Shown: piece by piece, positions 1 through 64,000 of the stretch
How positions within the stretch are numbered: position 1 is the stretch's first letter
How the letters are laid out: every line of letters starts with the position of its first letter
Sequence record: DRR378314_235
Length of the DNA stretch: 64,000 nt
Direction: 5' to 3' (one strand)
Position numbers and translations under genes: made by a program
The notes under the pieces: model-generated
The model's input: the letters and a program-made list of their open reading frames with translations, nothing else
Database searches by the model: none
What the model was told of the DNA's origin: nothing

Positions 1-70
1 CACGGCGGGTCCTGGACACCGGCACCGAGAGCGAACCGCGCTACGAAGCCGCTAAATGGGTAGAACGCTC

Positions 71-2158
71 CTATTCCTGCAGCAGACTGATGTCGGCCAC
101 GTTGAGGAACAGGTCACGCAGGAAGGTGAGCAGCGCCAGGCGGTTGTCGCGCACCGCCGGGTCCTCGGCCATCACCATCACCTGGTCGAAGAAGGCGTCC
201 ACCGGCTCGCGCAGTTCGGCGAGCAGTGCCAGCACCGCTTCGTAGTTGCCCTCTTCCAGCAACGGCTCGGAGCGGGCGTAGGCGTCCACCACCATGTCGG
301 TGAGGGTCTGCTCCGCCTCTTCCTCCAGCAGGGCACCGTCGATCTCTTCCGGCGGCGCTCTGTCCAGTTTGGCGAGGATGTTGGACACGCGCTTGTTGGC
401 GGCCGCCAGGGCCTGGGCTTCGTCGCGGTTCTGGAACGCCGCCACCGCCCGCACCCGGCGGTCGAAATCCAGCGGTCGGCGGCAGGCTTCGTCGAGGGCC
501 AGCACCGACAGGATCACCGGCGTGGCGAAGCCCTGCTCCTGGTACATGGCGCGGTAGCGGCCTTTGACGAAGTCGAAGGCCTCGTCCACCCGGTCGGCGT
601 CGATGCGCTGGCCGAGGGCCACCGCCGCCTGGTCGAGCAGGTCGCGCAGGTCCAGCGGCAGCTGGTTGTCGATGATGATGCGCAGGATGCCCAGGGTGGC
701 GCGGCGCAGCGCGTAGGGGTCCTTGGTGCCGGAGGGCTTCTGGCCGATGCCGAAGATGCCCACCAGGGTGTCGATCTTGTCCGCCAGGGACACCGCCTGG
801 CCGGTTTTGGTGCGCGGCAGCCCGTCGCCGGCGAAGCGCGGCAAATACTGCTCGTGCAGCGCCTGGGCCAGCTCTTCGGGCAGACCTTCATTGCGGGCCA
901 GGTAATAGCCCATCACGCCCTGCATGGTGTCGAACTCGTACACCATCTCGCTGTTCAGATCCGCCTTGCTGAGGGCGCCGGCGCGGCGCGCCAGGTTGGC
1001 GTCGCCGCCGATGCGGTCGGCGATCTCGCCGGCCAGCCAGCCGATGCGGTCGCACTTGTCCGCCAGAGTGCCCAGCTTCTGCTGGAACACCACCTGGGCG
1101 AGGCCCTGGGCGTGCTGTTCCAGGGGCTTGCGGCAGTCGTTGTCGTAGAAGAAGGCGGCGTCGGCCAGGCGCGGGCGGATCACCTTCTCGTTGCCGGCGA
1201 TCACCTTCTGCGGATCGCGGGATTCGATATTGCTGATGGTGATGAAATGCGGGGTCAGCTTGCCGTTGGCGTCGAGCACCGGGAAATACTTCTGGTGCTC
1301 TTCCATGGCGGTGATCAAGGCTTCCTGGGGCACGCGCAGGAAGTCGTCGTCGAACCGGCCGGCAAGTGCCACCGGCCACTCCACCAGAGCGGTGACCTCG
1401 TCGAGCAGATCCTCATCCAGATGGGCCTGGCCGCCGGCGTCGCGGCCGGCCTGCTCGGCCTGCTGGCGAATCATTTCCCGGCGGCGCGGGAAGTCGGCGA
1501 TTACCTTGCCGTCCTGCTCCAGGCGGGTGGCGTAGTCGCCCGCTTCGCTCAACTCGATGGCGTCCGGCGCGTGGAAGCGGTGGCCCCGGGAGGTGCGCCC
1601 GGCGCGCTGATCGAGCAATTCGAAATCAATCACGTCGCTACCGTACAGCGCCACCAGCCAGTGCACCGGGCGCACGAACTGCACCTTGCGGCGCCCCCAG
1701 CGCATGCGTTTGGGAATCGGCAGCTTGTTGACCGCCTGGGCGAGAAAGTCCGGCACCAGCTCCACGGTGGGCCGGCCGGCTTCGGTGAGTTGGGCGAACA
1801 GCCGCTCGCCCTTGTCGGTGTCGCGGCGGTCCAGCTGGTCCACGCTCAGGCCCACGGAGGCGGCGAAGCCTTCGGCGGCCTTGGTGGGTTGGCCGTCGGC
1901 GTCGTAGGCGGCCTGCAGGGCCGGGCCCAGGCGTTCCACCTGGCGATCCGCCTGTTTGTCGGCCAGATCGCGCACCAGCACCGCCAGACGGCGCGGCGCG
2001 GCGAAGCTTTCCACCGCCCCGTGCGCCAGGCCGGCGTCGTCCAGCTGGCGCACCAGTTCCTCGGTGAGGGCGGCGCTCAGATCCGGCAGAGCCTTGGGGG
2101 GCAGCTCTTCGGTACCCAGTTCAATCAACAAATCCCGCTTGGCCATATCGTTCGCCAT
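71..2158 (-). CDS. glyS: Glycine--tRNA ligase beta subunit
   Basis: LLIELGTEELPPK N-terminus, PKRMRWG, FVRPVHW, GTKDPYALRR and C-terminal DALR-type domain; directly downstream of glyQ. Confidence 0.97.
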   Translation of the reverse strand: MANDMAKRDLLIELGTEELPPKALPDLSAALTEELVRQLDDAGLAHGAVESFAAPRRLAVLVRDLADKQADRQVERLGPALQAAYDADGQPTKAAEGFAASVGLSVDQLDRRDTDKGERLFAQLTEAGRPTVELVPDFLAQAVNKLPIPKRMRWGRRKVQFVRPVHWLVALYGSDVIDFELLDQRAGRTSRGHRFHAPDAIELSEAGDYATRLEQDGKVIADFPRRREMIRQQAEQAGRDAGGQAHLDEDLLDEVTALVEWPVALAGRFDDDFLRVPQEALITAMEEHQKYFPVLDANGKLTPHFITISNIESRDPQKVIAGNEKVIRPRLADAAFFYDNDCRKPLEQHAQGLAQVVFQQKLGTLADKCDRIGWLAGEIADRIGGDANLARRAGALSKADLNSEMVYEFDTMQGVMGYYLARNEGLPEELAQALHEQYLPRFAGDGLPRTKTGQAVSLADKIDTLVGIFGIGQKPSGTKDPYALRRATLGILRIIIDNQLPLDLRDLLDQAAVALGQRIDADRVDEAFDFVKGRYRAMYQEQGFATPVILSVLALDEACRRPLDFDRRVRAVAAFQNRDEAQALAAANKRVSNILAKLDRAPPEEIDGALLEEEAEQTLTDMVVDAYARSEPLLEEGNYEAVLALLAELREPVDAFFDQVMVMAEDPAVRDNRLALLTFLRDLFLNVADISLLQE

Positions 2159-2160
2159 GA

Positions 2161-3144
2161 TTACTTGCCCCCTTTCTGTTTCTTGGCGGCTTTATCGTCC
2201 TGTTGCTGCAGCTGCGCCTCCACTTCCTGGCGGATGTCGTCGGCGGCCATCGGAAAGCCCAGCGCGCGGCGGGCGTCGAAATAGGCCTGGGCCACGGCCC
2301 GGGCCAGGGTGCGCACGCGCAGAATGAAGCGCTGCCGCTCGGTGACCGAAATCGCCTTGCGCGCGTCCAGCAGATTGAAAGTGTGGGAGGCCTTGAGCAC
2401 GTACTCGTAGGCGGGCAGCGGCAGCCCGGCCTCGATCAGCTTGCCGGATTCCGCCTCGAACAGGTCGAACTGATTGAACAGCGCTTCCACGTTGGCGTGT
2501 TCGAAGTTGAAGGTGGACATCTCCACCTCGTTCTGCAGGAAGACGTCGCCGTAGGTGACCTTGCCGAAGGGGCCGTCGGACCACACCAGGTCGTACACCG
2601 AGTCCACGTTCTGCAGGTACATGGCGAGCCGTTCCAGGCCGTAGGTGATCTCGCCGGTGACCGGGTAGCAGTCGATGCCGCCGACCTGCTGGAAGTAGGT
2701 GAACTGGGTCACCTCCATGCCGTCCAGCCAGATTTCCCAGCCCAGGCCCCAGGCGCCCAGGGTGGGCGATTCCCAGTTGTCTTCCACGAAGCGGATGTCA
2801 TGGGTGAGCGGATCAAAGCCGAGACGGCGCAGGGAATCCAGATACAGCTCCTGGATGTTGTCCGGCGACGGCTTGAGCACCACCTGGAACTGGTAGTAAT
2901 GCTGCAGCCGGTTGGGGTTCTCGCCGTAGCGGCCGTCGGTGGGCCGCCGGGACGGCTGCACGTAGGCGCTGTTCCAGTTTTCCGGGCCGATCGCGCGCAG
3001 GAAGGTGCTGGGGTGGAAGGTGCCGGCCCCCACTTCCATATCCAGGGGCTGGACGATCACGCAGCCCTGCTCCGCCCAGTACTGTTGCAGGGCCAGAATC
3101 AGGCCCTGGAAGGTGCTTGTATCCGCTTGCGGTTGATCCGCCAT
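2161..3144 (-). CDS. glyQ: Glycine--tRNA ligase alpha subunit
   Basis: [44 protein letters not shown]; start moved to ATG 3144 because the longer ORF overlaps tag. Confidence 0.97.
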
Positions 3145-3258
3145 GGTGGTTCCCGTTCTTCCAAGCTCTGTGAAAATAAAGGGGCAAGTATAGCGTCCCC
3201 CAGGGGCCGGTGATACCGTGCTACCCACCGATACGCCTGGAAACACGGGGGTTTGACC

Positions 3259-3819
3259 ATGGATCGCTGTCCCTGGTGCGGCACGGATCCGCTGTACGTC
3301 GCCTACCACGACCAAGAGTGGGGCGTGCCCGAGCACGACGACCGCCGTCTGTTTGAGTTCCTGATTCTCGAGGGCGCCCAGGCGGGTCTGAGCTGGATCA
3401 CCGTGTTGCGAAAGCGGGAAAACTACCGCAAGGCGATGGACGGCTTCGACCCGGAGAAAATCGCCCGCTACGACGACGCCAAAATCGCCGCCCTGCTCCA
3501 GGACACCGGCCTGATCCGCAACCGCCTGAAAATGGGCGCCGCGGTGGGCAACGCCCGCGCCTATCTCGACCTGCGCGACGCCGGCACCAGCCTGGACAGT
3601 TTCGTCTGGGATTTCGTCGACGGCGAGCCGCGCATCAACCGCTTCCGCTCCCTCTCCGAGGTGCCGGCGGTGACCCCCGAAGCCGAGGCGCTCAGCAAGG
3701 CGCTCAAGAAACAGGGCTTCCGTTTCGTCGGCCCGACCATCATGTACGCCTTCATGCAGGCCGCCGGCCTGGTCAACGATCATCTGGTCAGCTGCCCCCG
3801 GCACCGCCAGCTGGCTTGA
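3259..3819 (+). CDS. tag: DNA-3-methyladenine glycosylase I
   Basis: [28 protein letters not shown] zinc motifs; divergent from glyQ as in Pseudomonas. Confidence 0.95.
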
Positions 3820-3864
3820 CCCCGGTCACAGCCTCAACCCACTTTTACAAACGGCGCCCGAAGC

Positions 3865-3880
3865 TGGTACGGCACTTGCT
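3865..3880 (+). promoter_or_regulatory. Putative sigma-54 (-24/-12) promoter
   Basis: TGGTACGGCACTTGCT fits GG-N10-GC and ends 35 bp before the amidotransferase ATG. Confidence 0.6.
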
Positions 3881-3914
3881 TTGTCATAGAGGGCAGCGGA
3901 GGAACGGAGGCCCC

Positions 3915-4637
3915 ATGAAACCACTATTGATTCTGCAAACCGGTAGCACCTACCCCGCCCTGCAACGGCATTACGGCGATTTCCCCGACTGGATCCGGCA
4001 GGGTCTCGGTGACCAGGCACCGGTGACCGTGGTGGACGCCCGTGACGGCCAGCCCCTGCCGGGCGCGGCGGGCTTCAGCGGCGTGGTGATCACCGGTTCC
4101 CATCACATGGTCACGGACGAAGCCGGCTGGATGCGACACCTGATGCACTGGCTGGAAGCCACCCTGCAACTGGCCGAGGCACCGCCGCTGCTGGGCATCT
4201 GCTTCGGGCACCAGCTTCTCGCCCACACCCTGGGCGGCGAAGTGGGTGATCACCCCCAGGGCATGGAAGTGGGGACCGTGGCGTTGCGCACCACCAGCGC
4301 GGCCCGCGGCGACCCCTTGCTGGCGGCGTTCTGCGATCAGCCCTGGGCGCAGATGATGCACCGCCAATCGGTGCTCACCGCGCCCGCCGGCGTCGAGGTG
4401 CTGGCCAGCAACGGGCACGGAAGCTGCCAGGCGTTCCGCTACGGTCACGGCGCCTGGGGCTGCCAGTTCCATCCGGAATTCAGCGCCGATGTGACGCGGG
4501 CCTATCTGCAGGCGATGCGCGGGCAGCAGCTCAGCGACCAACAGGTGGACGACCTGCTGCCCAGCGTCCGCGAGTGCCCCCAGGCCGGTGCGGTGCTGGC
4601 GCATTTCGCCAACCAGGCGGTGCCGGCGGCGGCGTAG
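3915..4637 (+). CDS. Class I glutamine amidotransferase (GMP synthase-like)
   Basis: GVVITGS, LLGICFGHQ nucleophile Cys, QFHPE His/Glu; GGAGG RBS before ATG 3915. Confidence 0.88.
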   Translation: MKPLLILQTGSTYPALQRHYGDFPDWIRQGLGDQAPVTVVDARDGQPLPGAAGFSGVVITGSHHMVTDEAGWMRHLMHWLEATLQLAEAPPLLGICFGHQLLAHTLGGEVGDHPQGMEVGTVALRTTSAARGDPLLAAFCDQPWAQMMHRQSVLTAPAGVEVLASNGHGSCQAFRYGHGAWGCQFHPEFSADVTRAYLQAMRGQQLSDQQVDDLLPSVRECPQAGAVLAHFANQAVPAAA

Positions 4638-4652
4638 CGGTTCAGAGGCGCC

Positions 4653-5360
4653 TTAGTCCTGGCCGCCGAACACCGCGCCGATCAGCGCGCTGCCCCGGCT
4701 CACCGGATCCTGCCGGATCAGGGCTTCCTGGGTGCCGATCTCCGTGTACAGCCGCTCCAGGCTGGTGTCGATCACGTAGTTTTCCAGATTCAGGTCCGGT
4801 TTGTCGGCCATCGGCAGGCGGTTGTAGGCGTTCAGCAACGTCTGATACTGGTCGTAGAAGCCGGTTTCCCGAAGGCTGCTTTCGATGATCGGCCGGTACC
4901 GCTCGGTGAGGCTGGCTTCGGTGCGGCCGCGAAAGTAATCGGTGGCGGCGGTGTCGCCGCCGCGCACGATGCCCAGGGCGTCGGTCACCGTCATCTCCTG
5001 GATCGCGTCCTTGAACACCGGCGCGGCTTCCGCGGCGGCGTTCTCGGCGCCCCGGTTCATGGCGTCGCGGACCTGGTCCACGTAGCGCCCCAGGCCGATA
5101 CGCTCGAGATTGCCGGCCACCGATTCCACCGTGGCGGGGAGCGGCAGGTCGAAGGCGCCGCTGCTGGAGAGTTTGCTGGTGGCCCGGTCCGAGCTGATCG
5201 ACAGCGTCTCCTTGATGGCCCCGGCCAGGCGGCTGTCGGTGTCGTAGCCGGCGGCCTTGGCGACCTGATTGCCCTGCTCGATCCACGGCGCCAGGGCGTC
5301 CATGTTCTGGCAGGCGCTCAGGGTGAACAACGCCGCGCTGGCCAGTAGAACCCGTTTCAT
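4653..5360 (-). CDS. DUF4197-family lipoprotein
   Basis: Signal peptide with LSAC lipobox; MNRGAE.AA..A.PVF.DAI..MT..DA..I.RG...AATDYF and EALIRQDP patterns. Confidence 0.78.
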   Translation of the reverse strand: MKRVLLASAALFTLSACQNMDALAPWIEQGNQVAKAAGYDTDSRLAGAIKETLSISSDRATSKLSSSGAFDLPLPATVESVAGNLERIGLGRYVDQVRDAMNRGAENAAAEAAPVFKDAIQEMTVTDALGIVRGGDTAATDYFRGRTEASLTERYRPIIESSLRETGFYDQYQTLLNAYNRLPMADKPDLNLENYVIDTSLERLYTEIGTQEALIRQDPVSRGSALIGAVFGGQD

Positions 5361-5432
5361 AGCTTTCCTTCCCTTTCGATGAATTGGTGTAGCATGCCCG
5401 CTGGACCGCGCCGCTAGAAGAACGAGCCCGTA

Positions 5433-6083
5433 ATGAGCGATTTTTACCGTGAGCAGCACAAACTGCGGCTCGCTTACATGCCCTGGCTGTACCCGCGTCT
5501 CAAGCCCCGCCACCGCGATTGGGCCGTGCCCTGGCAGGCCGAGCTGCAGCGGCAATGGTCCATTCTGGAGACCGTGCACTTCGGCGTGCACTGTTTTGTG
5601 GCGCCCCAGGCACGGCTGTTCGCGGAACCCGGCCGGGATATCCACGTCGGCGACGGCAGCCACATCGCCGCGGACTGTGTACTGCACGGCCCGCTGCGCC
5701 TGGGCGCGTCGGTCAGCCTCAACCATCACGTGACCCTGGAGGGGGGCGCCGCCGGGATTGAGATCGGTGACCATACCCGCGTCGCCGCCTACTGTACCTT
5801 ATACGCCTTCGACCACGGTATGGACGCGGCCGCGCTGGTGCGTGAACAGCCGGTGCGCTCCCGGGGGATCCGCATCGGCCGCGATGTGTGGCTGGGCGCC
5901 CGGGTGGGCGTGGTCGACGGCGTCACCATCGGCGACCACGCGGTGGTGGGCATGGGGTCGGTGGTCACCCGCGATGTGCCCGCCTGGACCATCGTCGCCG
6001 GCAATCCCGCCCGTGTGATCGGCCACCGGCCGGGGGCACCCATAAACCGGGGCGGTGCCCCGCGACACGGAGAGACGCCATGA
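5433..6083 (+). CDS. Hexapeptide-repeat (left-handed beta-helix) acyltransferase
   Basis: [38 protein letters not shown]...VAGNPARVI signature. Confidence 0.88.
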
Positions 6084-7951
6084 GTACCAGTGTTTTCTCA
6101 CTGCTGGTAAAACGCCGCTTCGGGCCTTTTTTCTTTACCCAGTTTCTGGGTGCCTTCAACGACAACGTGTTCCGCCAGGCGCTGATTCTGCTGATCGCCT
6201 CCGGGGTGGTCGCCGGCACCGAGGTGAACACCCTGAACAACGTGGCCCTGGCGTTGTTCATCCTGCCGTTCTTCCTGTTCTCGGCGCTGGCCGGGCAGCT
6301 CGCCGACAAGTACGACCGGGCCATGCTGGTGCGGCGCATCAAGCTGGTGGAAATCTTCATCATGACGTTCGCGGCGGTGGGCTTTTTCTTCAACGCCGTC
6401 TATTTCCTTCTGGCGGTGCTGTTCTGCATGGGTCTGCAGTCCACCTTTTTCGGCCCCATTAAGTACTCGATCATTCCCCAGCATTTGCCGTCCCGGGAAC
6501 TGGTGTCCGGCAACGCCCTGGTGGAAATGGGCACCTTTCTGGCGATTCTGCTCGGCTCGATTTCCGGGGTGCTGCTGAAAATGGACGCCGCCGACCCGCT
6601 GATCGTGTCCGCGGTGGTGGTGGGCCTGGCGGCGCTGGGGTATCTGGCCGCCCGTGGCATTCCCAAGGCGCCGGCCGCCGACCCGGGAATGAAGATCAAC
6701 TGGAATCTGTGGCGGGAAACCTGGCATATCGTCGGCTACGCACGGGAGGTGAAATCGGTGTGGATGTGCGTGCTGGGCATTTGCTGGTTCTGGTTTCTCG
6801 GCGCCGCCTACACCACCCAGCTCAAGGTCTACGTGGACGACTATCTGCTCGGCACCGACGGCCTCTATGCCTTGCTGCTGGGCACCTTTTCCGTGGGCAT
6901 CGGGCTGGGCTCCTACCTGTGCGAGAAAATGTCCGGCCACCGCGTGGAGCTGGGCCTGGTGCCGCTGGGTTCAATCGGGTTGAGCGCCTTCGGCATCGAC
7001 CTGTTCTTCTCCTACGCCGGCCTGCCCAAGGATGTGTCGGTGGACATCGCCGCCTTCCTGCAACAGCCGGCCGGCTGGCGGGTGATGGTGGATCTGCTTG
7101 GCATCGGGGTGTTCGGCGGCTTCTATATCGTGCCGCTGTTCGCGCTGATCCAGCAGCGTTCCAACCCCAGCCATCTGGCGCGCATCATCGCCGCCAACAA
7201 TATTCTCAATTCCCTGTTCATGGTGGGTTCGGCGGTGGCGGGTATCGTGCTGGTCGGTATGCTCGATCTCACCGTACCGGAGTTCTTCCTGGTGCTGTCG
7301 CTGGCCAATGTGCTGGTGGCCGCCTACATCTACACCCGGGTGCCGGAGTTCCTGATCCGCCTGCTGGTGTGGATGCTCACCAATGTGCTGTACCGCATCA
7401 AGGAACAGGGCATGGAGAACATTCCGGACGAAGGCCCCTGCCTGCTGGTGTGCAACCACGTCAGCTATGTGGATGCGTTGCTGCTGGGCGGCGCCGTGCG
7501 CCGGCCGGTGCGGTTCGTGATGGCCAAGCCGATCTACGATTTGCCGTTGATGAACTATATCTTCCGGACCGGAAAGGCGATTCCGATCGATTCCAAGGAG
7601 CGTAATCCGGAGATTTACCAGCAGGCGTTCGAGCGCATCAACGAGGAACTGGCGGACGGCCAGGTGGTGTGCATCTTCCCGGAAGGCAAGCTGACCCGGG
7701 ACGGTGAGCTGGCGGAATTCAAAACCGGGATGGAAAAAATTGTAAATGAAAATCGGGTTCCGGTAATTCCCATGGCACTCTCCGGTCTATGGGGTAGCTT
7801 CTTCAGCCACAAGGGCGGCCCGGCGTTGACCCGGCTGCCGAAGCGTTTCTGGTCCCGCGTGAAACTCAATGTGGGCGAAGCGGTAACCGCCGACCAGGTG
7901 GCGTCGCAGGACATGCGGCGCCGGGTGCTCGGGTTACGGGAACGACCGTGA
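6080..7951 (+). CDS. LplT-like MFS transporter fused to a PlsC-type acyltransferase
   Basis: [15 protein letters not shown] start with many TM segments; C-terminal NHVSYVD (HX4D) and IFPEG motifs; ATGA overlap with the upstream gene. Confidence 0.88.
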
Positions 7952-8001
7952 TCCGCCCGGATCTCAGGATCCAAGAACCGATACGATTAAAGAGGATAAC
8001 C

Positions 8002-8559
8002 ATGCGACGTATTCTGATAGCTCTGAGTCTGCTTTTCACCTTCACGGCCAGCCACGCGAGCAATGTGGAAATTCAGCATGTGTTCGGTTGGATCGAAAAC
8101 GCCACGCTGGAACCCTGGGGCGTGAAAGTGAAAAGCAAACTCGACACCGGTGCCCTCACTTCTTCCCTGCACGCCCGCAACATTGAACGTTTTGAAAAAG
8201 ACGGCGAGGAGTGGGTGCGCTTTGAAGTGAACGTGGAAGACCAGGACGAAGACGAAAAAGTGTCGCGCAAGTTCGAGCGCCCGCTCTATCGCGACGTGAT
8301 CATTCGTGGTGCCGGTGGTGAAGAGCGCCGTCCGGTGGTGCTGATGGAAATCTGCTTCGGCGATACCGTGCACGAAGAGCAGTTCAGCCTGGAAAACCGC
8401 AGCGACATGATCTATCCGGTGCTGATCGGCCGCCGCACCATCCAGCATCTGGGCGTGGTGGACGTGACCAACACCTTCATGCACGAACCGCAGTGCGATG
8501 AAGACAGCCCGGTGGAAAAATTCGACAAGGACAACACCGACGAAGACGTGGGTGTGTGA
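8002..8559 (+). CDS. Exported retropepsin-like protease (RimB / 'ATP-dependent Zn protease' family)
   Basis: Signal peptide, FGWIE, KLDTGALTSSLHA (DTG motif), RRPVV, VLIGRR; AGAGGA RBS. Confidence 0.82.
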   Translation: MRRILIALSLLFTFTASHASNVEIQHVFGWIENATLEPWGVKVKSKLDTGALTSSLHARNIERFEKDGEEWVRFEVNVEDQDEDEKVSRKFERPLYRDVIIRGAGGEERRPVVLMEICFGDTVHEEQFSLENRSDMIYPVLIGRRTIQHLGVVDVTNTFMHEPQCDEDSPVEKFDKDNTDEDVGV

Positions 8560-8609
8560 AGTTTTGAGATCGTCTGTGCTCACTGGTAGCTCGCCTGTAG
8601 GATAGCTTC

Positions 8610-8634
8610 AAACCGCCTTTTGACAGGGGGTTTT
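8610..8634 (+). terminator. Possible intrinsic terminator after the protease gene
   Basis: Imperfect hairpin AAACCGCCT-TTTGAC-AGGGGGTTT with T run. Confidence 0.35.
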
Positions 8635-8699
8635 CTGGTAAATTTGTCTGTGTAGCATCTGAAGGAGTCTGATGAAATCTGCTGTAATCCAGTTCAAGA

Positions 8700-8778
8700 G
8701 TATAGGTTTTGGTATAGCTTTTGGTGTAGGGTTGTGGGCGCCTTAACAAAAAAGGCTGTTGATGATGAAAAGCTATAC
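8700..8778. repeat. Integrase arm-type binding-site repeats
   Basis: Tandem 12-mers GTATAGGTTTTG / GTATAGCTTTTG / GTGTAGGGTTGT (8700-8735) plus inverted copy AAAAGCTATAC (8768-8778), directly upstream of the integrase. Confidence 0.65.
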
Positions 8779-8842
8779 TTATGGCCAGAGCTTCATCAAT
8801 GCCATCGATGGCTATCGTTCCAATCAGTTAATGGATCAAAGC

Positions 8843-10201
8843 ATGCAGAATAACAAACACGGCAACAAGCCACTATCGGCGAGAGCCATCGAGACGATGC
8901 GGCCTGGCGATAAAGTCAAAGTGGACACTGGAGAGAATGCCGGTCTGCGTGTGACTTGCGGGGCTAGCGGTGGCAGGTCGTTCATCTATCGCTATCGGAG
9001 CCCCGAAACGGGCAAGCTAACTCAAGTCAAGATAGGGAATTACCCCTCGATGAGTCTGGCTGAGGCTCGCCTAAAGCTTGCTCGGATGAAGGCTTTACGA
9101 CGAGATGGCGTATGCATTCGTGCCGAAATTCAGCGGGAGAAAGTACGTCAAAGTGCAAAAATTGAACAGGAAAAGGAAGCGGCAGAGGTGGCCGCGTTTA
9201 CTGTTCGTGACTTGGTTGATCTGTACTTAACTGAAGTGATTGAGGATCGACTGGTTGTAAATCGTCGAACTGGGGCTCAGAAACGAGTTCCTGGTGCACG
9301 GAAACCTAAGGGGCAGGCCGAGACTAGGCGCACCCTGTACGGTGATGCTGTACGCACTCTGGGGGATCGATCTGCTGCAGAAGTTCGGCGTAAACATGTG
9401 GTAGAGATGGTGAAGGACATTCTTGACCGGGGAGCAAACGTTCAGGCTGGGAATGTGCTGCGTGAGCTCAGTGCCGCCTACGACTATGCGATTGGCCTTG
9501 GCAAGTTTGATGATGATTTTGCGAACCCGGCTTTGTTGGCAAAGTCGAGCCTGAAGCAGGCTAGAGTCCGACTTACGTCTGTTCGGGGCAAACGCGTATT
9601 GTCCGATGCGGAGTTGAAGGAAGTGTTAGCGTGGTTGCCAGGCTCTGGTTTCTCGGTAACACAAAAGAACGTCATTCGTTTGACTCTGTGGACAGGAGCT
9701 CGCACGGGTGAGGTTTGTAAGGCGCGTTGGTCTGATGTAGATCTCGATCGAGCAGTTTGGCATATGCGAGACTCCAAGAACGGAGCCGAGCGGTATGTGC
9801 AGTTGCCGAGCCAAGCTGTGGCTTTTCTCCGTCAGCTTCGTTTAACCACCAATACCTATCTGTTTCCTTCGAGTCGGACGGGATTGCCGATCCAGCAGAA
9901 ATCGCTTACCGAAACAAAATGGTATTTGAGAAATTCTGCCAAGGCTCGAAGTGGCACCTACTTTAAGCCAGGCCAAGCTTGGCTGGATAGCATTCCTGAC
10001 TGGTCTCCACATGATCTGCGTCGTACGGTTCGCACGGGGTTGTCTCGTTTAGGCTGTCGCAATGAAGTGGCTGAGGCAGTGATAGGGCATTCAAGAAAGG
10101 GTATTGAAGGGACTTATGATCTGCACGATTATGAACCCGAATGTCGCGAGTGGCTGCAAAAGTGGGCTGATCATCTGGAAACTCTTGACGGCGTGTGTTA
10201 G
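8843..10201 (+). CDS. int: Tyrosine recombinase/integrase with N-terminal Arm DNA-binding domain (P4-like)
   Basis: GLRV...RSFIYRYR...KIGNYPSMSLAEAR arm domain; catalytic R (TGARTGE), K (SKNG), HDLRRT, IGH, Y (GTYD). Start could be 8831 or 8759. Confidence 0.93.
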   Translation: MQNNKHGNKPLSARAIETMRPGDKVKVDTGENAGLRVTCGASGGRSFIYRYRSPETGKLTQVKIGNYPSMSLAEARLKLARMKALRRDGVCIRAEIQREKVRQSAKIEQEKEAAEVAAFTVRDLVDLYLTEVIEDRLVVNRRTGAQKRVPGARKPKGQAETRRTLYGDAVRTLGDRSAAEVRRKHVVEMVKDILDRGANVQAGNVLRELSAAYDYAIGLGKFDDDFANPALLAKSSLKQARVRLTSVRGKRVLSDAELKEVLAWLPGSGFSVTQKNVIRLTLWTGARTGEVCKARWSDVDLDRAVWHMRDSKNGAERYVQLPSQAVAFLRQLRLTTNTYLFPSSRTGLPIQQKSLTETKWYLRNSAKARSGTYFKPGQAWLDSIPDWSPHDLRRTVRTGLSRLGCRNEVAEAVIGHSRKGIEGTYDLHDYEPECREWLQKWADHLETLDGVC

Positions 10202-10241
10202 TTGGCATAACCCATCTTAATTTCACAAATTGCAGCAACCG

Positions 10242-10269
10242 GACAGAGAGAAATCTATTTCTCTCTGTC
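10242..10269. repeat. 13-bp perfect inverted repeat between convergent integrase and kinase genes
   Basis: GACAGAGAGAAAT-CT-ATTTCTCTCTGTC. Confidence 0.8.
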
Positions 10270-10363
10270 TCTCTTAGGCTCGCCAGTCCCTGACCTTGCT
10301 GGCCTACGGCCTCCACCGGACGCCTCGATCGGTCCGCTGCTAAACAAAAGCGAACATTCGATT

Positions 10364-11698
10364 TTATCTTAATAATTCGATAGAAACGCGTAAACCGCTA
10401 CAGGACTTAGTCGAAAAGCTGATTTTACCTTCATAGCGAGTCACTATATCTCGAACGATAGCAAGGCCGAGACCGTGCCCAGGTGTTTGCTCATCTAGCC
10501 GCAGACCCCTTTGGCCCAAACTGGCTAAATCCTTGTGATTAACCCCTGGGCCATCATCAGCAACAACTATTCGCTTGAAGCCGCTGCCTTGTTCCACAGA
10601 GAGCTCTACGCATCTCGAAGACCATTTGCCAGCATTGTCGAGTAAGTTGCCCAATACTTCATTTAGATCATGTTCTTCTATCGGCCATCGGCTGTCTTCA
10701 GGCAGAGAACTCGATAGTTCAAACGACTTTTCCGGATATAAACGACCGAGCATCCACAAAAGATCCCGTGCCTGTTTTATGGGGTAGGCGCTTTTTCCAA
10801 TCTGGGGCCCTGCAAAACGGCTTCGACGCATTTCAGCTTCTAATTGCCTGTCGATATCGCTTAGTCGCTCCACCATCTGGCGCCTTAGATTGGTGTCGAG
10901 AGGACGTGTGTCGTCTTCCAGTATCTGCCGGACGGCTGCGATGGGGGTTTTGACGCTATGAGACAGGTTTGCGAGAGCGTCCCTGGAGCGCTCCAGTCGC
11001 TGATCTAAGGAGTCCAGCAACTGATTTAGTTGAAGAACCAGCGGGTGGAACTCCTCTGGCGACTGAACGTTGATTCGGGAGATCTCTCCGTCCTGGAGTC
11101 TTTTTAATGCGGCTTTGAGTGTGACAACCGGTCGCATGGACATCGTGATTCCGAACCAGAGCACGGCGACCAAGAGCATAATCAACAGAACTGATACTAC
11201 GGCGGTCCAGGCATGAAGTGCAGCTTGGCTGCGTTTCAGCGCACCCAGATCTTCAGAAACGATTACGACGATGGGTGTTTCACCGACCTGAAAAGACTTT
11301 CGGTAGGCGAGGATGTCTAAGGGAGTATCAGTGGTTTCGGCATCTTCTACGCGAACGGTTCCGTCTTCTTCGTTTTCAATCAGAGGCGTTAACAAGGGCT
11401 CCCAAGTATCGGGTGAAATGATGGTCTGTTCGGGTGTATGTATGGCAAAGGCATGATGAAAAACATCCTGGAAATAATCGCCCGTCTGGAGAGTGTCAAC
11501 TTCACCATTCGCGTCGCGAATCTGGTGCTCAAGGAAAACGACTTCATCTTTCAGTCGGCTTTCAACGAATTCCCGAGACATTCGGTCGAGCAGCAAGCCA
11601 TGGACCAACCACGCCACCCCCATTAGACCAATTCCGGCGGGCAGTAACAGCGCAAGCAAGGTTCCTTTTACGGACGCAGGCTTTTTAAGGAATCGCAT
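10364..11698 (-). CDS. Sensor histidine kinase (PhoQ/QseC-like subfamily)
   Basis: Two TM helices, HAMP, H-box LSHSVKTP, N-box GNLLDNAGKW, G boxes DDGPG and GHGLGL. Confidence 0.92.
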   Translation of the reverse strand: MRFLKKPASVKGTLLALLLPAGIGLMGVAWLVHGLLLDRMSREFVESRLKDEVVFLEHQIRDANGEVDTLQTGDYFQDVFHHAFAIHTPEQTIISPDTWEPLLTPLIENEEDGTVRVEDAETTDTPLDILAYRKSFQVGETPIVVIVSEDLGALKRSQAALHAWTAVVSVLLIMLLVAVLWFGITMSMRPVVTLKAALKRLQDGEISRINVQSPEEFHPLVLQLNQLLDSLDQRLERSRDALANLSHSVKTPIAAVRQILEDDTRPLDTNLRRQMVERLSDIDRQLEAEMRRSRFAGPQIGKSAYPIKQARDLLWMLGRLYPEKSFELSSSLPEDSRWPIEEHDLNEVLGNLLDNAGKWSSRCVELSVEQGSGFKRIVVADDGPGVNHKDLASLGQRGLRLDEQTPGHGLGLAIVRDIVTRYEGKISFSTKSCSGLRVSIELLR

Positions 11699-12350
11699 TA
11701 AAAATGTACCCCTGGCCGCGTCGTGTTGAGATGGTTTCGCTGCCCACTAGCTTCCTTAACCTCCGAATATACGCCTCAATGACGTTTTCGCTCGGGCTAT
11801 CATTCAAGTTGTAAAGCTGTTCCATTAGTTGTTCTTTGGAAAAGACGTGGCCAGGGCGGCTCATCAAACAACGTAGCAGCCGGAATTCGGTGCCGGTAAG
11901 TGTATGTTCCACGCCGTCGTCCATCTTGAGACTCTGGCGGTTTTCGTCCAGTTCAAAGCGGCCGGCTTTAACCTGAGCATGGACCCTTCCTTCACTTCGA
12001 CGCACGAGTGCGTTGAGGCGTGCGATTAGCTCTTCTGTCTGAAAAGGTTTTGCCAGGTAATCGTCTGCCCCGGCTTTTAAGCCGTTAACCTTATCCTGCC
12101 AATCGCCTCTCGCGGTCAGAATCAAGACCGGACAGCTGACGTGATTCGTTCGCCACTTTCTCAATACGTCCAGCCCGTTGCCATCAGGTAGACCCAGGTC
12201 CAGAACAACAGCACGGTAATCCTCTTGCTCACCCAGAACGACGGCTTCTCGGGCACTGGGAGTTGTATCAACGCTGAAACCTGCTTTTCCCAACTGCCTG
12301 ACCAGACCCTCAGCAAGCAAGCGGTCATCTTCGACGAGCAGTAAACGCAT
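11685..12350 (-). CDS. OmpR/PhoP-family response regulator
   Basis: MRLLLVEDD, LDLGLPDGNG, GADDYLAKPF, winged helix NVIEAYIRRLRKL..TRRGQGY; overlaps the kinase start. Confidence 0.94.
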   Translation of the reverse strand: MRLLLVEDDRLLAEGLVRQLGKAGFSVDTTPSAREAVVLGEQEDYRAVVLDLGLPDGNGLDVLRKWRTNHVSCPVLILTARGDWQDKVNGLKAGADDYLAKPFQTEELIARLNALVRRSEGRVHAQVKAGRFELDENRQSLKMDDGVEHTLTGTEFRLLRCLMSRPGHVFSKEQLMEQLYNLNDSPSENVIEAYIRRLRKLVGSETISTRRGQGYIFNAIP

Positions 12351-12396
12351 GAGTTTTTCCTTCTATGTATGGTCCGCGGTCGAAAGTGTGACTGAT

Positions 12397-12455
12397 TAAC
12401 CTGAATTCAGCCTGAACGGAAAATAGTTCGAGTTTTTCAGAAAGAATTCAGGTTA
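12397..12455. promoter_or_regulatory. Two oppositely oriented direct-repeat boxes (TTCAG-N6-TTCAG) in the divergent promoter
   Basis: CTGAA at 12401 and 12412; TTCAG at 12436 and 12447 (11-bp period); 12-bp inverted repeat TAACCTGAATTC / GAATTCAGGTTA. Confidence 0.65.
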
Positions 12456-12549
12456 GTGAGAGAAGGTAACAACCGATTCTGGACATTGCTCAAGATTGGG
12501 GCTCAATCCTGCAGTGTTTTTCGAGCAATATTTTACAGAGGATAAAAAG

Positions 12550-13083
12550 ATGAATGCATCAAAACTATTCGTAGCGGGTATGGCGCTTTCAATGTCGGCA
12601 ACAGCGTTTGCGGCTGGCGCCCATGATGGTGGCCACGGGCACGGCGCTACAAGCGGTGAACCTGGCAAAGCGTCGGAGGCCAGCCGAACCGTAACTGTCG
12701 AGATGTACGACAACTACTACGAACCCGAAGAAATCAGTGTAAAGCCGGGTGAAACCGTTCGCTTCGTGGTGGAGAACAAGGGAAACCTCGTCCATGAGTT
12801 CAATGTTGGCACTCCCGACATGCACGAAGCTCATCGAGAGGAAATGATGATGATGGTTGAGCATGGCGTCATCCAGGGCGGCAAGCTGAACCACGACATG
12901 ATGAATATGGATATGGGGAATGGCCATTCCATGAAGCATGACGACCCGAACAGCGTGTTGCTGGAACCGGGCCAAAGTAAAGAAGTGGTTTGGAAGTTCT
13001 CTGATAAAGGCAATATCGAATTTGCCTGCAACGTGCCGGGCCACTATCAGGCCGGGATGTACGGTGAGGTCAATTTCGAGTAA
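12550..13083 (+). CDS. Periplasmic cupredoxin (CopI-like) with His/Met-rich segments
   Basis: Signal peptide, HDGGHGHG, HEF...C..PGH..AGM type-1 Cu ligands, MHEAHREEMMMM loop. Confidence 0.85.
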   Translation: MNASKLFVAGMALSMSATAFAAGAHDGGHGHGATSGEPGKASEASRTVTVEMYDNYYEPEEISVKPGETVRFVVENKGNLVHEFNVGTPDMHEAHREEMMMMVEHGVIQGGKLNHDMMNMDMGNGHSMKHDDPNSVLLEPGQSKEVVWKFSDKGNIEFACNVPGHYQAGMYGEVNFE

Positions 13084-13167
13084 CTCGCTTAACTGAGGTC
13101 CGCGAGCGCGGGGCTGAGACACGTTTCTCGGCCCGGCTTCAATGACGTGTAGTTTGGAGCAACACAG

Positions 13168-14877
13168 ATGAAACCACGCTTTTTGACAGGGCTTTTGAGC
13201 CTGCTGATGCCAGCCATGGTTCTGGCCGGCGAATACGACCTTACGGTCGACCGGGTAAAAATTGATACCGGCGATTTTGTGAAGGAAGGCATCGGATACA
13301 ACGGCGCATCCCCGGGACCGGTGATGCGCTTCAAGGAAGGCGAAAACGTCAAGATCAACGTGACCAATAACCTGGATGAGATGACGTCCATTCACTGGCA
13401 TGGGTTGATCCTTCCTTTTGATCAGGACGGTGTACCCGGCATAAGTTTCCCAGGCATCAAGCCGGGTGAAACCTTTACTTATGAATTTCCTATCCAGCAG
13501 GCAGGCACTTACTGGTTCCACAGCCACTCTGGTTTTCAGGAGCCGGATGGCGCCTATGGTGCCATTGTGATCGAACCGGAAAAACGTGAGCCGTTTCGTT
13601 ATGACCGCGAGTACGTGGTGCAGTTGACTGACAAGCACCCCCATTCCGGTGACCGCATCATGCGCAACCTGAAAATGATACCGGATTACTACAACCGTGA
13701 GCAGCAAACCGTGGGGGAGTTTTTTTCGGACGCGTCCAAAAACGGTCTGATGAACACCATTCGGGACCGCATGGCCTGGGGTGACATGCGGATGATGAAA
13801 GCGGACGTTGAGGACTTGCAGGGCTTTACGGGCCTGATCAACGGCAAAGGTCCCGAGCAGAACTGGACTGGCCTTTTTGAGCCCGGAGAACGCATCCGGC
13901 TGCGGTTCATCAACTCCTCGGCCATGACCTACTTCGACATACGGATTACCGGTCTGGACATGACGGTTGTACAGGCCGATGGCAACAACGTTCAGCCCGT
14001 TAACGTGGACGAGTTCCGGATCGGTGTGGCGGAAACCTATGATGTGATCGTCCACCCGAAAGATGAGCAGGCCTACACCATTTTCGCTGAATCCATGGGG
14101 CGTTCCGGCTATGCCAGGGCAACGTTGGCCCCCGAAGAAGGTATGGAAGCGGCTGTTCCGCAACTGCGTGATCCGGCGCGCCTGACTATGGCAGACATGA
14201 GCGGTATGCCCGGCATGGACCATGGCAACATGGCCGGTATGGATCATGGCGACATGGATATGAATAGCTCAGAAGGGATGTCCGGAATGGATCATTCCAA
14301 CATGGAAGGCATGGATCATGGTTCCATGGCGATGGGAAAAGGCGGCCAAAACGACCCCTTTTACGCCAAGGGAAGTGGCCTTGTACCCACGGCAGCCAAT
14401 GGCGGCAAGTTCCTGTCCTATGCTGACCTGAAGGCCCAAGATCCACTGTATGAAGACCGCGAACCGACCCGGGAAATTGAGCTTCGTTTGACCGGCAATA
14501 TGGAGCGTTATACCTGGAGCATTAATGGCGTCAAGTACGAAGACGCAGACCCAATTCGTCTCAAATACGGTGAGCGAGTTCGCTTCAAATTCGTGAACGA
14601 GACCATGATGACTCACCCTATGCACCTGCACGGTATGTGGTCCATTCTCGATGTTGGTGCAGACCAATGGAACCCGATCAAGCACACGGTCAGTGTGCAG
14701 CCAGGCACCACGGTTTACATGGAAACCGAGGTCGACGAGCCCGGTCAGTGGGCGTTCCACTGTCACCTGTCCTATCACGCGGCCGCTGGTATGTTCCGCA
14801 AGGTCATTGTTGAAGGTGGGCCAGAGTCGACGCAGGCCAAAACAGACGTGATTGCCAAAGATGGAGGTGAGGTATGA
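13168..14877 (+). CDS. copA: Copper-resistance multicopper oxidase
   Basis: HWHG, YWFHSH, HPMHLHG, HCHLSYHAAAGM Cu-site motifs; Met/His-rich insert. Confidence 0.93.
   Translation: MKPRFLTGLLSLLMPAMVLAGEYDLTVDRVKIDTGDFVKEGIGYNGASPGPVMRFKEGENVKINVTNNLDEMTSIHWHGLILPFDQDGVPGISFPGIKPGETFTYEFPIQQAGTYWFHSHSGFQEPDGAYGAIVIEPEKREPFRYDREYVVQLTDKHPHSGDRIMRNLKMIPDYYNREQQTVGEFFSDASKNGLMNTIRDRMAWGDMRMMKADVEDLQGFTGLINGKGPEQNWTGLFEPGERIRLRFINSSAMTYFDIRITGLDMTVVQADGNNVQPVNVDEFRIGVAETYDVIVHPKDEQAYTIFAESMGRSGYARATLAPEEGMEAAVPQLRDPARLTMADMSGMPGMDHGNMAGMDHGDMDMNSSEGMSGMDHSNMEGMDHGSMAMGKGGQNDPFYAKGSGLVPTAANGGKFLSYADLKAQDPLYEDREPTREIELRLTGNMERYTWSINGVKYEDADPIRLKYGERVRFKFVNETMMTHPMHLHGMWSILDVGADQWNPIKHTVSVQPGTTVYMETEVDEPGQWAFHCHLSYHAAAGMFRKVIVEGGPESTQAKTDVIAKDGGEV
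14188..14334 (+). repeat. Met/His-rich GMDH repeats within CopA
   Basis: Four GMDH units in MADMSGMPGMDHGNMAGMDHGDMDMNSSEGMSGMDHSNMEGMDHGSMAM. Confidence 0.85.
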
Positions 14878-15623
14878 GCTGTATTCGATCAATTGTCGCA
14901 GTCAGCTTCCTTGCCTCTATTGGTGTCTCAACGGCGGTGACAGCTCAGGAAATGATCTCCGACACGACCGCTCGAAAACAGCCGCTCACAACCTGGGGCG
15001 TTCAATTCGAGGAATTTGAGTACCGCTACAGCGACGATGACGAGGAGCTGGGCGTCTGGAATGCGGATGCCTTCTATGGCACCGACGACTTTAAAGTCCG
15101 GCTGCTCACAACCGGGGAGTACGAGATAGAGGAGCAGGCCTACGAAACGCTGGAAAACCAGCTGGTCGGCCAGATCCCTATCTCCAAGTTCTTCGACGCC
15201 AAAGCGGGCGTGCGTTTCGATACGCCCGAGGGGCCGGACCGTACGTATGCGGTTCTCGGTGTGGCCGGGCTGGCGCCCCAATGGTTTGAGATCGATGCAA
15301 ATCTGTATGTCAGCAAGGATGGCGATACGTCAGCTGAACTCGACGCTGAGTACGAATTGCTGTTCACTAACTACTGGATTCTGGCGGCAACGCTGGATGC
15401 CTCAGTAGCGTTCAGTGAGGATGAAGAGATCGGCGTCGGCAAGGGATTGGTTTCCACCGAAACCGGCCTCCGGCTCAGCTACGACCTGATCGACCGTGCG
15501 TTCTCACCCTACGTGGGTGTGGTGCACGAGCGTAAGTATGGCGATAGCGCCGACCTGGCCGAGGCGGACGGCGGTGGCACAGAAGACTGGTTTGCCGTGA
15601 TCGGCGCTCGAATCGCATTCTGA
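14874..15623 (+). CDS. copB: Copper resistance outer-membrane protein B
   Basis: GVRFD, GLAPQWFE, EYELLFTN, GLRLSY, FSPYVGV, terminal Phe; ATGA overlap with copA. Confidence 0.9.
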   Translation: MSCIRSIVAVSFLASIGVSTAVTAQEMISDTTARKQPLTTWGVQFEEFEYRYSDDDEELGVWNADAFYGTDDFKVRLLTTGEYEIEEQAYETLENQLVGQIPISKFFDAKAGVRFDTPEGPDRTYAVLGVAGLAPQWFEIDANLYVSKDGDTSAELDAEYELLFTNYWILAATLDASVAFSEDEEIGVGKGLVSTETGLRLSYDLIDRAFSPYVGVVHERKYGDSADLAEADGGGTEDWFAVIGARIAF

Positions 15624-15631
15624 TGCTGATA

Positions 15632-15659
15632 GGCCATGGGGAAACCCACGGCCCTTTTT
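15632..15659 (+). terminator. Intrinsic terminator after copB
   Basis: GGCCATGGG-GAAA-CCCACGGCC followed by CTTTTT. Confidence 0.7.
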
Positions 15660-15707
15660 CGTCTATGATTTGATGTAACTCAAATCCACCGAAAGTCTGT
15701 GTCCATT

Positions 15708-15723
15708 GTCAGCCGCAGTTCAG
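15708..15723 (+). promoter_or_regulatory. Direct-repeat box GTCAG-N6-TTCAG
   Basis: Same 11-bp-period motif as at 12436-12451, upstream of the second island operon. Confidence 0.5.
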
Positions 15724-15775
15724 ATTGAAGTGTTTTGATACAGGGAGAAGTCATCAGGAAGAGAGGTGTCACCCC

Positions 15776-16129
15776 ATGACCAAAGCACACAAAGCAACCA
15801 ATCAGGAGCAGTTTTTGTTGCGCCGAAAAATGGCCGTCGAGGGGCTTGGAGAGGATCAGTGGGATGGGCTCATCCACGATCTTAATCGCCACCCCTGCGT
15901 TGATTTCGCCGAGCGTAAGCCAAATGGCACATTGCAGGTGACGTACGACGGAACCCACTGGTCCGTCGATGAATTACTGGAACTGATCAAGGCTTACGGT
16001 GGCCAATTGAAAACCGGATGGTGGACCCGGCGCAAATTGGCTTGGTACCGGGTTACCGACGACAACGTCCGGGCAAATGCCAAGCATGAGCCGTTCTGCT
16101 GTTCCAAGATTCCACCCATGAAAAAATAA
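15776..16129 (+). CDS. Small HMA-fold-like protein with C-terminal Cys-Cys, function unknown
   Basis: GAGG RBS; ferredoxin-like pattern (LQVTYD...SVDELLELIKAYG) lacking CxxC; ends HEPFCCSKIP. Confidence 0.7.
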   Translation: MTKAHKATNQEQFLLRRKMAVEGLGEDQWDGLIHDLNRHPCVDFAERKPNGTLQVTYDGTHWSVDELLELIKAYGGQLKTGWWTRRKLAWYRVTDDNVRANAKHEPFCCSKIPPMKK

Positions 16130-16140
16130 CAGGAGGTTGA

Positions 16141-17496
16141 ATGAACAGGGAGGAAGATCGAACTACCCGCTACCAGGAGGGCAGTCTCACTTTACCAGGG
16201 ACAGTCATGCTGGGTACCGGCGTCATGATTGGCGCCGGTATTTTTGCACTTACCGGGCAGATGGCCCAGATGACCGGTGTCCTTTTCCCGCTGGCCTTTC
16301 TCGCGGCGGCGGTGATTGTCAGCTTCAGCGCCTATTCCTACATCAAGATCTCCAATGCCTACCCGTCCGCCGGCGGTATCGGCATGTACCTGCACAAGGC
16401 TTACGGAAACCGGCTGCCAACGGCTTTCAACGCCCTGTTGATGTACTTTTCCATGGTGATCGCCCAGAGCTTCCTGGCCCGCACCTTTGGCTCTTACACC
16501 ATGCAACTATTCGGAGGGGACGAAAGCGGCCGTATGGTGCCCATTCTGGGGGTGGCATTAATCCTCGTGGCTTTCGTGATCAACCTGCTCGGCAATCGGA
16601 TGATTCAGGGGGTGGCTTCCTTTATCGGGATCCTGAAAATCGGCGGCATACTGATTTTCGGTCTGGTCGGGATCTGGATTGCCGACTCAGTCTCGGTTGA
16701 TTTTTCGGAGCCCGGTGAAGCCGGAGCGCTGGGCAACTTCCTGGGCGCAACCGCACTGGGGATTCTGGCGTTCAAAGGCTTTACGACCATCACCAACAGT
16801 GGTTCGGAAGTAATAGACCCAAAGCGAAACGTCGGGCGCGCCATCGTGATTTCCATTGCCGCCTGCGTGGTGATCTACACGCTGGTGGGCTTCGCGGTCG
16901 CCAGCAACCTGTCACTGGCTGAAATTATCGAAACGCAGGATTACTCCCTCGCTGCTGCTGCGCGTCCCGCTCTCGGCGATTACGGTGTCTGGTTTACTGT
17001 CGCTATTGCCATGATGGCCACGGCGGGCGGTATTCTCGCCAGCGTCTTCGCGGTATCCCGCATGCTGGCGATGCTGACGGAGATGAAGCTCGTACCACAT
17101 CGGCATTTTGGCATGCCCGGCAGCATCCAGAAACACACACTGGTGTATACCGTTGTCCTGGGGCTGATCCTCACCGCCTTCTTTGATCTGTCACGAATTG
17201 CCGCGCTGGGTATCGTGTTTTACCTGATTATGGACATTGCCATTCACTGGGGTGTACTGCGCTATCTTCGCAAAGACATCAAGGCCAACACCTGGGTGCC
17301 AACTACAGCCATCTTGTTGGATCTTTTGGCTCTGGGCGGCTTTGTCTGGGTAAAACTGAATACGGACCCGTTCGTCATCGGCGTGGCAGTGGTCACCATG
17401 ATTGTGCTTGCAGTCTCCGAGCAGATTTTCCTGAAAAGATCGCCGGAATCCGCGCAAGCGAAACAGGAAGAGAGTCACGCGCATCGTCACCATTAA
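16141..17496 (+). CDS. APC-family amino acid permease
   Basis: GVMIGAGIF TM1, YPSAGG, AFKGF TM6, about 12 hydrophobic segments; AGGAGG RBS; C-terminal HAHRHH. Confidence 0.9.
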   Translation: MNREEDRTTRYQEGSLTLPGTVMLGTGVMIGAGIFALTGQMAQMTGVLFPLAFLAAAVIVSFSAYSYIKISNAYPSAGGIGMYLHKAYGNRLPTAFNALLMYFSMVIAQSFLARTFGSYTMQLFGGDESGRMVPILGVALILVAFVINLLGNRMIQGVASFIGILKIGGILIFGLVGIWIADSVSVDFSEPGEAGALGNFLGATALGILAFKGFTTITNSGSEVIDPKRNVGRAIVISIAACVVIYTLVGFAVASNLSLAEIIETQDYSLAAAARPALGDYGVWFTVAIAMMATAGGILASVFAVSRMLAMLTEMKLVPHRHFGMPGSIQKHTLVYTVVLGLILTAFFDLSRIAALGIVFYLIMDIAIHWGVLRYLRKDIKANTWVPTTAILLDLLALGGFVWVKLNTDPFVIGVAVVTMIVLAVSEQIFLKRSPESAQAKQEESHAHRHH

Positions 17497-17523
17497 CCAG
17501 AATCAGGAAGAGAGGCTATTGCC

Positions 17524-17751
17524 ATGATGGGAGATAACATGTTCGGGAACACCATGTGGGCAGGCCACTGGCTGTGGATGCTGGTGATTGCCATTGTGGT
17601 CGTCACTCCGGCCTGGCGTATTTGCCAGCGCACGGGGTATCCGGGGTGGATGGGTGTACTGATACTGATCCCTATCGTCAATCTGGTTCTGCTGTATTTC
17701 ATTGCATTTGCAGACTGGCCCGCCGATAAAACAGGAGATCAGAATGGCTGA
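17524..17751 (+). CDS. Small two-TM membrane protein
   Basis: [12 protein letters not shown]...[21 protein letters not shown] present; overlaps the ATPase start. Confidence 0.7.
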
Positions 17752-20104
17752 GCACCATCACGCCCATGACCACGATCACCACGCCGATAAAGAACCTGGC
17801 GGGCACACCGCCAAGGATCCGGTTTGCGGCATGGCAGTCGATCCGCATACCGCGGAACACCGCAGCCAGCATGGCGGTAAAACCTGGTACTTCTGCTCGT
17901 CGCGTTGCCAGTCCAAATTCGACGAGGACCCTGAGCAGTACCTCGATTGGGAAAAGAAACAGCAAGAGCCGGTAGCGCCGGGCACTATGTATACCTGTCC
18001 CATGCACCCCGAGATTCGGCAGCAAGGGCCAGGGGACTGCCCAATCTGCGGCATGGCCCTAGAGCCCGAGCAGGTAAGCCTGGACGACGGGCCTTCGGAA
18101 GAACTCAAAGACATGACCCGCCGATTCTGGATCGGCCTGGTGCTGGCCCTGCCTGTACTGGTACTGGAGATGGGTGGGCACCTCACCGGACTCGATCACA
18201 TTATAGCCCCGCAGATGTCCAACTGGATTCAACTGGTGCTGGCAACGCCTGTGGTGCTCTGGTGCGGTTGGCCCTTCTTCGTCCGGGGTTGGAAATCCGT
18301 GGTTAGCCGTAACTTGAACATGTTTACGCTCATTGCCATTGGTACCGGCGTCGCGCTGATCTACAGCCTGGTGGCGACCCTGGCGCCGCAGATCTTCCCA
18401 GGCGCCTTCCGGCAGGAAGACGGGTCGGTCGCCGTCTACTTCGAGGCGGCTGCTGTCATCGTGGTGCTGGTGCTGCTGGGGCAGGTGCTGGAATTGCGCG
18501 CCAGAGAGAAAACCTCTGGTGCCATCAAGGCCCTGCTGGATCTGGCACCGGCGACGGCCAGAAAACTGGACGACGATGGCAGCGAATCCGATGTGTCGCT
18601 TGATCAGGTCAAGGTCGGTGACCGCTTGCGGGTACGTCCGGGAGACAAGGTGCCGTTGGACGGCGAGGTGCTTGAAGGCAGCTCCAACGTGGATGAATCC
18701 ATGGTGACCGGTGAGCCTTTGGCAGTCAGCAAAAAATCCGGCGACCAGGTGATCGGCGGCAGTATCAACCAGCAGGGCAGCTTTATCATGCGGGCCGACA
18801 AGGTTGGCCGTGACACCATGCTGTCCCAGATTGTGCAGATGGTGGCGAGCGCCCAGCGCAGCCGCGCGCCCATTCAGGGCCTGGCCGACAAGGTGGCGGG
18901 TTATTTTGTGCCTGCGGTGATCGTGATCGCCATTATCGCCTTTATAGCCTGGTCATTCTTCGGGCCCACGCCGCCTATGGCGTTCGGGCTGATTGCAGCG
19001 GTCAGTGTTCTGATCATTGCCTGCCCTTGCGCACTTGGCTTGGCGACGCCCATGTCCATCATGGTGGGTGTCGGACGCGGTGCTCAAAGTGGCGTTCTGA
19101 TTCGCGATGCGGAAGCCTTGGAGCGTATGGAGAAGGTGGACACCGTGGTGGTGGATAAAACCGGCACGCTGACAGAGGGCAAGCCGCAAGTCACCCGGCT
19201 TGTCGCGGCCAACGGGTTCGATGACAGTAGTCTCATGCGTTATGCAGGCGGCCTGGAGAAAGGCAGTGAGCACCCACTGGCTCACGCCATACTCGATAAA
19301 GCCAAGGGCATGGACCTGAAGCTTCCGGATGCGGAAGACTTTGACTCTCCGAATGGTAAAGGGGTTACCGGTCGAATAGACGGCAAGCGGGTGCTACTTG
19401 GTAACCGCCTTCTCATGGAGTCGGAAAATGTCGACACCACGCGATTTGACGGCGACGCCGACCAGCTCCGAAAAGATGGTGCTACCGTGATTTTTGCTGC
19501 TGTCGACGGAAACGTCGCAGGGTTGCTGGCGATTGCCGATCCGGTCAAGGAAACCACCGAAGCCGCTATTTCCGCGCTGCAAAAAGACGGCATCCGGGTG
19601 GTCATGCTGACCGGCGATAACCGCACTTCAGCTGAAGCAGTTGCCCGAAAACTGCATATCGACGAAGTGGAAGCGGAAGTCCTGCCGGAAGATAAGGGCA
19701 AGATCGTCCAGCGCCTGAAAGACGAAGGCCGTGTTGTCGTGATGGCGGGTGACGGCGTAAACGATGCGCCTGCACTGGCAACGGCGGATGTCGGTGTGGC
19801 CATGGGCACCGGGACCGATGTCGCCATCGAAAGCGCCGGCATTACGCTGCTACGCGGCGACCTGATGGGCATTGTCGAGGCGCGCCGTTTGTCTCTGGCG
19901 ACCATGCGCAATATCCGTCAGAACCTGTTTTTCGCCTTCGTTTACAACTCCGCCGGTGTTCCGATAGCGGCAGGGGTTTTGTACCCGTTTTTCGGGATAC
20001 TGCTGTCGCCCATTTTTGCAGCGGCCGCCATGTCGCTGTCCTCGGTCAGCGTGATCGTGAATGCGCTGCGTTTGAGGGTGGTGAAACTCGGGTCAAAGCA
20101 ATGA
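17744..20104 (+). CDS. Cu(I)/Ag(I)-translocating P1B-1 ATPase with His-rich, YHS and CPMHP domains
   Basis: [67 protein letters not shown] and MSLSS motifs. Confidence 0.95.
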
Positions 20105-20128
20105 ACTTCTGAATCATTGGAGGTAGCT

Positions 20129-20515
20129 ATGTCATACACGATCGATCGAGTTATCAAAGATGTCGATTTCGAGGACGTGGACAGAAGAGCGCGTCAGGCC
20201 CTCACTGATCACGGGTTCGGTGTGCTGACAGAAATTGATGTCAAAGCCACCATGAAGAAAAAGCTGGACAAGGATATGTTGGCCTATCGGATTCTCGGGG
20301 CCTGCAATCCTGGCATGGCCTGGGAAGCCATCGGTGTGGAGCCTCGCGTGGGTGCCATGCTGCCTTGCAACGTTATTCTTCGTGAGGTTTCGGAGGGCAT
20401 TGAGGTAAGTGCAGTGGATCCATTGGCTTCCATGAGCGCCATCGATAATGACGAGCTCAAGCAGGTTGCCGGGAAGGTCAGGGATATGCTCTCTGAGGTT
20501 GTGGAATCGATCTGA
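20129..20515 (+). CDS. DUF302-family protein
   Basis: GFGVLTEIDV, YRILGACNP, GAMLPCNV; GGAGG RBS. Confidence 0.88.
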   Translation: MSYTIDRVIKDVDFEDVDRRARQALTDHGFGVLTEIDVKATMKKKLDKDMLAYRILGACNPGMAWEAIGVEPRVGAMLPCNVILREVSEGIEVSAVDPLASMSAIDNDELKQVAGKVRDMLSEVVESI

Positions 20516-20673
20516 AGCCGGTAGAGGCGTCGATTTGCTGCAGTGCCTGCGGTTTGCAATGGATTAGCGAATTAGCCAGGCGAGCGCATAGCCCAACTGA
20601 ACACTGGAAATGCAAATAGGACTCCTCATTTGACGACGGGATACCTATTTGATGTCAGTCATATTATGGAGAA

Positions 20674-20697
20674 GAAAAAAGGAAAAAAGGAAAAAAG
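20674..20697 (+). repeat. Perfect 8-bp tandem repeat (GAAAAAAG)x3
   Basis: Three exact units ending 2 nt before the ATG at 20700. Confidence 0.85.
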
Positions 20698-20699
20698 AT

Positions 20700-21158
20700 A
20701 TGGATATAAAGACTTTTGGACAACTGATCGACTGGACGCGCGATCTGCACTCACATCTGGCGAGCTGTCTGTCCCATTGCGCAACAAAGCACGAGGAAGA
20801 ACGGGCCCGTGCGCTTTTGGATTATCTGGCAGCTCATGAATCGGAAATAGAGCGGATCGTGAACGAGTTTGAGCACCAAGGGGATAAGAAGGCACTGGAA
20901 ACTCGGGTGTACGACTACCTGTCCCATAATCCGATCAAAACTCATCGAACCTGCGACGAGCCTTACGCGAAGCTTGATTTTGATGGTATCTGCCGGGAAG
21001 TGTTCGACTTTCATGATCAGATTATTGATCTCTACAAAACGCTGATTGGAAAAGCCGAAATTCCAGAAGCAAAAGAGCTGTTCGAATCTCTTTTGGCGAT
21101 GGAGGAAAATGAGTCGATGAGACTGGCTCGTCAGGTTGGCCGAATGCAGGATCTATGA
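20700..21158 (+). CDS. Conserved hypothetical protein, probable ferritin-like four-helix bundle
   Basis: Two helical hairpins with LH / LDYLAAHE and FH..IIDLY / LLAMEENE; His/Cys-rich. Confidence 0.7.
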   Translation: MDIKTFGQLIDWTRDLHSHLASCLSHCATKHEEERARALLDYLAAHESEIERIVNEFEHQGDKKALETRVYDYLSHNPIKTHRTCDEPYAKLDFDGICREVFDFHDQIIDLYKTLIGKAEIPEAKELFESLLAMEENESMRLARQVGRMQDL

Positions 21159-21218
21159 GATCCGAGCACTTTTGCTGACGGCTTAATCCCTTTGAATGTT
21201 TCCAATTGAGGCTCACCT

Positions 21219-22511
21219 TCACACCTCAAAGACGGGCGCAAAGCCACCTCCCGGCGTTCGAAAGTTGGTGGCCTGGCCCTGGTACACACGGGCAGCGGCA
21301 AGCAGATGTTGCCCGGCATAGGTGTACAAACGGATATCGACCTTTCTGGTGGTGACCGTGCCATCCACTCTCAGGGTGCGTTCTCCGGCGGGAACGAAGT
21401 TCTGCGCGATGTAATCACCCTTCAGGATCTCTTCGAAAACGCGGCGGGTTAGTTTTTCGCCCCGATAGACGCCCTTGCTGCCATGGCCCGCTACCGGTTT
21501 GAAAAACAGTTTACGCCGGTTGCTCCACAACTCCGCCTCATCACTTGCTGAAACCAGCCGGGTCTTCGGTACAGCTCTATCCAGAAATCCTGCCTCGGTT
21601 TCACTCAGGCCCCAGTCGCGCAGGGTTTGGGCATCAGATAGCAGGATCAGGTTCCGTTTGTCGGCCATCAGCGCATGGGCGCGTGGATTGGGCGTGACGA
21701 CCGCCGCGCCGTCGAGGTAGGCGCGCCTCAGCGCCCCAAGAGCCGGGGCCTCCAAGGCAAAATCCACCAGGCGGTTGTACACCATGTCAATAGGCTTGCC
21801 GTGGGCGCTCAGGGCACCATCAACATACTCAAGCTCCGATGGGTCGAGGATCAAGGTCTCTATGCCTCTGGCCTGGAATAACTGCTGGGCCAGTTGGAAT
21901 TCCGGGAACATAAACTGGGATTCTGGGGCATCGTCCACAATGGCCAGCCAACCGGGCGTCGAGTCGCCACCTTGCCGTTCCCACTCCTGCTGGAACATGG
22001 CAAACACCGCGTCCTCGAACCCATCCAATGCACGGTTGGTGCCAGCGGTCTGCTGGGACGGGTCACAGCATCGGTGTTGAGCCCGGGCCAATACCGTGTT
22101 CAGAAATGCGCCGCCGGCGTTGGTGTTGATTTCGATCAGCTGAGGCCCGTTCTCGCCCAGGTGAAAGTCGTAGCCCATGAACGCCCCGATGGGGCCTGGA
22201 TCAAAACCGGCGATGTCCGGCGCCCAGGACAGAGCTTTTTCCTTATAGGGCGGAAGCTCGGCTGCGGATTCGATCGCCTGAACAATCCGCTCCATCGTCG
22301 CGATGTCAGCCTGGGGAACAAAAACCGGCGTGTTTGAAAAGAGATGATGGATCTCGGGAGTGGCCGGCGCCTCGTTCCCAGTGTCTGAAAACTGCTTCTG
22401 GAGGCTGTCAGTGAGCGCTTTTCGGTCAAGGGTGATGCAGTAACACTGCCGGTTGAGCTGGTCGGCGTGGGTTTTGGTTGTTCGCTGGTTTTCCTGGGGC
22501 ACGTCTTGCAT
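21219..22511 (-). CDS. Circularly permuted ATP-grasp amide ligase (glutathione/glutathionylspermidine synthetase-like)
   Basis: GYDFH...QLIEINTNAGG, VYNR, ADKRNL, FFKP.AGHGSKG, YIAQ, VDIR, AARVYQGQATNF. Start uncertain (22511-22577). Confidence 0.75.
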   Translation of the reverse strand: MQDVPQENQRTTKTHADQLNRQCYCITLDRKALTDSLQKQFSDTGNEAPATPEIHHLFSNTPVFVPQADIATMERIVQAIESAAELPPYKEKALSWAPDIAGFDPGPIGAFMGYDFHLGENGPQLIEINTNAGGAFLNTVLARAQHRCCDPSQQTAGTNRALDGFEDAVFAMFQQEWERQGGDSTPGWLAIVDDAPESQFMFPEFQLAQQLFQARGIETLILDPSELEYVDGALSAHGKPIDMVYNRLVDFALEAPALGALRRAYLDGAAVVTPNPRAHALMADKRNLILLSDAQTLRDWGLSETEAGFLDRAVPKTRLVSASDEAELWSNRRKLFFKPVAGHGSKGVYRGEKLTRRVFEEILKGDYIAQNFVPAGERTLRVDGTVTTRKVDIRLYTYAGQHLLAAARVYQGQATNFRTPGGGFAPVFEV

Positions 22512-22582
22512 TGGTCGTCCATGGTCATTGTGAATCGTTCCACCTTGATTCTGGTCAAACGAATGCATGTTTCGCAACTGTT

Positions 22583-22598
22583 TTCAGGCCTGTTTCAG
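22583..22598 (+). promoter_or_regulatory. Direct-repeat box TTCAG-N6-TTCAG
   Basis: TTCAG at 22583 and 22594, in the divergent region between the ATP-grasp and beta-propeller genes. Confidence 0.55.
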
Positions 22599-22699
22599 CT
22601 TGGTGTGATGGACTGCCAAGTAATGACCATGCCTGTTCGGGATCTTGCTTACCGGGCGAGGAGATCTTACTGAAACCCTCTGACCAAAAAGGGCACGCT

Positions 22700-23296
22700 A
22701 TGAACCATTCGTTGCGCAAGCAGTGTATTGCTGGTATTACGGCCAGTGTCGCTATGAGTTTTTCGCTGATGGTGGCCGCAGACACGAACCGGGCATTTGT
22801 TCCCATGGGCACAGCGGATGCCGTCGGCGTTATTGATCTGGAAAACCGCAAGGTGACGTCGTCCATTGGCGGCACCCTGAATACCCACGGTTCGGCACTG
22901 ACCCCGGATGGCCGGTATCTGGTGGTGGGTAGTTTGTCGGCGCATGATCGTCAGAAGCCGGTTAGTCGCCCCGAAGGCATTTCAGAAGATGAACACGCCG
23001 CTCATCATGGGGGCGGGAAGTCTACTGAATTGGAAGCAGGGAGTACGGGGCTGCTCTATTTGGTGAACACGGCCACAAAGACGATTGACCGCAAACTGGA
23101 AGTGCCGGGGCCTGTGCACCATGTGCTGGTGACTTCCAACGGTCGCTATGCCGTTTCCACGCATCCTGCCAGTGGCAGTATCAGCGTTGTGGATCTGGAT
23201 TCCGGTCAGTTGGTCAAAACTGTGGCGACGGGGCCGGCCCCCAACTATCTGGTGCAAACCGACGACGGCCAATCCCTTCTGGTCATCGGCGCCTGA
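22700..23296 (+). pseudogene. YncE/YVTN-type exported beta-propeller protein, probably 3'-truncated at the island edge
   Basis: Signal peptide; blades (VGVID, HGSALTPDGRYL, HHVLVTSNGRYA, ISVVDL, TGPAPNY); EDEHAAHH loop; ends mid-blade at 198 aa. Confidence 0.62.
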
Positions 23297-23310
23297 GTAA
23301 ACCAGGCGCC
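23288..23310. terminator. Hairpin at the island right junction / end of the FAA hydrolase gene
   Basis: GGCGCCTG-AGTAAAC-CAGGCGCC between convergent ORFs. Confidence 0.5.
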
Positions 23311-23323
23311 TCACGGGCCGGCG

Positions 23324-24025
23324 TCAGGCCACGCGGGTGAACACCTGCAGGATATTGCCCAGCCGGGCAGTGAGCTTGTCACCGGAGGCCAGCGGGCCGA
23401 CCCCGGCCGGCGTGCCGGTAAAAATCAGGTCGCCGGGCTCCAGCGTGAACACCTGATTGATCTGCGCGATCAGTTCAAAGGTCGGGAACAGCATCTGCCC
23501 GGTATGGCCGTGTTGGCGACTTTCGCCGTTTACCTCCAGAGACACCTCCAGATTCTGCCGCACCGAAATGCCGCGGGCGTCGATAAACCCGGAAACCGGT
23601 GCGCCGCCGTCGAAACCCTTTGCCCGTTCCCAGGGATGGCCTTTTTCCTTTAGCCGGCTCTGCAGGTCACGCAGGGTCAGATCCAGGCCGACCCCGTAGG
23701 CGGCGATGGCGAAGCGAATGGTTTCCAGGTCGGTCTCGCCGCTCAGGCGCTCACCGATCATCACCACCATTTCCACCTCGTGGTGCACCGGGCCCTGTCC
23801 CTGGGGCAGCACCAGCGGTTCGTGCAGGCTGCACAGCGCGGTGGCCGGTTTCATGAACAGCAGAGGTTCCTCGGGCACGTCATTGCCCAGCTCGCGGGCG
23901 TGCTCGGCGTAGTTTCTTCCCACGCAGACGCACTTGCCGAGCGGCATTTCCATGGGCGAGCCGTCGATCCAGCGATGAACGTAGGCGGATTCCGGTCGCG
24001 CTTTCAGCGTGTGGGTATCAAACAT
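23324..24025 (-). CDS. Fumarylacetoacetate hydrolase family protein (YcgM-like)
   Basis: CVGRNYAEH, FMKP, HHEVE, DLTLRD, WERAKGFD, PGDLIFTGTPAGVG. Confidence 0.92.
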   Translation of the reverse strand: MFDTHTLKARPESAYVHRWIDGSPMEMPLGKCVCVGRNYAEHARELGNDVPEEPLLFMKPATALCSLHEPLVLPQGQGPVHHEVEMVVMIGERLSGETDLETIRFAIAAYGVGLDLTLRDLQSRLKEKGHPWERAKGFDGGAPVSGFIDARGISVRQNLEVSLEVNGESRQHGHTGQMLFPTFELIAQINQVFTLEPGDLIFTGTPAGVGPLASGDKLTARLGNILQVFTRVA

Positions 24026-25412
24026 CGAACAATTTTCCGGGGTTCATCACATTGTTGGGATCGAAAACCGCTTTCACCGCTTTCATATAAGCGATTTCCT
24101 CTTCACTGCGGGAATACGACAGATAAGGCTTCTTGGTCATGCCCACGCCGTGCTCGGCGGAAATCGAGCCGTCGTACTTCTGCACGATCTCGAACACCCA
24201 TTTGGACACATCGCCGCATTGGCGGAAAAAATCTTCCTTGGGCAGGTCCGCCGGCTTGAGAATATTCAGGTGCATGTTGCCGTCACCGATATGCCCGAAC
24301 CAGACGATCTCGAAATCCGGGTAGGCCTCCTGCACCACCTTGTCCACGTCCTCGACGAAATCCGGCACCTTGGAAACGGTGACGGAAATATCGTTTTTAT
24401 AGGGCGTGTGCGGCGCGATCGATTCGGAAATACGTTCGCGCAACTGCCACAGCTGCTCCAGCTGACCCAGCGACTGGCTCATTACCCCATCCAGCACCCA
24501 GCCCTGCTCCACGCAGTGCTCGAAAATCTCCATGGCCCGTTCGCCGGTGTGTTCGGAAAGCTGCTCGAATTCCAGCAGGCAGTAGAACGGACAATCGCTG
24601 TCGAAGGGTTTGGCCACCCCGTGCTCGAGCACATGGGCCATGGCCTTGTCGGAAAAGAACTCAAACGCGGTCAGATCAATGTCCTTCTGAAACGCGTGCA
24701 GCACTTTCATGACTTCGCGGAAACCGGGCGCGCCCAGCACCAGGGCGGTGAGGTCCTTGGGCCGGCGGGCCAGCTTCACGGTGGCTTCCACCACGAAGCC
24801 CAGGGTGCCTTCGGAGCCGATGAACAGGTGGCGGAAGTCGTAGCCGGTGGCGTTCTTGATCAGGCCCTTGTTGAGGTCCAGCAGTTCACCCCGGCCGGTG
24901 ACCACCTTGAGGCCGGTGATCCAGTCCCGGGTCATGCCGTAGCGGATCACCTTGATGCCGCCGGCGTTGGTGTTGATGTTGCCGCCGATCTGGCTGGAGC
25001 CGGCGGAGGCGAAGTCCACCGGGTAGAACAGCTCCTTGCTGTCGGCGAATTCCTGCAGCTGCTGGGTGACCACCCCCGGCTGCACCGTGACCGACCGGTC
25101 GTACTCGTTGAAGTCGAGCACCCGGTTCATCCGGTCGAACGCCACCACCAGCTCGCCGTTGGCGGCCACCGCCCCGGCGGACAGGCCGGTGCGGCCCCCG
25201 GAGGGCACCAGGTGCAGGCCGTGTTCATTGGCGATCTCCACGATCTGCTGCACTTCTTCGGTGGTTTCCGGCAGCACCACGGCGCTGGGCGCCGGCGCCC
25301 AGACCTTGGTCCAGTCCACCCCGTAGCGCTGGGCGCTGTCCGGATCGGTGAGGCAGCGCTTGCCAAGAAGCGCGCTGAGCTGGTCCAGGGCGGCGTGGGC
25401 GAGGGAGGTCAT
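24018..25412 (-). CDS. FAD-linked D-2-hydroxyglutarate dehydrogenase
   Basis: PSGGRTGLSAG, IGGNINTNAGG, GSEGTLG, FGHIGDGNMH, SAEHGVG, NPGK; divergent from serA as in Pseudomonas. Confidence 0.85.
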   Translation of the reverse strand: MTSLAHAALDQLSALLGKRCLTDPDSAQRYGVDWTKVWAPAPSAVVLPETTEEVQQIVEIANEHGLHLVPSGGRTGLSAGAVAANGELVVAFDRMNRVLDFNEYDRSVTVQPGVVTQQLQEFADSKELFYPVDFASAGSSQIGGNINTNAGGIKVIRYGMTRDWITGLKVVTGRGELLDLNKGLIKNATGYDFRHLFIGSEGTLGFVVEATVKLARRPKDLTALVLGAPGFREVMKVLHAFQKDIDLTAFEFFSDKAMAHVLEHGVAKPFDSDCPFYCLLEFEQLSEHTGERAMEIFEHCVEQGWVLDGVMSQSLGQLEQLWQLRERISESIAPHTPYKNDISVTVSKVPDFVEDVDKVVQEAYPDFEIVWFGHIGDGNMHLNILKPADLPKEDFFRQCGDVSKWVFEIVQKYDGSISAEHGVGMTKKPYLSYSRSEEEIAYMKAVKAVFDPNNVMNPGKLFDV

Positions 25413-25539
25413 CGGCAACTCCAAAGGTCTTCAAGTCAACTTGAGCATTCAACATGTGCACGGGGGCTCCGGAATGGGTCTCATCCGGGGCGGGCTATGA
25501 TACCATACGCGCCCATTTAACCCGCTACAGAGACCACCC

Positions 25540-26769
25540 ATGGCCAACACTTCTCTTGAGAAGGACAAGATCCGCATCCTCCTGCTCGAGGGCGTCCACC
25601 AGAACTCGGTGGATAATCTGAAGGCGCACGGCTACAGCAACGTGGAGCTTCTGCCCACCGCGCTCACCGGCGACGACCTCAAGGACGCCATCAAGGACGC
25701 CCATTTTGTCGGCATCCGCTCGCGCACCCAGCTCACCGAGGAGGTCTTCCAGGCCGCCGAAAAGTTGATCGGCGTGGGCTGTTTCTGTATCGGCACCAAC
25801 CAGGTGGATTTGAAGGCCGCCCTCAAGCGCGGCATTCCGGTGTTCAACGCGCCCTACTCCAACACCCGCTCGGTGGCGGAGTTGGTGATCGCTCACACCG
25901 TCAACTTGATGCGCGGCATTCCCGAAAAGAACGCGGTGGCCCACCGCGGCGGCTGGCTGAAATCCGCCAAGGACAGCTACGAGATCCGCGGCAAGAAGCT
26001 GGGCATCGTCGGCTACGGCAACATCGGCGCCCAGGTGTCGGTGCTGGCGGAATCCATGGGCATGAAGGTGTACTTCTACGACGTGGTCTCCAAGCTGCCG
26101 ATGGGCAACGCGGAACAGGTGGGCAGCCTCAATGACCTGCTCGGCCTGGCCGACGTGGTCAGCCTGCACGTGCCGGACACCGCCGCCACCCGCTGGATGA
26201 TCCGCGAAGAGCAGATTCGCGCCATGAAGCCCAAGAGCTATCTGATCAACTACGCCCGGGGCAAGGTGGTGGACATCGAGGCGCTGGCCGCCGCGCTGCG
26301 CGACAAGCACCTGCTCGGCGCCGCCATCGACGTGTTCCCGGAAGAGCCCAAGGGCAACGACGACGAGTTCATCAGCCCGCTGCGCGAATTCGACAACGTG
26401 ATCCTGACCCCGCACATCGGTGGTTCCACCCATGAGGCCCAGGAAAACATCGGCACCGAAGTGTCCGAGAAGCTGATCCGCTACTCCGACAACGGCTCCA
26501 CCCTGAGCGCGGTGAACTTCCCGGAGGTGGCCCTGCCGTCGCACCCGGACATGCACCGTCTGCTGCATATCCACCGCAACATTCCCGGCATCCTCACCCA
26601 GATCAACACCGTGTTCTCCGAGAACGACATCAACATCTGCGGCCAGTACCTGCAGACCAATGAAGAGATCGGCTACGTGGTGATCGACGTGAACAAGGGC
26701 TACAGCCAACTGGCCCTGGAAAAGCTGCGCACCATCGACGGCACCATCCGCACCCGCGTGTTGTTCTAG
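25540..26769 (+). CDS. serA: D-3-phosphoglycerate dehydrogenase
   Basis: LLLEGVH, GIRSRT, GCFCIGTNQVDL, GYGNIG, LTPHIGGST and C-terminal ACT domain. Confidence 0.97.
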   Translation: MANTSLEKDKIRILLLEGVHQNSVDNLKAHGYSNVELLPTALTGDDLKDAIKDAHFVGIRSRTQLTEEVFQAAEKLIGVGCFCIGTNQVDLKAALKRGIPVFNAPYSNTRSVAELVIAHTVNLMRGIPEKNAVAHRGGWLKSAKDSYEIRGKKLGIVGYGNIGAQVSVLAESMGMKVYFYDVVSKLPMGNAEQVGSLNDLLGLADVVSLHVPDTAATRWMIREEQIRAMKPKSYLINYARGKVVDIEALAAALRDKHLLGAAIDVFPEEPKGNDDEFISPLREFDNVILTPHIGGSTHEAQENIGTEVSEKLIRYSDNGSTLSAVNFPEVALPSHPDMHRLLHIHRNIPGILTQINTVFSENDINICGQYLQTNEEIGYVVIDVNKGYSQLALEKLRTIDGTIRTRVLF

Positions 26770-26781
26770 CGCCTCGACAAT

Positions 26782-26820
26782 AAGCCGGAGCCGGGCTACC
26801 TTGCCCGCTCCGGTTTTTTT
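26782..26820 (+). terminator. Intrinsic terminator after serA
   Basis: CCGGAGCCGGGC-TACCTT-GCCCGCTCCGG followed by T7. Confidence 0.8.
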
Positions 26821-26835
26821 ATGGCGCCGCGGTCT

Positions 26836-28209
26836 ATGAGAATAAGCCCGCCAGGATACGTGCTGGTCAGAAACGGCGTCGCGCTGTTGCTGGCCATGGT
26901 GCTATTGAGCGGCTGCGCCACCCGCTCCCTGTTCCAGCCCTACCCGTCCCAGGCGCGCGCCTGGACCGCCGACATGGCGGCGGACGGGCCCGCCCCGTTG
27001 CTGAGAAAAGGCGTCGACAGCCGTGACGGCGTGCTCTATCTGCAGGAACTGGGCCGGGTGCACCAGCTGAGCGGCGCCATCGAAGACAGCGAGAGCGCCT
27101 TTCGCCGCGCCTTCGGTCACTACGACGAAACGGACGCCGCCGCCCGGCTGCGCGCCTCCAGCCTGGTGAGCAATACCGGCGCCCTGCTGGTCAACGACAA
27201 CGCCCGCCCCTATGTGGCGCCGGACTACGAGCGCATTTTCGCGCACGCCTACCAAGCCCTGAATTACTGGCGTGAGAACGACGTCACCGCCACCGCCGTG
27301 GAACTGCGCGCCGCCGCCAACGAGCAACGGGTGGCCGCCAACCGGCGCGATGACGAGATCGCCGCCGCCCAGGAGGCGGCGCGGGAAGAGGGCGTGCAAC
27401 CGGACGATTTCGACAGCCACTTCGCCGGCCTGGACGCCGCCGCCGGCGAGGTCAAAGCGAGCTTCCAGAACGCCTGGACTTTCTATCTCTCGGCCCTGTT
27501 CTGGGAGGCCCACGGCGAATACAACGACGCCCTGGTGGACTACAAGAAAGCCCTGGAGATCCACCCGGATTCCGCCATGCTGCAGGAGGATGTGGCGCGC
27601 CTGTCCCGCGCCCAGGACGGCCGGGTGGAACGCGACAAGGGCCTGGTGGCGGTGGTCTACGAGCAGGGCCTGGTGCCCGCCCGCCGCGAGCTGAGCCTGC
27701 CGATCCCCACGCCGCACGGCCTCTTCGCGGTGGCCTTCCCGACCTACAGCGCCGCCGACAAGCCGCGCCCGGCGCCGCTCACCGTGGCCGTCGGCGACAC
27801 CACGGCGCGCACCGAAGTGCTCACCGACGTGGGCGGGCTGGCCGCGCGCCATTTGCGCGAACAACTGCCCGGCATGCTGGTGCGGCAGACGCTGCGTGCC
27901 ACCACCAAGTACAATCTGCAGAAGAAAGCCAACGACGATTTCGGTCCGGTGGGCGCCATCCTCACGCAGATCTTCAATGTGGTCAGCGAACAGGCCGACC
28001 TGCGCAGCTGGTTGAGCCTGCCCGCCTACGCCCAGGCCACCCGCCTGATGTTGCCGCCCGGCGAGCACCGCCTTCAGTTGAGCACACCCGGTGGCGGTGC
28101 TAGTTTGACGGTTCCCGTGGTGGAACAGGGCGTGACCGTGATTCACGTGGTGGCCACCCCCGGCCGCCTTATAACCCGCGTGTTACCCGTTCAGGAGGGC
28201 CCGTTATGA
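26836..28209 (+). CDS. COG3014-like TPR lipoprotein
   Basis: LSGC lipobox; YERIF.H.YQALNY, SFQNA, DYKKALE, EQADLRSWLSLP. Start uncertain. Confidence 0.75.
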   Translation: MRISPPGYVLVRNGVALLLAMVLLSGCATRSLFQPYPSQARAWTADMAADGPAPLLRKGVDSRDGVLYLQELGRVHQLSGAIEDSESAFRRAFGHYDETDAAARLRASSLVSNTGALLVNDNARPYVAPDYERIFAHAYQALNYWRENDVTATAVELRAAANEQRVAANRRDDEIAAAQEAAREEGVQPDDFDSHFAGLDAAAGEVKASFQNAWTFYLSALFWEAHGEYNDALVDYKKALEIHPDSAMLQEDVARLSRAQDGRVERDKGLVAVVYEQGLVPARRELSLPIPTPHGLFAVAFPTYSAADKPRPAPLTVAVGDTTARTEVLTDVGGLAARHLREQLPGMLVRQTLRATTKYNLQKKANDDFGPVGAILTQIFNVVSEQADLRSWLSLPAYAQATRLMLPPGEHRLQLSTPGGGASLTVPVVEQGVTVIHVVATPGRLITRVLPVQEGPL

Positions 28210-28595
28210 AAGCTCCGTTTACCGCTCTGGCCGCCGTCGTGCTGGCGGTGGTCCTGGCGGGCTGTTCCGCCAGTAATATGGCCCGCCCCGGCGACGACGG
28301 CGAACCGCGCCTGTACTCCAACAACAGCACCCTGGCCAACCGCCTTTCGGTGGAAGCGCTGCAGGACAAAAAAGTCGGCGACCTGCTGTACGTGCAGGCG
28401 ACGTTGGAAAACGGCTGGAAATTTGAACTGGATTTCCAATACAAGATCAAATGGTTCGATCGGGACGGGTTCGAAGTGGCTCCGGAATCCCAGCCCTGGC
28501 GGCAACTGGTGATGGCCGGTCGCAGCCAGAACAATGTCCAGGCGGTGGCCCCCAACCCCAGCGCCGTCCGTTATGAAATCTGGGTGCGCGAATAA
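28206..28595 (+). CDS. ycfL: YcfL-family lipoprotein
   Basis: LAGC lipobox; FQYKIKWFDRDGFEV, PWR, AVAPNP.A; precedes lpoB. Confidence 0.8.
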   Translation: MKAPFTALAAVVLAVVLAGCSASNMARPGDDGEPRLYSNNSTLANRLSVEALQDKKVGDLLYVQATLENGWKFELDFQYKIKWFDRDGFEVAPESQPWRQLVMAGRSQNNVQAVAPNPSAVRYEIWVRE

Positions 28596-28633
28596 CGCCC
28601 CGGACGCCATTCAGGTTCCTTAAGGAGAAACAC

Positions 28634-29227
28634 ATGGTTCGCGTATTTTCACTGCTCGCCCTGGCTATGGCGCTGATGCTTTCCGGCTGTGCGTCCCGGG
28701 TGGATTACGGCGACGCCCAGGCCCGTGAAACGGTGACCGCCGATTTCGGCTCCACCGATCTGCAGATGATCGCCACCAAGATGGTGGACGACATGATGGT
28801 GTTCCCGCCGATCGTGGAAATGACCCGCGACCGCCGCCCGGTACTGTTCGTTGATCGCATCAAGAACAAGACCAGCGAGCACATCGACACCGAGTCCGTC
28901 ACCGACACCATCCAGTCCAAGCTGATCAACTCCGGCAAGTTCCGCTTCGTGGATATGTCCGTGGTCGACCGGGTACGCGAACAACTCGAGTACCAGCAGG
29001 ATTCCGGCATGGTGGACCAGGCCAGCGCCGCGCAGATGGGCCGCCAGATCGGCGCCGAGTTCATGCTCTACGGCAACCTGTCCTCGATCGTGAAGCGCGA
29101 CGACAGCACCAAGGACGTCTACTACAAGTTCACCCTGAAACTGCTGAACATCCAGAGCGGCATTATTGAGTGGTCCGGCGAGAAGGAAATCCGCAAGACC
29201 CGCAAACGCAGCCTGTTCGGCTTCTGA
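28634..29227 (+). CDS. lpoB: Penicillin-binding protein activator LpoB-like lipoprotein
   Basis: LSGC lipobox; FGSTDLQ, IKNKTSEHIDT, SGKFRFVD, GAEFMLYG, GIIEW. Confidence 0.82.
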   Translation: MVRVFSLLALAMALMLSGCASRVDYGDAQARETVTADFGSTDLQMIATKMVDDMMVFPPIVEMTRDRRPVLFVDRIKNKTSEHIDTESVTDTIQSKLINSGKFRFVDMSVVDRVREQLEYQQDSGMVDQASAAQMGRQIGAEFMLYGNLSSIVKRDDSTKDVYYKFTLKLLNIQSGIIEWSGEKEIRKTRKRSLFGF

Positions 29228-29253
29228 ACACCCTGGCACCAGGGAGAGGAACC

Positions 29254-30552
29254 ATGTTCAAGCGTTTTTGTTTGCTCGTGTTGATGGCGGCGCTGGCCGC
29301 CGGTACCGCCTCGGCGGCGCAGACCCGCGAGGTAAGCGCCCGCGGCTACGGCGACAACCCGGAACAGGCGGTCACCAATGCGCTGGTGGCGGCGGTGCGC
29401 CAGGCCGGCGGCGTGACGCTGTCGGTGAACCCGGATTTCCGCCGCCAGGTCAGCGAATGGGTGATCCAGCGCCAGGGTGACGTCACCACCTGGACCGGCA
29501 GCCGCACCTCGGTGGCGGAGCCGCGCCTGCCGACGCTGGGCAGCCTGGACAGCTACGAGGTGACCGCCGTCACCCAGGAAGACAACGCCCTGTGGCGCGC
29601 GGACGTGAAAGCGGTGCTGCTGCTCCAGCAGGCGCCGGGCCCGGACCGCTCCCATCTGCCGGCCATCGTGGTGGCGCCGTTCACCAGCGACGCCGATGAA
29701 TACACCCTGGGTGAAACCACCCTGCCGGCGGCGGAGGTGCGCCGCCAGTTGCACGCCAATCTGATCGACGCCTTCGCCCAGTCCGGCCGTTTCCGCGTGC
29801 TCGACCGCGCCAACCAGGGTCTGCGCGAGGCCGAGCAGGCGCTGCTGCGCGACGGCGCCGGCGAGCCCCGGGAACTGCTGCGCCTGGGCAAGACCAAAGG
29901 CGCCGACCTGCTGCTGGTGGGTCACATCGAGGCGTTCGACATCGGCGACGACGAGCGCACCTTCTATGGCGCCCGCTTCCAGGGGTACGAACCCTATGTG
30001 CGCCTGCGCTACCGGCTGATCGACGCCGCCGGCGGCGAAGTGCTGGAGGCCGGCCTTTACGACTGGCAGCAGTCGGAAGCCAGCGTGCGGCAGCTGGCCC
30101 GCCGGCAAAAGCTGGACCACCGCAACCATCCGGAGCGGCTCGCCGACCTGGTGTACCCGCGCATCGCCCGGGCCCTGGCGGCGGCGGCCTCCGACACCCT
30201 TTATCCGGTGCAGGTGCTCAAGAGCGACGGCGACCGGGTCTACCTGAGCCACGGCCAGGGCCGCCTGGAAGCGGACACCATCCTCAATGTGTACCGGCCG
30301 GTGGAGTCCCTGGAAGACCCGCAGACCGGGCTCACCATTCGTATGGAAAGCGACGCCCTGGCCAGCCTGGAGGTGATCGAAGTACGTCCGGATTACGCGG
30401 TGGCCCGGATCACCCAGGGCGGCGGCGAACCGCGCCCCGGTGACCGCGTGCGCGCGCCGGGCAACCGTCAGGGCGACACCGGTGACGTGGAGCAGCCCGC
30501 CGGGCAACCGGAGAGCCCCGGCTCTTCACCCATGCCGCTGAACTGGGATTAG
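29254..30552 (+). CDS. Exported CsgG/FlgT-like three-domain protein
   Basis: Signal peptide; ARGYG...A..NAL..AV.Q N-domain; SGRFRVLDR...GADLLLVG CsgG-like core; LEDPQTG beta-rich C-domain. Confidence 0.65.
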   Translation: MFKRFCLLVLMAALAAGTASAAQTREVSARGYGDNPEQAVTNALVAAVRQAGGVTLSVNPDFRRQVSEWVIQRQGDVTTWTGSRTSVAEPRLPTLGSLDSYEVTAVTQEDNALWRADVKAVLLLQQAPGPDRSHLPAIVVAPFTSDADEYTLGETTLPAAEVRRQLHANLIDAFAQSGRFRVLDRANQGLREAEQALLRDGAGEPRELLRLGKTKGADLLLVGHIEAFDIGDDERTFYGARFQGYEPYVRLRYRLIDAAGGEVLEAGLYDWQQSEASVRQLARRQKLDHRNHPERLADLVYPRIARALAAAASDTLYPVQVLKSDGDRVYLSHGQGRLEADTILNVYRPVESLEDPQTGLTIRMESDALASLEVIEVRPDYAVARITQGGGEPRPGDRVRAPGNRQGDTGDVEQPAGQPESPGSSPMPLNWD

Positions 30553-30594
30553 GACCGCGGGCGGCACCCGCCGCCCCGCCGTGGGGGATCGACA

Positions 30595-32376
30595 ATGGGT
30601 GGTTACTTCAATCAGGCGCTGGTGTTGCTGGCGGCGGCGGTGTTGCTGCTGCCGCTGTTTCAGCGTCTCGGGCTGGGCAGCATTCTCGGCTATCTGGCCG
30701 CCGGCATCGTCATCGGGCCGCTGGGCCTGGGGCTGATCCCCGGCGCCGAGGCGGTGCTGCATTTCGCCGAGCTGGGCGTGGTGTTGATGCTGTTCCTGGT
30801 CGGCCTGGAACTGGCCCCGGAGCAGCTCTGGGCGCAGCGCCGGCGGCTGCTCGGGCTGGGCGCCAGCCAGATGCTGTTCAGCGCCGCCCTGCTCACCGGC
30901 TTCTTCTTCGCCCTGGGCCAGCCCGGCCCGGCCGCCCTGGCCATCGGCGCCACCCTGGCGCTGTCGTCCACCGCCTTCGCGGTACAGATGCTGGTGGAAA
31001 CCAACCAGTTGGGTACGCCCCAGGGCCGTAACGCCTTCTCGATTCTGCTGTTCCAGGACCTGGCGGTGATCCCACTGCTGCTACTGCTGCCGGTGCTGGC
31101 CGGCGGTGACGCCGGCGCCGCCCAGCCCAACCTGCTGGTGGGCGTGCTGGTGCTGGCCCTGATGTGGCTGGCCGGGCGCTACCTGCTCAACCCCTGGTTG
31201 GGCTGGCTGGCGCGGCTGCACAACCGGGAACTGATGACCGCCACCGCCCTGCTGCTGGTCCTCGGCGCCGCCGAGCTGATGGAAACCCTGCATCTGTCCA
31301 TGGGTCTGGGCGCCTTCGTGGCCGGCATGCTGCTCGCCAACTCCCCCTACCGGGAGCAGCTGGACACCGATATTCAGCCGTTCAAGGGCATGCTGCTGGG
31401 GCTGTTCTTCATCGCCATCGGCATGACCATGGACCTGCGCCTGCTGGCGGCGTCGCCGTGGTCGATCCTGGCCATGGGCGCGGCCCTGCTGGGGATCAAA
31501 ACCCTGGTGCTGTTCGGCATTGCCCGGGCGTTGAAGGTGGGCGGCCGCGACGCCCTGCGGTTCGGGCTGCTGCTCAGCCAGGGCGGCGAATTCGCCTTCG
31601 TGCTGTTCACCCAGGCCGGGGCCCTCAACCTGCTGCCGACGGAAATGATCGCCAAGCTCAACCTGGTGGTGGCCCTCTCCATGGCCGCCACGCCGCTGCT
31701 GCTGAAACTGGTCCAGCGGCTCTGGCCGGCGCCCAAGACCGGCCATCGCAGCACCGAGGACGAGCCCGCGCCGCACGGTCAGCCGGCGGTGATCGTGGCC
31801 GGCTTCGGCCGCTTCGGGCAGATCATCGGCCGTATTCTGGTCAGCCGCCGCATTCCGTTCACCGCGCTGGACTCCAACCCGGACCACATCGACACCGTGC
31901 GCCGGTTCGGCAACGAGGTCTACTTCGGCGACGTCACCCGGCTCGACCTGCTGCACACCGCCGGGCTGCAGCACGCCCGCATCATGGTGCTGGCGATCGA
32001 CGACGTGCAGGCGTCGCTGCGCGCCGTGCGCCTGATCCGCGAGCACTTCCCGCACATCACCCTGATCGTGCGCGCCCGCGACCGCTACCACGCCTATTCA
32101 CTGATGGCCGAAGGCGTCGAGCACGTCATCCGCGAAACGCTGGACTCCAGCCTGCGCGCCGCCCAGACCACCCTGGCCCAGCTGGGCATGCCGGAAACCA
32201 CCGCCATCGACCTGGTGCGCACCTTCCGGGACGTGGACGAACGCCTGCTGCGCGAGCAGTTCGCCCACCGCGACAAGCTCGACAAACTGATCGAGCTCTC
32301 CGCCCGCGGCCGCGAGGAACTGGAATCCCTCCTCGAAGCCGGCAGTGACGACGGCCGCCGCGACGGGGGCCCTTAA
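30595..32376 (+). CDS. CPA2 / Kef-type K+/H+ antiporter with KTN domain
   Basis: LGLGSILGYL, FAELGVV.MLF.VGLE, LSSTAF, LLFQDLA, QGGEFAFV, AGFGRFGQ. Confidence 0.9.
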   Translation: MGGYFNQALVLLAAAVLLLPLFQRLGLGSILGYLAAGIVIGPLGLGLIPGAEAVLHFAELGVVLMLFLVGLELAPEQLWAQRRRLLGLGASQMLFSAALLTGFFFALGQPGPAALAIGATLALSSTAFAVQMLVETNQLGTPQGRNAFSILLFQDLAVIPLLLLLPVLAGGDAGAAQPNLLVGVLVLALMWLAGRYLLNPWLGWLARLHNRELMTATALLLVLGAAELMETLHLSMGLGAFVAGMLLANSPYREQLDTDIQPFKGMLLGLFFIAIGMTMDLRLLAASPWSILAMGAALLGIKTLVLFGIARALKVGGRDALRFGLLLSQGGEFAFVLFTQAGALNLLPTEMIAKLNLVVALSMAATPLLLKLVQRLWPAPKTGHRSTEDEPAPHGQPAVIVAGFGRFGQIIGRILVSRRIPFTALDSNPDHIDTVRRFGNEVYFGDVTRLDLLHTAGLQHARIMVLAIDDVQASLRAVRLIREHFPHITLIVRARDRYHAYSLMAEGVEHVIRETLDSSLRAAQTTLAQLGMPETTAIDLVRTFRDVDERLLREQFAHRDKLDKLIELSARGREELESLLEAGSDDGRRDGGP

Positions 32377-32795
32377 AGCCGCAGGTCGTTGAGGCCCTTG
32401 CGGATGGCGCGGTCCAGCACCGGCTTGATCACGGCGGCGATCAGCGGCAGCTTGCCCTTGAAGACAATGGTGTAGTGCAGGCGGGAACCGCCGGCGGTCT
32501 CGGAAAACACCATCACCCCGTGGTGATCGCGCAACGGGCTGCCCTTGGTGATGCGGTAGGCGATGCGGCGGTCGCGCTCGAACTCGGTGACGGTCTCTTC
32601 GAAGGCCGGCGTCAGCGGCAGCGACAGCCGGCGCACCGACCCCACGCCGTTGGGCTCCACGTCCCCCTCCTTGACGCGCCGGACCTTGGCCGGGGCGAAC
32701 AGGGCGGACAGGTTCTCGTGCTCACTGAGGTGGTTGAACAGGTCGCTGACCGGGAACGGAAATTCCTTGTCGATTTCGATGCGTTGCTGGCCCAT
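32373..32795 (-). CDS. SRPBCC (polyketide cyclase-like) family protein
   Basis: GVGSVRRL, EETVTEF, IAYRIT.GSP..HHG pattern. Confidence 0.8.
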   Translation of the reverse strand: MGQQRIEIDKEFPFPVSDLFNHLSEHENLSALFAPAKVRRVKEGDVEPNGVGSVRRLSLPLTPAFEETVTEFERDRRIAYRITKGSPLRDHHGVMVFSETAGGSRLHYTIVFKGKLPLIAAVIKPVLDRAIRKGLNDLRL

Positions 32796-32893
32796 GGGCG
32801 CTCCGTGTCTGAAAAAAGAACGATTCTGAGCGGCCCCCGGCGTCTTGCCCAGGTTCCAAAAGGCCAGACGCCGGTGATTGTGTTGTTTTATGG

Positions 32894-33259
32894 TTAGCCG
32901 TGCTGGACCACGTCCACGGCGATGCCGGCCGGGTCGAGGATGACGAAGTGCCGGTCGCCCCAGGCTTCATCGCGGATCGCCACCTCGATCGGCACCCCCA
33001 ACGCCTGCAGCCGTCGGTATTCGGCGTCCGCGTCGTCCACGTCGATGGTGACCCACAGGCCCTGTCCGTCGCGCAACGGGCGTTGAAACGCCGCCGCCTG
33101 GGCCTCCTGTTGCGGGGCCAGAAAACCCAGCTCGCCGCCGCCCAGCTCCAGCAGGACGAACCAGTCGCTGTCGAACAGCACCCGGCACTGAAACAGGCGC
33201 ACGTAGAAATCCCGGCACGCCTGCAAGTGCTCGGTGACCACACCGGACCAGAGTTTCAT
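32894..33259 (-). CDS. VOC/glyoxalase family protein
   Basis: RDFY..LF, IDVDDADAEY.RL, DEAWGDRHF...DPAG; AAGGAG RBS. Confidence 0.85.
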   Translation of the reverse strand: MKLWSGVVTEHLQACRDFYVRLFQCRVLFDSDWFVLLELGGGELGFLAPQQEAQAAAFQRPLRDGQGLWVTIDVDDADAEYRRLQALGVPIEVAIRDEAWGDRHFVILDPAGIAVDVVQHG

Positions 33260-33294
33260 CGTGTTGCTCCTTTGGCTTGAGAAGAAGCCCCACT

Positions 33295-34086
33295 CTAGGC
33301 CGGCGCGCGGGCCTGCTCTTGAATAAAGGCGACATCGTGCATCGGCAGTCGGGGCGCCCCGGGGGTGACGCCCAGGTAGCGTTTCAGCTCCCGGGTCATG
33401 TGGCTCTGATCGGCGTAGCCGGCGGCCAGGGCGATGTCGGCCAGCGGCGCGGCGGGTGACGGTCGGCTCAGCAACGCCAGGGCCTGTTGGCTGCGGCGGA
33501 TGCCCATGAACACCTTGGGCGGCACGCCGACCCACTCCAGGAAGTCGCGCTCCAGTTGCCGGCGGCTCAGGTTCAGGCGCGCCGCCAGGGCGCTCACGCT
33601 GACGCCGGGGGCGGCACGGGAAAGCAGCGCCAGGGCGCCGTCCAGACGTCTTGGTTGGGGCGGCTGCCCGGCGAGCCACCGGCAAAGCAGCCTGTCCACG
33701 GCGAAGGCCGGGTCGGGGCGGGCGATCAATTCGGCGAGGCGCTCCGCGGACAAACCGGCGGGCCGGGCCAGGGGGTGGGCGGAGTCGGTGAGCAAGCGCC
33801 CGGGCAGGGGCAGGAAATGCCGGCTCTGGCCGGGCTGGAAGCGGATACCGAAATAGATACAGCCGGCGTCCACCGGCACATCCAGCGGCCGGGTGCTGGT
33901 GCCGAATGCCTGCCAGGCGCCATCGCCGTCGCGCAGGCGCAGCACCAGGTCCACGCAGCCGTCCGGCAGCACCCGATGACGGTCGCCGCCGCCGTCGCGG
34001 CTCAGCCAGTAATGGCTGACCAGCCCGCGCAGGGACGGCGCCGGTGGGTAGCAGTGCAGAGTCTGGGCCGCGAAGGAGGTGTCCAT
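33295..34086 (-). CDS. AraC-family transcriptional regulator
   Basis: VLPDGCVD N-domain; SRRQLERDF..VG.PPK and ALAAGYADQSHMTRE HTH. Confidence 0.88.
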   Translation of the reverse strand: MDTSFAAQTLHCYPPAPSLRGLVSHYWLSRDGGGDRHRVLPDGCVDLVLRLRDGDGAWQAFGTSTRPLDVPVDAGCIYFGIRFQPGQSRHFLPLPGRLLTDSAHPLARPAGLSAERLAELIARPDPAFAVDRLLCRWLAGQPPQPRRLDGALALLSRAAPGVSVSALAARLNLSRRQLERDFLEWVGVPPKVFMGIRRSQQALALLSRPSPAAPLADIALAAGYADQSHMTRELKRYLGVTPGAPRLPMHDVAFIQEQARAPA

Positions 34087-34126
34087 GGGGCTAGTGGAGC
34101 ACACCCCGCGGCGGCCGTCACCGGGA

Positions 34127-35794
34127 TCAGTCCGCGACGGCTTCGACCCGCGCCGCGCCGATGCCGCGCGGGTCGCTGGCGGCGGTGACGCTGTTGTCCT
34201 CGTGCCGCCAGAGAATCGCCTGCATGTTGCCGTACTCGCGGTCCACGGAGACCACGTCGTGGCCGCGCAGGCGCAGGCTTTTCGCCGCTTCGCTGTCGAG
34301 GAAGGCGGGTTCCGCCTGAACCTGATCGGGCAGGAACTGGTGGTGGAAGCGTACCCGGCTCACCCAGTCGTCCACCGGGGCGTCGTTGGCGGCCTCAAGC
34401 ACACCCAGCATCACCATGGTGATGATACGGCTGCCGCCCGGCGTGCCGAGGATCGCCACCCGGTCGTCGAACTCCACGAAGGTGGGCGTCATCGAGGACA
34501 GCGGCCGCTTGCCCGGCGCCACCGCGTTGGCCTTGCTGCCCACCAGGCCGTAGGCGTTGGGGCTGCCCGGCTTGGCGGAGAAATCGTCCATTTCGTTATT
34601 GAGGATCACGCCGGTGCCGGCGGGCATGAAGCCGCTGCCGAACGGCAGGTTGATACTGAGCGTGGCGGCCACCCGGTTGCCGGCGCCGTCGAGCACCGAG
34701 AAGTGGGTGGTGTGGAAGCCTTCGCCGGTGGCCACGGGCTCGCCCAGCTCGCTGCTGGGGGTCGCCTTATCCAGCTTTATGGAGGCGGCCCGCTGCTCGG
34801 CGTAGGATTTACTCAACAGGTTATCCACAGGTATGGAAACAAAATCCGGGTCGCCCATATAGCGGCCCCGGTCCTGATAGGCGCGCCGCCAGGCTTCCAC
34901 GGTGAGGTGAGGAAGTAAGTCCTCACTAATCTCGCCGCCGTTGAATTCATTGAGAATGTTCAACGCTTCCAGCATGACCAGCCCGCCGGCGGACGGCGGT
35001 GGGGCCGTGACGATGCGGGCGCCTCGGTAGTGGCCGACCACCGGCGCCCGCTCCTTGACCCGATAGTTGTTCAGGTCCTGTTTTGTCCAGATGCCGCCGG
35101 CCTCGCGCACCCCGCGTACCAGTTTTTCCGCCACCGGGCCCTGGTAAAAACCGTCTCGCCCCTGCTCGGCCAGGGCCTCCAGAACCCGGGCCAGATCCGG
35201 CTGCCGGATCAGGGTGCCGTTGGCCGGTATTTCGCCGTCATCCAGGAACACCGAGGCGGCGGTGGGGTAGCGGTTGAGCACGTCCTGGCGGTAGCCGGCC
35301 AGCGCCCGGTAGTGGTCTTCCACCTCGAAACCCTGGCGCGCCAGCTTAATGGCCGGCGCCAGCGTGGTTTTCAGGGGCAGCTCGCCGTAGTGTTCGGCGA
35401 GGTAGGCGAAGGCCGCCGCCTGGCCGGGAATGCCCGCCGCCAGGGCGCCGTTGACGGCGCGGTCGCGCACCACCTGGCCGTCCTGGTCCTGGTACATGTC
35501 CTCGGTGGCCGCCGCCGGCGCCGTCTCGCGGGCGTCCAGCATGGTCTGCAGGTCGTCCTTTTCGCGGTGCAGCAGCCAGAAACCGCCGCCGCCCATGCCG
35601 GCGGAATAGGGCTCCACCACCGACAGCGCCGCCGCCACGGCCACCGCCGCGTCGTAGGCGTTACCGCCCTGCTCGAGCATCTGGAAGCCGGCGTCGGTGG
35701 CCAGCGGGTGGGCACTGGCGATCGCCGCCTTGCCCGGTCCGGCGGCCTGGGCGGTGACGGCGAACAGCAACAAAAGCGGGAAAAACCAGCGCAT
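34127..35794 (-). CDS. ggt: Gamma-glutamyltransferase
   Basis: GGNAYDAAVA, LDARE, HTTHFSV autoprocessing Thr, LNNEMDDF, KRPLSSMTP, GTPGGSRI, SDPR. Confidence 0.96.
   Translation of the reverse strand: MRWFFPLLLLFAVTAQAAGPGKAAIASAHPLATDAGFQMLEQGGNAYDAAVAVAAALSVVEPYSAGMGGGGFWLLHREKDDLQTMLDARETAPAAATEDMYQDQDGQVVRDRAVNGALAAGIPGQAAAFAYLAEHYGELPLKTTLAPAIKLARQGFEVEDHYRALAGYRQDVLNRYPTAASVFLDDGEIPANGTLIRQPDLARVLEALAEQGRDGFYQGPVAEKLVRGVREAGGIWTKQDLNNYRVKERAPVVGHYRGARIVTAPPPSAGGLVMLEALNILNEFNGGEISEDLLPHLTVEAWRRAYQDRGRYMGDPDFVSIPVDNLLSKSYAEQRAASIKLDKATPSSELGEPVATGEGFHTTHFSVLDGAGNRVAATLSINLPFGSGFMPAGTGVILNNEMDDFSAKPGSPNAYGLVGSKANAVAPGKRPLSSMTPTFVEFDDRVAILGTPGGSRIITMVMLGVLEAANDAPVDDWVSRVRFHHQFLPDQVQAEPAFLDSEAAKSLRLRGHDVVSVDREYGNMQAILWRHEDNSVTAASDPRGIGAARVEAVAD
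34821..34829 (+). promoter_or_regulatory. Perfect DnaA box inside ggt
   Basis: TTATCCACA in GTTATCCACAG context, within an AT-rich codon patch. Function unproven. Confidence 0.4.
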
Positions 35795-35838
35795 GGCGGC
35801 CTCCTTCTGGCGAACGGGGTATCGGGGGCGAGAAACGG

Positions 35839-36381
<543 letters not shown>

Positions 36382-36388
36382 TTACGAT

Positions 36389-37999
36389 TCAGGCCCGCAG
36401 CCGCTCCGCCAGAGCGGTGGCGTTGCGGGCGCTCAACCCGTAGATGCTCAACTGAGGGTTCACCCCCAGGCTGGTGGGGAACACCGAGCCGTCGAACACA
36501 TACAGATTCTCCAGATGGCGGTAGCGCCCCTGGGCGTCCACCAGACCGCGGTCCTTGTCGCCCATGGGGCAACCGCCCATCACATGGGCGCTGCCCAGCG
36601 GCACGTCCAGGGCCTGGTAGCTGAGGTCTGCCATGGCCTCGCGGGCCTGCGCCCAGCTGGTATAGAACGGCGCGCGGATGTGGCCGGGCCGCACCGCCCG
36701 GGCACCGGCGGCGAACTGCATTTCCACCTGGCTGTACAGGCTGCGGCGGGCGCCGTCGAGCAGATAGTCGGTGACCGGGTAATCGAGTACCGGCTCGCCG
36801 TTGTCGCGCAGTTCCACGGTGCCGCCGGGGCTCTCTTCGTGGAAGCCGTCGCGCATCAGGGCGATGGAGGCGGCGGTGTTGGGCAGCGCGGTGATGTGCT
36901 CGCGGGCCTGCTCGCCGAAGCCGCCCAGCAGCGCCCCGGTGAGGCCGGGGTGCAGCGGCATCATCTCCAGCTTGTAGCCGATCGGGCCGTCGACGCCGCC
37001 GGTGAAGGTGAACTGGTCCGAGTGCAGCGACTGGGGCGCGCCGTAGTAGGGGGCGATCTCCCGGTCGTAGCGGCCGAAGGCGAAGCTGGTGACGTGCAGG
37101 AAGGTGCGTTTGCCCACCCGGCCGTCCGGATCCGGCACTTCCGAGCGCAGCAGCAGCGCCGGGGTTTGAATGCCGCCGCCGGCGGCGATGATGGTGGGTG
37201 CTTTCAAGGTCACGGTGGCGCCGGTGGGGTTGCGGTCGTGGTTCAGGGGCGTGACCTGCACGGCGCTCACCCGGTTGCCGTCGTGCACCAGCTTATCGGC
37301 GCGGGCGCTGTGAATCAGGGTGGCGCCGGCGTCCATGGCGGCGGGCAGCGTGGTCACCAGCATCGACTGCTTGGCGTTGGTGGGGCAGCCCATGCCGCAG
37401 TAGCCGATATTCCAGCAGCCGCGCACGTTTCTCGGAATCACCGACCAGTCCCAGCCGAGTTTTTCGCAGCCGCGTTTGATCACGTCGTTGTTGGCGTTGG
37501 CGGGCATCGCCCAGGGCTCGATGCCGAGCTGCTTTTCCATGCGCTGGAAATAGGGGTCCAGGTCCGCGCGGCTGGTGTTGTCGACGCCGAAGCGCTCGCG
37601 CCAGTGGTTGAGGGTTTCCTTGGGGGTGCGGAAGCTGGAGGTCCAGTTGACCACCGTGGTGCCGCCCACGGTGCGGCCCTGCAGAATGGTGATGGCGCCG
37701 TCCTTGGTGGCGCGCATGGCGCCCTCCTGGTACAGCTGCCGGTAGGCGTCGCCTTCATTGAGATTGAAATCCCGGGAGCTGGTGAGGCGCCCGGCCTCCA
37801 CCAGGATCACCTTGAGGCCGGCGGCGCTGAGTATTTCCGCGCTCACCCCGCCGCCGGCGCCGGTGCCGATGATCACCACATCGGCCTCCAGGGTGCGGTC
37901 GTCGCTGACGGTGGCGCCGTCGATCAGGTTCCATTTTTCCCCGGCGTTGTCCCAGGGGTCGGCGATATTCTGAATCTTAAGTGTGGACAGGTCCTGCAT
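36389..37999 (-). CDS. laoA: GMC-family oxidoreductase, LaoA-like long-chain alcohol dehydrogenase
   Basis: GTGAGG FAD motif, GGTTVVNW, C..GCP..AKQS, SAHVMG, GVNPQ; coaD-laoA-laoB-laoC-laoR synteny as in P. aeruginosa PA0363-PA0367. Confidence 0.82.
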   Translation of the reverse strand: MQDLSTLKIQNIADPWDNAGEKWNLIDGATVSDDRTLEADVVIIGTGAGGGVSAEILSAAGLKVILVEAGRLTSSRDFNLNEGDAYRQLYQEGAMRATKDGAITILQGRTVGGTTVVNWTSSFRTPKETLNHWRERFGVDNTSRADLDPYFQRMEKQLGIEPWAMPANANNDVIKRGCEKLGWDWSVIPRNVRGCWNIGYCGMGCPTNAKQSMLVTTLPAAMDAGATLIHSARADKLVHDGNRVSAVQVTPLNHDRNPTGATVTLKAPTIIAAGGGIQTPALLLRSEVPDPDGRVGKRTFLHVTSFAFGRYDREIAPYYGAPQSLHSDQFTFTGGVDGPIGYKLEMMPLHPGLTGALLGGFGEQAREHITALPNTAASIALMRDGFHEESPGGTVELRDNGEPVLDYPVTDYLLDGARRSLYSQVEMQFAAGARAVRPGHIRAPFYTSWAQAREAMADLSYQALDVPLGSAHVMGGCPMGDKDRGLVDAQGRYRHLENLYVFDGSVFPTSLGVNPQLSIYGLSARNATALAERLRA

Positions 38000-38036
38000 G
38001 ACCCGGCTCCTTATTGTTTTGGGGTGGGTACAGGCG

Positions 38037-38600
38037 CTATGCGGCGTTGGATCCGGTCACCGGCGGGCCGGGGTATCCCGTGGTCAGCGCCGCTTCCGGG
38101 GTGACGTACCAGGCCATCATGATCGGCTGGGTCAGGCCCTTGAAGGCGAGCTTGGGGAAGCCGCTGTCATTGCTGGCCCAGTGGGCGAGCGTGTCGCGCA
38201 GTTGCGCGTCGCTCTGCTCCTCGAAGTGCGCCCAGGTGCCGGTGATCCACCAGCGCGCGGCGCCCAGTTGCATCAGATCCAGCAACTGGAACAGCTGACC
38301 GCGCTGGCCGTCGGTGCCGCCCTGCAGCAGACGGTCGAAAGCCTGCAGCGCCTGGTCCGGTCCGGCGCCGTCCACCGCTTCCAGGCCGCCGCCGAGCAGC
38401 GGCGACATCAGCGGCCGCAGCAGAGTGACGTCCTTATCGCGAAGGTGTTTGAAGCCGGTGGCGGGACCCGGGTCCGAGCTGCACCCGGTAAGCAGTGTGC
38501 TGGCGCCGGCGCCGACGGCCAGTGCCGCCCCGCCCCAGGCGCTGAGTTTCAGAAAACCACGGCGGTCGACGCCGGAGCCTGGCATGTTGTCCTGGTCCAT
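38037..38600 (-). CDS. laoB: Tat-signal protein, LaoB-like
   Basis: DRRGFLK twin-arginine signal, LTGC possible lipobox, C-terminal WY...TGYPGPP; located between the ALDH and GMC genes. Confidence 0.75.
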   Translation of the reverse strand: MDQDNMPGSGVDRRGFLKLSAWGGAALAVGAGASTLLTGCSSDPGPATGFKHLRDKDVTLLRPLMSPLLGGGLEAVDGAGPDQALQAFDRLLQGGTDGQRGQLFQLLDLMQLGAARWWITGTWAHFEEQSDAQLRDTLAHWASNDSGFPKLAFKGLTQPIMMAWYVTPEAALTTGYPGPPVTGSNAA

Positions 38601-38686
38601 TTTAGGGATCCTCGGCTGGCCTGTTTCTTGTTGTTGGCTGGCGGACCCGCCCCGCCCAGGGGCGGGCCCGGTTATTTCAACATGGC

Positions 38687-40129
38687 TTACTTGAGCATGA
38701 ATTTGTAGATGAACTTATGCATCCCGCGTCCGTAGGGCGGCAGAATGTGTTTGGTGGCGTTCATCTTGCCCTTCTTGTACACGCCCTTGGCCTTGGAGAA
38801 GGTGAGGAAGCCTTCCGGGCCGTGGTAGTGACCCATGCCGGAGGGACCCACCCCGCCGAACGGCATGTCGTCCACGCCCACCTGGGTGATGGTGTCGTTC
38901 AGGCACACACCGCCGGAGTGGGTATGGTGCAGCACGTGCTCGCCGTTGCGGGCGTTCCAGTCGAAATAGTAGAGCGCCAGCGGGCGTGGCCGGTCGTTGA
39001 CGTAATCAATGGCGTCGTCGAGGGTCTTGTAGGGCACCACCAGCATCAGCGGGCCGAAGATTTCGTCCTCGGCGATCTTCATGTCGTCGGTGACATTGAG
39101 CACCAGGGTGTGGGGAATCTTGCGGCTGCCGTCCAGGTTCTCCTCCGCCGGGTTGATGGTGATCACCTCGGCGCCTTTTTCCCGGGCGTCGTCCAGGTAG
39201 CTGTTGAGTCGGCGGTACTGGCGCTCGTTGATGATGCTGGTGAAGTCTGGGTTGTCGCGCAGCGTCGGGTAGAGTTCAGTGACCTGGGCTTTCCAGGCGT
39301 CGACGAATTCCCGCACGCGGTTTTCCGGCACCATGATGTAGTCCGGCGCCACGCAGGTCTGGCCGCTGTTGAGACACTTGCCGAAGGCGATGCGCTCCAC
39401 CGCGTCCTTCATCGGGAAGTCCTCGCCGATGATGCAGGGGCTCTTGCCACCCAGCTCCAGGGTCACCGGGGTCAGGTTTTCCGCCGCGGCGCGCATGATG
39501 TGCTTGCCCACGGTGGTGGAGCCGGTGAACAGCAGATGGTCGAACGGCAGGCTGGAGAACGCCGCCGCCACGTCCACTTCGCCGTTGACCACGGCCACGT
39601 GATCCTCGGCGAAGGTCTTGCCGATCAGTTCCTCGAGCAGTTCACCGGTGCGCGGCGTGGACTCGCTCATCTTGATCATCACCCGGTTGCCGGCGGCCAG
39701 CGCCGCCAGCATCGGCCCGATGGCCAGATACAGCGGGTAGTTCCAGGGCACGATAATGCCCACCACGCCCAGCGGCTGGTATTCCACCCACACTTTGCCG
39801 GGCCATTGCGCGGCGCCGACCTTGCGCTTGGAGGGCTTCATCCATTTGCGCAGATGCTTGGCGTGGTACTTGATGCCTTCCACGCTGGTAAGCATTTCCG
39901 CCAGCTTGGTCTCGTCGGCGGAGCGGTTGCCGAAGTCGGCGTTCAGCGCCTCCACCCAGGCGTCCATGTTGTCCAGCAGCATCGGCTTGAGCTGCTGAAT
40001 ATGCTCATGGCGCTGCTCGGCGGTGGGGTAGGGCTGGCGGCGGTACGCCGCTTTCTGGGCGGCGAAAATGCGCTTCATGCGCTCGATCTGCGCATGCTCG
40101 GTTTGGAGTTCTTTGATCTCGGCGACCAT
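38687..40129 (-). CDS. laoC: Aldehyde dehydrogenase (coniferyl-aldehyde/LaoC-like)
   Basis: PWNYP, FTGST, LELGGKSP, GQTCVAPDY, EIFGP, PFGGVG.SGMG.YHG. Confidence 0.88.
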   Translation of the reverse strand: MVAEIKELQTEHAQIERMKRIFAAQKAAYRRQPYPTAEQRHEHIQQLKPMLLDNMDAWVEALNADFGNRSADETKLAEMLTSVEGIKYHAKHLRKWMKPSKRKVGAAQWPGKVWVEYQPLGVVGIIVPWNYPLYLAIGPMLAALAAGNRVMIKMSESTPRTGELLEELIGKTFAEDHVAVVNGEVDVAAAFSSLPFDHLLFTGSTTVGKHIMRAAAENLTPVTLELGGKSPCIIGEDFPMKDAVERIAFGKCLNSGQTCVAPDYIMVPENRVREFVDAWKAQVTELYPTLRDNPDFTSIINERQYRRLNSYLDDAREKGAEVITINPAEENLDGSRKIPHTLVLNVTDDMKIAEDEIFGPLMLVVPYKTLDDAIDYVNDRPRPLALYYFDWNARNGEHVLHHTHSGGVCLNDTITQVGVDDMPFGGVGPSGMGHYHGPEGFLTFSKAKGVYKKGKMNATKHILPPYGRGMHKFIYKFMLK

Positions 40130-40174
40130 AATGCGCCTCCCTGGGCGTTTGTTTATTAGACTGTCCTCGATTTT

Positions 40175-40190
40175 TAGAGTAATTACTCTA
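40175..40190. promoter_or_regulatory. Perfect 16-bp palindromic operator, probable LaoR site
   Basis: TAGAGTAATTACTCTA lies between a minus-strand TTGACT (-35, 40193-40198) and TAAAAAT (-10), in the laoC/tetR divergent region. Confidence 0.75.
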
Positions 40191-40243
40191 GGAGTCAACA
40201 GACTGTTTCATCGTCCCCGCAGTACGCTTTGATTTGGCCCGTT

Positions 40244-40942
40244 ATGACCGACACGAAAACGCGCATCCTGGATACCGCCCTGAACCTGTTCAACCGCGCC
40301 GGCGAGCGCAACGTCACCACCAACCACATCGCCGAGGATCTGGGCATCAGCCCGGGCAACCTCTACTACCACTACCGCAACAAGGCGGCGATCGTGGCGG
40401 CGCTGTTCGAACGCTACCAGGAGCAGATCCGCGATCTGCTGACGGTGCCGGAAGGGCCGCTCACCTGGCAGGACAAGATGCGCTATTTCGAGGGCATCCT
40501 GGAGTCCATGTGGCAGGCCCGCTTCCTGCACCGGGACCTGGCCCACTTTCTCCATCAGGACGGGGAGCTGCGCCGGCGCTACAAGGTGTTCGTCCAGGAC
40601 AGCCTGGAGCGCGGCCTGGTGATCTACCGCAGCCTGCGCGACAGCGGCCTGATCGAGGCCAGCGACGAAGAGCTGCGCGGCCTGCTGGTCAATACCTGGG
40701 TGCTGGCGGCGTCGTGGCCCGGTTTCACCCACGGCCTGAACCCGGACGCCACCGGCGACGAGGCGCTGGACCGCACCCTGCTGCGCCAGGGCATTTACCA
40801 GATTATCTGTCTGGAGGCGCCCTACCTGCGCGGCGAGGCGCTTGATCATCTGGACGCCATGAAGCAGGAGTTCCGCACCGGCGACACCACCATGGACCTG
40901 CTGTTCGCGGCGGCGGAGGCGCCACCGGCGCGGCGCGCATGA
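40244..40942 (+). CDS. laoR: TetR-family regulator, LaoR-like
   Basis: TKTRILDTAL.LFN..GERNVTTNHIA..LGISPGNLYYH HTH; divergent from laoCBA. Confidence 0.85.
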   Translation: MTDTKTRILDTALNLFNRAGERNVTTNHIAEDLGISPGNLYYHYRNKAAIVAALFERYQEQIRDLLTVPEGPLTWQDKMRYFEGILESMWQARFLHRDLAHFLHQDGELRRRYKVFVQDSLERGLVIYRSLRDSGLIEASDEELRGLLVNTWVLAASWPGFTHGLNPDATGDEALDRTLLRQGIYQIICLEAPYLRGEALDHLDAMKQEFRTGDTTMDLLFAAAEAPPARRA

Positions 40943-42273
40943 CGGCGCCGGTCACCGCTCTGGCCCGGCCCCGCTCGGCGCTGGCCTGGTTGGCGCTGGC
41001 GGCGGGGGTGCTGGCGCCGCTGCCCGGTGCCGGCGTGGTGGGCGCCGCCGCCGTGTTCGCGGCCATTATCCTGGGCTGGCGCGATCTGCGCCGGATGGCG
41101 CGGGTGATCTTTGTGCTGGTTGTCGTCGCCGCCGTGCCGGCCTTGCCGGACGGCCCGGCGGTGCTGGTCGACGCCGCCGACGCCATGACCCGGCTGACCG
41201 CGCTGATTCTCACCGTGATGCTGCTGTCCTCGGTGCTGGGCCGCTTTCCGGATCTGGGCCGGATCTCCGGCAGCCTGTTCGCGGGCCGGCCCTTGGGCCG
41301 CTACTTCAGCCTTTCCCTGGGCACGGCCTTTTTGTCAGTGCCGTTGAATTTCGGCTCGGTGGGCGTGGTGGGCGCCCTGGTGGGCGGCCGCATCAGCGAG
41401 CGCGGCGATTCCGCCGTGACCCGCAACGCCGCCCGCGCCACCCTGCGCGGTTTCGGCGCGTCGCCGATCTGCTCGCCGCTGTCGATTTCGGTGGTGGTGA
41501 CCCTCACCTTCCTGCCCGACCTGCCGGGCTGGCAGCTGATCGCCTGCAGCCTGCCGCTGGCGTTGCTGTACCTGCTGGGCGGCGCGCTTCTGCGGGACCC
41601 GGAGCCGGCCGCCGCCGACGGTGAGCCGGCGCCGTCCCCCGGGTGGGGCCCCTGGCTGCGGTTCGCCGCGGTGATCGCCGCTATCTGCGCCGCCACCTTC
41701 GGGTTGAGCGGTCTCGCCGGGCTCAGCTATTCCCGGGCGGTGACCCTGAGCTGTCTGGCCACCGTGGTGCTGGGGCTGCTGGTGGAGCGCTGGCGGGGGC
41801 ACCGCCCGTCGTTGCCGTCCCTGGCGCCGGTCACCAACGAGCTGGTGATCGTCGGCGGCTCCGCCTTCCTGGGGGCGCTGGTGAGCACCTTCGCGGCGCG
41901 CGGGCTGGGCGCTGATTTCGTGCTGCCTGTCTGGGGCTATCCGCTGGCCGCGCTGCTGGTGCCCTGGCTGTTTTTCGTCGCCGGGCTGGCCGGTTTCAAT
42001 CCGATTGTCACCGGCGCCCTGGTGGGCGGCGTGCTGGCGCCGATCTGGCCGCAGGGCGCGGCCCTGGGCCTGGCGCTGGCGATGGTGTGCGGCTGGGGCG
42101 TGACCATCGCCGGCACGCCCTATTCCGCCAATGCCCTGCTGCTGGAACGCCTCACCGGTTACCCGGCGCGGATCGGCGCGCTGCGCTGGAACTGGCCGCT
42201 GTCGGCCGTGGCCCTGCTGGTGGCCGGCGGGCTGGGCGCCCTGCTGACCCTGCTGTTGGCGCCGGCGGGCTAG
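40939..42273 (+). CDS. Multi-pass membrane protein, possible transporter
   Basis: More than 10 hydrophobic segments; PLNFGS and LRGF...CSP motifs; ATGA overlap with tetR. Confidence 0.7.
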   Translation: MTAPVTALARPRSALAWLALAAGVLAPLPGAGVVGAAAVFAAIILGWRDLRRMARVIFVLVVVAAVPALPDGPAVLVDAADAMTRLTALILTVMLLSSVLGRFPDLGRISGSLFAGRPLGRYFSLSLGTAFLSVPLNFGSVGVVGALVGGRISERGDSAVTRNAARATLRGFGASPICSPLSISVVVTLTFLPDLPGWQLIACSLPLALLYLLGGALLRDPEPAAADGEPAPSPGWGPWLRFAAVIAAICAATFGLSGLAGLSYSRAVTLSCLATVVLGLLVERWRGHRPSLPSLAPVTNELVIVGGSAFLGALVSTFAARGLGADFVLPVWGYPLAALLVPWLFFVAGLAGFNPIVTGALVGGVLAPIWPQGAALGLALAMVCGWGVTIAGTPYSANALLLERLTGYPARIGALRWNWPLSAVALLVAGGLGALLTLLLAPAG

Positions 42274-43262
42274 ACCGGCAGAAAGCCGCCGGCGAACGCC
42301 GCCAGCCGCTGCTCCAACCAGTATTCGGGGTGCCGGGGGCGGCCGCCGACAAAGCCCACATGGCCGCCGCCGGAAGAGAGTTCCAGGGTGACGCCGGGGC
42401 CCAGCTCGCCATGGGCCGGCAGCATCGCCGGGGTCATGAAGGGGTCGTCCTCGGCCTGGATCATCAGGGTCGGGGTGCGGATCGCCCGAAGGCGCGGCCC
42501 GGCGGAGGCTTCGGCGTAGTAGTGGGCGGCGCCGCGAAAACCGTAGAGCGGTGCGATCACCCGTTCGTCGAAGGTCCAGAACGACCGGATGCCGTGCAGG
42601 TTGAGCGCCGCCAGCCGCTTCGCCTGGGCCGGATCGACCCGCTCCAGGTGCCGCCGCTGCCGTTTCAGCGTGGCGAGCAGATTGGCGATCAGGTGGCGCC
42701 GGTAGATCCGCGACAGGCCCTGGTCCATGCGGTTGGCGCACAGGTCCAGGCGCAGCGGGCTGCACACCGCCACCGCCGCGCTGAGCGAGCCGTCGTCCGC
42801 CCGCGCCAGCCAGTTGAGCACGCGGCTACCGCCCAGGGACACGCCCATGGCGATCAGCGGGCCGTGCCGGTCGCGCTGGCGCAGCGCCTGGATCACCGCG
42901 TCCAGGTCCTCGATCTCGCCGGCGTGGGCGCACAGGGCGGTGTCGTTGGGCGCCGCCGCGCCGCGCGAGTTCATCGCCACCGAGGTGATGCCCAGCGCCG
43001 CCAGCCGCGCCTGGGTGCCGCGAATATAATGGGAGTCGCTGCAACCGGACAGGCCGTGCAGCAGCAACACTCTCAAGGCGCCGGTTTCCGGCGCCGGCCC
43101 GGCCCAGTCCAGCAGCAGATGGTCGCCGTCCGCCAGCGGCAGGGTTTCCCGGCGCCGGCTGAGCGGCTCGGGGCGCCGGAAGAAGGTCGACCACATTGTC
43201 TGCAGGTGCGCCGAGCGCAGCCAGGCCGGCGGCTGGAAGGCGGCCGGAATGATTTCGCCCAT
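42270..43262 (-). CDS. YheT-like alpha/beta hydrolase
   Basis: HLQT, LHGLSG, GVSLGG nucleophile elbow, DDPFM, GGHVGF. Confidence 0.9.
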   Translation of the reverse strand: MGEIIPAAFQPPAWLRSAHLQTMWSTFFRRPEPLSRRRETLPLADGDHLLLDWAGPAPETGALRVLLLHGLSGCSDSHYIRGTQARLAALGITSVAMNSRGAAAPNDTALCAHAGEIEDLDAVIQALRQRDRHGPLIAMGVSLGGSRVLNWLARADDGSLSAAVAVCSPLRLDLCANRMDQGLSRIYRRHLIANLLATLKRQRRHLERVDPAQAKRLAALNLHGIRSFWTFDERVIAPLYGFRGAAHYYAEASAGPRLRAIRTPTLMIQAEDDPFMTPAMLPAHGELGPGVTLELSSGGGHVGFVGGRPRHPEYWLEQRLAAFAGGFLPV

Positions 43263-43350
43263 GGGTTGGGAGTCTCTGTCCAGTGAATCAACGGCCGCCT
43301 ATGTTAGCCTTTCACGCCTGCTTCGTCCCCGCTGACCAGGACCGAAACCC

Positions 43351-44067
43351 ATGAGCCGTCGCTTCTTTGATCCGCAACCTTTCCAGGCCGGCCACGCCGC
43401 CGAGCTGGGCCCGCAGGCCAGCCATCATATCGGCAAGGTGCTGCGCATGCGTCCCGGCGACCCTCTCACCCTGTTCAACGGCGAAGGCGGTGAATGGTCC
43501 GCCACCCTGGAAGCGGTGGACAAGAAAACCGTCACCGTGCTGCCGCACACCTTCGTCGACATCGACCGTACCGCGCCCCGCCCGGTGACCCTGGGTGTGC
43601 CGCTGATCAAAGGCGACCGCATGGACTTCGCGATTCAGAAAGCGGTGGAAATGGGCGCGGCGGCGATCCGGGTACTGGAGAGCGAGCGCACCGAAGTGCG
43701 CCTCAAGGGCGACCGTGAAAACAAGAAGCTGGAGCACTGGCGGCAGGTGGCGATCAGCGCCTGCGAACAGTGCGGGCTGAACCGGCTGCCGGTGGTGGAC
43801 GGCGTTATGCCTCTGAACACCTTCATGGAACAGGCTCGGGGCCTGAAGTTGATCGCCCATCCCGGCGAACGGGCGCTGGATGCCGGCGCGGTGCGCGACG
43901 CCACCGACATCGCCTTGCTCACCGGCCCGGAAGGCGGCTTCTCCGACGACGAACTGGCGGCCGCCCGGCAGGCGGGCTTCCACGGCTTTGCGCTCGGCGA
44001 AAGGGTGCTGCGCGCGGAAACCGCGCCGGTGGCGTTGCTCGCTTCGCTATGGACGCTGCTGTCCTGA
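43351..44067 (+). CDS. rsmE: 16S rRNA m3U1498 methyltransferase
   Basis: HIGKVLRM, IQKAVEMG, SACEQC, GPEGGFS, LGERVLRAETA. Confidence 0.96.
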   Translation: MSRRFFDPQPFQAGHAAELGPQASHHIGKVLRMRPGDPLTLFNGEGGEWSATLEAVDKKTVTVLPHTFVDIDRTAPRPVTLGVPLIKGDRMDFAIQKAVEMGAAAIRVLESERTEVRLKGDRENKKLEHWRQVAISACEQCGLNRLPVVDGVMPLNTFMEQARGLKLIAHPGERALDAGAVRDATDIALLTGPEGGFSDDELAAARQAGFHGFALGERVLRAETAPVALLASLWTLLS

Positions 44068-44185
44068 CCGGAGCCTCCGAACGGGGCATTCCGTGCACCA
44101 AAATACATCTAATTTTACCTGTTTTATTGCCCTGAAAGTTCTATCCCTTCTTGTAAAACCGCGCCGCTAAAGCCTTTCCAAACTC

Positions 44186-44201
44186 TGGCATGTTTCTTGA
44201 T
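44186..44201 (+). promoter_or_regulatory. Possible sigma-54 promoter (GG-N10-GA variant)
   Basis: TGGCATGTTTCTTGAT upstream of the amidase, preceded by an AT-rich tract and TGCACCA at 44094-44100. Confidence 0.4.
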
Positions 44202-44304
44202 GCAATTGCTTCGGGCGTTTCCGATCCTCTGCCCGGACGCCCGCTTTTTGTTGTGTTTTACGGCCTCCTTCTATGGGGTGCCTTGTCTTGATTCTGCCTG
44301 AGGA

Positions 44305-45999
44305 ATGTTCATGTTTGATCCCAAATTACTGGTGGGCTCCGCGGTGCTCGCAGCGCTGCTTAGCGGTTGCGGCGGCTCATCCTCTTCGTCCGACGATGCG
44401 GGCACACCGCCGTCCGGTGGCGACGATGGCGTCGCGTTTTCGTTTGTTGAATCGACCGTCGCCGATCTGCATACCTCTCTGGAAACCGGTGGCGTTACCT
44501 GTGAGGAAGTGGTTCAGGGTTACATTGACCGTATCGAAGCCTATGACGACACCGGCTCCACCACCGAACTGAACAGCGTGGTGGCGATCAACCCGGAGGC
44601 GATCATCGACGCCCGGGAAAAGGATTTGAACTTCGCGGTCACCGGCATTGATGGCCCGCTGTACTGCGTGCCGGTTCTGCCCAAGGACAACTTCAATACG
44701 GAGCAGATGCCCACCTCCGGTGGTGCGCTGGCGTTCCAGTACAATCAGCCCACCCGGGACGCCTACACGGTGCGCCGGATGCGCGAGGCCGGCGCCATTG
44801 TGCTGGGCAAGGCGAACATGGATGAATTCGCGTTCGGTTTCCGTGGCGAAAGCTCGGTGCGCGGCCTGGTCAAAAACCCCTACGATCTGACCAAGGGCTC
44901 CGGCGGCTCGTCCACCGGCACCGGCACCGCCATCGCCGCCAGCCTGGCCCTGCTGGGTACCGGCAGCGACACCGGCGGTTCCGTGCGCGTGCCCTCCAGC
45001 TTGAACGGTCTGGTCGGCATTCGTCCCAGCCTGCGCCTGGTAAGCCTGGACGGCATCATGCCGCTGGCCACCTGGCAGGACACCGGCGGGCCCATGTGCC
45101 GTACCGTGGAAGACTGTGCGTTGTTGATGGACGCCATGGTCGGCTTCGACACCTCACCGGCCAGCAACCAGCGGGTCAGCTTTGAAATCGACGCCCGCCT
45201 GATCAACAACGAAGAGGAATACCAGCAGGTTACCGGCGTACCGGAAACCTACACGGAATTCCTCGACGCCGACGGTCTGCAGGGCGCGCGCATCGGCGTG
45301 GTCCGTGATCTGTTCGGCACCAACGACAGCGTGCTGGCGGTGATGGATCAGGCGATCGCCAACATGGAAGCCGCCGGCGCCGTGGTGGAAGACGTGACCA
45401 TCGACGACCTCGGCACCATCCTCGGCGACTACCAGTCCATGTCCAGCTACGAATTCCGCCACGACCTGGAGGAATACCTCAACAGCTGGCCGAACACCAT
45501 GGACGGCCACATCCTCGATTATGACGAGCTGGTCGCCAGCGGCGGTTACCTCGACAGCTACAAGTCCGGCCTTGAGTTCCGGGGCGGCATCGACCTGAAC
45601 AACCTGACCGACGAGCAACGGGTGGTGTACGAAAAGAACACGATTGAACGGCCGGTGTTCGTACGCGAACGTTTGATGCGGGCGCTGGATAATCTGGACG
45701 TGGACGGTAATCCGCTGGGCGAAGCCTACGATGTGCTGCTCTACCCGGCCATCACCGGTCTGGCCGGCGATCTGGGCAACAGTCCCTCCGCCGGCAGCAA
45801 CAACCGTCTGAGCCCGTTCTCGCTGTTCCCGGCGCTGGTCATGCCGGCCGGCATGGCGGAAGACCTGGAGCCGGCCATGCCGGTGGGCATGGAGATGCTG
45901 GGCCGCGAGTTTGATGAGGAGACCCTGATCAAGCTGGCGTACGCCTATCAGGAGCAGTTCCAGCCGCGGGTGGCGCCGACCTTTACCCCGGAGTTGTAA
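44305..45999 (+). CDS. Amidase-signature family enzyme with lipoprotein signal
   Basis: LSGC lipobox with Ser linker; K in VLPKDNF, GGSSTG, GSDTGGSVRVPS triad. Confidence 0.9.
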   Translation: MFMFDPKLLVGSAVLAALLSGCGGSSSSSDDAGTPPSGGDDGVAFSFVESTVADLHTSLETGGVTCEEVVQGYIDRIEAYDDTGSTTELNSVVAINPEAIIDAREKDLNFAVTGIDGPLYCVPVLPKDNFNTEQMPTSGGALAFQYNQPTRDAYTVRRMREAGAIVLGKANMDEFAFGFRGESSVRGLVKNPYDLTKGSGGSSTGTGTAIAASLALLGTGSDTGGSVRVPSSLNGLVGIRPSLRLVSLDGIMPLATWQDTGGPMCRTVEDCALLMDAMVGFDTSPASNQRVSFEIDARLINNEEEYQQVTGVPETYTEFLDADGLQGARIGVVRDLFGTNDSVLAVMDQAIANMEAAGAVVEDVTIDDLGTILGDYQSMSSYEFRHDLEEYLNSWPNTMDGHILDYDELVASGGYLDSYKSGLEFRGGIDLNNLTDEQRVVYEKNTIERPVFVRERLMRALDNLDVDGNPLGEAYDVLLYPAITGLAGDLGNSPSAGSNNRLSPFSLFPALVMPAGMAEDLEPAMPVGMEMLGREFDEETLIKLAYAYQEQFQPRVAPTFTPEL

Positions 46000-46009
46000 C
46001 CCAGGAATG

Positions 46010-46034
46010 GTGGGAGCGGGCATGGCCCGCTCCC
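46010..46034. repeat. GTGG-type REP-like palindrome or bidirectional terminator
   Basis: GT-GGGAGCGGGC-ATG-GCCCGCTCCC between the convergent amidase and gloA genes. Confidence 0.55.
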
Positions 46035-46056
46035 CCATCCCTCCCCAGAAGTTCTG

Positions 46057-46602
46057 CTAACCTTTCTGCTGCTTTTCCATCATGTCGGCCTGGATAATTT
46101 CGATCCAGTAGCCGTCCGGATCCTTGATGAAGGCGAGGCCTTTCATCTTGCCGTCGTCCGGTTTTTTCACGAACAGGACGCCAAGTTTTTCGAACCGTTG
46201 TGAGGCGGCGTACACGTCGGGGACGGTGACACCGATATGGCCGAAGCCCTGCGGTTCGTCGTTGCCGTTGTGGTACTGGAAGTCCGGGTCGTCCTCGCTG
46301 CCCCAGTTGTGGGTCAGTTCCAGCATGGCTTCGCGGCCGAAGGTGTAGGTAAGCCGCTTGGCGTCATCCTCGGGTACCCGCATGGCTTCGTCGTCATCCA
46401 GATAGGCGAGGAAAAAGAGACTGAACTTCATCTCGGGGAAATCCAGTTTACGCACCAGGCGCATGCCCAGCACCCGGGTGTAGAAGTCCAGGCTGACTTT
46501 CGGATCCTTGATCCGCAGCATGGTCTGGTTGAACAGATAACGCTGGGTTTCCGCGTCGGGTTGCTGACAAAGACCTTCGGCGTTTTCAAAATGACGTGGC
46601 AT
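46057..46602 (-). CDS. gloA: Lactoylglutathione lyase (glyoxalase I, long type)
   Basis: [45 protein letters not shown]. Confidence 0.95.
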
Positions 46603-46619
46603 GGAACATTACCTTTCTA

Positions 46620-47579
46620 TCAGGGCGCGGTGGCGTCGATCTTCTTGAGAATTTTCTGCAGGCCGGCGACGGTGCCGCCCACGTCGCTGAGGTTGGAAGG
46701 CAGCAACAGGGTGGTGGATTCCTTGGCCAGTTTTTCGAACGCGGCCACATACTGCTCGGCGATGCGCAGGCTCACCGCTTCGTCGCCGCCGTCTTCCTTG
46801 ACCGCCAGGGCCACTTCACGCAGACCGGTGGCGGTGGCCTGGGCCAGCAGCTCGATCTGACGGGCACGGCCTTCCGCTTCGTTGATCTGCTTGAGCTTCT
46901 CACCTTCGGAAATGTTGATCATTTCCTGCTTCTCACCCTCGGAGCGGTTGATGGCCGCCTGGCGGTCACCTTCGGACCGGTTGATCGCGGCTTGCCGGTC
47001 GCCCTCGGATTCCGCCACCACCGCACGGCGCTCCCGCTCGGCGCGCACCTGTTTCTCCATGGCGTCCTTGATCGAGGCCGGCAGGTTGATGTCCGCCACT
47101 TCGTAACGCAACACTTTGACGCCCCAGGGCTGGGCGGCCTCGTCCACGGCCTTGACCACTTCCATGTTGATCTCGCCGCGTTCCTCGAAGGTCTTGTCCA
47201 GGTCGATCTTGCCGATCACCGAACGCAGGGTGGTCTGCGCCAGTTGCTGCGACGCCATCACGTAGTCGTCGACGCCGTAGCTGGCCGCCTTGGCGTCCAC
47301 CACCTGCAGATACATCACGCCGTCCACGGACACTTCGATATTGTCCTTGGTGATACAGCTCTGGCGCGGCACGTCGCGGACGATTTCCTTGAGCGAGTGA
47401 CGGTAGGCGACGCGGTCGATAAAGGGCATCAGGATGTGCAGGCCGGCCTCCAGGGAGGTGCGGTACTTGCCGAGCCGTTCCACCACGTAAATTTGCCGTT
47501 GCGGCACGATGCGTACCGTCATGAACAGCAGCGTGATCACCGCCAGCGCGAGCAGGGCGGGAATAATGAGTCCCATCAT
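46620..47579 (-). CDS. SPFH/stomatin-like (QmcA) protein
   Basis: VVERLGKY, ITKDN, QTTLRSVIG, WGVKVLRYE, AERERRA and 11-aa coiled-coil repeats. Confidence 0.92.
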   Translation of the reverse strand: MMGLIIPALLALAVITLLFMTVRIVPQRQIYVVERLGKYRTSLEAGLHILMPFIDRVAYRHSLKEIVRDVPRQSCITKDNIEVSVDGVMYLQVVDAKAASYGVDDYVMASQQLAQTTLRSVIGKIDLDKTFEERGEINMEVVKAVDEAAQPWGVKVLRYEVADINLPASIKDAMEKQVRAERERRAVVAESEGDRQAAINRSEGDRQAAINRSEGEKQEMINISEGEKLKQINEAEGRARQIELLAQATATGLREVALAVKEDGGDEAVSLRIAEQYVAAFEKLAKESTTLLLPSNLSDVGGTVAGLQKILKKIDATAP

Positions 47580-48052
47580 TGTTCAGAGTCCTTTTCTTGG
47601 TCCGTGGAAGAAGTATCGGACCAGGCCTGAACCGTGAGCCAGAGTCCTTCGTGTTTGCTGATGCGTACCATCTGGCCGGCTTTCAAAGGCTGGTCCGATT
47701 GCGCCTGCCAGCGGGCGCCCCGGTAGCGCACCGAGCCGACACCGTCGACGAAGTCCGCCTCGACGGTGGCACGCCCGCCCACCAGGCCGGCGCTGTCGTC
47801 GCTGGTGCGGCCCTGGGTCTCCTTGCCGAACAGCCAGTCGCGCAGGAAGCGCCGGGCGCCGGCCAGCAGCGCCAGGCTGAGCACCGCGAACAGGGTGATT
47901 TCCCAGGTGAGGTCGTTAATCAGGCCGAAGTAGGCCAGGCCGCCAACGATCACCGCCGCCAGCCCGAGGAAAATCAGGACCAGACCGGAGACCACGAACT
48001 CGCCGATGATCAGGATCAGACCGAAAATAATCCAATAGCTGTATTCCGGCAT
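47576..48052 (-). CDS. NfeD-family (YbbJ-like) protein
   Basis: Hydrophobic N-terminus plus LVG..A.V..G.V...G..W.A OB domain; coupled to the SPFH gene. Confidence 0.88.
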   Translation of the reverse strand: MPEYSYWIIFGLILIIGEFVVSGLVLIFLGLAAVIVGGLAYFGLINDLTWEITLFAVLSLALLAGARRFLRDWLFGKETQGRTSDDSAGLVGGRATVEADFVDGVGSVRYRGARWQAQSDQPLKAGQMVRISKHEGLWLTVQAWSDTSSTDQEKDSEQ

Positions 48053-48105
48053 GCTTCATCGCCCCGCAGTGTTTGATTGGCCGCCAACAGTAGCACCTTT
48101 AGACG

Positions 48106-48591
48106 TCAGTGGGCGTGTCCGCCCGGCCCGTGCACGTGGCCGTGGGCTTTTTCGTCCGCGTCCGCGTCACGGACATCGATCACTTCCAGTTCGAAACGCA
48201 GGGGACGCCCGGCGAACGGGTGGTTGGCGTCCACGTCCACGGTTTTCAGGCCCACCTTGAGCACCGTCACCATGCGCGGGCCCTGCTCGGTCTGCACCCG
48301 CACGATCTTGCCGGGTTTCAGTTTGCCGGCGTGCTTGAGGTACTTGGCGGACAGGCGCTGGCGCAGCGACTCGTCGCGGCGGCCGTAGGCCTGCTCCGGG
48401 TCCAGGGAGACGGTGAGGCGGTCGCCGCTGTCCTTGCCTTCCAGGGCCTGCTCCAGGCCGGCGAGAATATTGCCGGCGCCGTGCAGGTAAACCATCGGCG
48501 CGTCGGCGCCGCTTTTTTCCAGGGTCAGGTCGTTGTCGGCGTCGATCAGGGTGTAGTGCAGGGTGACGACCTTGTCTTTTTCAATCGGCAT
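48106..48591 (-). CDS. slyD: FKBP-type peptidyl-prolyl isomerase SlyD
   Basis: VVTLHYTL, YLHG, GLEQAL.G, AYG, DANHP.AG, His-rich tail HGHVHGPGGHAH. Confidence 0.92.
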   Translation of the reverse strand: MPIEKDKVVTLHYTLIDADNDLTLEKSGADAPMVYLHGAGNILAGLEQALEGKDSGDRLTVSLDPEQAYGRRDESLRQRLSAKYLKHAGKLKPGKIVRVQTEQGPRMVTVLKVGLKTVDVDANHPFAGRPLRFELEVIDVRDADADEKAHGHVHGPGGHAH

Positions 48592-48609
48592 GCGGGGGGT
48601 GTCTCCGGA

Positions 48610-49593
48610 TCAGGGGTTCGGGGTGGTGTCCGGCGCCAGGCCGAGGGACGCACTGTCCTCGCCCCGGGCGGCGCGGCGCAGCAGCGGGTAGGATTGGCGG
48701 TACCACAGCCGGCGGCCGCCGGGGCGCCATTTAAAGCGTTTATAGGTCCACTGGTACTGGCACAGGTTGCTTTGAATGCACGTCTCCAGGGCCTGGTTCA
48801 TGGCGCAGAGCAGGGTGTGCGTGTCGGCGGCGGTTTCGATTTCCGGGGCCGGTTTGAAGTGCATTTCCACATCCTTGATGCCGCCCTCGCCCCGGTAACA
48901 GGACACCACGAACACCCGTGGCCGGAAGCGCTGCACCAGCTTGCCGACCAGCGCCGGGGTCGGCACCGGATGGCCGAAGAACGGCGCGTAGGGGTTACTG
49001 CGGTTGCCCGGGTTGTGATCGGCGAGCAGCGCCAGGGTGCCGCCGGCACGCAGCGTCGCCAGGCCGTGCTTGATACCCTGGTTGTTGGTCGGAACAAGGC
49101 GGCAGCCGCTGCGCTCGCGGGCTTGCTTCACCAGTTCGTCCACCAGCGTTGCCGGGTGCGGCTGATACATGATGTTGGTGCCCTGGCGTCCCAGATAGGG
49201 GTTCATGGTTTCCCAGCTGCCCAGATGCAGCGACAGCAGCAACACCGGCCGGTCGCTGGCGCAGGCGTCCAGATATTCCTGTTCACCATGAATGTGGCTG
49301 ATTCGCGCCATGGTTTCGTCGATCGGCCGGCTCCATACATGGGCGAATTCGCAGAAGGAGCGGCCCAGCTCGCGCAGGCTCTGCCGGCCGATGACCCGCG
49401 CCTGGTCGAAGCTGATGCCCGGCTGGGTGGCCAGCAGGTTGATCAGCACCACCCGGTAGGCGCTGGCATAGCGCAGCGGTACCCGGGTGATCAGATCACC
49501 GAGTATCGCCCCCAGGCCGGCGGCCAGCGGCAGCGGCAGCCAGGCGATCAAGCGGATCAGCCACCATAGGCGTCGTCCACGCTGGGTCTTCAT
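48610..49593 (-). CDS. Lipid A biosynthesis acyltransferase (LpxL/HtrB family)
   Basis: HLGSWE, LADH, APFFG, QYQWTYKRFK motifs. Confidence 0.85.
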   Translation of the reverse strand: MKTQRGRRLWWLIRLIAWLPLPLAAGLGAILGDLITRVPLRYASAYRVVLINLLATQPGISFDQARVIGRQSLRELGRSFCEFAHVWSRPIDETMARISHIHGEQEYLDACASDRPVLLLSLHLGSWETMNPYLGRQGTNIMYQPHPATLVDELVKQARERSGCRLVPTNNQGIKHGLATLRAGGTLALLADHNPGNRSNPYAPFFGHPVPTPALVGKLVQRFRPRVFVVSCYRGEGGIKDVEMHFKPAPEIETAADTHTLLCAMNQALETCIQSNLCQYQWTYKRFKWRPGGRRLWYRQSYPLLRRAARGEDSASLGLAPDTTPNP

Positions 49594-49618
49594 GGTCGCG
49601 GCTCCTCCCAATGCACGC

Positions 49619-50611
49619 TCAGAGACTTTCCAGAGTCAGGGTATCGCCATGCCCCGGTACGCGGAAAGCGTCCGCCGCCACGCCGTGGCGCGCCAGGGCG
49701 GCGGCCAGCGCCTTGGGCGGCTCGTCCAGGGGCTCGTCGGTGAGCACGAAGGTGCCCCAGTGCATGGCCAGGGACTGGCGTGCGCGCAGGTCCAGATGGA
49801 TGCGCACCGCCTCGTCCGGATTGATGTGCACCGGCGCCATGAACCAGCGTGGCGCATAGGCGCCGATCGGCAGCAGGGCCGCGTCCACCGGCCCCAGCAC
49901 GTCGCCGATTTCCTCGAACACCGGTGCGTAGCCGGTATCGCCGGCGAACATCAGGCTGAAGTCGGGCCAGTTGAGCCGCCAGCCGCACCACAGGGTACGG
50001 TTGCGGTCACGGGCGCCGCGGCCGCTGAAATGCTGGGACGGAACACAGAAGGCGTCGACCTCCCCTTCCCGGTGGTGCTGCCACCAGCTCAATTCCACCA
50101 CCCGGCCGATGCCGCGCCGGCGCAGCCAGGCGCCCACGCCGGTGGGCGCGAACCACAGCACCTGGTCGCCGAAACGGCGGTTGAGCGCGTCCACGGCGGC
50201 GCGGTCCAGATGATCATAGTGATTGTGGGACACCAGCACGGCGTGGATCGGCGGTAGCTCGTCAATCTCCAGCGCCGGCGCCACGGCGCGTTTGGGGCCG
50301 GCGAACGACAGCGGTGAGCAGCGTTCCGCGAACACCGGGTCGGTGAGCAGGTTCCAGCCCTGGTATTGAATCAGATAGGTGGCGTGGCCGATCCAGGTAA
50401 AGCGCGGTTGCGGCGCCGGCGCCGCCAGCTCCGCCGGGTCCGGCCGGCGCAGTGGAAACGGCAGGCGGCGCGGAAAGCGGCCGCCGGTTTGGCGCTGCCA
50501 GCGCAGGAACTCGCGCAGGCCGTGGTGCGGGGTGGGATAGCGGTTGATAAAGCGCCGCCCGTCGTGGGGCCGCTCCGCCGCCAGCTGTTCCAGGCGTGCC
50601 CAGTCGGTCAT
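49619..50611 (-). CDS. MBL-fold metallo-hydrolase (RomA/NAPE-PLD-like)
   Basis: TWIGHAT, LTDPVF, SHNHYDHLD, QHFSGR, FAGDTGY, PIGAY.P, MHWGTF. Confidence 0.9.
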   Translation of the reverse strand: MTDWARLEQLAAERPHDGRRFINRYPTPHHGLREFLRWQRQTGGRFPRRLPFPLRRPDPAELAAPAPQPRFTWIGHATYLIQYQGWNLLTDPVFAERCSPLSFAGPKRAVAPALEIDELPPIHAVLVSHNHYDHLDRAAVDALNRRFGDQVLWFAPTGVGAWLRRRGIGRVVELSWWQHHREGEVDAFCVPSQHFSGRGARDRNRTLWCGWRLNWPDFSLMFAGDTGYAPVFEEIGDVLGPVDAALLPIGAYAPRWFMAPVHINPDEAVRIHLDLRARQSLAMHWGTFVLTDEPLDEPPKALAAALARHGVAADAFRVPGHGDTLTLESL

Positions 50612-51063
50612 CGCGACAGCCCGGCGACGGCGCCTTCCACCGCGTCCAGATCCGGGATCACCGCCAGGTCGCCGCCCACCTGAACGTACATGGCTTCCGC
50701 CGGGCCGGTGTCGCCGGGCTCTTCCACCGGGTCGCCCTTGTCCACGCGCAGCAGGCGGGGAATCCCCTGCACCACCACGGCGTAAAAGCGGGACACGCCG
50801 GAAACGGTGTTGATCACCGCGATGCGCGCGTCCGGGCCGATGGCCACCTGGCCGGACTCGTTCAGCTTTTCATAGGAGATCAGCGGCAGGTCCTGCTCGC
50901 GCCAGTTAATCCAGCCGAGCAGCCACTCCGGGCCGTGACCGGGCCGGTCCGGCTGGCGCAGCGGAATCACCTCCGCCACCACGATGTTGGGAATCAGCCA
51001 GGGCCGGCCGTTCATCGGGATCAGCAGGCTGGGCAGGGATTCGGGAATTTGCGCCTCGGACAT
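50608..51063 (-). CDS. chpC: CheW-like chemosensory protein ChpC
   Basis: LLIP, IPN.VVAEVI, WLLGWINWR, QGIPRL, IPDLD; last gene of the pil-chp cluster. Confidence 0.88.
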   Translation of the reverse strand: MSEAQIPESLPSLLIPMNGRPWLIPNIVVAEVIPLRQPDRPGHGPEWLLGWINWREQDLPLISYEKLNESGQVAIGPDARIAVINTVSGVSRFYAVVVQGIPRLLRVDKGDPVEEPGDTGPAEAMYVQVGGDLAVIPDLDAVEGAVAGLSR

Positions 51064-51072
51064 GCGACTTCC

Positions 51073-52110
51073 TCAACTTATTCTTGGTTCACCGGAAACA
51101 CGGGCCGTTTCGGCCACTTCCCGGCGCACTCGGTCGACCAGTTGCCGCGCCAGTTGTTCCGGTGTGCCACTGTACCCGACGCAGCCGGTTTCGCGTACCG
51201 AATCCGGCTGACTGCTGACCGCGCAGCTGTCCGCCGACTGCGCCCAGATGGCGGCGCCCTGGGCGGCCAGCCGGGGCGCGGCGATGGCGCCGTCGTTGCC
51301 CATGCCGGAGAACAGAATGGCGCCGTCGCAGTGGCCGAAGCCCTGCGCCAGGCTGCTCATCACCTGGTCGATGCAGGGCGCGTAGGGGCCTTCCCAGGGT
51401 TCGCCGGTGAGCCGCGCCACGCCGTCGGTGTCGAACACCAGGCTTTGCGTGACCGGCGCCACCAGCACCCGGCCGTGGCCGAGCCGGTCACCGTCGCCGG
51501 CCACCTGGCAGTGGAACGGGCTGTCCCGGCGCAGCACCTGGCACAGGGTGTCCAGGAAGCCGCCGTCGATGTGCTGGGCGAGCACGAACGCCACCGGCAG
51601 GTGTTCCGGCAGACAGTCGAGAAACTGTTTTACCGCCGCCGGGCCGCCCAGGCTGGCGCCCAGCACCCACACCCTTTGCGCCGTGGTGTCGCCGGCCAGG
51701 GCGCGGAATTCGCGCGGTTCGGGAATCGGCGCCGCCAGCGGGGTTTGCGGCACCGCGGCCAGGTTTTCCTCCAGCCCCGGTGCGCCGATATAGCCCACCA
51801 GCTTGGTCATCAGACGCCGCTCCCAGCGCGGGTAATGGTCGGCGGTGCGGGCGGGGGCCTGGCCGTCACAGAACAGCAGGGGCGCGGCGGCGTTTTCCAG
51901 CAGGCCGTCGAGAAAGCGCTGCCAGCGGTCCTCCCGGGACAGGTCCACCACCCACAGGTCCAGGGCGTCGGCGGCCAGCCAGCGGTCTTCCAGATGTTCC
52001 GGGTCGGTGTTGACCACCACCCGGTAGCCCTGGCCCTTGATGGCGCCCGCCAGCAGATGCCCCTGCAGGGTATCGTCGGCGATCACGCCGACCCGGCCCG
52101 GGGCGGCCAT
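51073..52110 (-). CDS. chpB: CheB-like methylesterase ChpB
   Basis: GASLGGP, AQHID, FSGMGNDG triad. Confidence 0.9.
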   Translation of the reverse strand: MAAPGRVGVIADDTLQGHLLAGAIKGQGYRVVVNTDPEHLEDRWLAADALDLWVVDLSREDRWQRFLDGLLENAAAPLLFCDGQAPARTADHYPRWERRLMTKLVGYIGAPGLEENLAAVPQTPLAAPIPEPREFRALAGDTTAQRVWVLGASLGGPAAVKQFLDCLPEHLPVAFVLAQHIDGGFLDTLCQVLRRDSPFHCQVAGDGDRLGHGRVLVAPVTQSLVFDTDGVARLTGEPWEGPYAPCIDQVMSSLAQGFGHCDGAILFSGMGNDGAIAAPRLAAQGAAIWAQSADSCAVSSQPDSVRETGCVGYSGTPEQLARQLVDRVRREVAETARVSGEPRIS

Positions 52111-55100
52111 CAGTGGCTGGTCTCCCGGGTCTCGCCGAGCAGCTCACGCAGGGTGACCAGCAGCTCGCTCTCCTGGAACGGTTTGCCCAGATAGCAGTTC
52201 ACGCCGATGTCGAAGGCCCGCTCCCGGTGTTTCTCCCCGGTGCGCGAGGTGATCATGATGATCGGCACGTCCTTGAGGCGTTCGTCGTGGCGCACGTGGG
52301 TGGCCACTTCGAAGCCGTCCATGCGCGGCATCTCGATGTCCAGCAGCATGGCGGCGGGGGTGTGCTCTTCCAGGGTGGCGATGGCGTCGATACCGTCCTT
52401 GGCGGTGATCACCTCGAAGCCGCTGCGTTCCAGCAGGCGGCCGGTCACCTTGCGCACCGTCACCGAATCGTCCACCACCATCACCAGCGGTGCCACGCGG
52501 CGCTCGTGCTCGTAATCCGGCGTTTCCGGCTCGGCGGGCAGCGCTTCCTGAGCCTGCGGCAGGGCCGCCTGCTGGGCCTGGGCGGCGCGGATCAGCGAGT
52601 GGATATCGAGAATGATCACCACCGCGCCGTCGCCGAGGATGGTGGCGCCGCTGATGCCGGCCACGCTGGCCAGCTGCGGCCCCACGGACTTGACCACCAC
52701 TTCCCGCGAACCGATCAGGTTGTCCACCACCAGCGCCACGGTGTGATCCGCACTGCGGATCAGCAGCACCGGCATCGGCTGGCTGTGGCTGTCCAGGTGC
52801 GGCTGGGCCACGTCGTGCACGAACCGGCCCAGATAGTGCAGGTCGTACTCCTGGCCGGCGTAGCGGTAGGCCGGCAGGCCGCCTTCCTGGCGGGCCTGGA
52901 AATAGTCGCTCAGCTCGTAGGGGCTGACCCGCACGATGCCTTCGATCTGGTTCAGCGGGATGGCGTAGGCGTCCTCGCCGACGCGCACCATCAGCGCCCG
53001 GTTCATGGCCAGGGTGAACGGCAGACGCACCACGAAGCGGGTGCCCTGCCCGGGCCGCGAGTCGATGGTCACCGAGCCGCCCAGTTGTTTGATCTCGCTG
53101 GCCACCACGTCCATGCCCACGCCCCGGCCGGACAGCTGGGTCACCTGGCTGGCGGTGGAGAAGCCGGCGTGGAAGATGAACTGCTGCACTTCGTGGTCGG
53201 GCAGCGGGGTGTTCTCCGCCATCAGCCCGCGCTCGATGGCCTTGCGGCGTACCGCGTCGGTATCGATGCCCTTGCCGTCGTCGGCCAGGGTGATCACCAC
53301 TTCGCCGCCTTCGCGGGAGAGCTCCAGGCTGACGTGGCCGCTCTCCTCCTTGCCGGCGCCACGGCGCTGCTCCGGGTCCTCGATGCCGTGGTCCACGGCG
53401 TTGCGCAGCATATGCTCCAGCGGCGCCACCACGCGCTCCATCAGGGTGCGGTCCAGCTCCCCTTCCGGGTTGATCACGTCGAAGGCGACGCGCTTGCCCA
53501 CTTCGCCGGACACCTGCCGCACGATGCGCCGCAGGCGCGGCACCAGGCGGGAGAACGGCACCATGCGCGTGCGCATGAGCTTTTCCTGCAGGTCGGTGTT
53601 AATGCGCTGCTGCTGCAGCAGCAGGGTTTCCGTGTCGCGGGTGCGATCCAGCAGGGTGTTCTTCAGGTCCAGCAGGTCCGAGGCGGACTCGGAAAGCTGT
53701 TTGGTGATCTGGTGCAGCTCCGAATACTGGTCCATTTCCAGCGGGTCGAAACGGCCGTCGATTTCGCCGCTGTCCACGCCCTTCTGGTAGGTGGACATGA
53801 TCTGTGCTTCGGTCTCGGCGTCGAGCCGGCGCAGCTGCTCGTAGAGGCGCACCACGGTGGCGCCCATCTCGCCGATGTTGAAGCCGAACTCGCTGATGCT
53901 CTGTTCCACCCGGCCGCGGTTGATGGAGGTCTCGCCGGCCAGGTTGACCAGCGCTTCCAGCACGTCGGCGCCCACCCGCACCATTTCCTGGGGCTGTGAC
54001 TGGGGGCGCCGCTCCTCGCGTTTAACGCCGGGTTGCGCGCTGGCTTCCGGGCGGGTCTCGCGGGTCGCCGGCGGCTGCGCCGGCAGCGGCTGGGCGGCCG
54101 CCGCGCGGCGCAGTTCCACCAGGCGCTCGTTGAGGGCGTCGAATTCCGCCGTCATCGCCTGGAAATCGTTTTCGTCCGGGTCGCGCCGCTGGCTTTCCAG
54201 GTTGTGCATCAGCGTTTCGAACCGGTGGCTCATCTCCCCCAGCTCATTAAGACCGGACAGCCGCGCCCCGCCCTTCAGGGTGTGCAGGGCCCGTTTCAGG
54301 TCGTCACTGAAATCCCGGCTTTCCGGGTGATCGCGCCAGGACACCAGGCAGCCGTCGATGATTTCGCAGAGCTCCTCGGCCTCTTCCAGGAAGACGTCGA
54401 GAATCTCCAGGTCCACTTCATCGGGCAGCGGCGTGTCGGGCTCGGCGTCGGCCCCGGCCGGTTGGGACGGCGCCGGTTCGGCGGAGGCGGCGGGCAGCGT
54501 GAAAGCGCCCGGGTCGCGCAGATAATCGTGCAGCGCGGTGATCAGGTCGTCGCCGCCGGTCAGCGGTTGCCCGGCGCCGAGCTGGTCGACCATCTCGGCC
54601 AGCCGGTCGTGGCAACGGTGCAGCAGGTCGAACAGCACGGGCTGCACCGGCAGGCGGTCCAGGGCCAGAGCTTCGTAAAGGGTTTCCAGTTCATGGCCCA
54701 GGTCGCCGAGGGGCTGGACCTCGGCCATGCGGGCGCCGCCTTTGAGGGTATGCAGATCGCGCTGCAGGGACTGGATTTCCAGGCTGTTGCCGGTGTCGGT
54801 GATCCAGGTGTCCAGGCTGCGGCCGGCGGACTCGAGAATGTCGTGGGCTTCCTCCAGGAAGATCGCCACCAGTTCCGGGTCCCCCTGGGTGCCGTCGGCG
54901 GGCGCCGGGGCGTCGGGCGCGGCGGCCGGGTCCGGGGCCTGGCGCAACATCGCCTGGCGCAGCGCTTCGATCACCGCCGGGGCGGGCTCCGGCTTACCGC
55001 CGCTGCGCAGCGTGTCGATCATGTCCGCCAGCCGGTCGTGGCCACGGTGCAGCACGTCGAACAGTGAGGGCGCGGGCGCCGGCTGGTTGGGGGCGCCGGC

Positions 55101-58100
55101 CATTTCGTAAAGGTTTTCCAGCTCGTGGGCGAGATCGCCGACGGCGGTGACGCCGGCCATGCGGGCGCCGCCCTTGAGGGTGTGCAGGTCCCGTTGCAGG
55201 GCGGCCAGGCTGTCGGCTTCGCCGTGCTCCCAGGCGGTCAGGTGTTCGCTGGACGAGAGCAGCAGGTCTTCCGCTTCTTCCAGGAACAGCAGCACCAGCT
55301 CCGGGTCCAGGGGCGCGTCGTCGCCGCCGCCGGCGCGGTCCGCGGGGGCCGGCATGCCGCCGCCGGGGCCGTCCGGGCCGGGGGTTTCAGCCAGGTCGCG
55401 CAGGCTGTCCACCAGACCCAGTTCCGGGCGCACGGTCTGGCCGGCGGCCAGACAGTCCATCATGTTCATCAGGGCTTCGTGGCCCTCGCGCGCCAGTTCC
55501 AGCAAGGCTTCGCTGAACGGCAGGCGGCCCTGGTTGACGCCGGAATAGACGCTGGCCAGCGCCTTGGCCAGGCCGTGGATTTCATCCAGGTTGGCGGTGC
55601 GGGCGCTGTTGGCGAGCAGCTCCAGTTCGTCGCGCAGGCGCGCCAGCTCCTCGGTGTGGCCCGGCTCTTCGGCCCACTGTTCCAGCAGGTTGTCGGTGTC
55701 GATGATCAGGTCCATGCCTTCGGACAGGAACACCGAAAGAATATGCGGGTCGGCGCCGTCGCGGTGCTCGTTGAGCGCTTCGCGGGCCTGCATCAGGCGT
55801 TCGATCAGGGTGGCGGCGTCGCCGGGCAATTCCGTCAGGGCGCCGTCGTGCAGCCGGGCCAGGCCGGCGTCCAGCAGCCGGTGGGTCTGGTCGATCATTT
55901 CCACGGTGTCGGCGTCGGCACGGCGCCCGCCGTTGACCAGCTCCTTGACCAGCTTCTCCGCCGGTTCCGCCAGCTCCGCCATGGCGTTGATCTCGGCCAT
56001 GCGGGCGCTGCCCTTCAGGGTGTGCAGGGCGCGGTGCACCTGGTCGTCCAGGGGGTGCTCGGCGAAGTCCGGGTCGATCTGGTCCAGCCACTCGCGCACC
56101 AGTCTGAGGTTGCGCGCCGCCTCGCTGCGGAAGATATCCAGCAGCACCGGGTCGACCGCGTCGCCGGCGGCTTCGGTCTCCTCGGGGATCTGGAAATCCA
56201 GGGCATCCAGGTCCGCCAGCGGGTCGTCGTCCAGGGGCGGCGTCGCGTCGGGGGCTTGTTCGGACTCCGGCCCGGTGTCGGTTTGCGGCTCCCGGGGCGC
56301 GTCCGGGCGGTCAATGCTCGGCACCGCGTCCAGGTGCTGGCCGTCGGCGAGCGCGAACGCGGCTTCCTGCAGCGGCGTCACGTCGTAGGGCATCGGCCGG
56401 CGGTGGGCGAAGGCGTCCACCAGATCCGGGATCAGGCCGTGCACGGTGCGCACCAGCTCGATCAGGGTGGCGTCGGGCTCGATGGCGCCGTCGATCACCC
56501 GGTTCATCATGTTCTCGATCGACCAGGCCAGCTCCCCGACGGTGGTGGCGCCCACCATGCGGCCGGAGCCTTTGAGGGTGTGGAAGGCGCGGCGGAATTC
56601 CACCAGCGCGGTTTCGTCGCCGGTGTTGGCCGCCCAGCGCGGGAAATACTGATCCAGGGCCTCGAGCACTTCTTCGGCTTCCTCGACGAAGATCTCGATG
56701 ATTTCGTCGTCGATCAGCTCTTCGTCGTGTTCCTCGATGCCGCCCTGGTCGGCAGGCTCCGGCGCCGCCGCTTCGTCGGGCGACGCTTCGAGCGCGTCAT
56801 CGTCCTGGGGGGCGTCCTCGGTGAGCAGCACCGGCGGTTCGTCCAGTGGCGCATTCAGCGGCTCATCAAGCGGCTCATCAAGCGGTTCATCCAGCGAATC
56901 GGCCGGCGCGTCCTCGACGTCGTCCGGCTGATCGGCGTAATCCGGCTCTTCGGTTTCCGCCTCGTCGACGGGCTCCGGCAACGGGTAGCCCAGGTCGCTG
57001 ACGCTGGCCCGCGCCAGGCCGAGGATGTCATCGCGGGTTTCCGGGTCGTCGCTGAGACGCTCCAGGTAGTACTCCACCGAGGTGATGGCGTCGGCCAGGG
57101 TGTCCATGCTGCGCCAGTCCGGCTTGGACTGCTCCGCCATCAGCTGCTCTTGGATAAAGCGCACGCACTGGCGAAGAATGTCCGCCGGGCGGTCGAGCTG
57201 AACCACCTCCAGCCCGCCGCGCACCGCGTTGAGACGGTCGGGTACCGTTTTCAGGTGCTGGTGGTCCCAGTGCGAGGCGATGAATTCGATGATGCCGTCC
57301 TTGGCCTCTTCCAGGCCGGCGCGGCATTCGCGCAGCACCGCGTCTAGGGCCTGGCCCACATGGCGGGGCAGGTCTGCGCCGGTGGCCGGGGCCGGCCGGC
57401 GGTTGTCGCCGCCGATGCCGGCCAGGGTCGCTTCCACGTAGAGCAGCGCGCCGGCCACGTCCATCAGGGTGTCGCGGTGCGGGGGCCGGCGGCCGTCGAC
57501 GATCGCCTCCATCACCTTGAGCTGCTCTTCCACCAGGGTGCGCGGCTGGCCGAGGCCGAGCATGGCCACGGTGTCGGACACCTGTTTCAGGCGGATCGCC
57601 TCCGGCGCCAGCGTGGCCGGGTCGGAATCGCCCTGGTGGACGAACTGCTCCAGGGCGTCCTTGATCTTGGTGAGCTCCTCGGACAGCGCCGTGACCACCG
57701 AGCTCATGGCCATGGAGTCCGGGCCGGTGAGGCGCTCGCGTTCGGCGTTGACCAGGTCTTCCGACGGCAGCGCGTCGTCGAGCCGGAAGCCGGCGCGCAC
57801 TTCGCGGATGCGCGGGCTGTCGTGGTCGGCCTTGGCGACGTAATACAGCAGGTTCTTGAGTAGTTCCGTGGGCGCCGGGCGTTCCAGGCTGTCGACGCCG
57901 TCGGCGGCCAGCTCGCGCAGGGTGCGGTCGATCTGGCCGAGCATCTGTTTCACCGAGGTGCCCAGCGCGATGGCGTCCTCCTGCAGGCCCTCCACCAGGG
58001 CGTCGGCGATCCGCCACAGCGGCCCGCGGGCGGCCTCCCCGGTGACCTGCTCAAGCTTGGCGAACACCTTGCGCATATAGGCCAGGTTGCGGTCCATGTC

Positions 58101-58652
58101 CTCGTTGCGCATCACCCCCACCAGGGCGAGCTGGAACATCTGCCGTATCTTGCGGGCCAGTTGCGCGAAGCGCGGGTCGTTGAGCACCGCGTCGGAGAGG
58201 CGGCCGTCGCCCTGGGCGTGCTGCAAGTCGGGTTTGAACAGCGCGGTCTCGGACAGCAGGGCCTCGCCGCGGGCGGCGCGCAGGTCGTTGAGCAGCGGCA
58301 GCAGCACCAGCGGCAGGTCGCGCCGGCTGCTGGCTACCCGGTCCAGGTAGGGTGGCAACTGCAGGATCGCCCGCATCAGGGTTTCCTGGCTGTCGGCCAC
58401 GTTGCCGACGCGCTGGTCCACCAGTGCCCGGGCCAGCTTTTCCATTTCCTCGGCGAGCAGGGCGGCGCCGTAGAATTCCACCATCTGCAGGGTACCGCAC
58501 ACCTGGTGCAGGTGGGTCTGGCAAAAGCGCATGCGCGTGGAATCGTTGGGATTGTCCACGAACGCTTCCAGGGCCTGCTGGGCTTGATTCAGTGTCTCCT
58601 GAATTTCCCCCCGGACCCAGTCCAGCGCCAGATAGTCGTGACGGTCGCTCAT
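52110..58652 (-). CDS. chpA: Multi-Hpt CheA-like kinase ChpA
   Basis: Five HTLKG Hpt motifs plus N-terminal HQV.G; HMLRNAVDHG, SGRGVGMDVV, CheW and C-terminal receiver domains. Confidence 0.96.
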   Translation of the reverse strand: MSDRHDYLALDWVRGEIQETLNQAQQALEAFVDNPNDSTRMRFCQTHLHQVCGTLQMVEFYGAALLAEEMEKLARALVDQRVGNVADSQETLMRAILQLPPYLDRVASSRRDLPLVLLPLLNDLRAARGEALLSETALFKPDLQHAQGDGRLSDAVLNDPRFAQLARKIRQMFQLALVGVMRNEDMDRNLAYMRKVFAKLEQVTGEAARGPLWRIADALVEGLQEDAIALGTSVKQMLGQIDRTLRELAADGVDSLERPAPTELLKNLLYYVAKADHDSPRIREVRAGFRLDDALPSEDLVNAERERLTGPDSMAMSSVVTALSEELTKIKDALEQFVHQGDSDPATLAPEAIRLKQVSDTVAMLGLGQPRTLVEEQLKVMEAIVDGRRPPHRDTLMDVAGALLYVEATLAGIGGDNRRPAPATGADLPRHVGQALDAVLRECRAGLEEAKDGIIEFIASHWDHQHLKTVPDRLNAVRGGLEVVQLDRPADILRQCVRFIQEQLMAEQSKPDWRSMDTLADAITSVEYYLERLSDDPETRDDILGLARASVSDLGYPLPEPVDEAETEEPDYADQPDDVEDAPADSLDEPLDEPLDEPLNAPLDEPPVLLTEDAPQDDDALEASPDEAAAPEPADQGGIEEHDEELIDDEIIEIFVEEAEEVLEALDQYFPRWAANTGDETALVEFRRAFHTLKGSGRMVGATTVGELAWSIENMMNRVIDGAIEPDATLIELVRTVHGLIPDLVDAFAHRRPMPYDVTPLQEAAFALADGQHLDAVPSIDRPDAPREPQTDTGPESEQAPDATPPLDDDPLADLDALDFQIPEETEAAGDAVDPVLLDIFRSEAARNLRLVREWLDQIDPDFAEHPLDDQVHRALHTLKGSARMAEINAMAELAEPAEKLVKELVNGGRRADADTVEMIDQTHRLLDAGLARLHDGALTELPGDAATLIERLMQAREALNEHRDGADPHILSVFLSEGMDLIIDTDNLLEQWAEEPGHTEELARLRDELELLANSARTANLDEIHGLAKALASVYSGVNQGRLPFSEALLELAREGHEALMNMMDCLAAGQTVRPELGLVDSLRDLAETPGPDGPGGGMPAPADRAGGGDDAPLDPELVLLFLEEAEDLLLSSSEHLTAWEHGEADSLAALQRDLHTLKGGARMAGVTAVGDLAHELENLYEMAGAPNQPAPAPSLFDVLHRGHDRLADMIDTLRSGGKPEPAPAVIEALRQAMLRQAPDPAAAPDAPAPADGTQGDPELVAIFLEEAHDILESAGRSLDTWITDTGNSLEIQSLQRDLHTLKGGARMAEVQPLGDLGHELETLYEALALDRLPVQPVLFDLLHRCHDRLAEMVDQLGAGQPLTGGDDLITALHDYLRDPGAFTLPAASAEPAPSQPAGADAEPDTPLPDEVDLEILDVFLEEAEELCEIIDGCLVSWRDHPESRDFSDDLKRALHTLKGGARLSGLNELGEMSHRFETLMHNLESQRRDPDENDFQAMTAEFDALNERLVELRRAAAAQPLPAQPPATRETRPEASAQPGVKREERRPQSQPQEMVRVGADVLEALVNLAGETSINRGRVEQSISEFGFNIGEMGATVVRLYEQLRRLDAETEAQIMSTYQKGVDSGEIDGRFDPLEMDQYSELHQITKQLSESASDLLDLKNTLLDRTRDTETLLLQQQRINTDLQEKLMRTRMVPFSRLVPRLRRIVRQVSGEVGKRVAFDVINPEGELDRTLMERVVAPLEHMLRNAVDHGIEDPEQRRGAGKEESGHVSLELSREGGEVVITLADDGKGIDTDAVRRKAIERGLMAENTPLPDHEVQQFIFHAGFSTASQVTQLSGRGVGMDVVASEIKQLGGSVTIDSRPGQGTRFVVRLPFTLAMNRALMVRVGEDAYAIPLNQIEGIVRVSPYELSDYFQARQEGGLPAYRYAGQEYDLHYLGRFVHDVAQPHLDSHSQPMPVLLIRSADHTVALVVDNLIGSREVVVKSVGPQLASVAGISGATILGDGAVVIILDIHSLIRAAQAQQAALPQAQEALPAEPETPDYEHERRVAPLVMVVDDSVTVRKVTGRLLERSGFEVITAKDGIDAIATLEEHTPAAMLLDIEMPRMDGFEVATHVRHDERLKDVPIIMITSRTGEKHRERAFDIGVNCYLGKPFQESELLVTLRELLGETRETSH
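56835..56894 (-). repeat. Five 12-bp tandem units in the chpA linker (LDEP repeats)
   Basis: CGGCTCATCAAG twice exactly plus three variants, encoding LDEPLDEPLDEPLNAPLDEP. Confidence 0.85.
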
Positions 58653-58680
58653 GCCCTTTCCCCCATGGAACTCAGGCCTC

Positions 58681-59556
58681 TCATTGCCGGCGCCGGAACG
58701 CCAGAGTGTCGGCGAAGTGCACCCTTTCCAGGCGCGGGTCGTGCCAATCGGTGATTTCGCCGGGGCCCAGCACCAGCAATCCGCCGGGCGCCAGGCGCCC
58801 GGCCAACTGGTTAACGATCTGTCGCTTCCGCCAGCGGCGGAAGTAAATCAGCATGTTCTGGCAAAAAATCAGGTCCATGTCGTCCATCGGTGCCTGATCC
58901 AGATTCAGCACGTTCAGATGGGCGAAGCAGACCCGCTCGCGCAGACCGTCCGCCACCTGCATGGTGTGCGTGTCCGCGTCCTTGAAATAGCGTTCGCGCA
59001 GCGCCGGGTCGATCTGCTCCACACGGCGCCGGGGAAACAGCCCGCGGCGCGCCTTGGCCAGCGTCGGCAGGCTGATGTCGGTGCCCGTGATGCCGTAGAA
59101 CAGCGCTTTGCCGTGGGCACGGAACCGCTCGCTGATCAACATCGCCAGGGAGTAGGCTTCCTCGCCGGTGGAGCAGCCCACGCTCCAGGCGTTGAGGGTG
59201 GCGCCGGTGCCCCGCTCGGCGGCGAACTGGCCGAGGTAGTCTTCCACCAGCGCGAAAGAGCCGGGGTGACGGAAGAAGCTGGTTTCCTGCACCGTCAGCC
59301 GGTCCACCAGGGTGGACCACTCCATGGCGCGGGACTCGGTGGCCCCGGTGACCAGCTGCTGGTAGTAGGTGTCGTAGTCGTCCAGCCCCAGCTCGCGCAT
59401 GCGGATATTGAGGCTGCTTTCCAGGAATTGCTTGCGCTCCGGCGCCAGCGTCATCCCGGTGCGCTCCTCCAGCAGGGCCTGCCAGAGCTGGAACTGCTCG
59501 GCATCCATGGCGGGGGCGCTCTTGATCGACCAGCGATCTGTCACTGCAAAACCCAT
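58681..59556 (-). CDS. pilK: CheR-like methyltransferase PilK
   Basis: TVQETSFFRH, WSVGCSTGEEAYSLAM, GTDIS, IFCQN.LIYF. Confidence 0.92.
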   Translation of the reverse strand: MGFAVTDRWSIKSAPAMDAEQFQLWQALLEERTGMTLAPERKQFLESSLNIRMRELGLDDYDTYYQQLVTGATESRAMEWSTLVDRLTVQETSFFRHPGSFALVEDYLGQFAAERGTGATLNAWSVGCSTGEEAYSLAMLISERFRAHGKALFYGITGTDISLPTLAKARRGLFPRRRVEQIDPALRERYFKDADTHTMQVADGLRERVCFAHLNVLNLDQAPMDDMDLIFCQNMLIYFRRWRKRQIVNQLAGRLAPGGLLVLGPGEITDWHDPRLERVHFADTLAFRRRQ

Positions 59557-59587
59557 GGTTCCGTCTCCGGAACCGGCTTACGCCGGT

Positions 59588-61612
59588 TCAGGAATGCTCC
59601 GGCAGGCGGAAGCCGGCGACTGAATTCCGCATTTCCTGCGCCATTTCCGCCAGGTCGCCAATGGAGCGGGCGGTGGCGGTGGTACCGGCGGAAGTCTGCG
59701 AAGTAATTTCCTGGATCACGTTCATGGTGTTGGAGATGTGACCCGCCGAGGCCGCCTGCTGGCGCGCCGCGTTGGAAATGTTCTGGATCAGATCCGCCAG
59801 GTTCTTGGATACGTTCTCGATCTCTTCCAGGGCCACACCGGCGTCCTGGGCCAGGCGCGCCCCCTTCACCACCTCGGCGGTGGTGGCTTCCATGGAGATC
59901 ACCGCCTCGTTGGTGTCGGTCTGAATGGTTTTCACCAGGGTTTCGATTTGCTTGGTGGCGGCGGCGGAGCGTTCCGCCAGGCGTTGTACTTCGTCCGCCA
60001 CCACCGCGAAGCCGCGGCCCGCTTCCCCGGCCATGGAGGCCTGGATCGCCGCGTTCAGTGCCAGAATGTTGGTCTGGTCGGCGATGTCGTTAATCAGGCT
60101 CACGATGTCGCCGATCTCCTGGGAGGATTCACCCAGGCGCTTGATCCGCTTGGAGGTTTCCTGAATCTGCTCGCGGATGGTGTCCATGCCGTGGATGGTG
60201 GCCTGCACCACCTCGGCGCCCTTGTTGGCGATCGCCACCGCTTTTTCCGCCACCGCGGCGGATTCGGCGGCGTTGGCGGATACCTGGTCAATGGACACCG
60301 CCATTTCGTTCACCGCCGCCGAGGCGCCGGCGATTTCCTGGGCCTGGTGCTCGGAGGCTTCCGCCAGATGCATCGCCGTGGACTGGGTTTCCTGGGCGGC
60401 CGAGGCCACCTGCACGGCGGAGTTGTTGATGGTCTGTACCAGGCTGCGCAGCTGGTCGATGGAGTAGTTGATGGAGTCGGCGATGGCGCCGGTGAAGTCC
60501 TCGGTCACCGTCGCTTCCACGGTCAGGTCACCGTCCGCCAGGTCGCCCAGCTCGTCCAGCAGGCGCAGAATCGCCGCCTGGTTACGCTGGTTCTCGCTTT
60601 CCAGTTCGTTCCGGCGGCGGGCCGCCTCACGGTTACGCTGCAGCATGATCAGGAAGAACAGCAACACGGCGATGGCGGCGCTCACCGCCCCCAGCCACAG
60701 CGACGGGAACAGGCCGGTGGTGGTCTGCTCGAACTGGGCGTTGAGGTTGGTGGATTCCTGCAGCAGGTCCTGGGAGTTACGGAAGATGGAGTCCGCCGCG
60801 CTGGCCACCTGGAACAGTTCCGGGGCGGTCTCGAGAATCTCGTCCACGGACTGGTTAACGAACTCGTCGAACAGCCGTGAGGTGCGGTCCAGATAGTTGA
60901 GCGCCTGCGGGTTGACGATCTGCTGCACGCCCATGGCTTCGTCGCCGGCCAGCATGCCGTTGAGCACGCGGCCGAATTCGGTGGCGTCGCGGCCGAAGTT
61001 GTCCGCCGCGATCACCGCGTTGTCGTCGCCTTCCAGCACCCGGGAGATGGAGCGCAGAATACGTTCGGTGAGCCAGATCTGGCGCTGGGCGAAGGCCACC
61101 TGCTCCGGCGGCGCGCCGGTGTCCACCAGGATGTCGACCACCGCCTGATACTCGGACTGCAGCTGCGGGATGGCCTGGGCCAGGGTGTCGGCCACCTCGT
61201 GCAGGTCGAGCACCGTGTCCTGCCCGTTGAGAATCGTGCCGGTGTCCTGGCGCACCTGATCCCACAGGGCCTGCAGCCGCTGTTTGACCTGCTCGTTGGC
61301 CACCGGCTCCTGCTTGAGGCCGTCCCAGGCCGACTGGAAGTCGCCGCGCGCGGCCTCCAGCAGCTCGAAGGCGTCGGCGTTACCGGACGCCGCCTCCAGG
61401 GCGTTTTTGGCGATCTGCTGCGAGACCACGCGCAATTCCGAGGCTTCGGTGATGTTTTCCTGCGCCCGGTTCGCGGTGGTGGCCGACAACAGGAAGTTGG
61501 CCAGCGCTAGGGCAACAAAAATGGCCAGCCCGATATAAAGCGCAATATTCAACGGGTTGCTGCCCGCGCCCCCCCGCACCTTGCTGAACACGTTTCCCGG
61601 TTTGAACTTCAT
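59588..61612 (-). CDS. pilJ: Methyl-accepting chemotaxis protein PilJ
   Basis: Two TM segments, [44 protein letters not shown]. Confidence 0.95.
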
Positions 61613-61663
61613 AACTGGCTCCTGGCCTGGCTCTGTTCTTATCTCCCCTGCGCGGCACGCCGC

Positions 61664-62212
61664 TCAGCCCGTTCGGGCCGCCTGCATGAAGCGCGGGTCC
61701 TGTGCCAGCCGGGAAAGGCTGAACACGGACCAGAATTCCCCGTCCCTCTGATAACCGCCACGCAGATACGGACCCACATCCTGTTCCGCGAGCGGCGATT
61801 GCTCCTGATACGCCTCGATGGGGAAGTGCTGCATCCCCAGCACTTCGTCCACGATCACGCCGGTGTACAGATCGTCCTGATCCAGCACCAGCAGACGGCG
61901 CCGCTTCTCCTGCAATTCCGAGGTCTTGCCGAGAAAGCGGCTGAGATCCATCACCGTCATCAGGCGCCCGCGCACATTGGCGACGCCCTTCATCCAGTTC
62001 AGCACCCCCGGCACCCGGGTATAGGCCGGCACCGAGAGAATTTCCGAGACTTCATCCATGGGCGCCACGTAAAAGCGCTCGTCCAGCGTAAAGCCGACGC
62101 CGCTCCAGTATTGGACCGCGTCTTCCTGCATCGGCAGGCTGGCGGCCTGCCGACGGCAGCGGACGAAATAGTCCGCCAGCTTGATGAAGGCGGCGGATGC
62201 GGCTGCGCTCAT
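61664..62212 (-). CDS. pilI: CheW-like protein PilI
   Basis: WSGVGF, TRVPGV..WMKGVANVRGRL, VDEVLGMQHF. Confidence 0.92.
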   Translation of the reverse strand: MSAAASAAFIKLADYFVRCRRQAASLPMQEDAVQYWSGVGFTLDERFYVAPMDEVSEILSVPAYTRVPGVLNWMKGVANVRGRLMTVMDLSRFLGKTSELQEKRRRLLVLDQDDLYTGVIVDEVLGMQHFPIEAYQEQSPLAEQDVGPYLRGGYQRDGEFWSVFSLSRLAQDPRFMQAARTG

Positions 62213-62225
62213 GACACCTCTGTGT

Positions 62226-62594
62226 TCATTGGTCGGCCAGTTGCCGATCCACGGTTTTCAACAGTACGTCTTCATGCACCGGTTTGGTCAGATAATCCTT
62301 GGCGCCCTGGCGTTTGCCCCAGACCCGGTCGGTTTCCTGATCCTTGGTGGTCACGATAATGATCGGAATGTGGGCGGTATCGGCGCCTTTGGTGAGCTGT
62401 CGGGTGGCCTGGAAGCCGTTCAGCCCCGGCATCACCACGTCCATCAGCACCAGGTCCGGCAGCTCCGAGCGTGCCATGGCCACGCCGTCGGCGCCATTGG
62501 CGGCCTCCAGTACGTGGTGGCCGTGCTTTTCCAGAATCTCCCGCAGTTTGTAACACTCGGTGGGAGAGTCATCGACAATAAGAATGCGTGCCAT
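62226..62594 (-). CDS. pilH: Response regulator PilH
   Basis: MARILIVDDSPTE, MDVVMPGLNGFQATRQL, TTKDQETD. Confidence 0.95.
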   Translation of the reverse strand: MARILIVDDSPTECYKLREILEKHGHHVLEAANGADGVAMARSELPDLVLMDVVMPGLNGFQATRQLTKGADTAHIPIIIVTTKDQETDRVWGKRQGAKDYLTKPVHEDVLLKTVDRQLADQ

Positions 62595-62651
62595 CTTTTC
62601 CTCTTCAGGTTGAGCACCGCGACCGCCCGCGGGATCGCCCCGCGGCGAGCG

Positions 62652-63029
62652 CTAGACGTGCTGGCGAATCGCCCCCAACAGCTCGTCTTTGGAGAACGGC
62701 TTGGTCAGGTACTCGTCAGAGCCCACGATTCGACCCTTGGCCTTGTCAAACAGACCGTCCTTGGAAGAGAGCATAATGACGGGGGTCGCCTTGAATGCGC
62801 TGTTGTTCTTGATCAGCGCGCAGGTCTGGTAGCCATCCAGTCGCGGCATCATGATGTCCACGAAGATAATACTGGGTTTGCTGTCGGCGATCTTGGCCAG
62901 GGCATCGAAGCCGTCGGTGGCGGTGATCACTTCACAACCCGCTTTTTTCAACAAGGTCTCGGCGGTGCGACGAATGGTCTTGGAGTCGTCGATCACCATC
63001 ACCTTGAGGTCTTGGAAATTGTCAGTCAT
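62652..63029 (-). CDS. pilG: Response regulator PilG
   Basis: KVMVIDDSKTIRRTAETLL, DIMMPRLDGYQTCALIK, SSKDGLFDKAKGRIVG. Confidence 0.96.
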   Translation of the reverse strand: MTDNFQDLKVMVIDDSKTIRRTAETLLKKAGCEVITATDGFDALAKIADSKPSIIFVDIMMPRLDGYQTCALIKNNSAFKATPVIMLSSKDGLFDKAKGRIVGSDEYLTKPFSKDELLGAIRQHV

Positions 63030-63336
63030 GGAGAACTGCCTTTAAACCGTGAACCGTTACAGGCCGCAACGTCTTTTAATTATGAGCCTTTGTTGTCATG
63101 CGATAGGCAGGGCCCGCGATCCTTCGTGTTCCCCCCACTACATGCCACCGCCCCTTTTCTAAGGGGTTCTTCCGAGGACCTTATGGGTGAAACAGCCCAA
63201 GCCGAGGTTTTAACACAGATTCTACATTCAATCTATAAGGCCCTGTGAGACCTGAGAAAAGCGTCCCGTAGCGGGGCGGGCGACGCACTGCTAACATTGC
63301 CGGGCAACCCCCTTCCCCGGTCGTCCTGGAGCAACC

Positions 63337-64000
63337 ATGAGCCTCAACATCGGCGTGGTGATGGATCCCATCGCCCAGATCAAGCCCTGGAAAGACACCA
63401 CCCTGGCGATGCTGCTGGAAGCGCAGCGACGCGGCTGGACCCTGCACTACATGGAGCCCGCCGACCTCTACGTCCGCGACGGCCGGGTGTTCGCCGTGAC
63501 CTCCGACCTGACGGTGCGCGACGACAACCAGGACTGGTTCACCCTGGGCGACCCGGCCCCCCGGGACCTGACCGGCATGGACATGATCCTGATGCGTCAG
63601 GATCCGCCCTTCGACGCCGCCTACCTGTACGCCACCTACCTGCTCGAGAAAGTCGAGCGCGAAGGCGTGCTGGTGGCCAACCGCCCGGCCAGTGTCCGCG
63701 ACAGCAACGAAAAGCTGTTCGCCACGGACTTCCCCCAGTGCTGCGTGCCCACCCTGGTGTCCGGCCGCGCCGCCCTGCTGCGGGAGTTTGTAAAGGAGCA
63801 GGGTGACACCGTGATGAAACCGCTCGACGCCATGGGCGGCACCAATGTGTTCCGCATCGAGCCGGGCAGCTCCAACCTGAGCGTGATCATCGACGTGCTC
63901 ACCGAGGACGGCAAAACGCCGATCATGGCCCAGCGCTTCGTGCCCGAGATCAAGCAGGGCGACAAGCGCATCCTGATGATCAACGGTGAGCCGGTGCCCT
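63337..64000 (+). CDS. gshB: Glutathione synthetase (5' part, runs off the window)
   Basis: Read directly: MSLNIGVVMDPI..IKPWKDTTLAMLLEAQRRGW, LMRQDPPFD, NEKLFA, KPLDAMGG, GDKRIL; divergent from pilG as in Pseudomonas. Confidence 0.95.
   Translation, partial: MSLNIGVVMDPIAQIKPWKDTTLAMLLEAQRRGWTLHYMEPADLYVRDGRVFAVTSDLTVRDDNQDWFTLGDPAPRDLTGMDMILMRQDPPFDAAYLYATYLLEKVEREGVLVANRPASVRDSNEKLFATDFPQCCVPTLVSGRAALLREFVKEQGDTVMKPLDAMGGTNVFRIEPGSSNLSVIIDVLTEDGKTPIMAQRFVPEIKQGDKRILMINGEPVP

Follow-up and report, generated by a model that had tools for sequence, protein, structure and literature searches.

The BqsRS/CarRS pair of Pseudomonas aeruginosa is an Fe(II)- and Ca-responsive two-component system, for which PMC4358008 describes a regulator box, TTAAG-N6-TTAAG, that overlaps the RNA polymerase site. 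Polyamine, lipid A and feo genes have been described as BqsR targets. Fe(II) sensing by the kinase BqsS is reported in PMC4358008 to need an RExxE motif (R44), replacement of its Arg by Ala or His having nearly abolished or abolished the response. CusRS, CopRS and PcoRS systems are described as often divergent from their copper genes and often located on mobile elements, with the quoted operators CTGACAn5GTAAT for CopR and ATTCATnnATGTAAT or AAAATGACAAnnTTGTCATTTT for CusR (PMC11195947). A precedent for a copper-sensing pair outside CusRS/CopRS is DsbRS of P. aeruginosa, which controls disulfide-bond genes rather than cop genes (PMC10141476).

The stretch of DNA analyzed here (64 kb in total, referred to as the window) contains an island with a GC content of 51-58% at approximately 8000 to 23000, versus 60-68% outside. 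A tyrosine integrase gene (8759..10201, plus strand; Phage_integrase and arm-binding domains) marks its left edge. The island encodes a 444-aa sensor histidine kinase (10364..11698, minus strand; H-box LSHSVKTP) and a 221-aa response regulator of the OmpR/PhoB class (11685..12350, minus strand; Response_reg and Trans_reg_C domains). Literature searches turned up no description of this system. PmrAB and PhoPQ, which also entered the comparison, act on directly repeated operators with a period of 11 bp.

Family placement of the two-component pair

The closest solved relative of the island regulator in both domains was BqsR/CarR. Its receiver domain matched CarR (8gc6) with 125.3 bits and its DNA-binding domain matched CarR/BqsR (9yfa) with 70.1 bits, the next chain scoring 39.6 bits and the PmrA chain 37.7 bits; identities to CarR, counted from alignments, were about 53% and 45%, respectively. 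Among full-length solved structures, BasR was the best match (148 bits). The best curated-model matches of both proteins were supplied by the enterobacterial PmrAB/BasRS and PhoPQ systems, with scores far below the equivalog cut-offs: 206.5 bits with PmrA (cut-off 330) and 181.9 bits with PhoP (cut-off 336) for the regulator, and 165.5 bits with PhoQ (cut-off 497) for the cytoplasmic part of the kinase.

CusRS/CopRS/PcoRS systems and the island pair probably share a task, in which a periplasmic metal sensor switches on multicopper oxidase and efflux genes, and the divergent order of pair and copper-oxidase gene resembles that of cusRS-pcoA2 and copRS loci (PMC11195947). The model scores nevertheless make it hard to regard the pair as a typical CopRS/CusRS system whose operator has diverged. 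The kinase reached 85.1 with the heavy-metal sensor kinase model TIGR01386 (cut-off 292.55) and 39.4 with the Cu/Ag sensor model (cut-off 423). The regulator scored 155.1 with the copR/silR model TIGR01387 (cut-off 279.2), lower than with PmrA, PhoP, TctD and QseB, and its DNA-binding domain matched PcoR with 34.6 bits, against 70.1 for CarR. CopR and CusR operators in the form quoted in PMC11195947 were absent from the island; the sole CopR-type box in the window, at 46608, had one mismatch, was at chance level and lay outside the island. We consider this explanation very improbable. An earlier note on this DNA had already separated the pair from CusRS/CopRS, and these scores, in which even the best matches PhoQ and PmrA stayed below their cut-offs, bear this out: kinase and regulator belong to a different branch.

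The same note had missed the relation to BqsRS/CarRS. Because the nearest characterized relative uses a box that deviates by one base in each half-site (TTAAG versus TTCAG) and has the same architecture of tandem pentamers with a 6-nt spacer, the island system is, as judged from sequence, a variant related to BqsRS/CarRS rather than an unrelated system. The beta-hairpin TRRGQGY is common to the island regulator and BqsR, including the Arg reported as a DNA anchor (Arg211). The recognition helix N(V/I)IEAY(I/V)RRLR occurred in 78/78 orthologues, while CarR has NVIEVHVNHLR. Tyr and Arg thus occupy the positions of His194 and His197 in BqsR, a substitution that may account for the C in place of A in the half-site. 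Further differences from BqsRS/CarRS are the location of the island pair on a mobile island, its copper-gene targets, and a regulator gene that directly follows its own promoter, with no bqsP-like gene in front.

A direct-repeat box at four island promoters

The earlier note had reported a TTCAG-N6-TTCAG repeat at four promoters, with coordinates and strands that all proved correct. Box 1 (TTCAGGCTGAATTCAG, 12401-12416, minus strand) faces the response regulator gene, Box 2 (TTCAGAAAGAATTCAG, 12436-12451, plus strand) faces copI-copA-copB, and Box 4 (TTCAGGCCTGTTTCAG, 22583-22598, plus strand) faces a beta-propeller gene; all three are exact matches. The divergent orf452 has its listed TTG start 6 nt away from Box 4. 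Box 3 (GTCAGCCGCAGTTCAG, 15708-15723, plus strand), upstream of a five-gene set (hyp117, permease, small protein, ATPase and DUF302), has one mismatch, at the first base of the upstream pentamer (GTCAG).

Three exact boxes in 64 kb compared with a mean of 0.08 in 100 shuffled sequences, none of which contained three or more. When one mismatch was allowed, the signal in the window alone was weak (6 sites versus 2.41 expected; 5 of the 100 shuffles reached 6), and the remaining one-mismatch sites at 8072 and 11550 look like chance matches. The whole window, part of which had been left unscanned in the earlier note, was then scored with a position matrix (PWM) derived from the 177 unique sites found in related loci. 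As only exact matches entered the matrix, its pentamer columns could show no variation. Boxes 2, 1, 3 and 4 scored 50.1, 41.0, 29.0 and 28.8, respectively; with a fifth-best score of 2.8 and a best score of 7.6 in five shuffles, the window contains these four sites and no further ones.

At each box, a conserved hexamer resembling a -10 element begins after a gap of 10 nt. Behind Box 1 this is CACACT (12385..12390, minus strand; +11 to +16), whose columns are 70-100% conserved across 66 regions. Behind Box 2 it is GAAGGT (12462..12467, plus strand; +11 to +16), with A at position 2 and T at position 6 at least 97% conserved in the same number of regions. Box 3 is followed by TTTGAT (15734..15739, plus strand), preceded by TGT in the manner of an extended -10, and the flank TGTTGTGAT/TGTTTTGAT recurs after its orthologues; Box 4 is followed by TGGACT (22609..22614, plus strand), preceded by TGA. 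The T at +16 previously noted for the four window sites was found at all of them, and elsewhere at 172 of 177 unique sites. The hexamers match the -10 consensus poorly, and none of the four sites has a consensus sigma-70 promoter.

Judged by curated cut-offs, the boxes precede copper genes, as had been proposed. The first gene after Box 2 encodes a CopI-type cupredoxin (12550..13083, plus strand; Cupredoxin_1 and Copper-bind domains), with 193.2 bits for the CopI model (cut-off 280). It is followed on the same strand by the multicopper oxidase CopA (13168..14877; TIGR01480, 684.3 bits, above the cut-off of 478.95) and the outer-membrane copper resistance protein CopB (14874..15623; PF05275, 224.7 bits). 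Box 3 precedes, also on the plus strand, hyp117 (15776..16129; C-terminus ...EPFCCSKIPPMKK; no family match in Pfam or NCBIfam; in 48/80 related loci), an APC-family permease of the amino-acid type (16141..17496; AA_permease_2, 103.9 bits; 49/80), an ORF for a 75-aa membrane protein (17524..17751; 50/80), a copper P1B-type ATPase with YHS and HMBD N-terminal domains (17702..20104; TIGR01511, 624 bits, above the cut-off of 397), which likely starts at the ATG at 17744, and a DUF302 protein (20117..20515; PF03625; 33/80). The 198-aa protein encoded behind Box 4 (22700..23296, plus strand) showed weak matches to propeller families.

Conservation of box and pair in related loci

A set of 80 related loci (1,465,333 bp), comprising 21 kb around each kinase gene, contained 237 exact boxes, where 20 shuffles gave 2.25 on average. 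With the same spacing, TTAAG, TTGAG and TTTAG half-sites gave 0, 1 and 0 matches, so that the TTAAG-N6-TTAAG box of BqsR was absent from the 80 loci, as it was from the window, and TTCAG half-sites gave 1-19 matches at each of the other spacings between 3 and 10. The excess was thus approximately 100-fold and specific to the TTCAG pentamer and spacing 6. Because orthologous sites share descent, fewer independent events underlie these counts than the figures suggest; this caveat is mitigated by the variation of the spacers and by rearranged operons in Halomonas.

Boxes pointed towards the regulator gene in 74 cases, towards copI in 74 and towards hyp117 in 46; copI adjoined the regulator gene in 74/80 loci. 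Across 66 distinct regulator-copI intergenic regions, columns were 99.8% conserved in the pentamers, 86% in the spacers and 68% elsewhere, and the spacers came in 24 different versions at one box and 13 at the other. An exact box occurred at the Box 2 position in all 66 regions and at the Box 1 position in 63 (one mismatch in two, lost in one), this latter box lying always about 50 nt upstream of the regulator start codon. Upstream of hyp117, the best box was an exact TTCAG repeat in 46 of 47 loci, the other (L013) having the same G as the window. One locus (L020) has a near-identical counterpart of Box 4, TTCAGGTCTGTTTCAG, adjoining an orf452 homologue; there and in L022, beta-propeller homologues (67-68% identical) lie within the hyp117 operon. 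The box shared by the regulator, copI-copAB and permease/ATPase promoters, through which, according to the earlier note, an autoregulated copper sensor would control the island, is conserved across the 80 loci while its spacers drift. Other genes preceded by a box in relatives encode Met-rich periplasmic proteins (8), a TolC-type efflux protein (2), an ECF sigma factor (3) and a second heavy-metal P-type ATPase homologue (2; 56-57% identical to that in the window and called from homology).

These data refute a reading of the repeats as chance matches or as a functionless remnant of duplicated sequence. The one-mismatch count in the window would by itself be compatible with chance, but three exact sites were never reached in shuffled sequence, the excess in related loci was specific to pentamer and spacing, and the pentamers were invariant amid variable spacers and flanks.

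Box and pair also travel together. Near-identical islands with both were found in six genera. On a Hydrocarboniclastica plasmid with a 49% identical kinase, both boxes and the copper genes have been kept, and Halomonas plasmids (kinases 36% identical) have exact boxes before a cupredoxin-regulator-kinase-copA-copB operon and before copA itself. The view of 21 kb around each kinase gene would leave room for a regulator encoded elsewhere that binds the box, with the island pair controlling other genes or merely modulating these. Such a division of roles seems improbable given the joint occurrence of box and pair across genera and plasmids, the survival of the box through rearrangement from divergent to co-linear operons, its presence at the pair's own promoter in nearly all distinct regions, and an architecture matching that of the box published for the closest characterized relative (PMC4358008). 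Binding of the box by the island regulator is what we infer instead.

Candidate signal and proposed regulation

The kinase has two predicted membrane spans that enclose a periplasmic domain (approximately residues 37-163). The His cluster FHHAFAIH, to which the earlier note had drawn attention, is present at residues 80-87. FHH (80-82) was kept in 80/80 orthologues, and the four plasmid homologues all have it too; H87 was not conserved among orthologues. As H82 is also retained in wider relatives (SGHYY; seen from sequence), it need not be a copper ligand, and H81 alone sets the narrower clade apart. A model of the sensor domain (pLDDT 84.7) showed a PAS/PDC-like order of helices and strands. 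It had no match in the PDB at E ≤ 0.001, so the predicted fold is uninformative on the ligand.

An RExxE motif (REFVE, 42-46) lies close to the first membrane span, as in BqsS, and almost where BqsS has R44. This points to a signal other than copper: the same module and box might respond to Fe(II), to a different divalent cation, or to the envelope or redox stress that accompanies copper toxicity, and switch on the copper genes indirectly. The relation of the regulator to BqsR/CarR and the name CarS given to two orthologous kinases in public records are in line with such a signal. However, the motif is strict in only 62/80 orthologues, the Arg being replaced by Q, W, K or T in six and the first Glu by D, Q or N in 13, and the Halomonas plasmid kinases have RDFLGE. 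This tolerance contrasts with the effect of Arg replacements in BqsS (PMC4358008). The universal retention of FHH, and the fact that all targets with a known family serve copper handling or metal efflux, likewise argue against a non-copper signal, which we regard as unlikely, though less so than the other alternatives. Copper is the more plausible signal for the kinase, and the invariant His81-His82 pair may take part in sensing it.

The sequence data show the box and the fixed register between it and the -10 hexamer, along with the conservation of the box, its co-occurrence with the pair, the copper identity of the targets and the family placement of the regulator. We favor, with a probability of about 65%, a reading in which a copper-resistance regulon on a mobile island is activated by a BqsRS-like two-component system that regulates itself and whose half-site has changed. 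In this mechanism, detection of periplasmic copper by the kinase would lead to phosphorylation of the regulator, a dimer of which would bind the direct repeat TTCAG-N6-TTCAG. A weak -10 hexamer follows the box at a distance of exactly 10 nt, so that the occupied box would stand in for the missing -35 element and, as has been reported for BqsR, recruit RNA polymerase. Control of this kind would extend to four promoters: that of the pair's own operon, resulting in positive autoregulation, and those of copI-copA-copB, of the operon from hyp117 through the permease, small protein and Cu-ATPase to DUF302, and of the beta-propeller gene. The island would thereby carry a self-contained regulatory module, whose pair is assigned by its sequence to the BqsRS/CarRS-PmrAB branch and not to CusRS/CopRS.

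The TTCAG-N6-TTCAG box and its promoter register

Exact matches to TTCAG-N6-TTCAG occurred three times in the 64 kb, as against a mean of 0.08 in shuffled sequences, and none of 100 shuffles reached three. The matches coincided with boxes reported in the earlier note: 12401-12416 (minus strand, facing the gene of an OmpR-class regulator), 12436-12451 (plus strand, facing copI) and 22583-22598 (plus strand, box 4, facing a beta-propeller gene). The fourth reported site, 15708-15723 (plus strand, box 3, facing hyp117, the gene for a 117-aa protein), carries GTCAG and was recovered when one mismatch was allowed, a stringency at which six sites were found, 2.41 were expected and the window by itself was unpersuasive. 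The earlier scan for the motif had not been exhaustive. Over the whole window, a position matrix of 177 unique sites from related loci scored the four sites at 50.1, 41.0, 29.0 and 28.8; elsewhere in the window the highest score was 2.8, and over five shuffles it was 7.6. As the matrix was made from exact matches, its pentamer columns are necessarily invariant and its independent information lies in the flanks.

Related loci were obtained by scanning one genome per species with a kinase-orthologue alignment, which gave 80 loci, several of them short contigs. The regulator was present in 79 of these, CopI in 74, CopA in 69, CopB in 66, the permease in 49, hyp117 in 48 and the ATPase in 44. Exact boxes numbered 237 in 1,465,333 bp, versus a mean of 2.25 over 20 shuffles. 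TTCAG pairs at spacings other than 6 nt gave 1-19 boxes, and TTAAG, TTGAG and TTTAG at the 6-nt spacing occurred 0, 1 and 0 times, respectively.

The regulator-copI intergenic region was available from 74 loci, which represented 66 distinct sequences; five loci without an upstream gene match and one without a regulator match were left out. The copI-facing box was exact in all 66, and the regulator-facing box in 63, with one mismatch in two sequences and loss of the box in one (L025). Over the 66 regions, conservation was 99.8% in the pentamer columns, 86% in the spacers and 68% in other columns, and the two boxes had 24 and 13 distinct spacers. Upstream of hyp117 the best box was exact in 46 of 47 loci, which indicates that the G at 15708 is a point change in a normally canonical site. 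The one locus that shares this G, L013, belongs to Alloalcanivorax profundimaris. The change may make the permease/ATPase operon less inducible in the strains concerned. The box is almost certainly a functional cis-element.

A T at position +16, counted from the box end, had been described for the four window sites; it is present in all four and in 172 of the 177 unique sites. It closes a -10-like hexamer (+11 to +16) that begins after 10 nt and is kept within each promoter class: the copI sites have GA(t/a)GGT, the regulator sites CACACT, and the hyp117 sites TGTGAT or TTTGAT, often preceded by TGn. Counting a 17-nt spacer back from the hexamer places the -35 position within the box, a layout that, judged from sequence, would be that of an activator substituting for the -35 contact. 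A scan for consensus sigma-70 promoters found none at any of the four sites, which fits activator-dependent promoters and is no evidence in itself. Downstream of the -10 hexamer, the copI leader (approximately 75 nt) contains AACCGATTCTGGACATTGCTCAAG at 12470-12500, with 60-90% conservation over the 66 regions (average 68%). This segment had no match in Rfam and might act as a further operator or as an RNA element.

Gene content, wider regulon and mobility of the island

The GC content of positions 8,000-23,300 was 51-58%, versus 60-68% in the background, and the island borders are defined by GC content alone. The stretch opens with a tyrosine integrase gene (8759-10201), which adjoins the histidine kinase gene (10364-11698, minus strand) on its downstream side. 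The regulator gene (11685-12350, minus strand) and the kinase gene diverge from that of a CopI-type cupredoxin (12550-13083, plus strand), behind which the same strand encodes a CopA multicopper oxidase (684.3 bits on TIGR01480, above the cut-off of 478.95) and CopB (224.7 on PF05275, above the cut-off of 27). A gap of 150 nt separates copB from the operon of hyp117 (15776-16129), whose product has no Pfam or NCBIfam match and ends in a conserved ...HEPFCCSKIPPMKK. An APC-family (amino-acid-type) permease (16141-17496) lies between hyp117 and a copper P1B-ATPase (624 on TIGR01511, above the cut-off of 397); the ATPase is preceded by a 75-aa membrane protein downstream of the permease and followed by a DUF302 protein, all three on the plus strand, and a 152-aa protein is encoded further along. 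An identical stretch of 14 nt, ATCAGGAAGAGAGG, lies ahead of both the hyp117 start codon (15753-15766) and that of the 75-aa protein (17502-15) and is probably a shared ribosome-binding region. Outside the island, the ORF listing contains a 2180-aa ORF on the minus strand (52110-58652).

Box 4 precedes a 198-aa beta-propeller-repeat protein (22700-23296). Homologues of this protein, 67-68% identical, are encoded within the hyp117 operon in two related loci (L020 and L022), which supports box 4 as a probable genuine member of the set. Box 4 lies 6 nt from the listed start of orf452 (21219-22577, minus strand; 452 aa, with faint, sub-threshold similarity to ATP-grasp proteins only) and points away from this gene. 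L020 likewise pairs orf452 with an outward-facing box, the downstream gene there encoding a 325-aa multi-pass membrane protein, not a beta-propeller. Occupancy of box 4 might repress orf452.

Elsewhere in the related loci, exact boxes were located ahead of genes for Met-rich periplasmic proteins (eight cases), a 94-aa secreted protein (four), a TolC-type efflux protein (two), the 152-aa protein (two) and a putative second heavy-metal P-type ATPase (two; 56-57% identical to that of the window). In three loci an exact box preceded the gene for an ECF sigma factor with a Cys-rich C-terminal tail (in L046, 998-1642, minus strand), suggesting that some relatives have a regulatory cascade.

The kinase was 97-100% identical in 17 of the 80 loci and 67-89% identical in the other 63, mostly from Marinobacter. 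The titles of the 17 records name Alloalcanivorax, Alcanivorax, Halopseudomonas, Pseudomonas abyssi, Marinobacter and a Methylococcales MAG. Such near-identity of kinase and regulator in records from six genera (L001-L016 and L049) indicates that the island is mobile across genera. Within these loci, identities of CopA, CopB, hyp117 and the permease fall to 81-94% (for example in L002 and L004) and that of the ATPase is again 100%, a mosaic that suggests recombination between island variants. No tRNA gene was found in the window and no convincing direct repeats flanked the island ends; Rfam gave no match at E ≤ 0.1 over 8000-24000, and megablast of 10364-15623 against plasmids gave none either.

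Identity of the two-component pair and probable recognition of the box

For Gram-negative bacteria, two-component responses to copper are commonly taken to mean CusRS/CopRS, and the likely role of the island pair is the one usually assigned to those systems. Identity with CusRS/CopRS was nevertheless rejected, since both proteins fell below the curated heavy-metal cut-offs. The kinase scored 85.1 bits on TIGR01386 (CusS/CopS/SilS, NCBIfam; cut-off 292.55) and 39.4 on the Cu/Ag sensor model PRK09835 (cut-off 423). The regulator scored 155.1 on TIGR01387 (CusR/CopR/SilR; cut-off 279.2), a model that ranked ninth for this protein, after PmrA, PhoP, TctD, QseB and others. Moreover, whereas target promoters of CusRS/CopRS carry an operator of the TGACA...GTAAT type, the island promoters are without one: TGACAN5GTAAT with at most one mismatch had its sole window site at 46608, outside the island (1 found versus 1.11 expected), and the CopR, CusR and CzcR operator consensus sequences, as given in PMC11195947, were not found in the island. 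The earlier views that the pair is not CusRS/CopRS, and that its box differs from TGACA-type operators, therefore both stood.

The kinase had also been called PhoQ-like. PhoQ was indeed its best model match, over the cytoplasmic part only (residues 125-440) and at 165.5 against an equivalog cut-off of 497. The regulator likewise scored below the NCBIfam equivalog cut-offs for PmrA (206.5 versus 330) and PhoP (181.9 versus 336), and its receiver (PF00072, 91.5 bits) and winged-helix Trans_reg_C (PF00486, 73.6 bits) domains placed it in the OmpR/PhoB class. Its receiver domain aligned with that of CarR/BqsR at 125.3 bits over 121 residues (approximately 53% identity, counted from the alignment), and its DNA-binding domain with that of CarR at 70.1 bits (approximately 45% identity); for the DNA-binding domain the next chain scored 39.6, PmrA 37.7 and PcoR 34.6. 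BqsR/CarR, the regulator of the P. aeruginosa BqsRS (CarRS) system, thus ranks closest among solved structures, a ranking that involves no curated cut-off. Two of the orthologous kinases carry the name 'CarS' in public records.

According to PMC4358008, BqsR binds TTAAG(N)6TTAAG at a position overlapping the RNA polymerase site. The island system shares with BqsRS the regulator class, the repeat geometry of tandem pentamers with a 6-nt spacer, and the promoter position, the comparison covering regulator and operator. The systems differ by one base per half-site, TTAAG in BqsR versus TTCAG here, and TTAAG-N6-TTAAG was absent from 1.47 Mb of loci and, even with one mismatch, from the window. They also differ in gene order: bqsP comes first in the bqs operon, ahead of the regulator gene, whereas here the box lies approximately 50 nt upstream of the regulator start codon.

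All 78 regulator orthologues compared have N(V/I)IEAY(I/V)RRLR as their recognition helix and the Halomonas regulators have NL(V/I)EVY(V/I)ARLR, as opposed to NVIEVHVNHLR in CarR. PMC13522522 places His194 and His197 of BqsR on the DNA-facing helix and describes Arg211, in the hairpin TRRGQGY, as an anchor. In the island regulator the anchor arginine is kept, and Tyr and the Arg that follows it occupy the places of His194 and His197. We infer that these two changes account for the C that replaces A in the half-site.

More distant homologues were found by a protein-mode search of plasmids, with kinases 49% (Hydrocarboniclastica) and 36-37% (Halomonas, Vreelandella) identical to that of the island. 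In the former, cupredoxin, copA and copB are still arranged divergently from the pair, and both boxes are retained in exact form. The Halomonas plasmids carry cupredoxin, regulator, kinase, copA and copB in this order on one strand, with exact boxes upstream of the cupredoxin gene followed by TATAAA or TATAAC at +11 to +16, and a box upstream of copA. The three Halomonas plasmids examined (L082-L084) have additional boxes ahead of copC and in further intergenic regions. An APC permease is also found near the cluster of Halomonas pTHAF12_b. Retention of the boxes on both groups of plasmids indicates that the box has accompanied the pair through deep divergence and operon rearrangement. This joint inheritance is the strongest argument for binding of the box by the pair's own regulator, which we consider very probable from the sequence comparisons.

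The probable signal and implications

The signal is the weakest link in the chain. The target genes argue for copper as the probable signal. In the periplasmic domain of the kinase, FHH (residues 80-82) is present in all 80 orthologues and all four plasmid homologues, and wider relatives at 30-34% identity have SGHYY in its place, with only the second His kept. BqsS responds to Fe(II) through a periplasmic RExxE (Arg44), whose residues are essential there, as reported in PMC4358008. The window kinase has REFVE at 42-46, a feature that would suit Fe(II) sensing of the BqsS type. Strict RExxE was retained in 62 of the 80 orthologues, with Arg replaced in six and the first Glu in 13, and the Halomonas kinases have RDFLGE, without RExxE. 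As FHH is kept in all orthologues and plasmid homologues and RExxE is not strictly kept, a putative His-based copper site is favoured over a BqsS-like site for Fe(II).

The structural model of the sensor (residues 30-170, pLDDT 84.7) comprises a long N-terminal helix, five strands and a C-terminal helix. It had no PDB match at E ≤ 0.001; sensor domains of CzcS, CpxA, WalK and CusS appeared at E of approximately 0.01-0.05 and TM scores of 0.34-0.49 (CzcS, E 0.011; CusS, 0.054). The predicted fold, a generic PAS/PDC type, is uninformative as to the ligand. Proteins in the ESM Atlas that resemble the sensor part, bearing 2CSK_N or CusS sensor-domain labels at similar scores, were set aside as too ambiguous.

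Overall, the original observation was confirmed and its interpretation, an autoregulated copper sensor that controls the island through the box, was supported as far as computation reaches; for the whole chain, with copper as the signal, we estimate a probability of approximately 65%. A more tentative proposal, to which we give slightly less than even odds, is that the pair represents an undescribed copper-sensing lineage, derived from an Fe(II)-sensing BqsRS type by an operator switch and a new periplasmic His-His site, and then spread. The switch from TTAAG to TTCAG would be coupled to replacement of the two recognition-helix histidines by Tyr and Arg and would insulate the system from the resident BqsR regulon; as a portable unit, the sensor, its operator and the resistance genes would then have spread among marine gammaproteobacteria. 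No paper on the box or the pair was found in a library of open-access papers and bioRxiv, and a description in a subscription journal is possible.

In most of the 80 loci, which come from Marinobacter, Alcanivorax, Halopseudomonas and other genera, copAB has the pair's regulator as its neighbour, and the same is true on plasmids of Halomonas and Hydrocarboniclastica. Because only CusRS/CopRS homologues are counted in surveys of marine bacteria, such surveys would miss the island pair; PhoQ, PmrA and CopI are unmentioned in the accessible part of the review PMC10141476. The regulon is definable by a 16-nt box in fixed register to the -10 hexamer, which places hyp117, the APC permease, the DUF302 protein and the small beta-propeller protein in it as candidate copper genes. 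BqsR and the island regulator, whose operators are one base apart per half-site, form a natural close pair suited to studies of DNA reading by OmpR-class regulators. When moving between genera, the resistance island would carry its own insulated switch.
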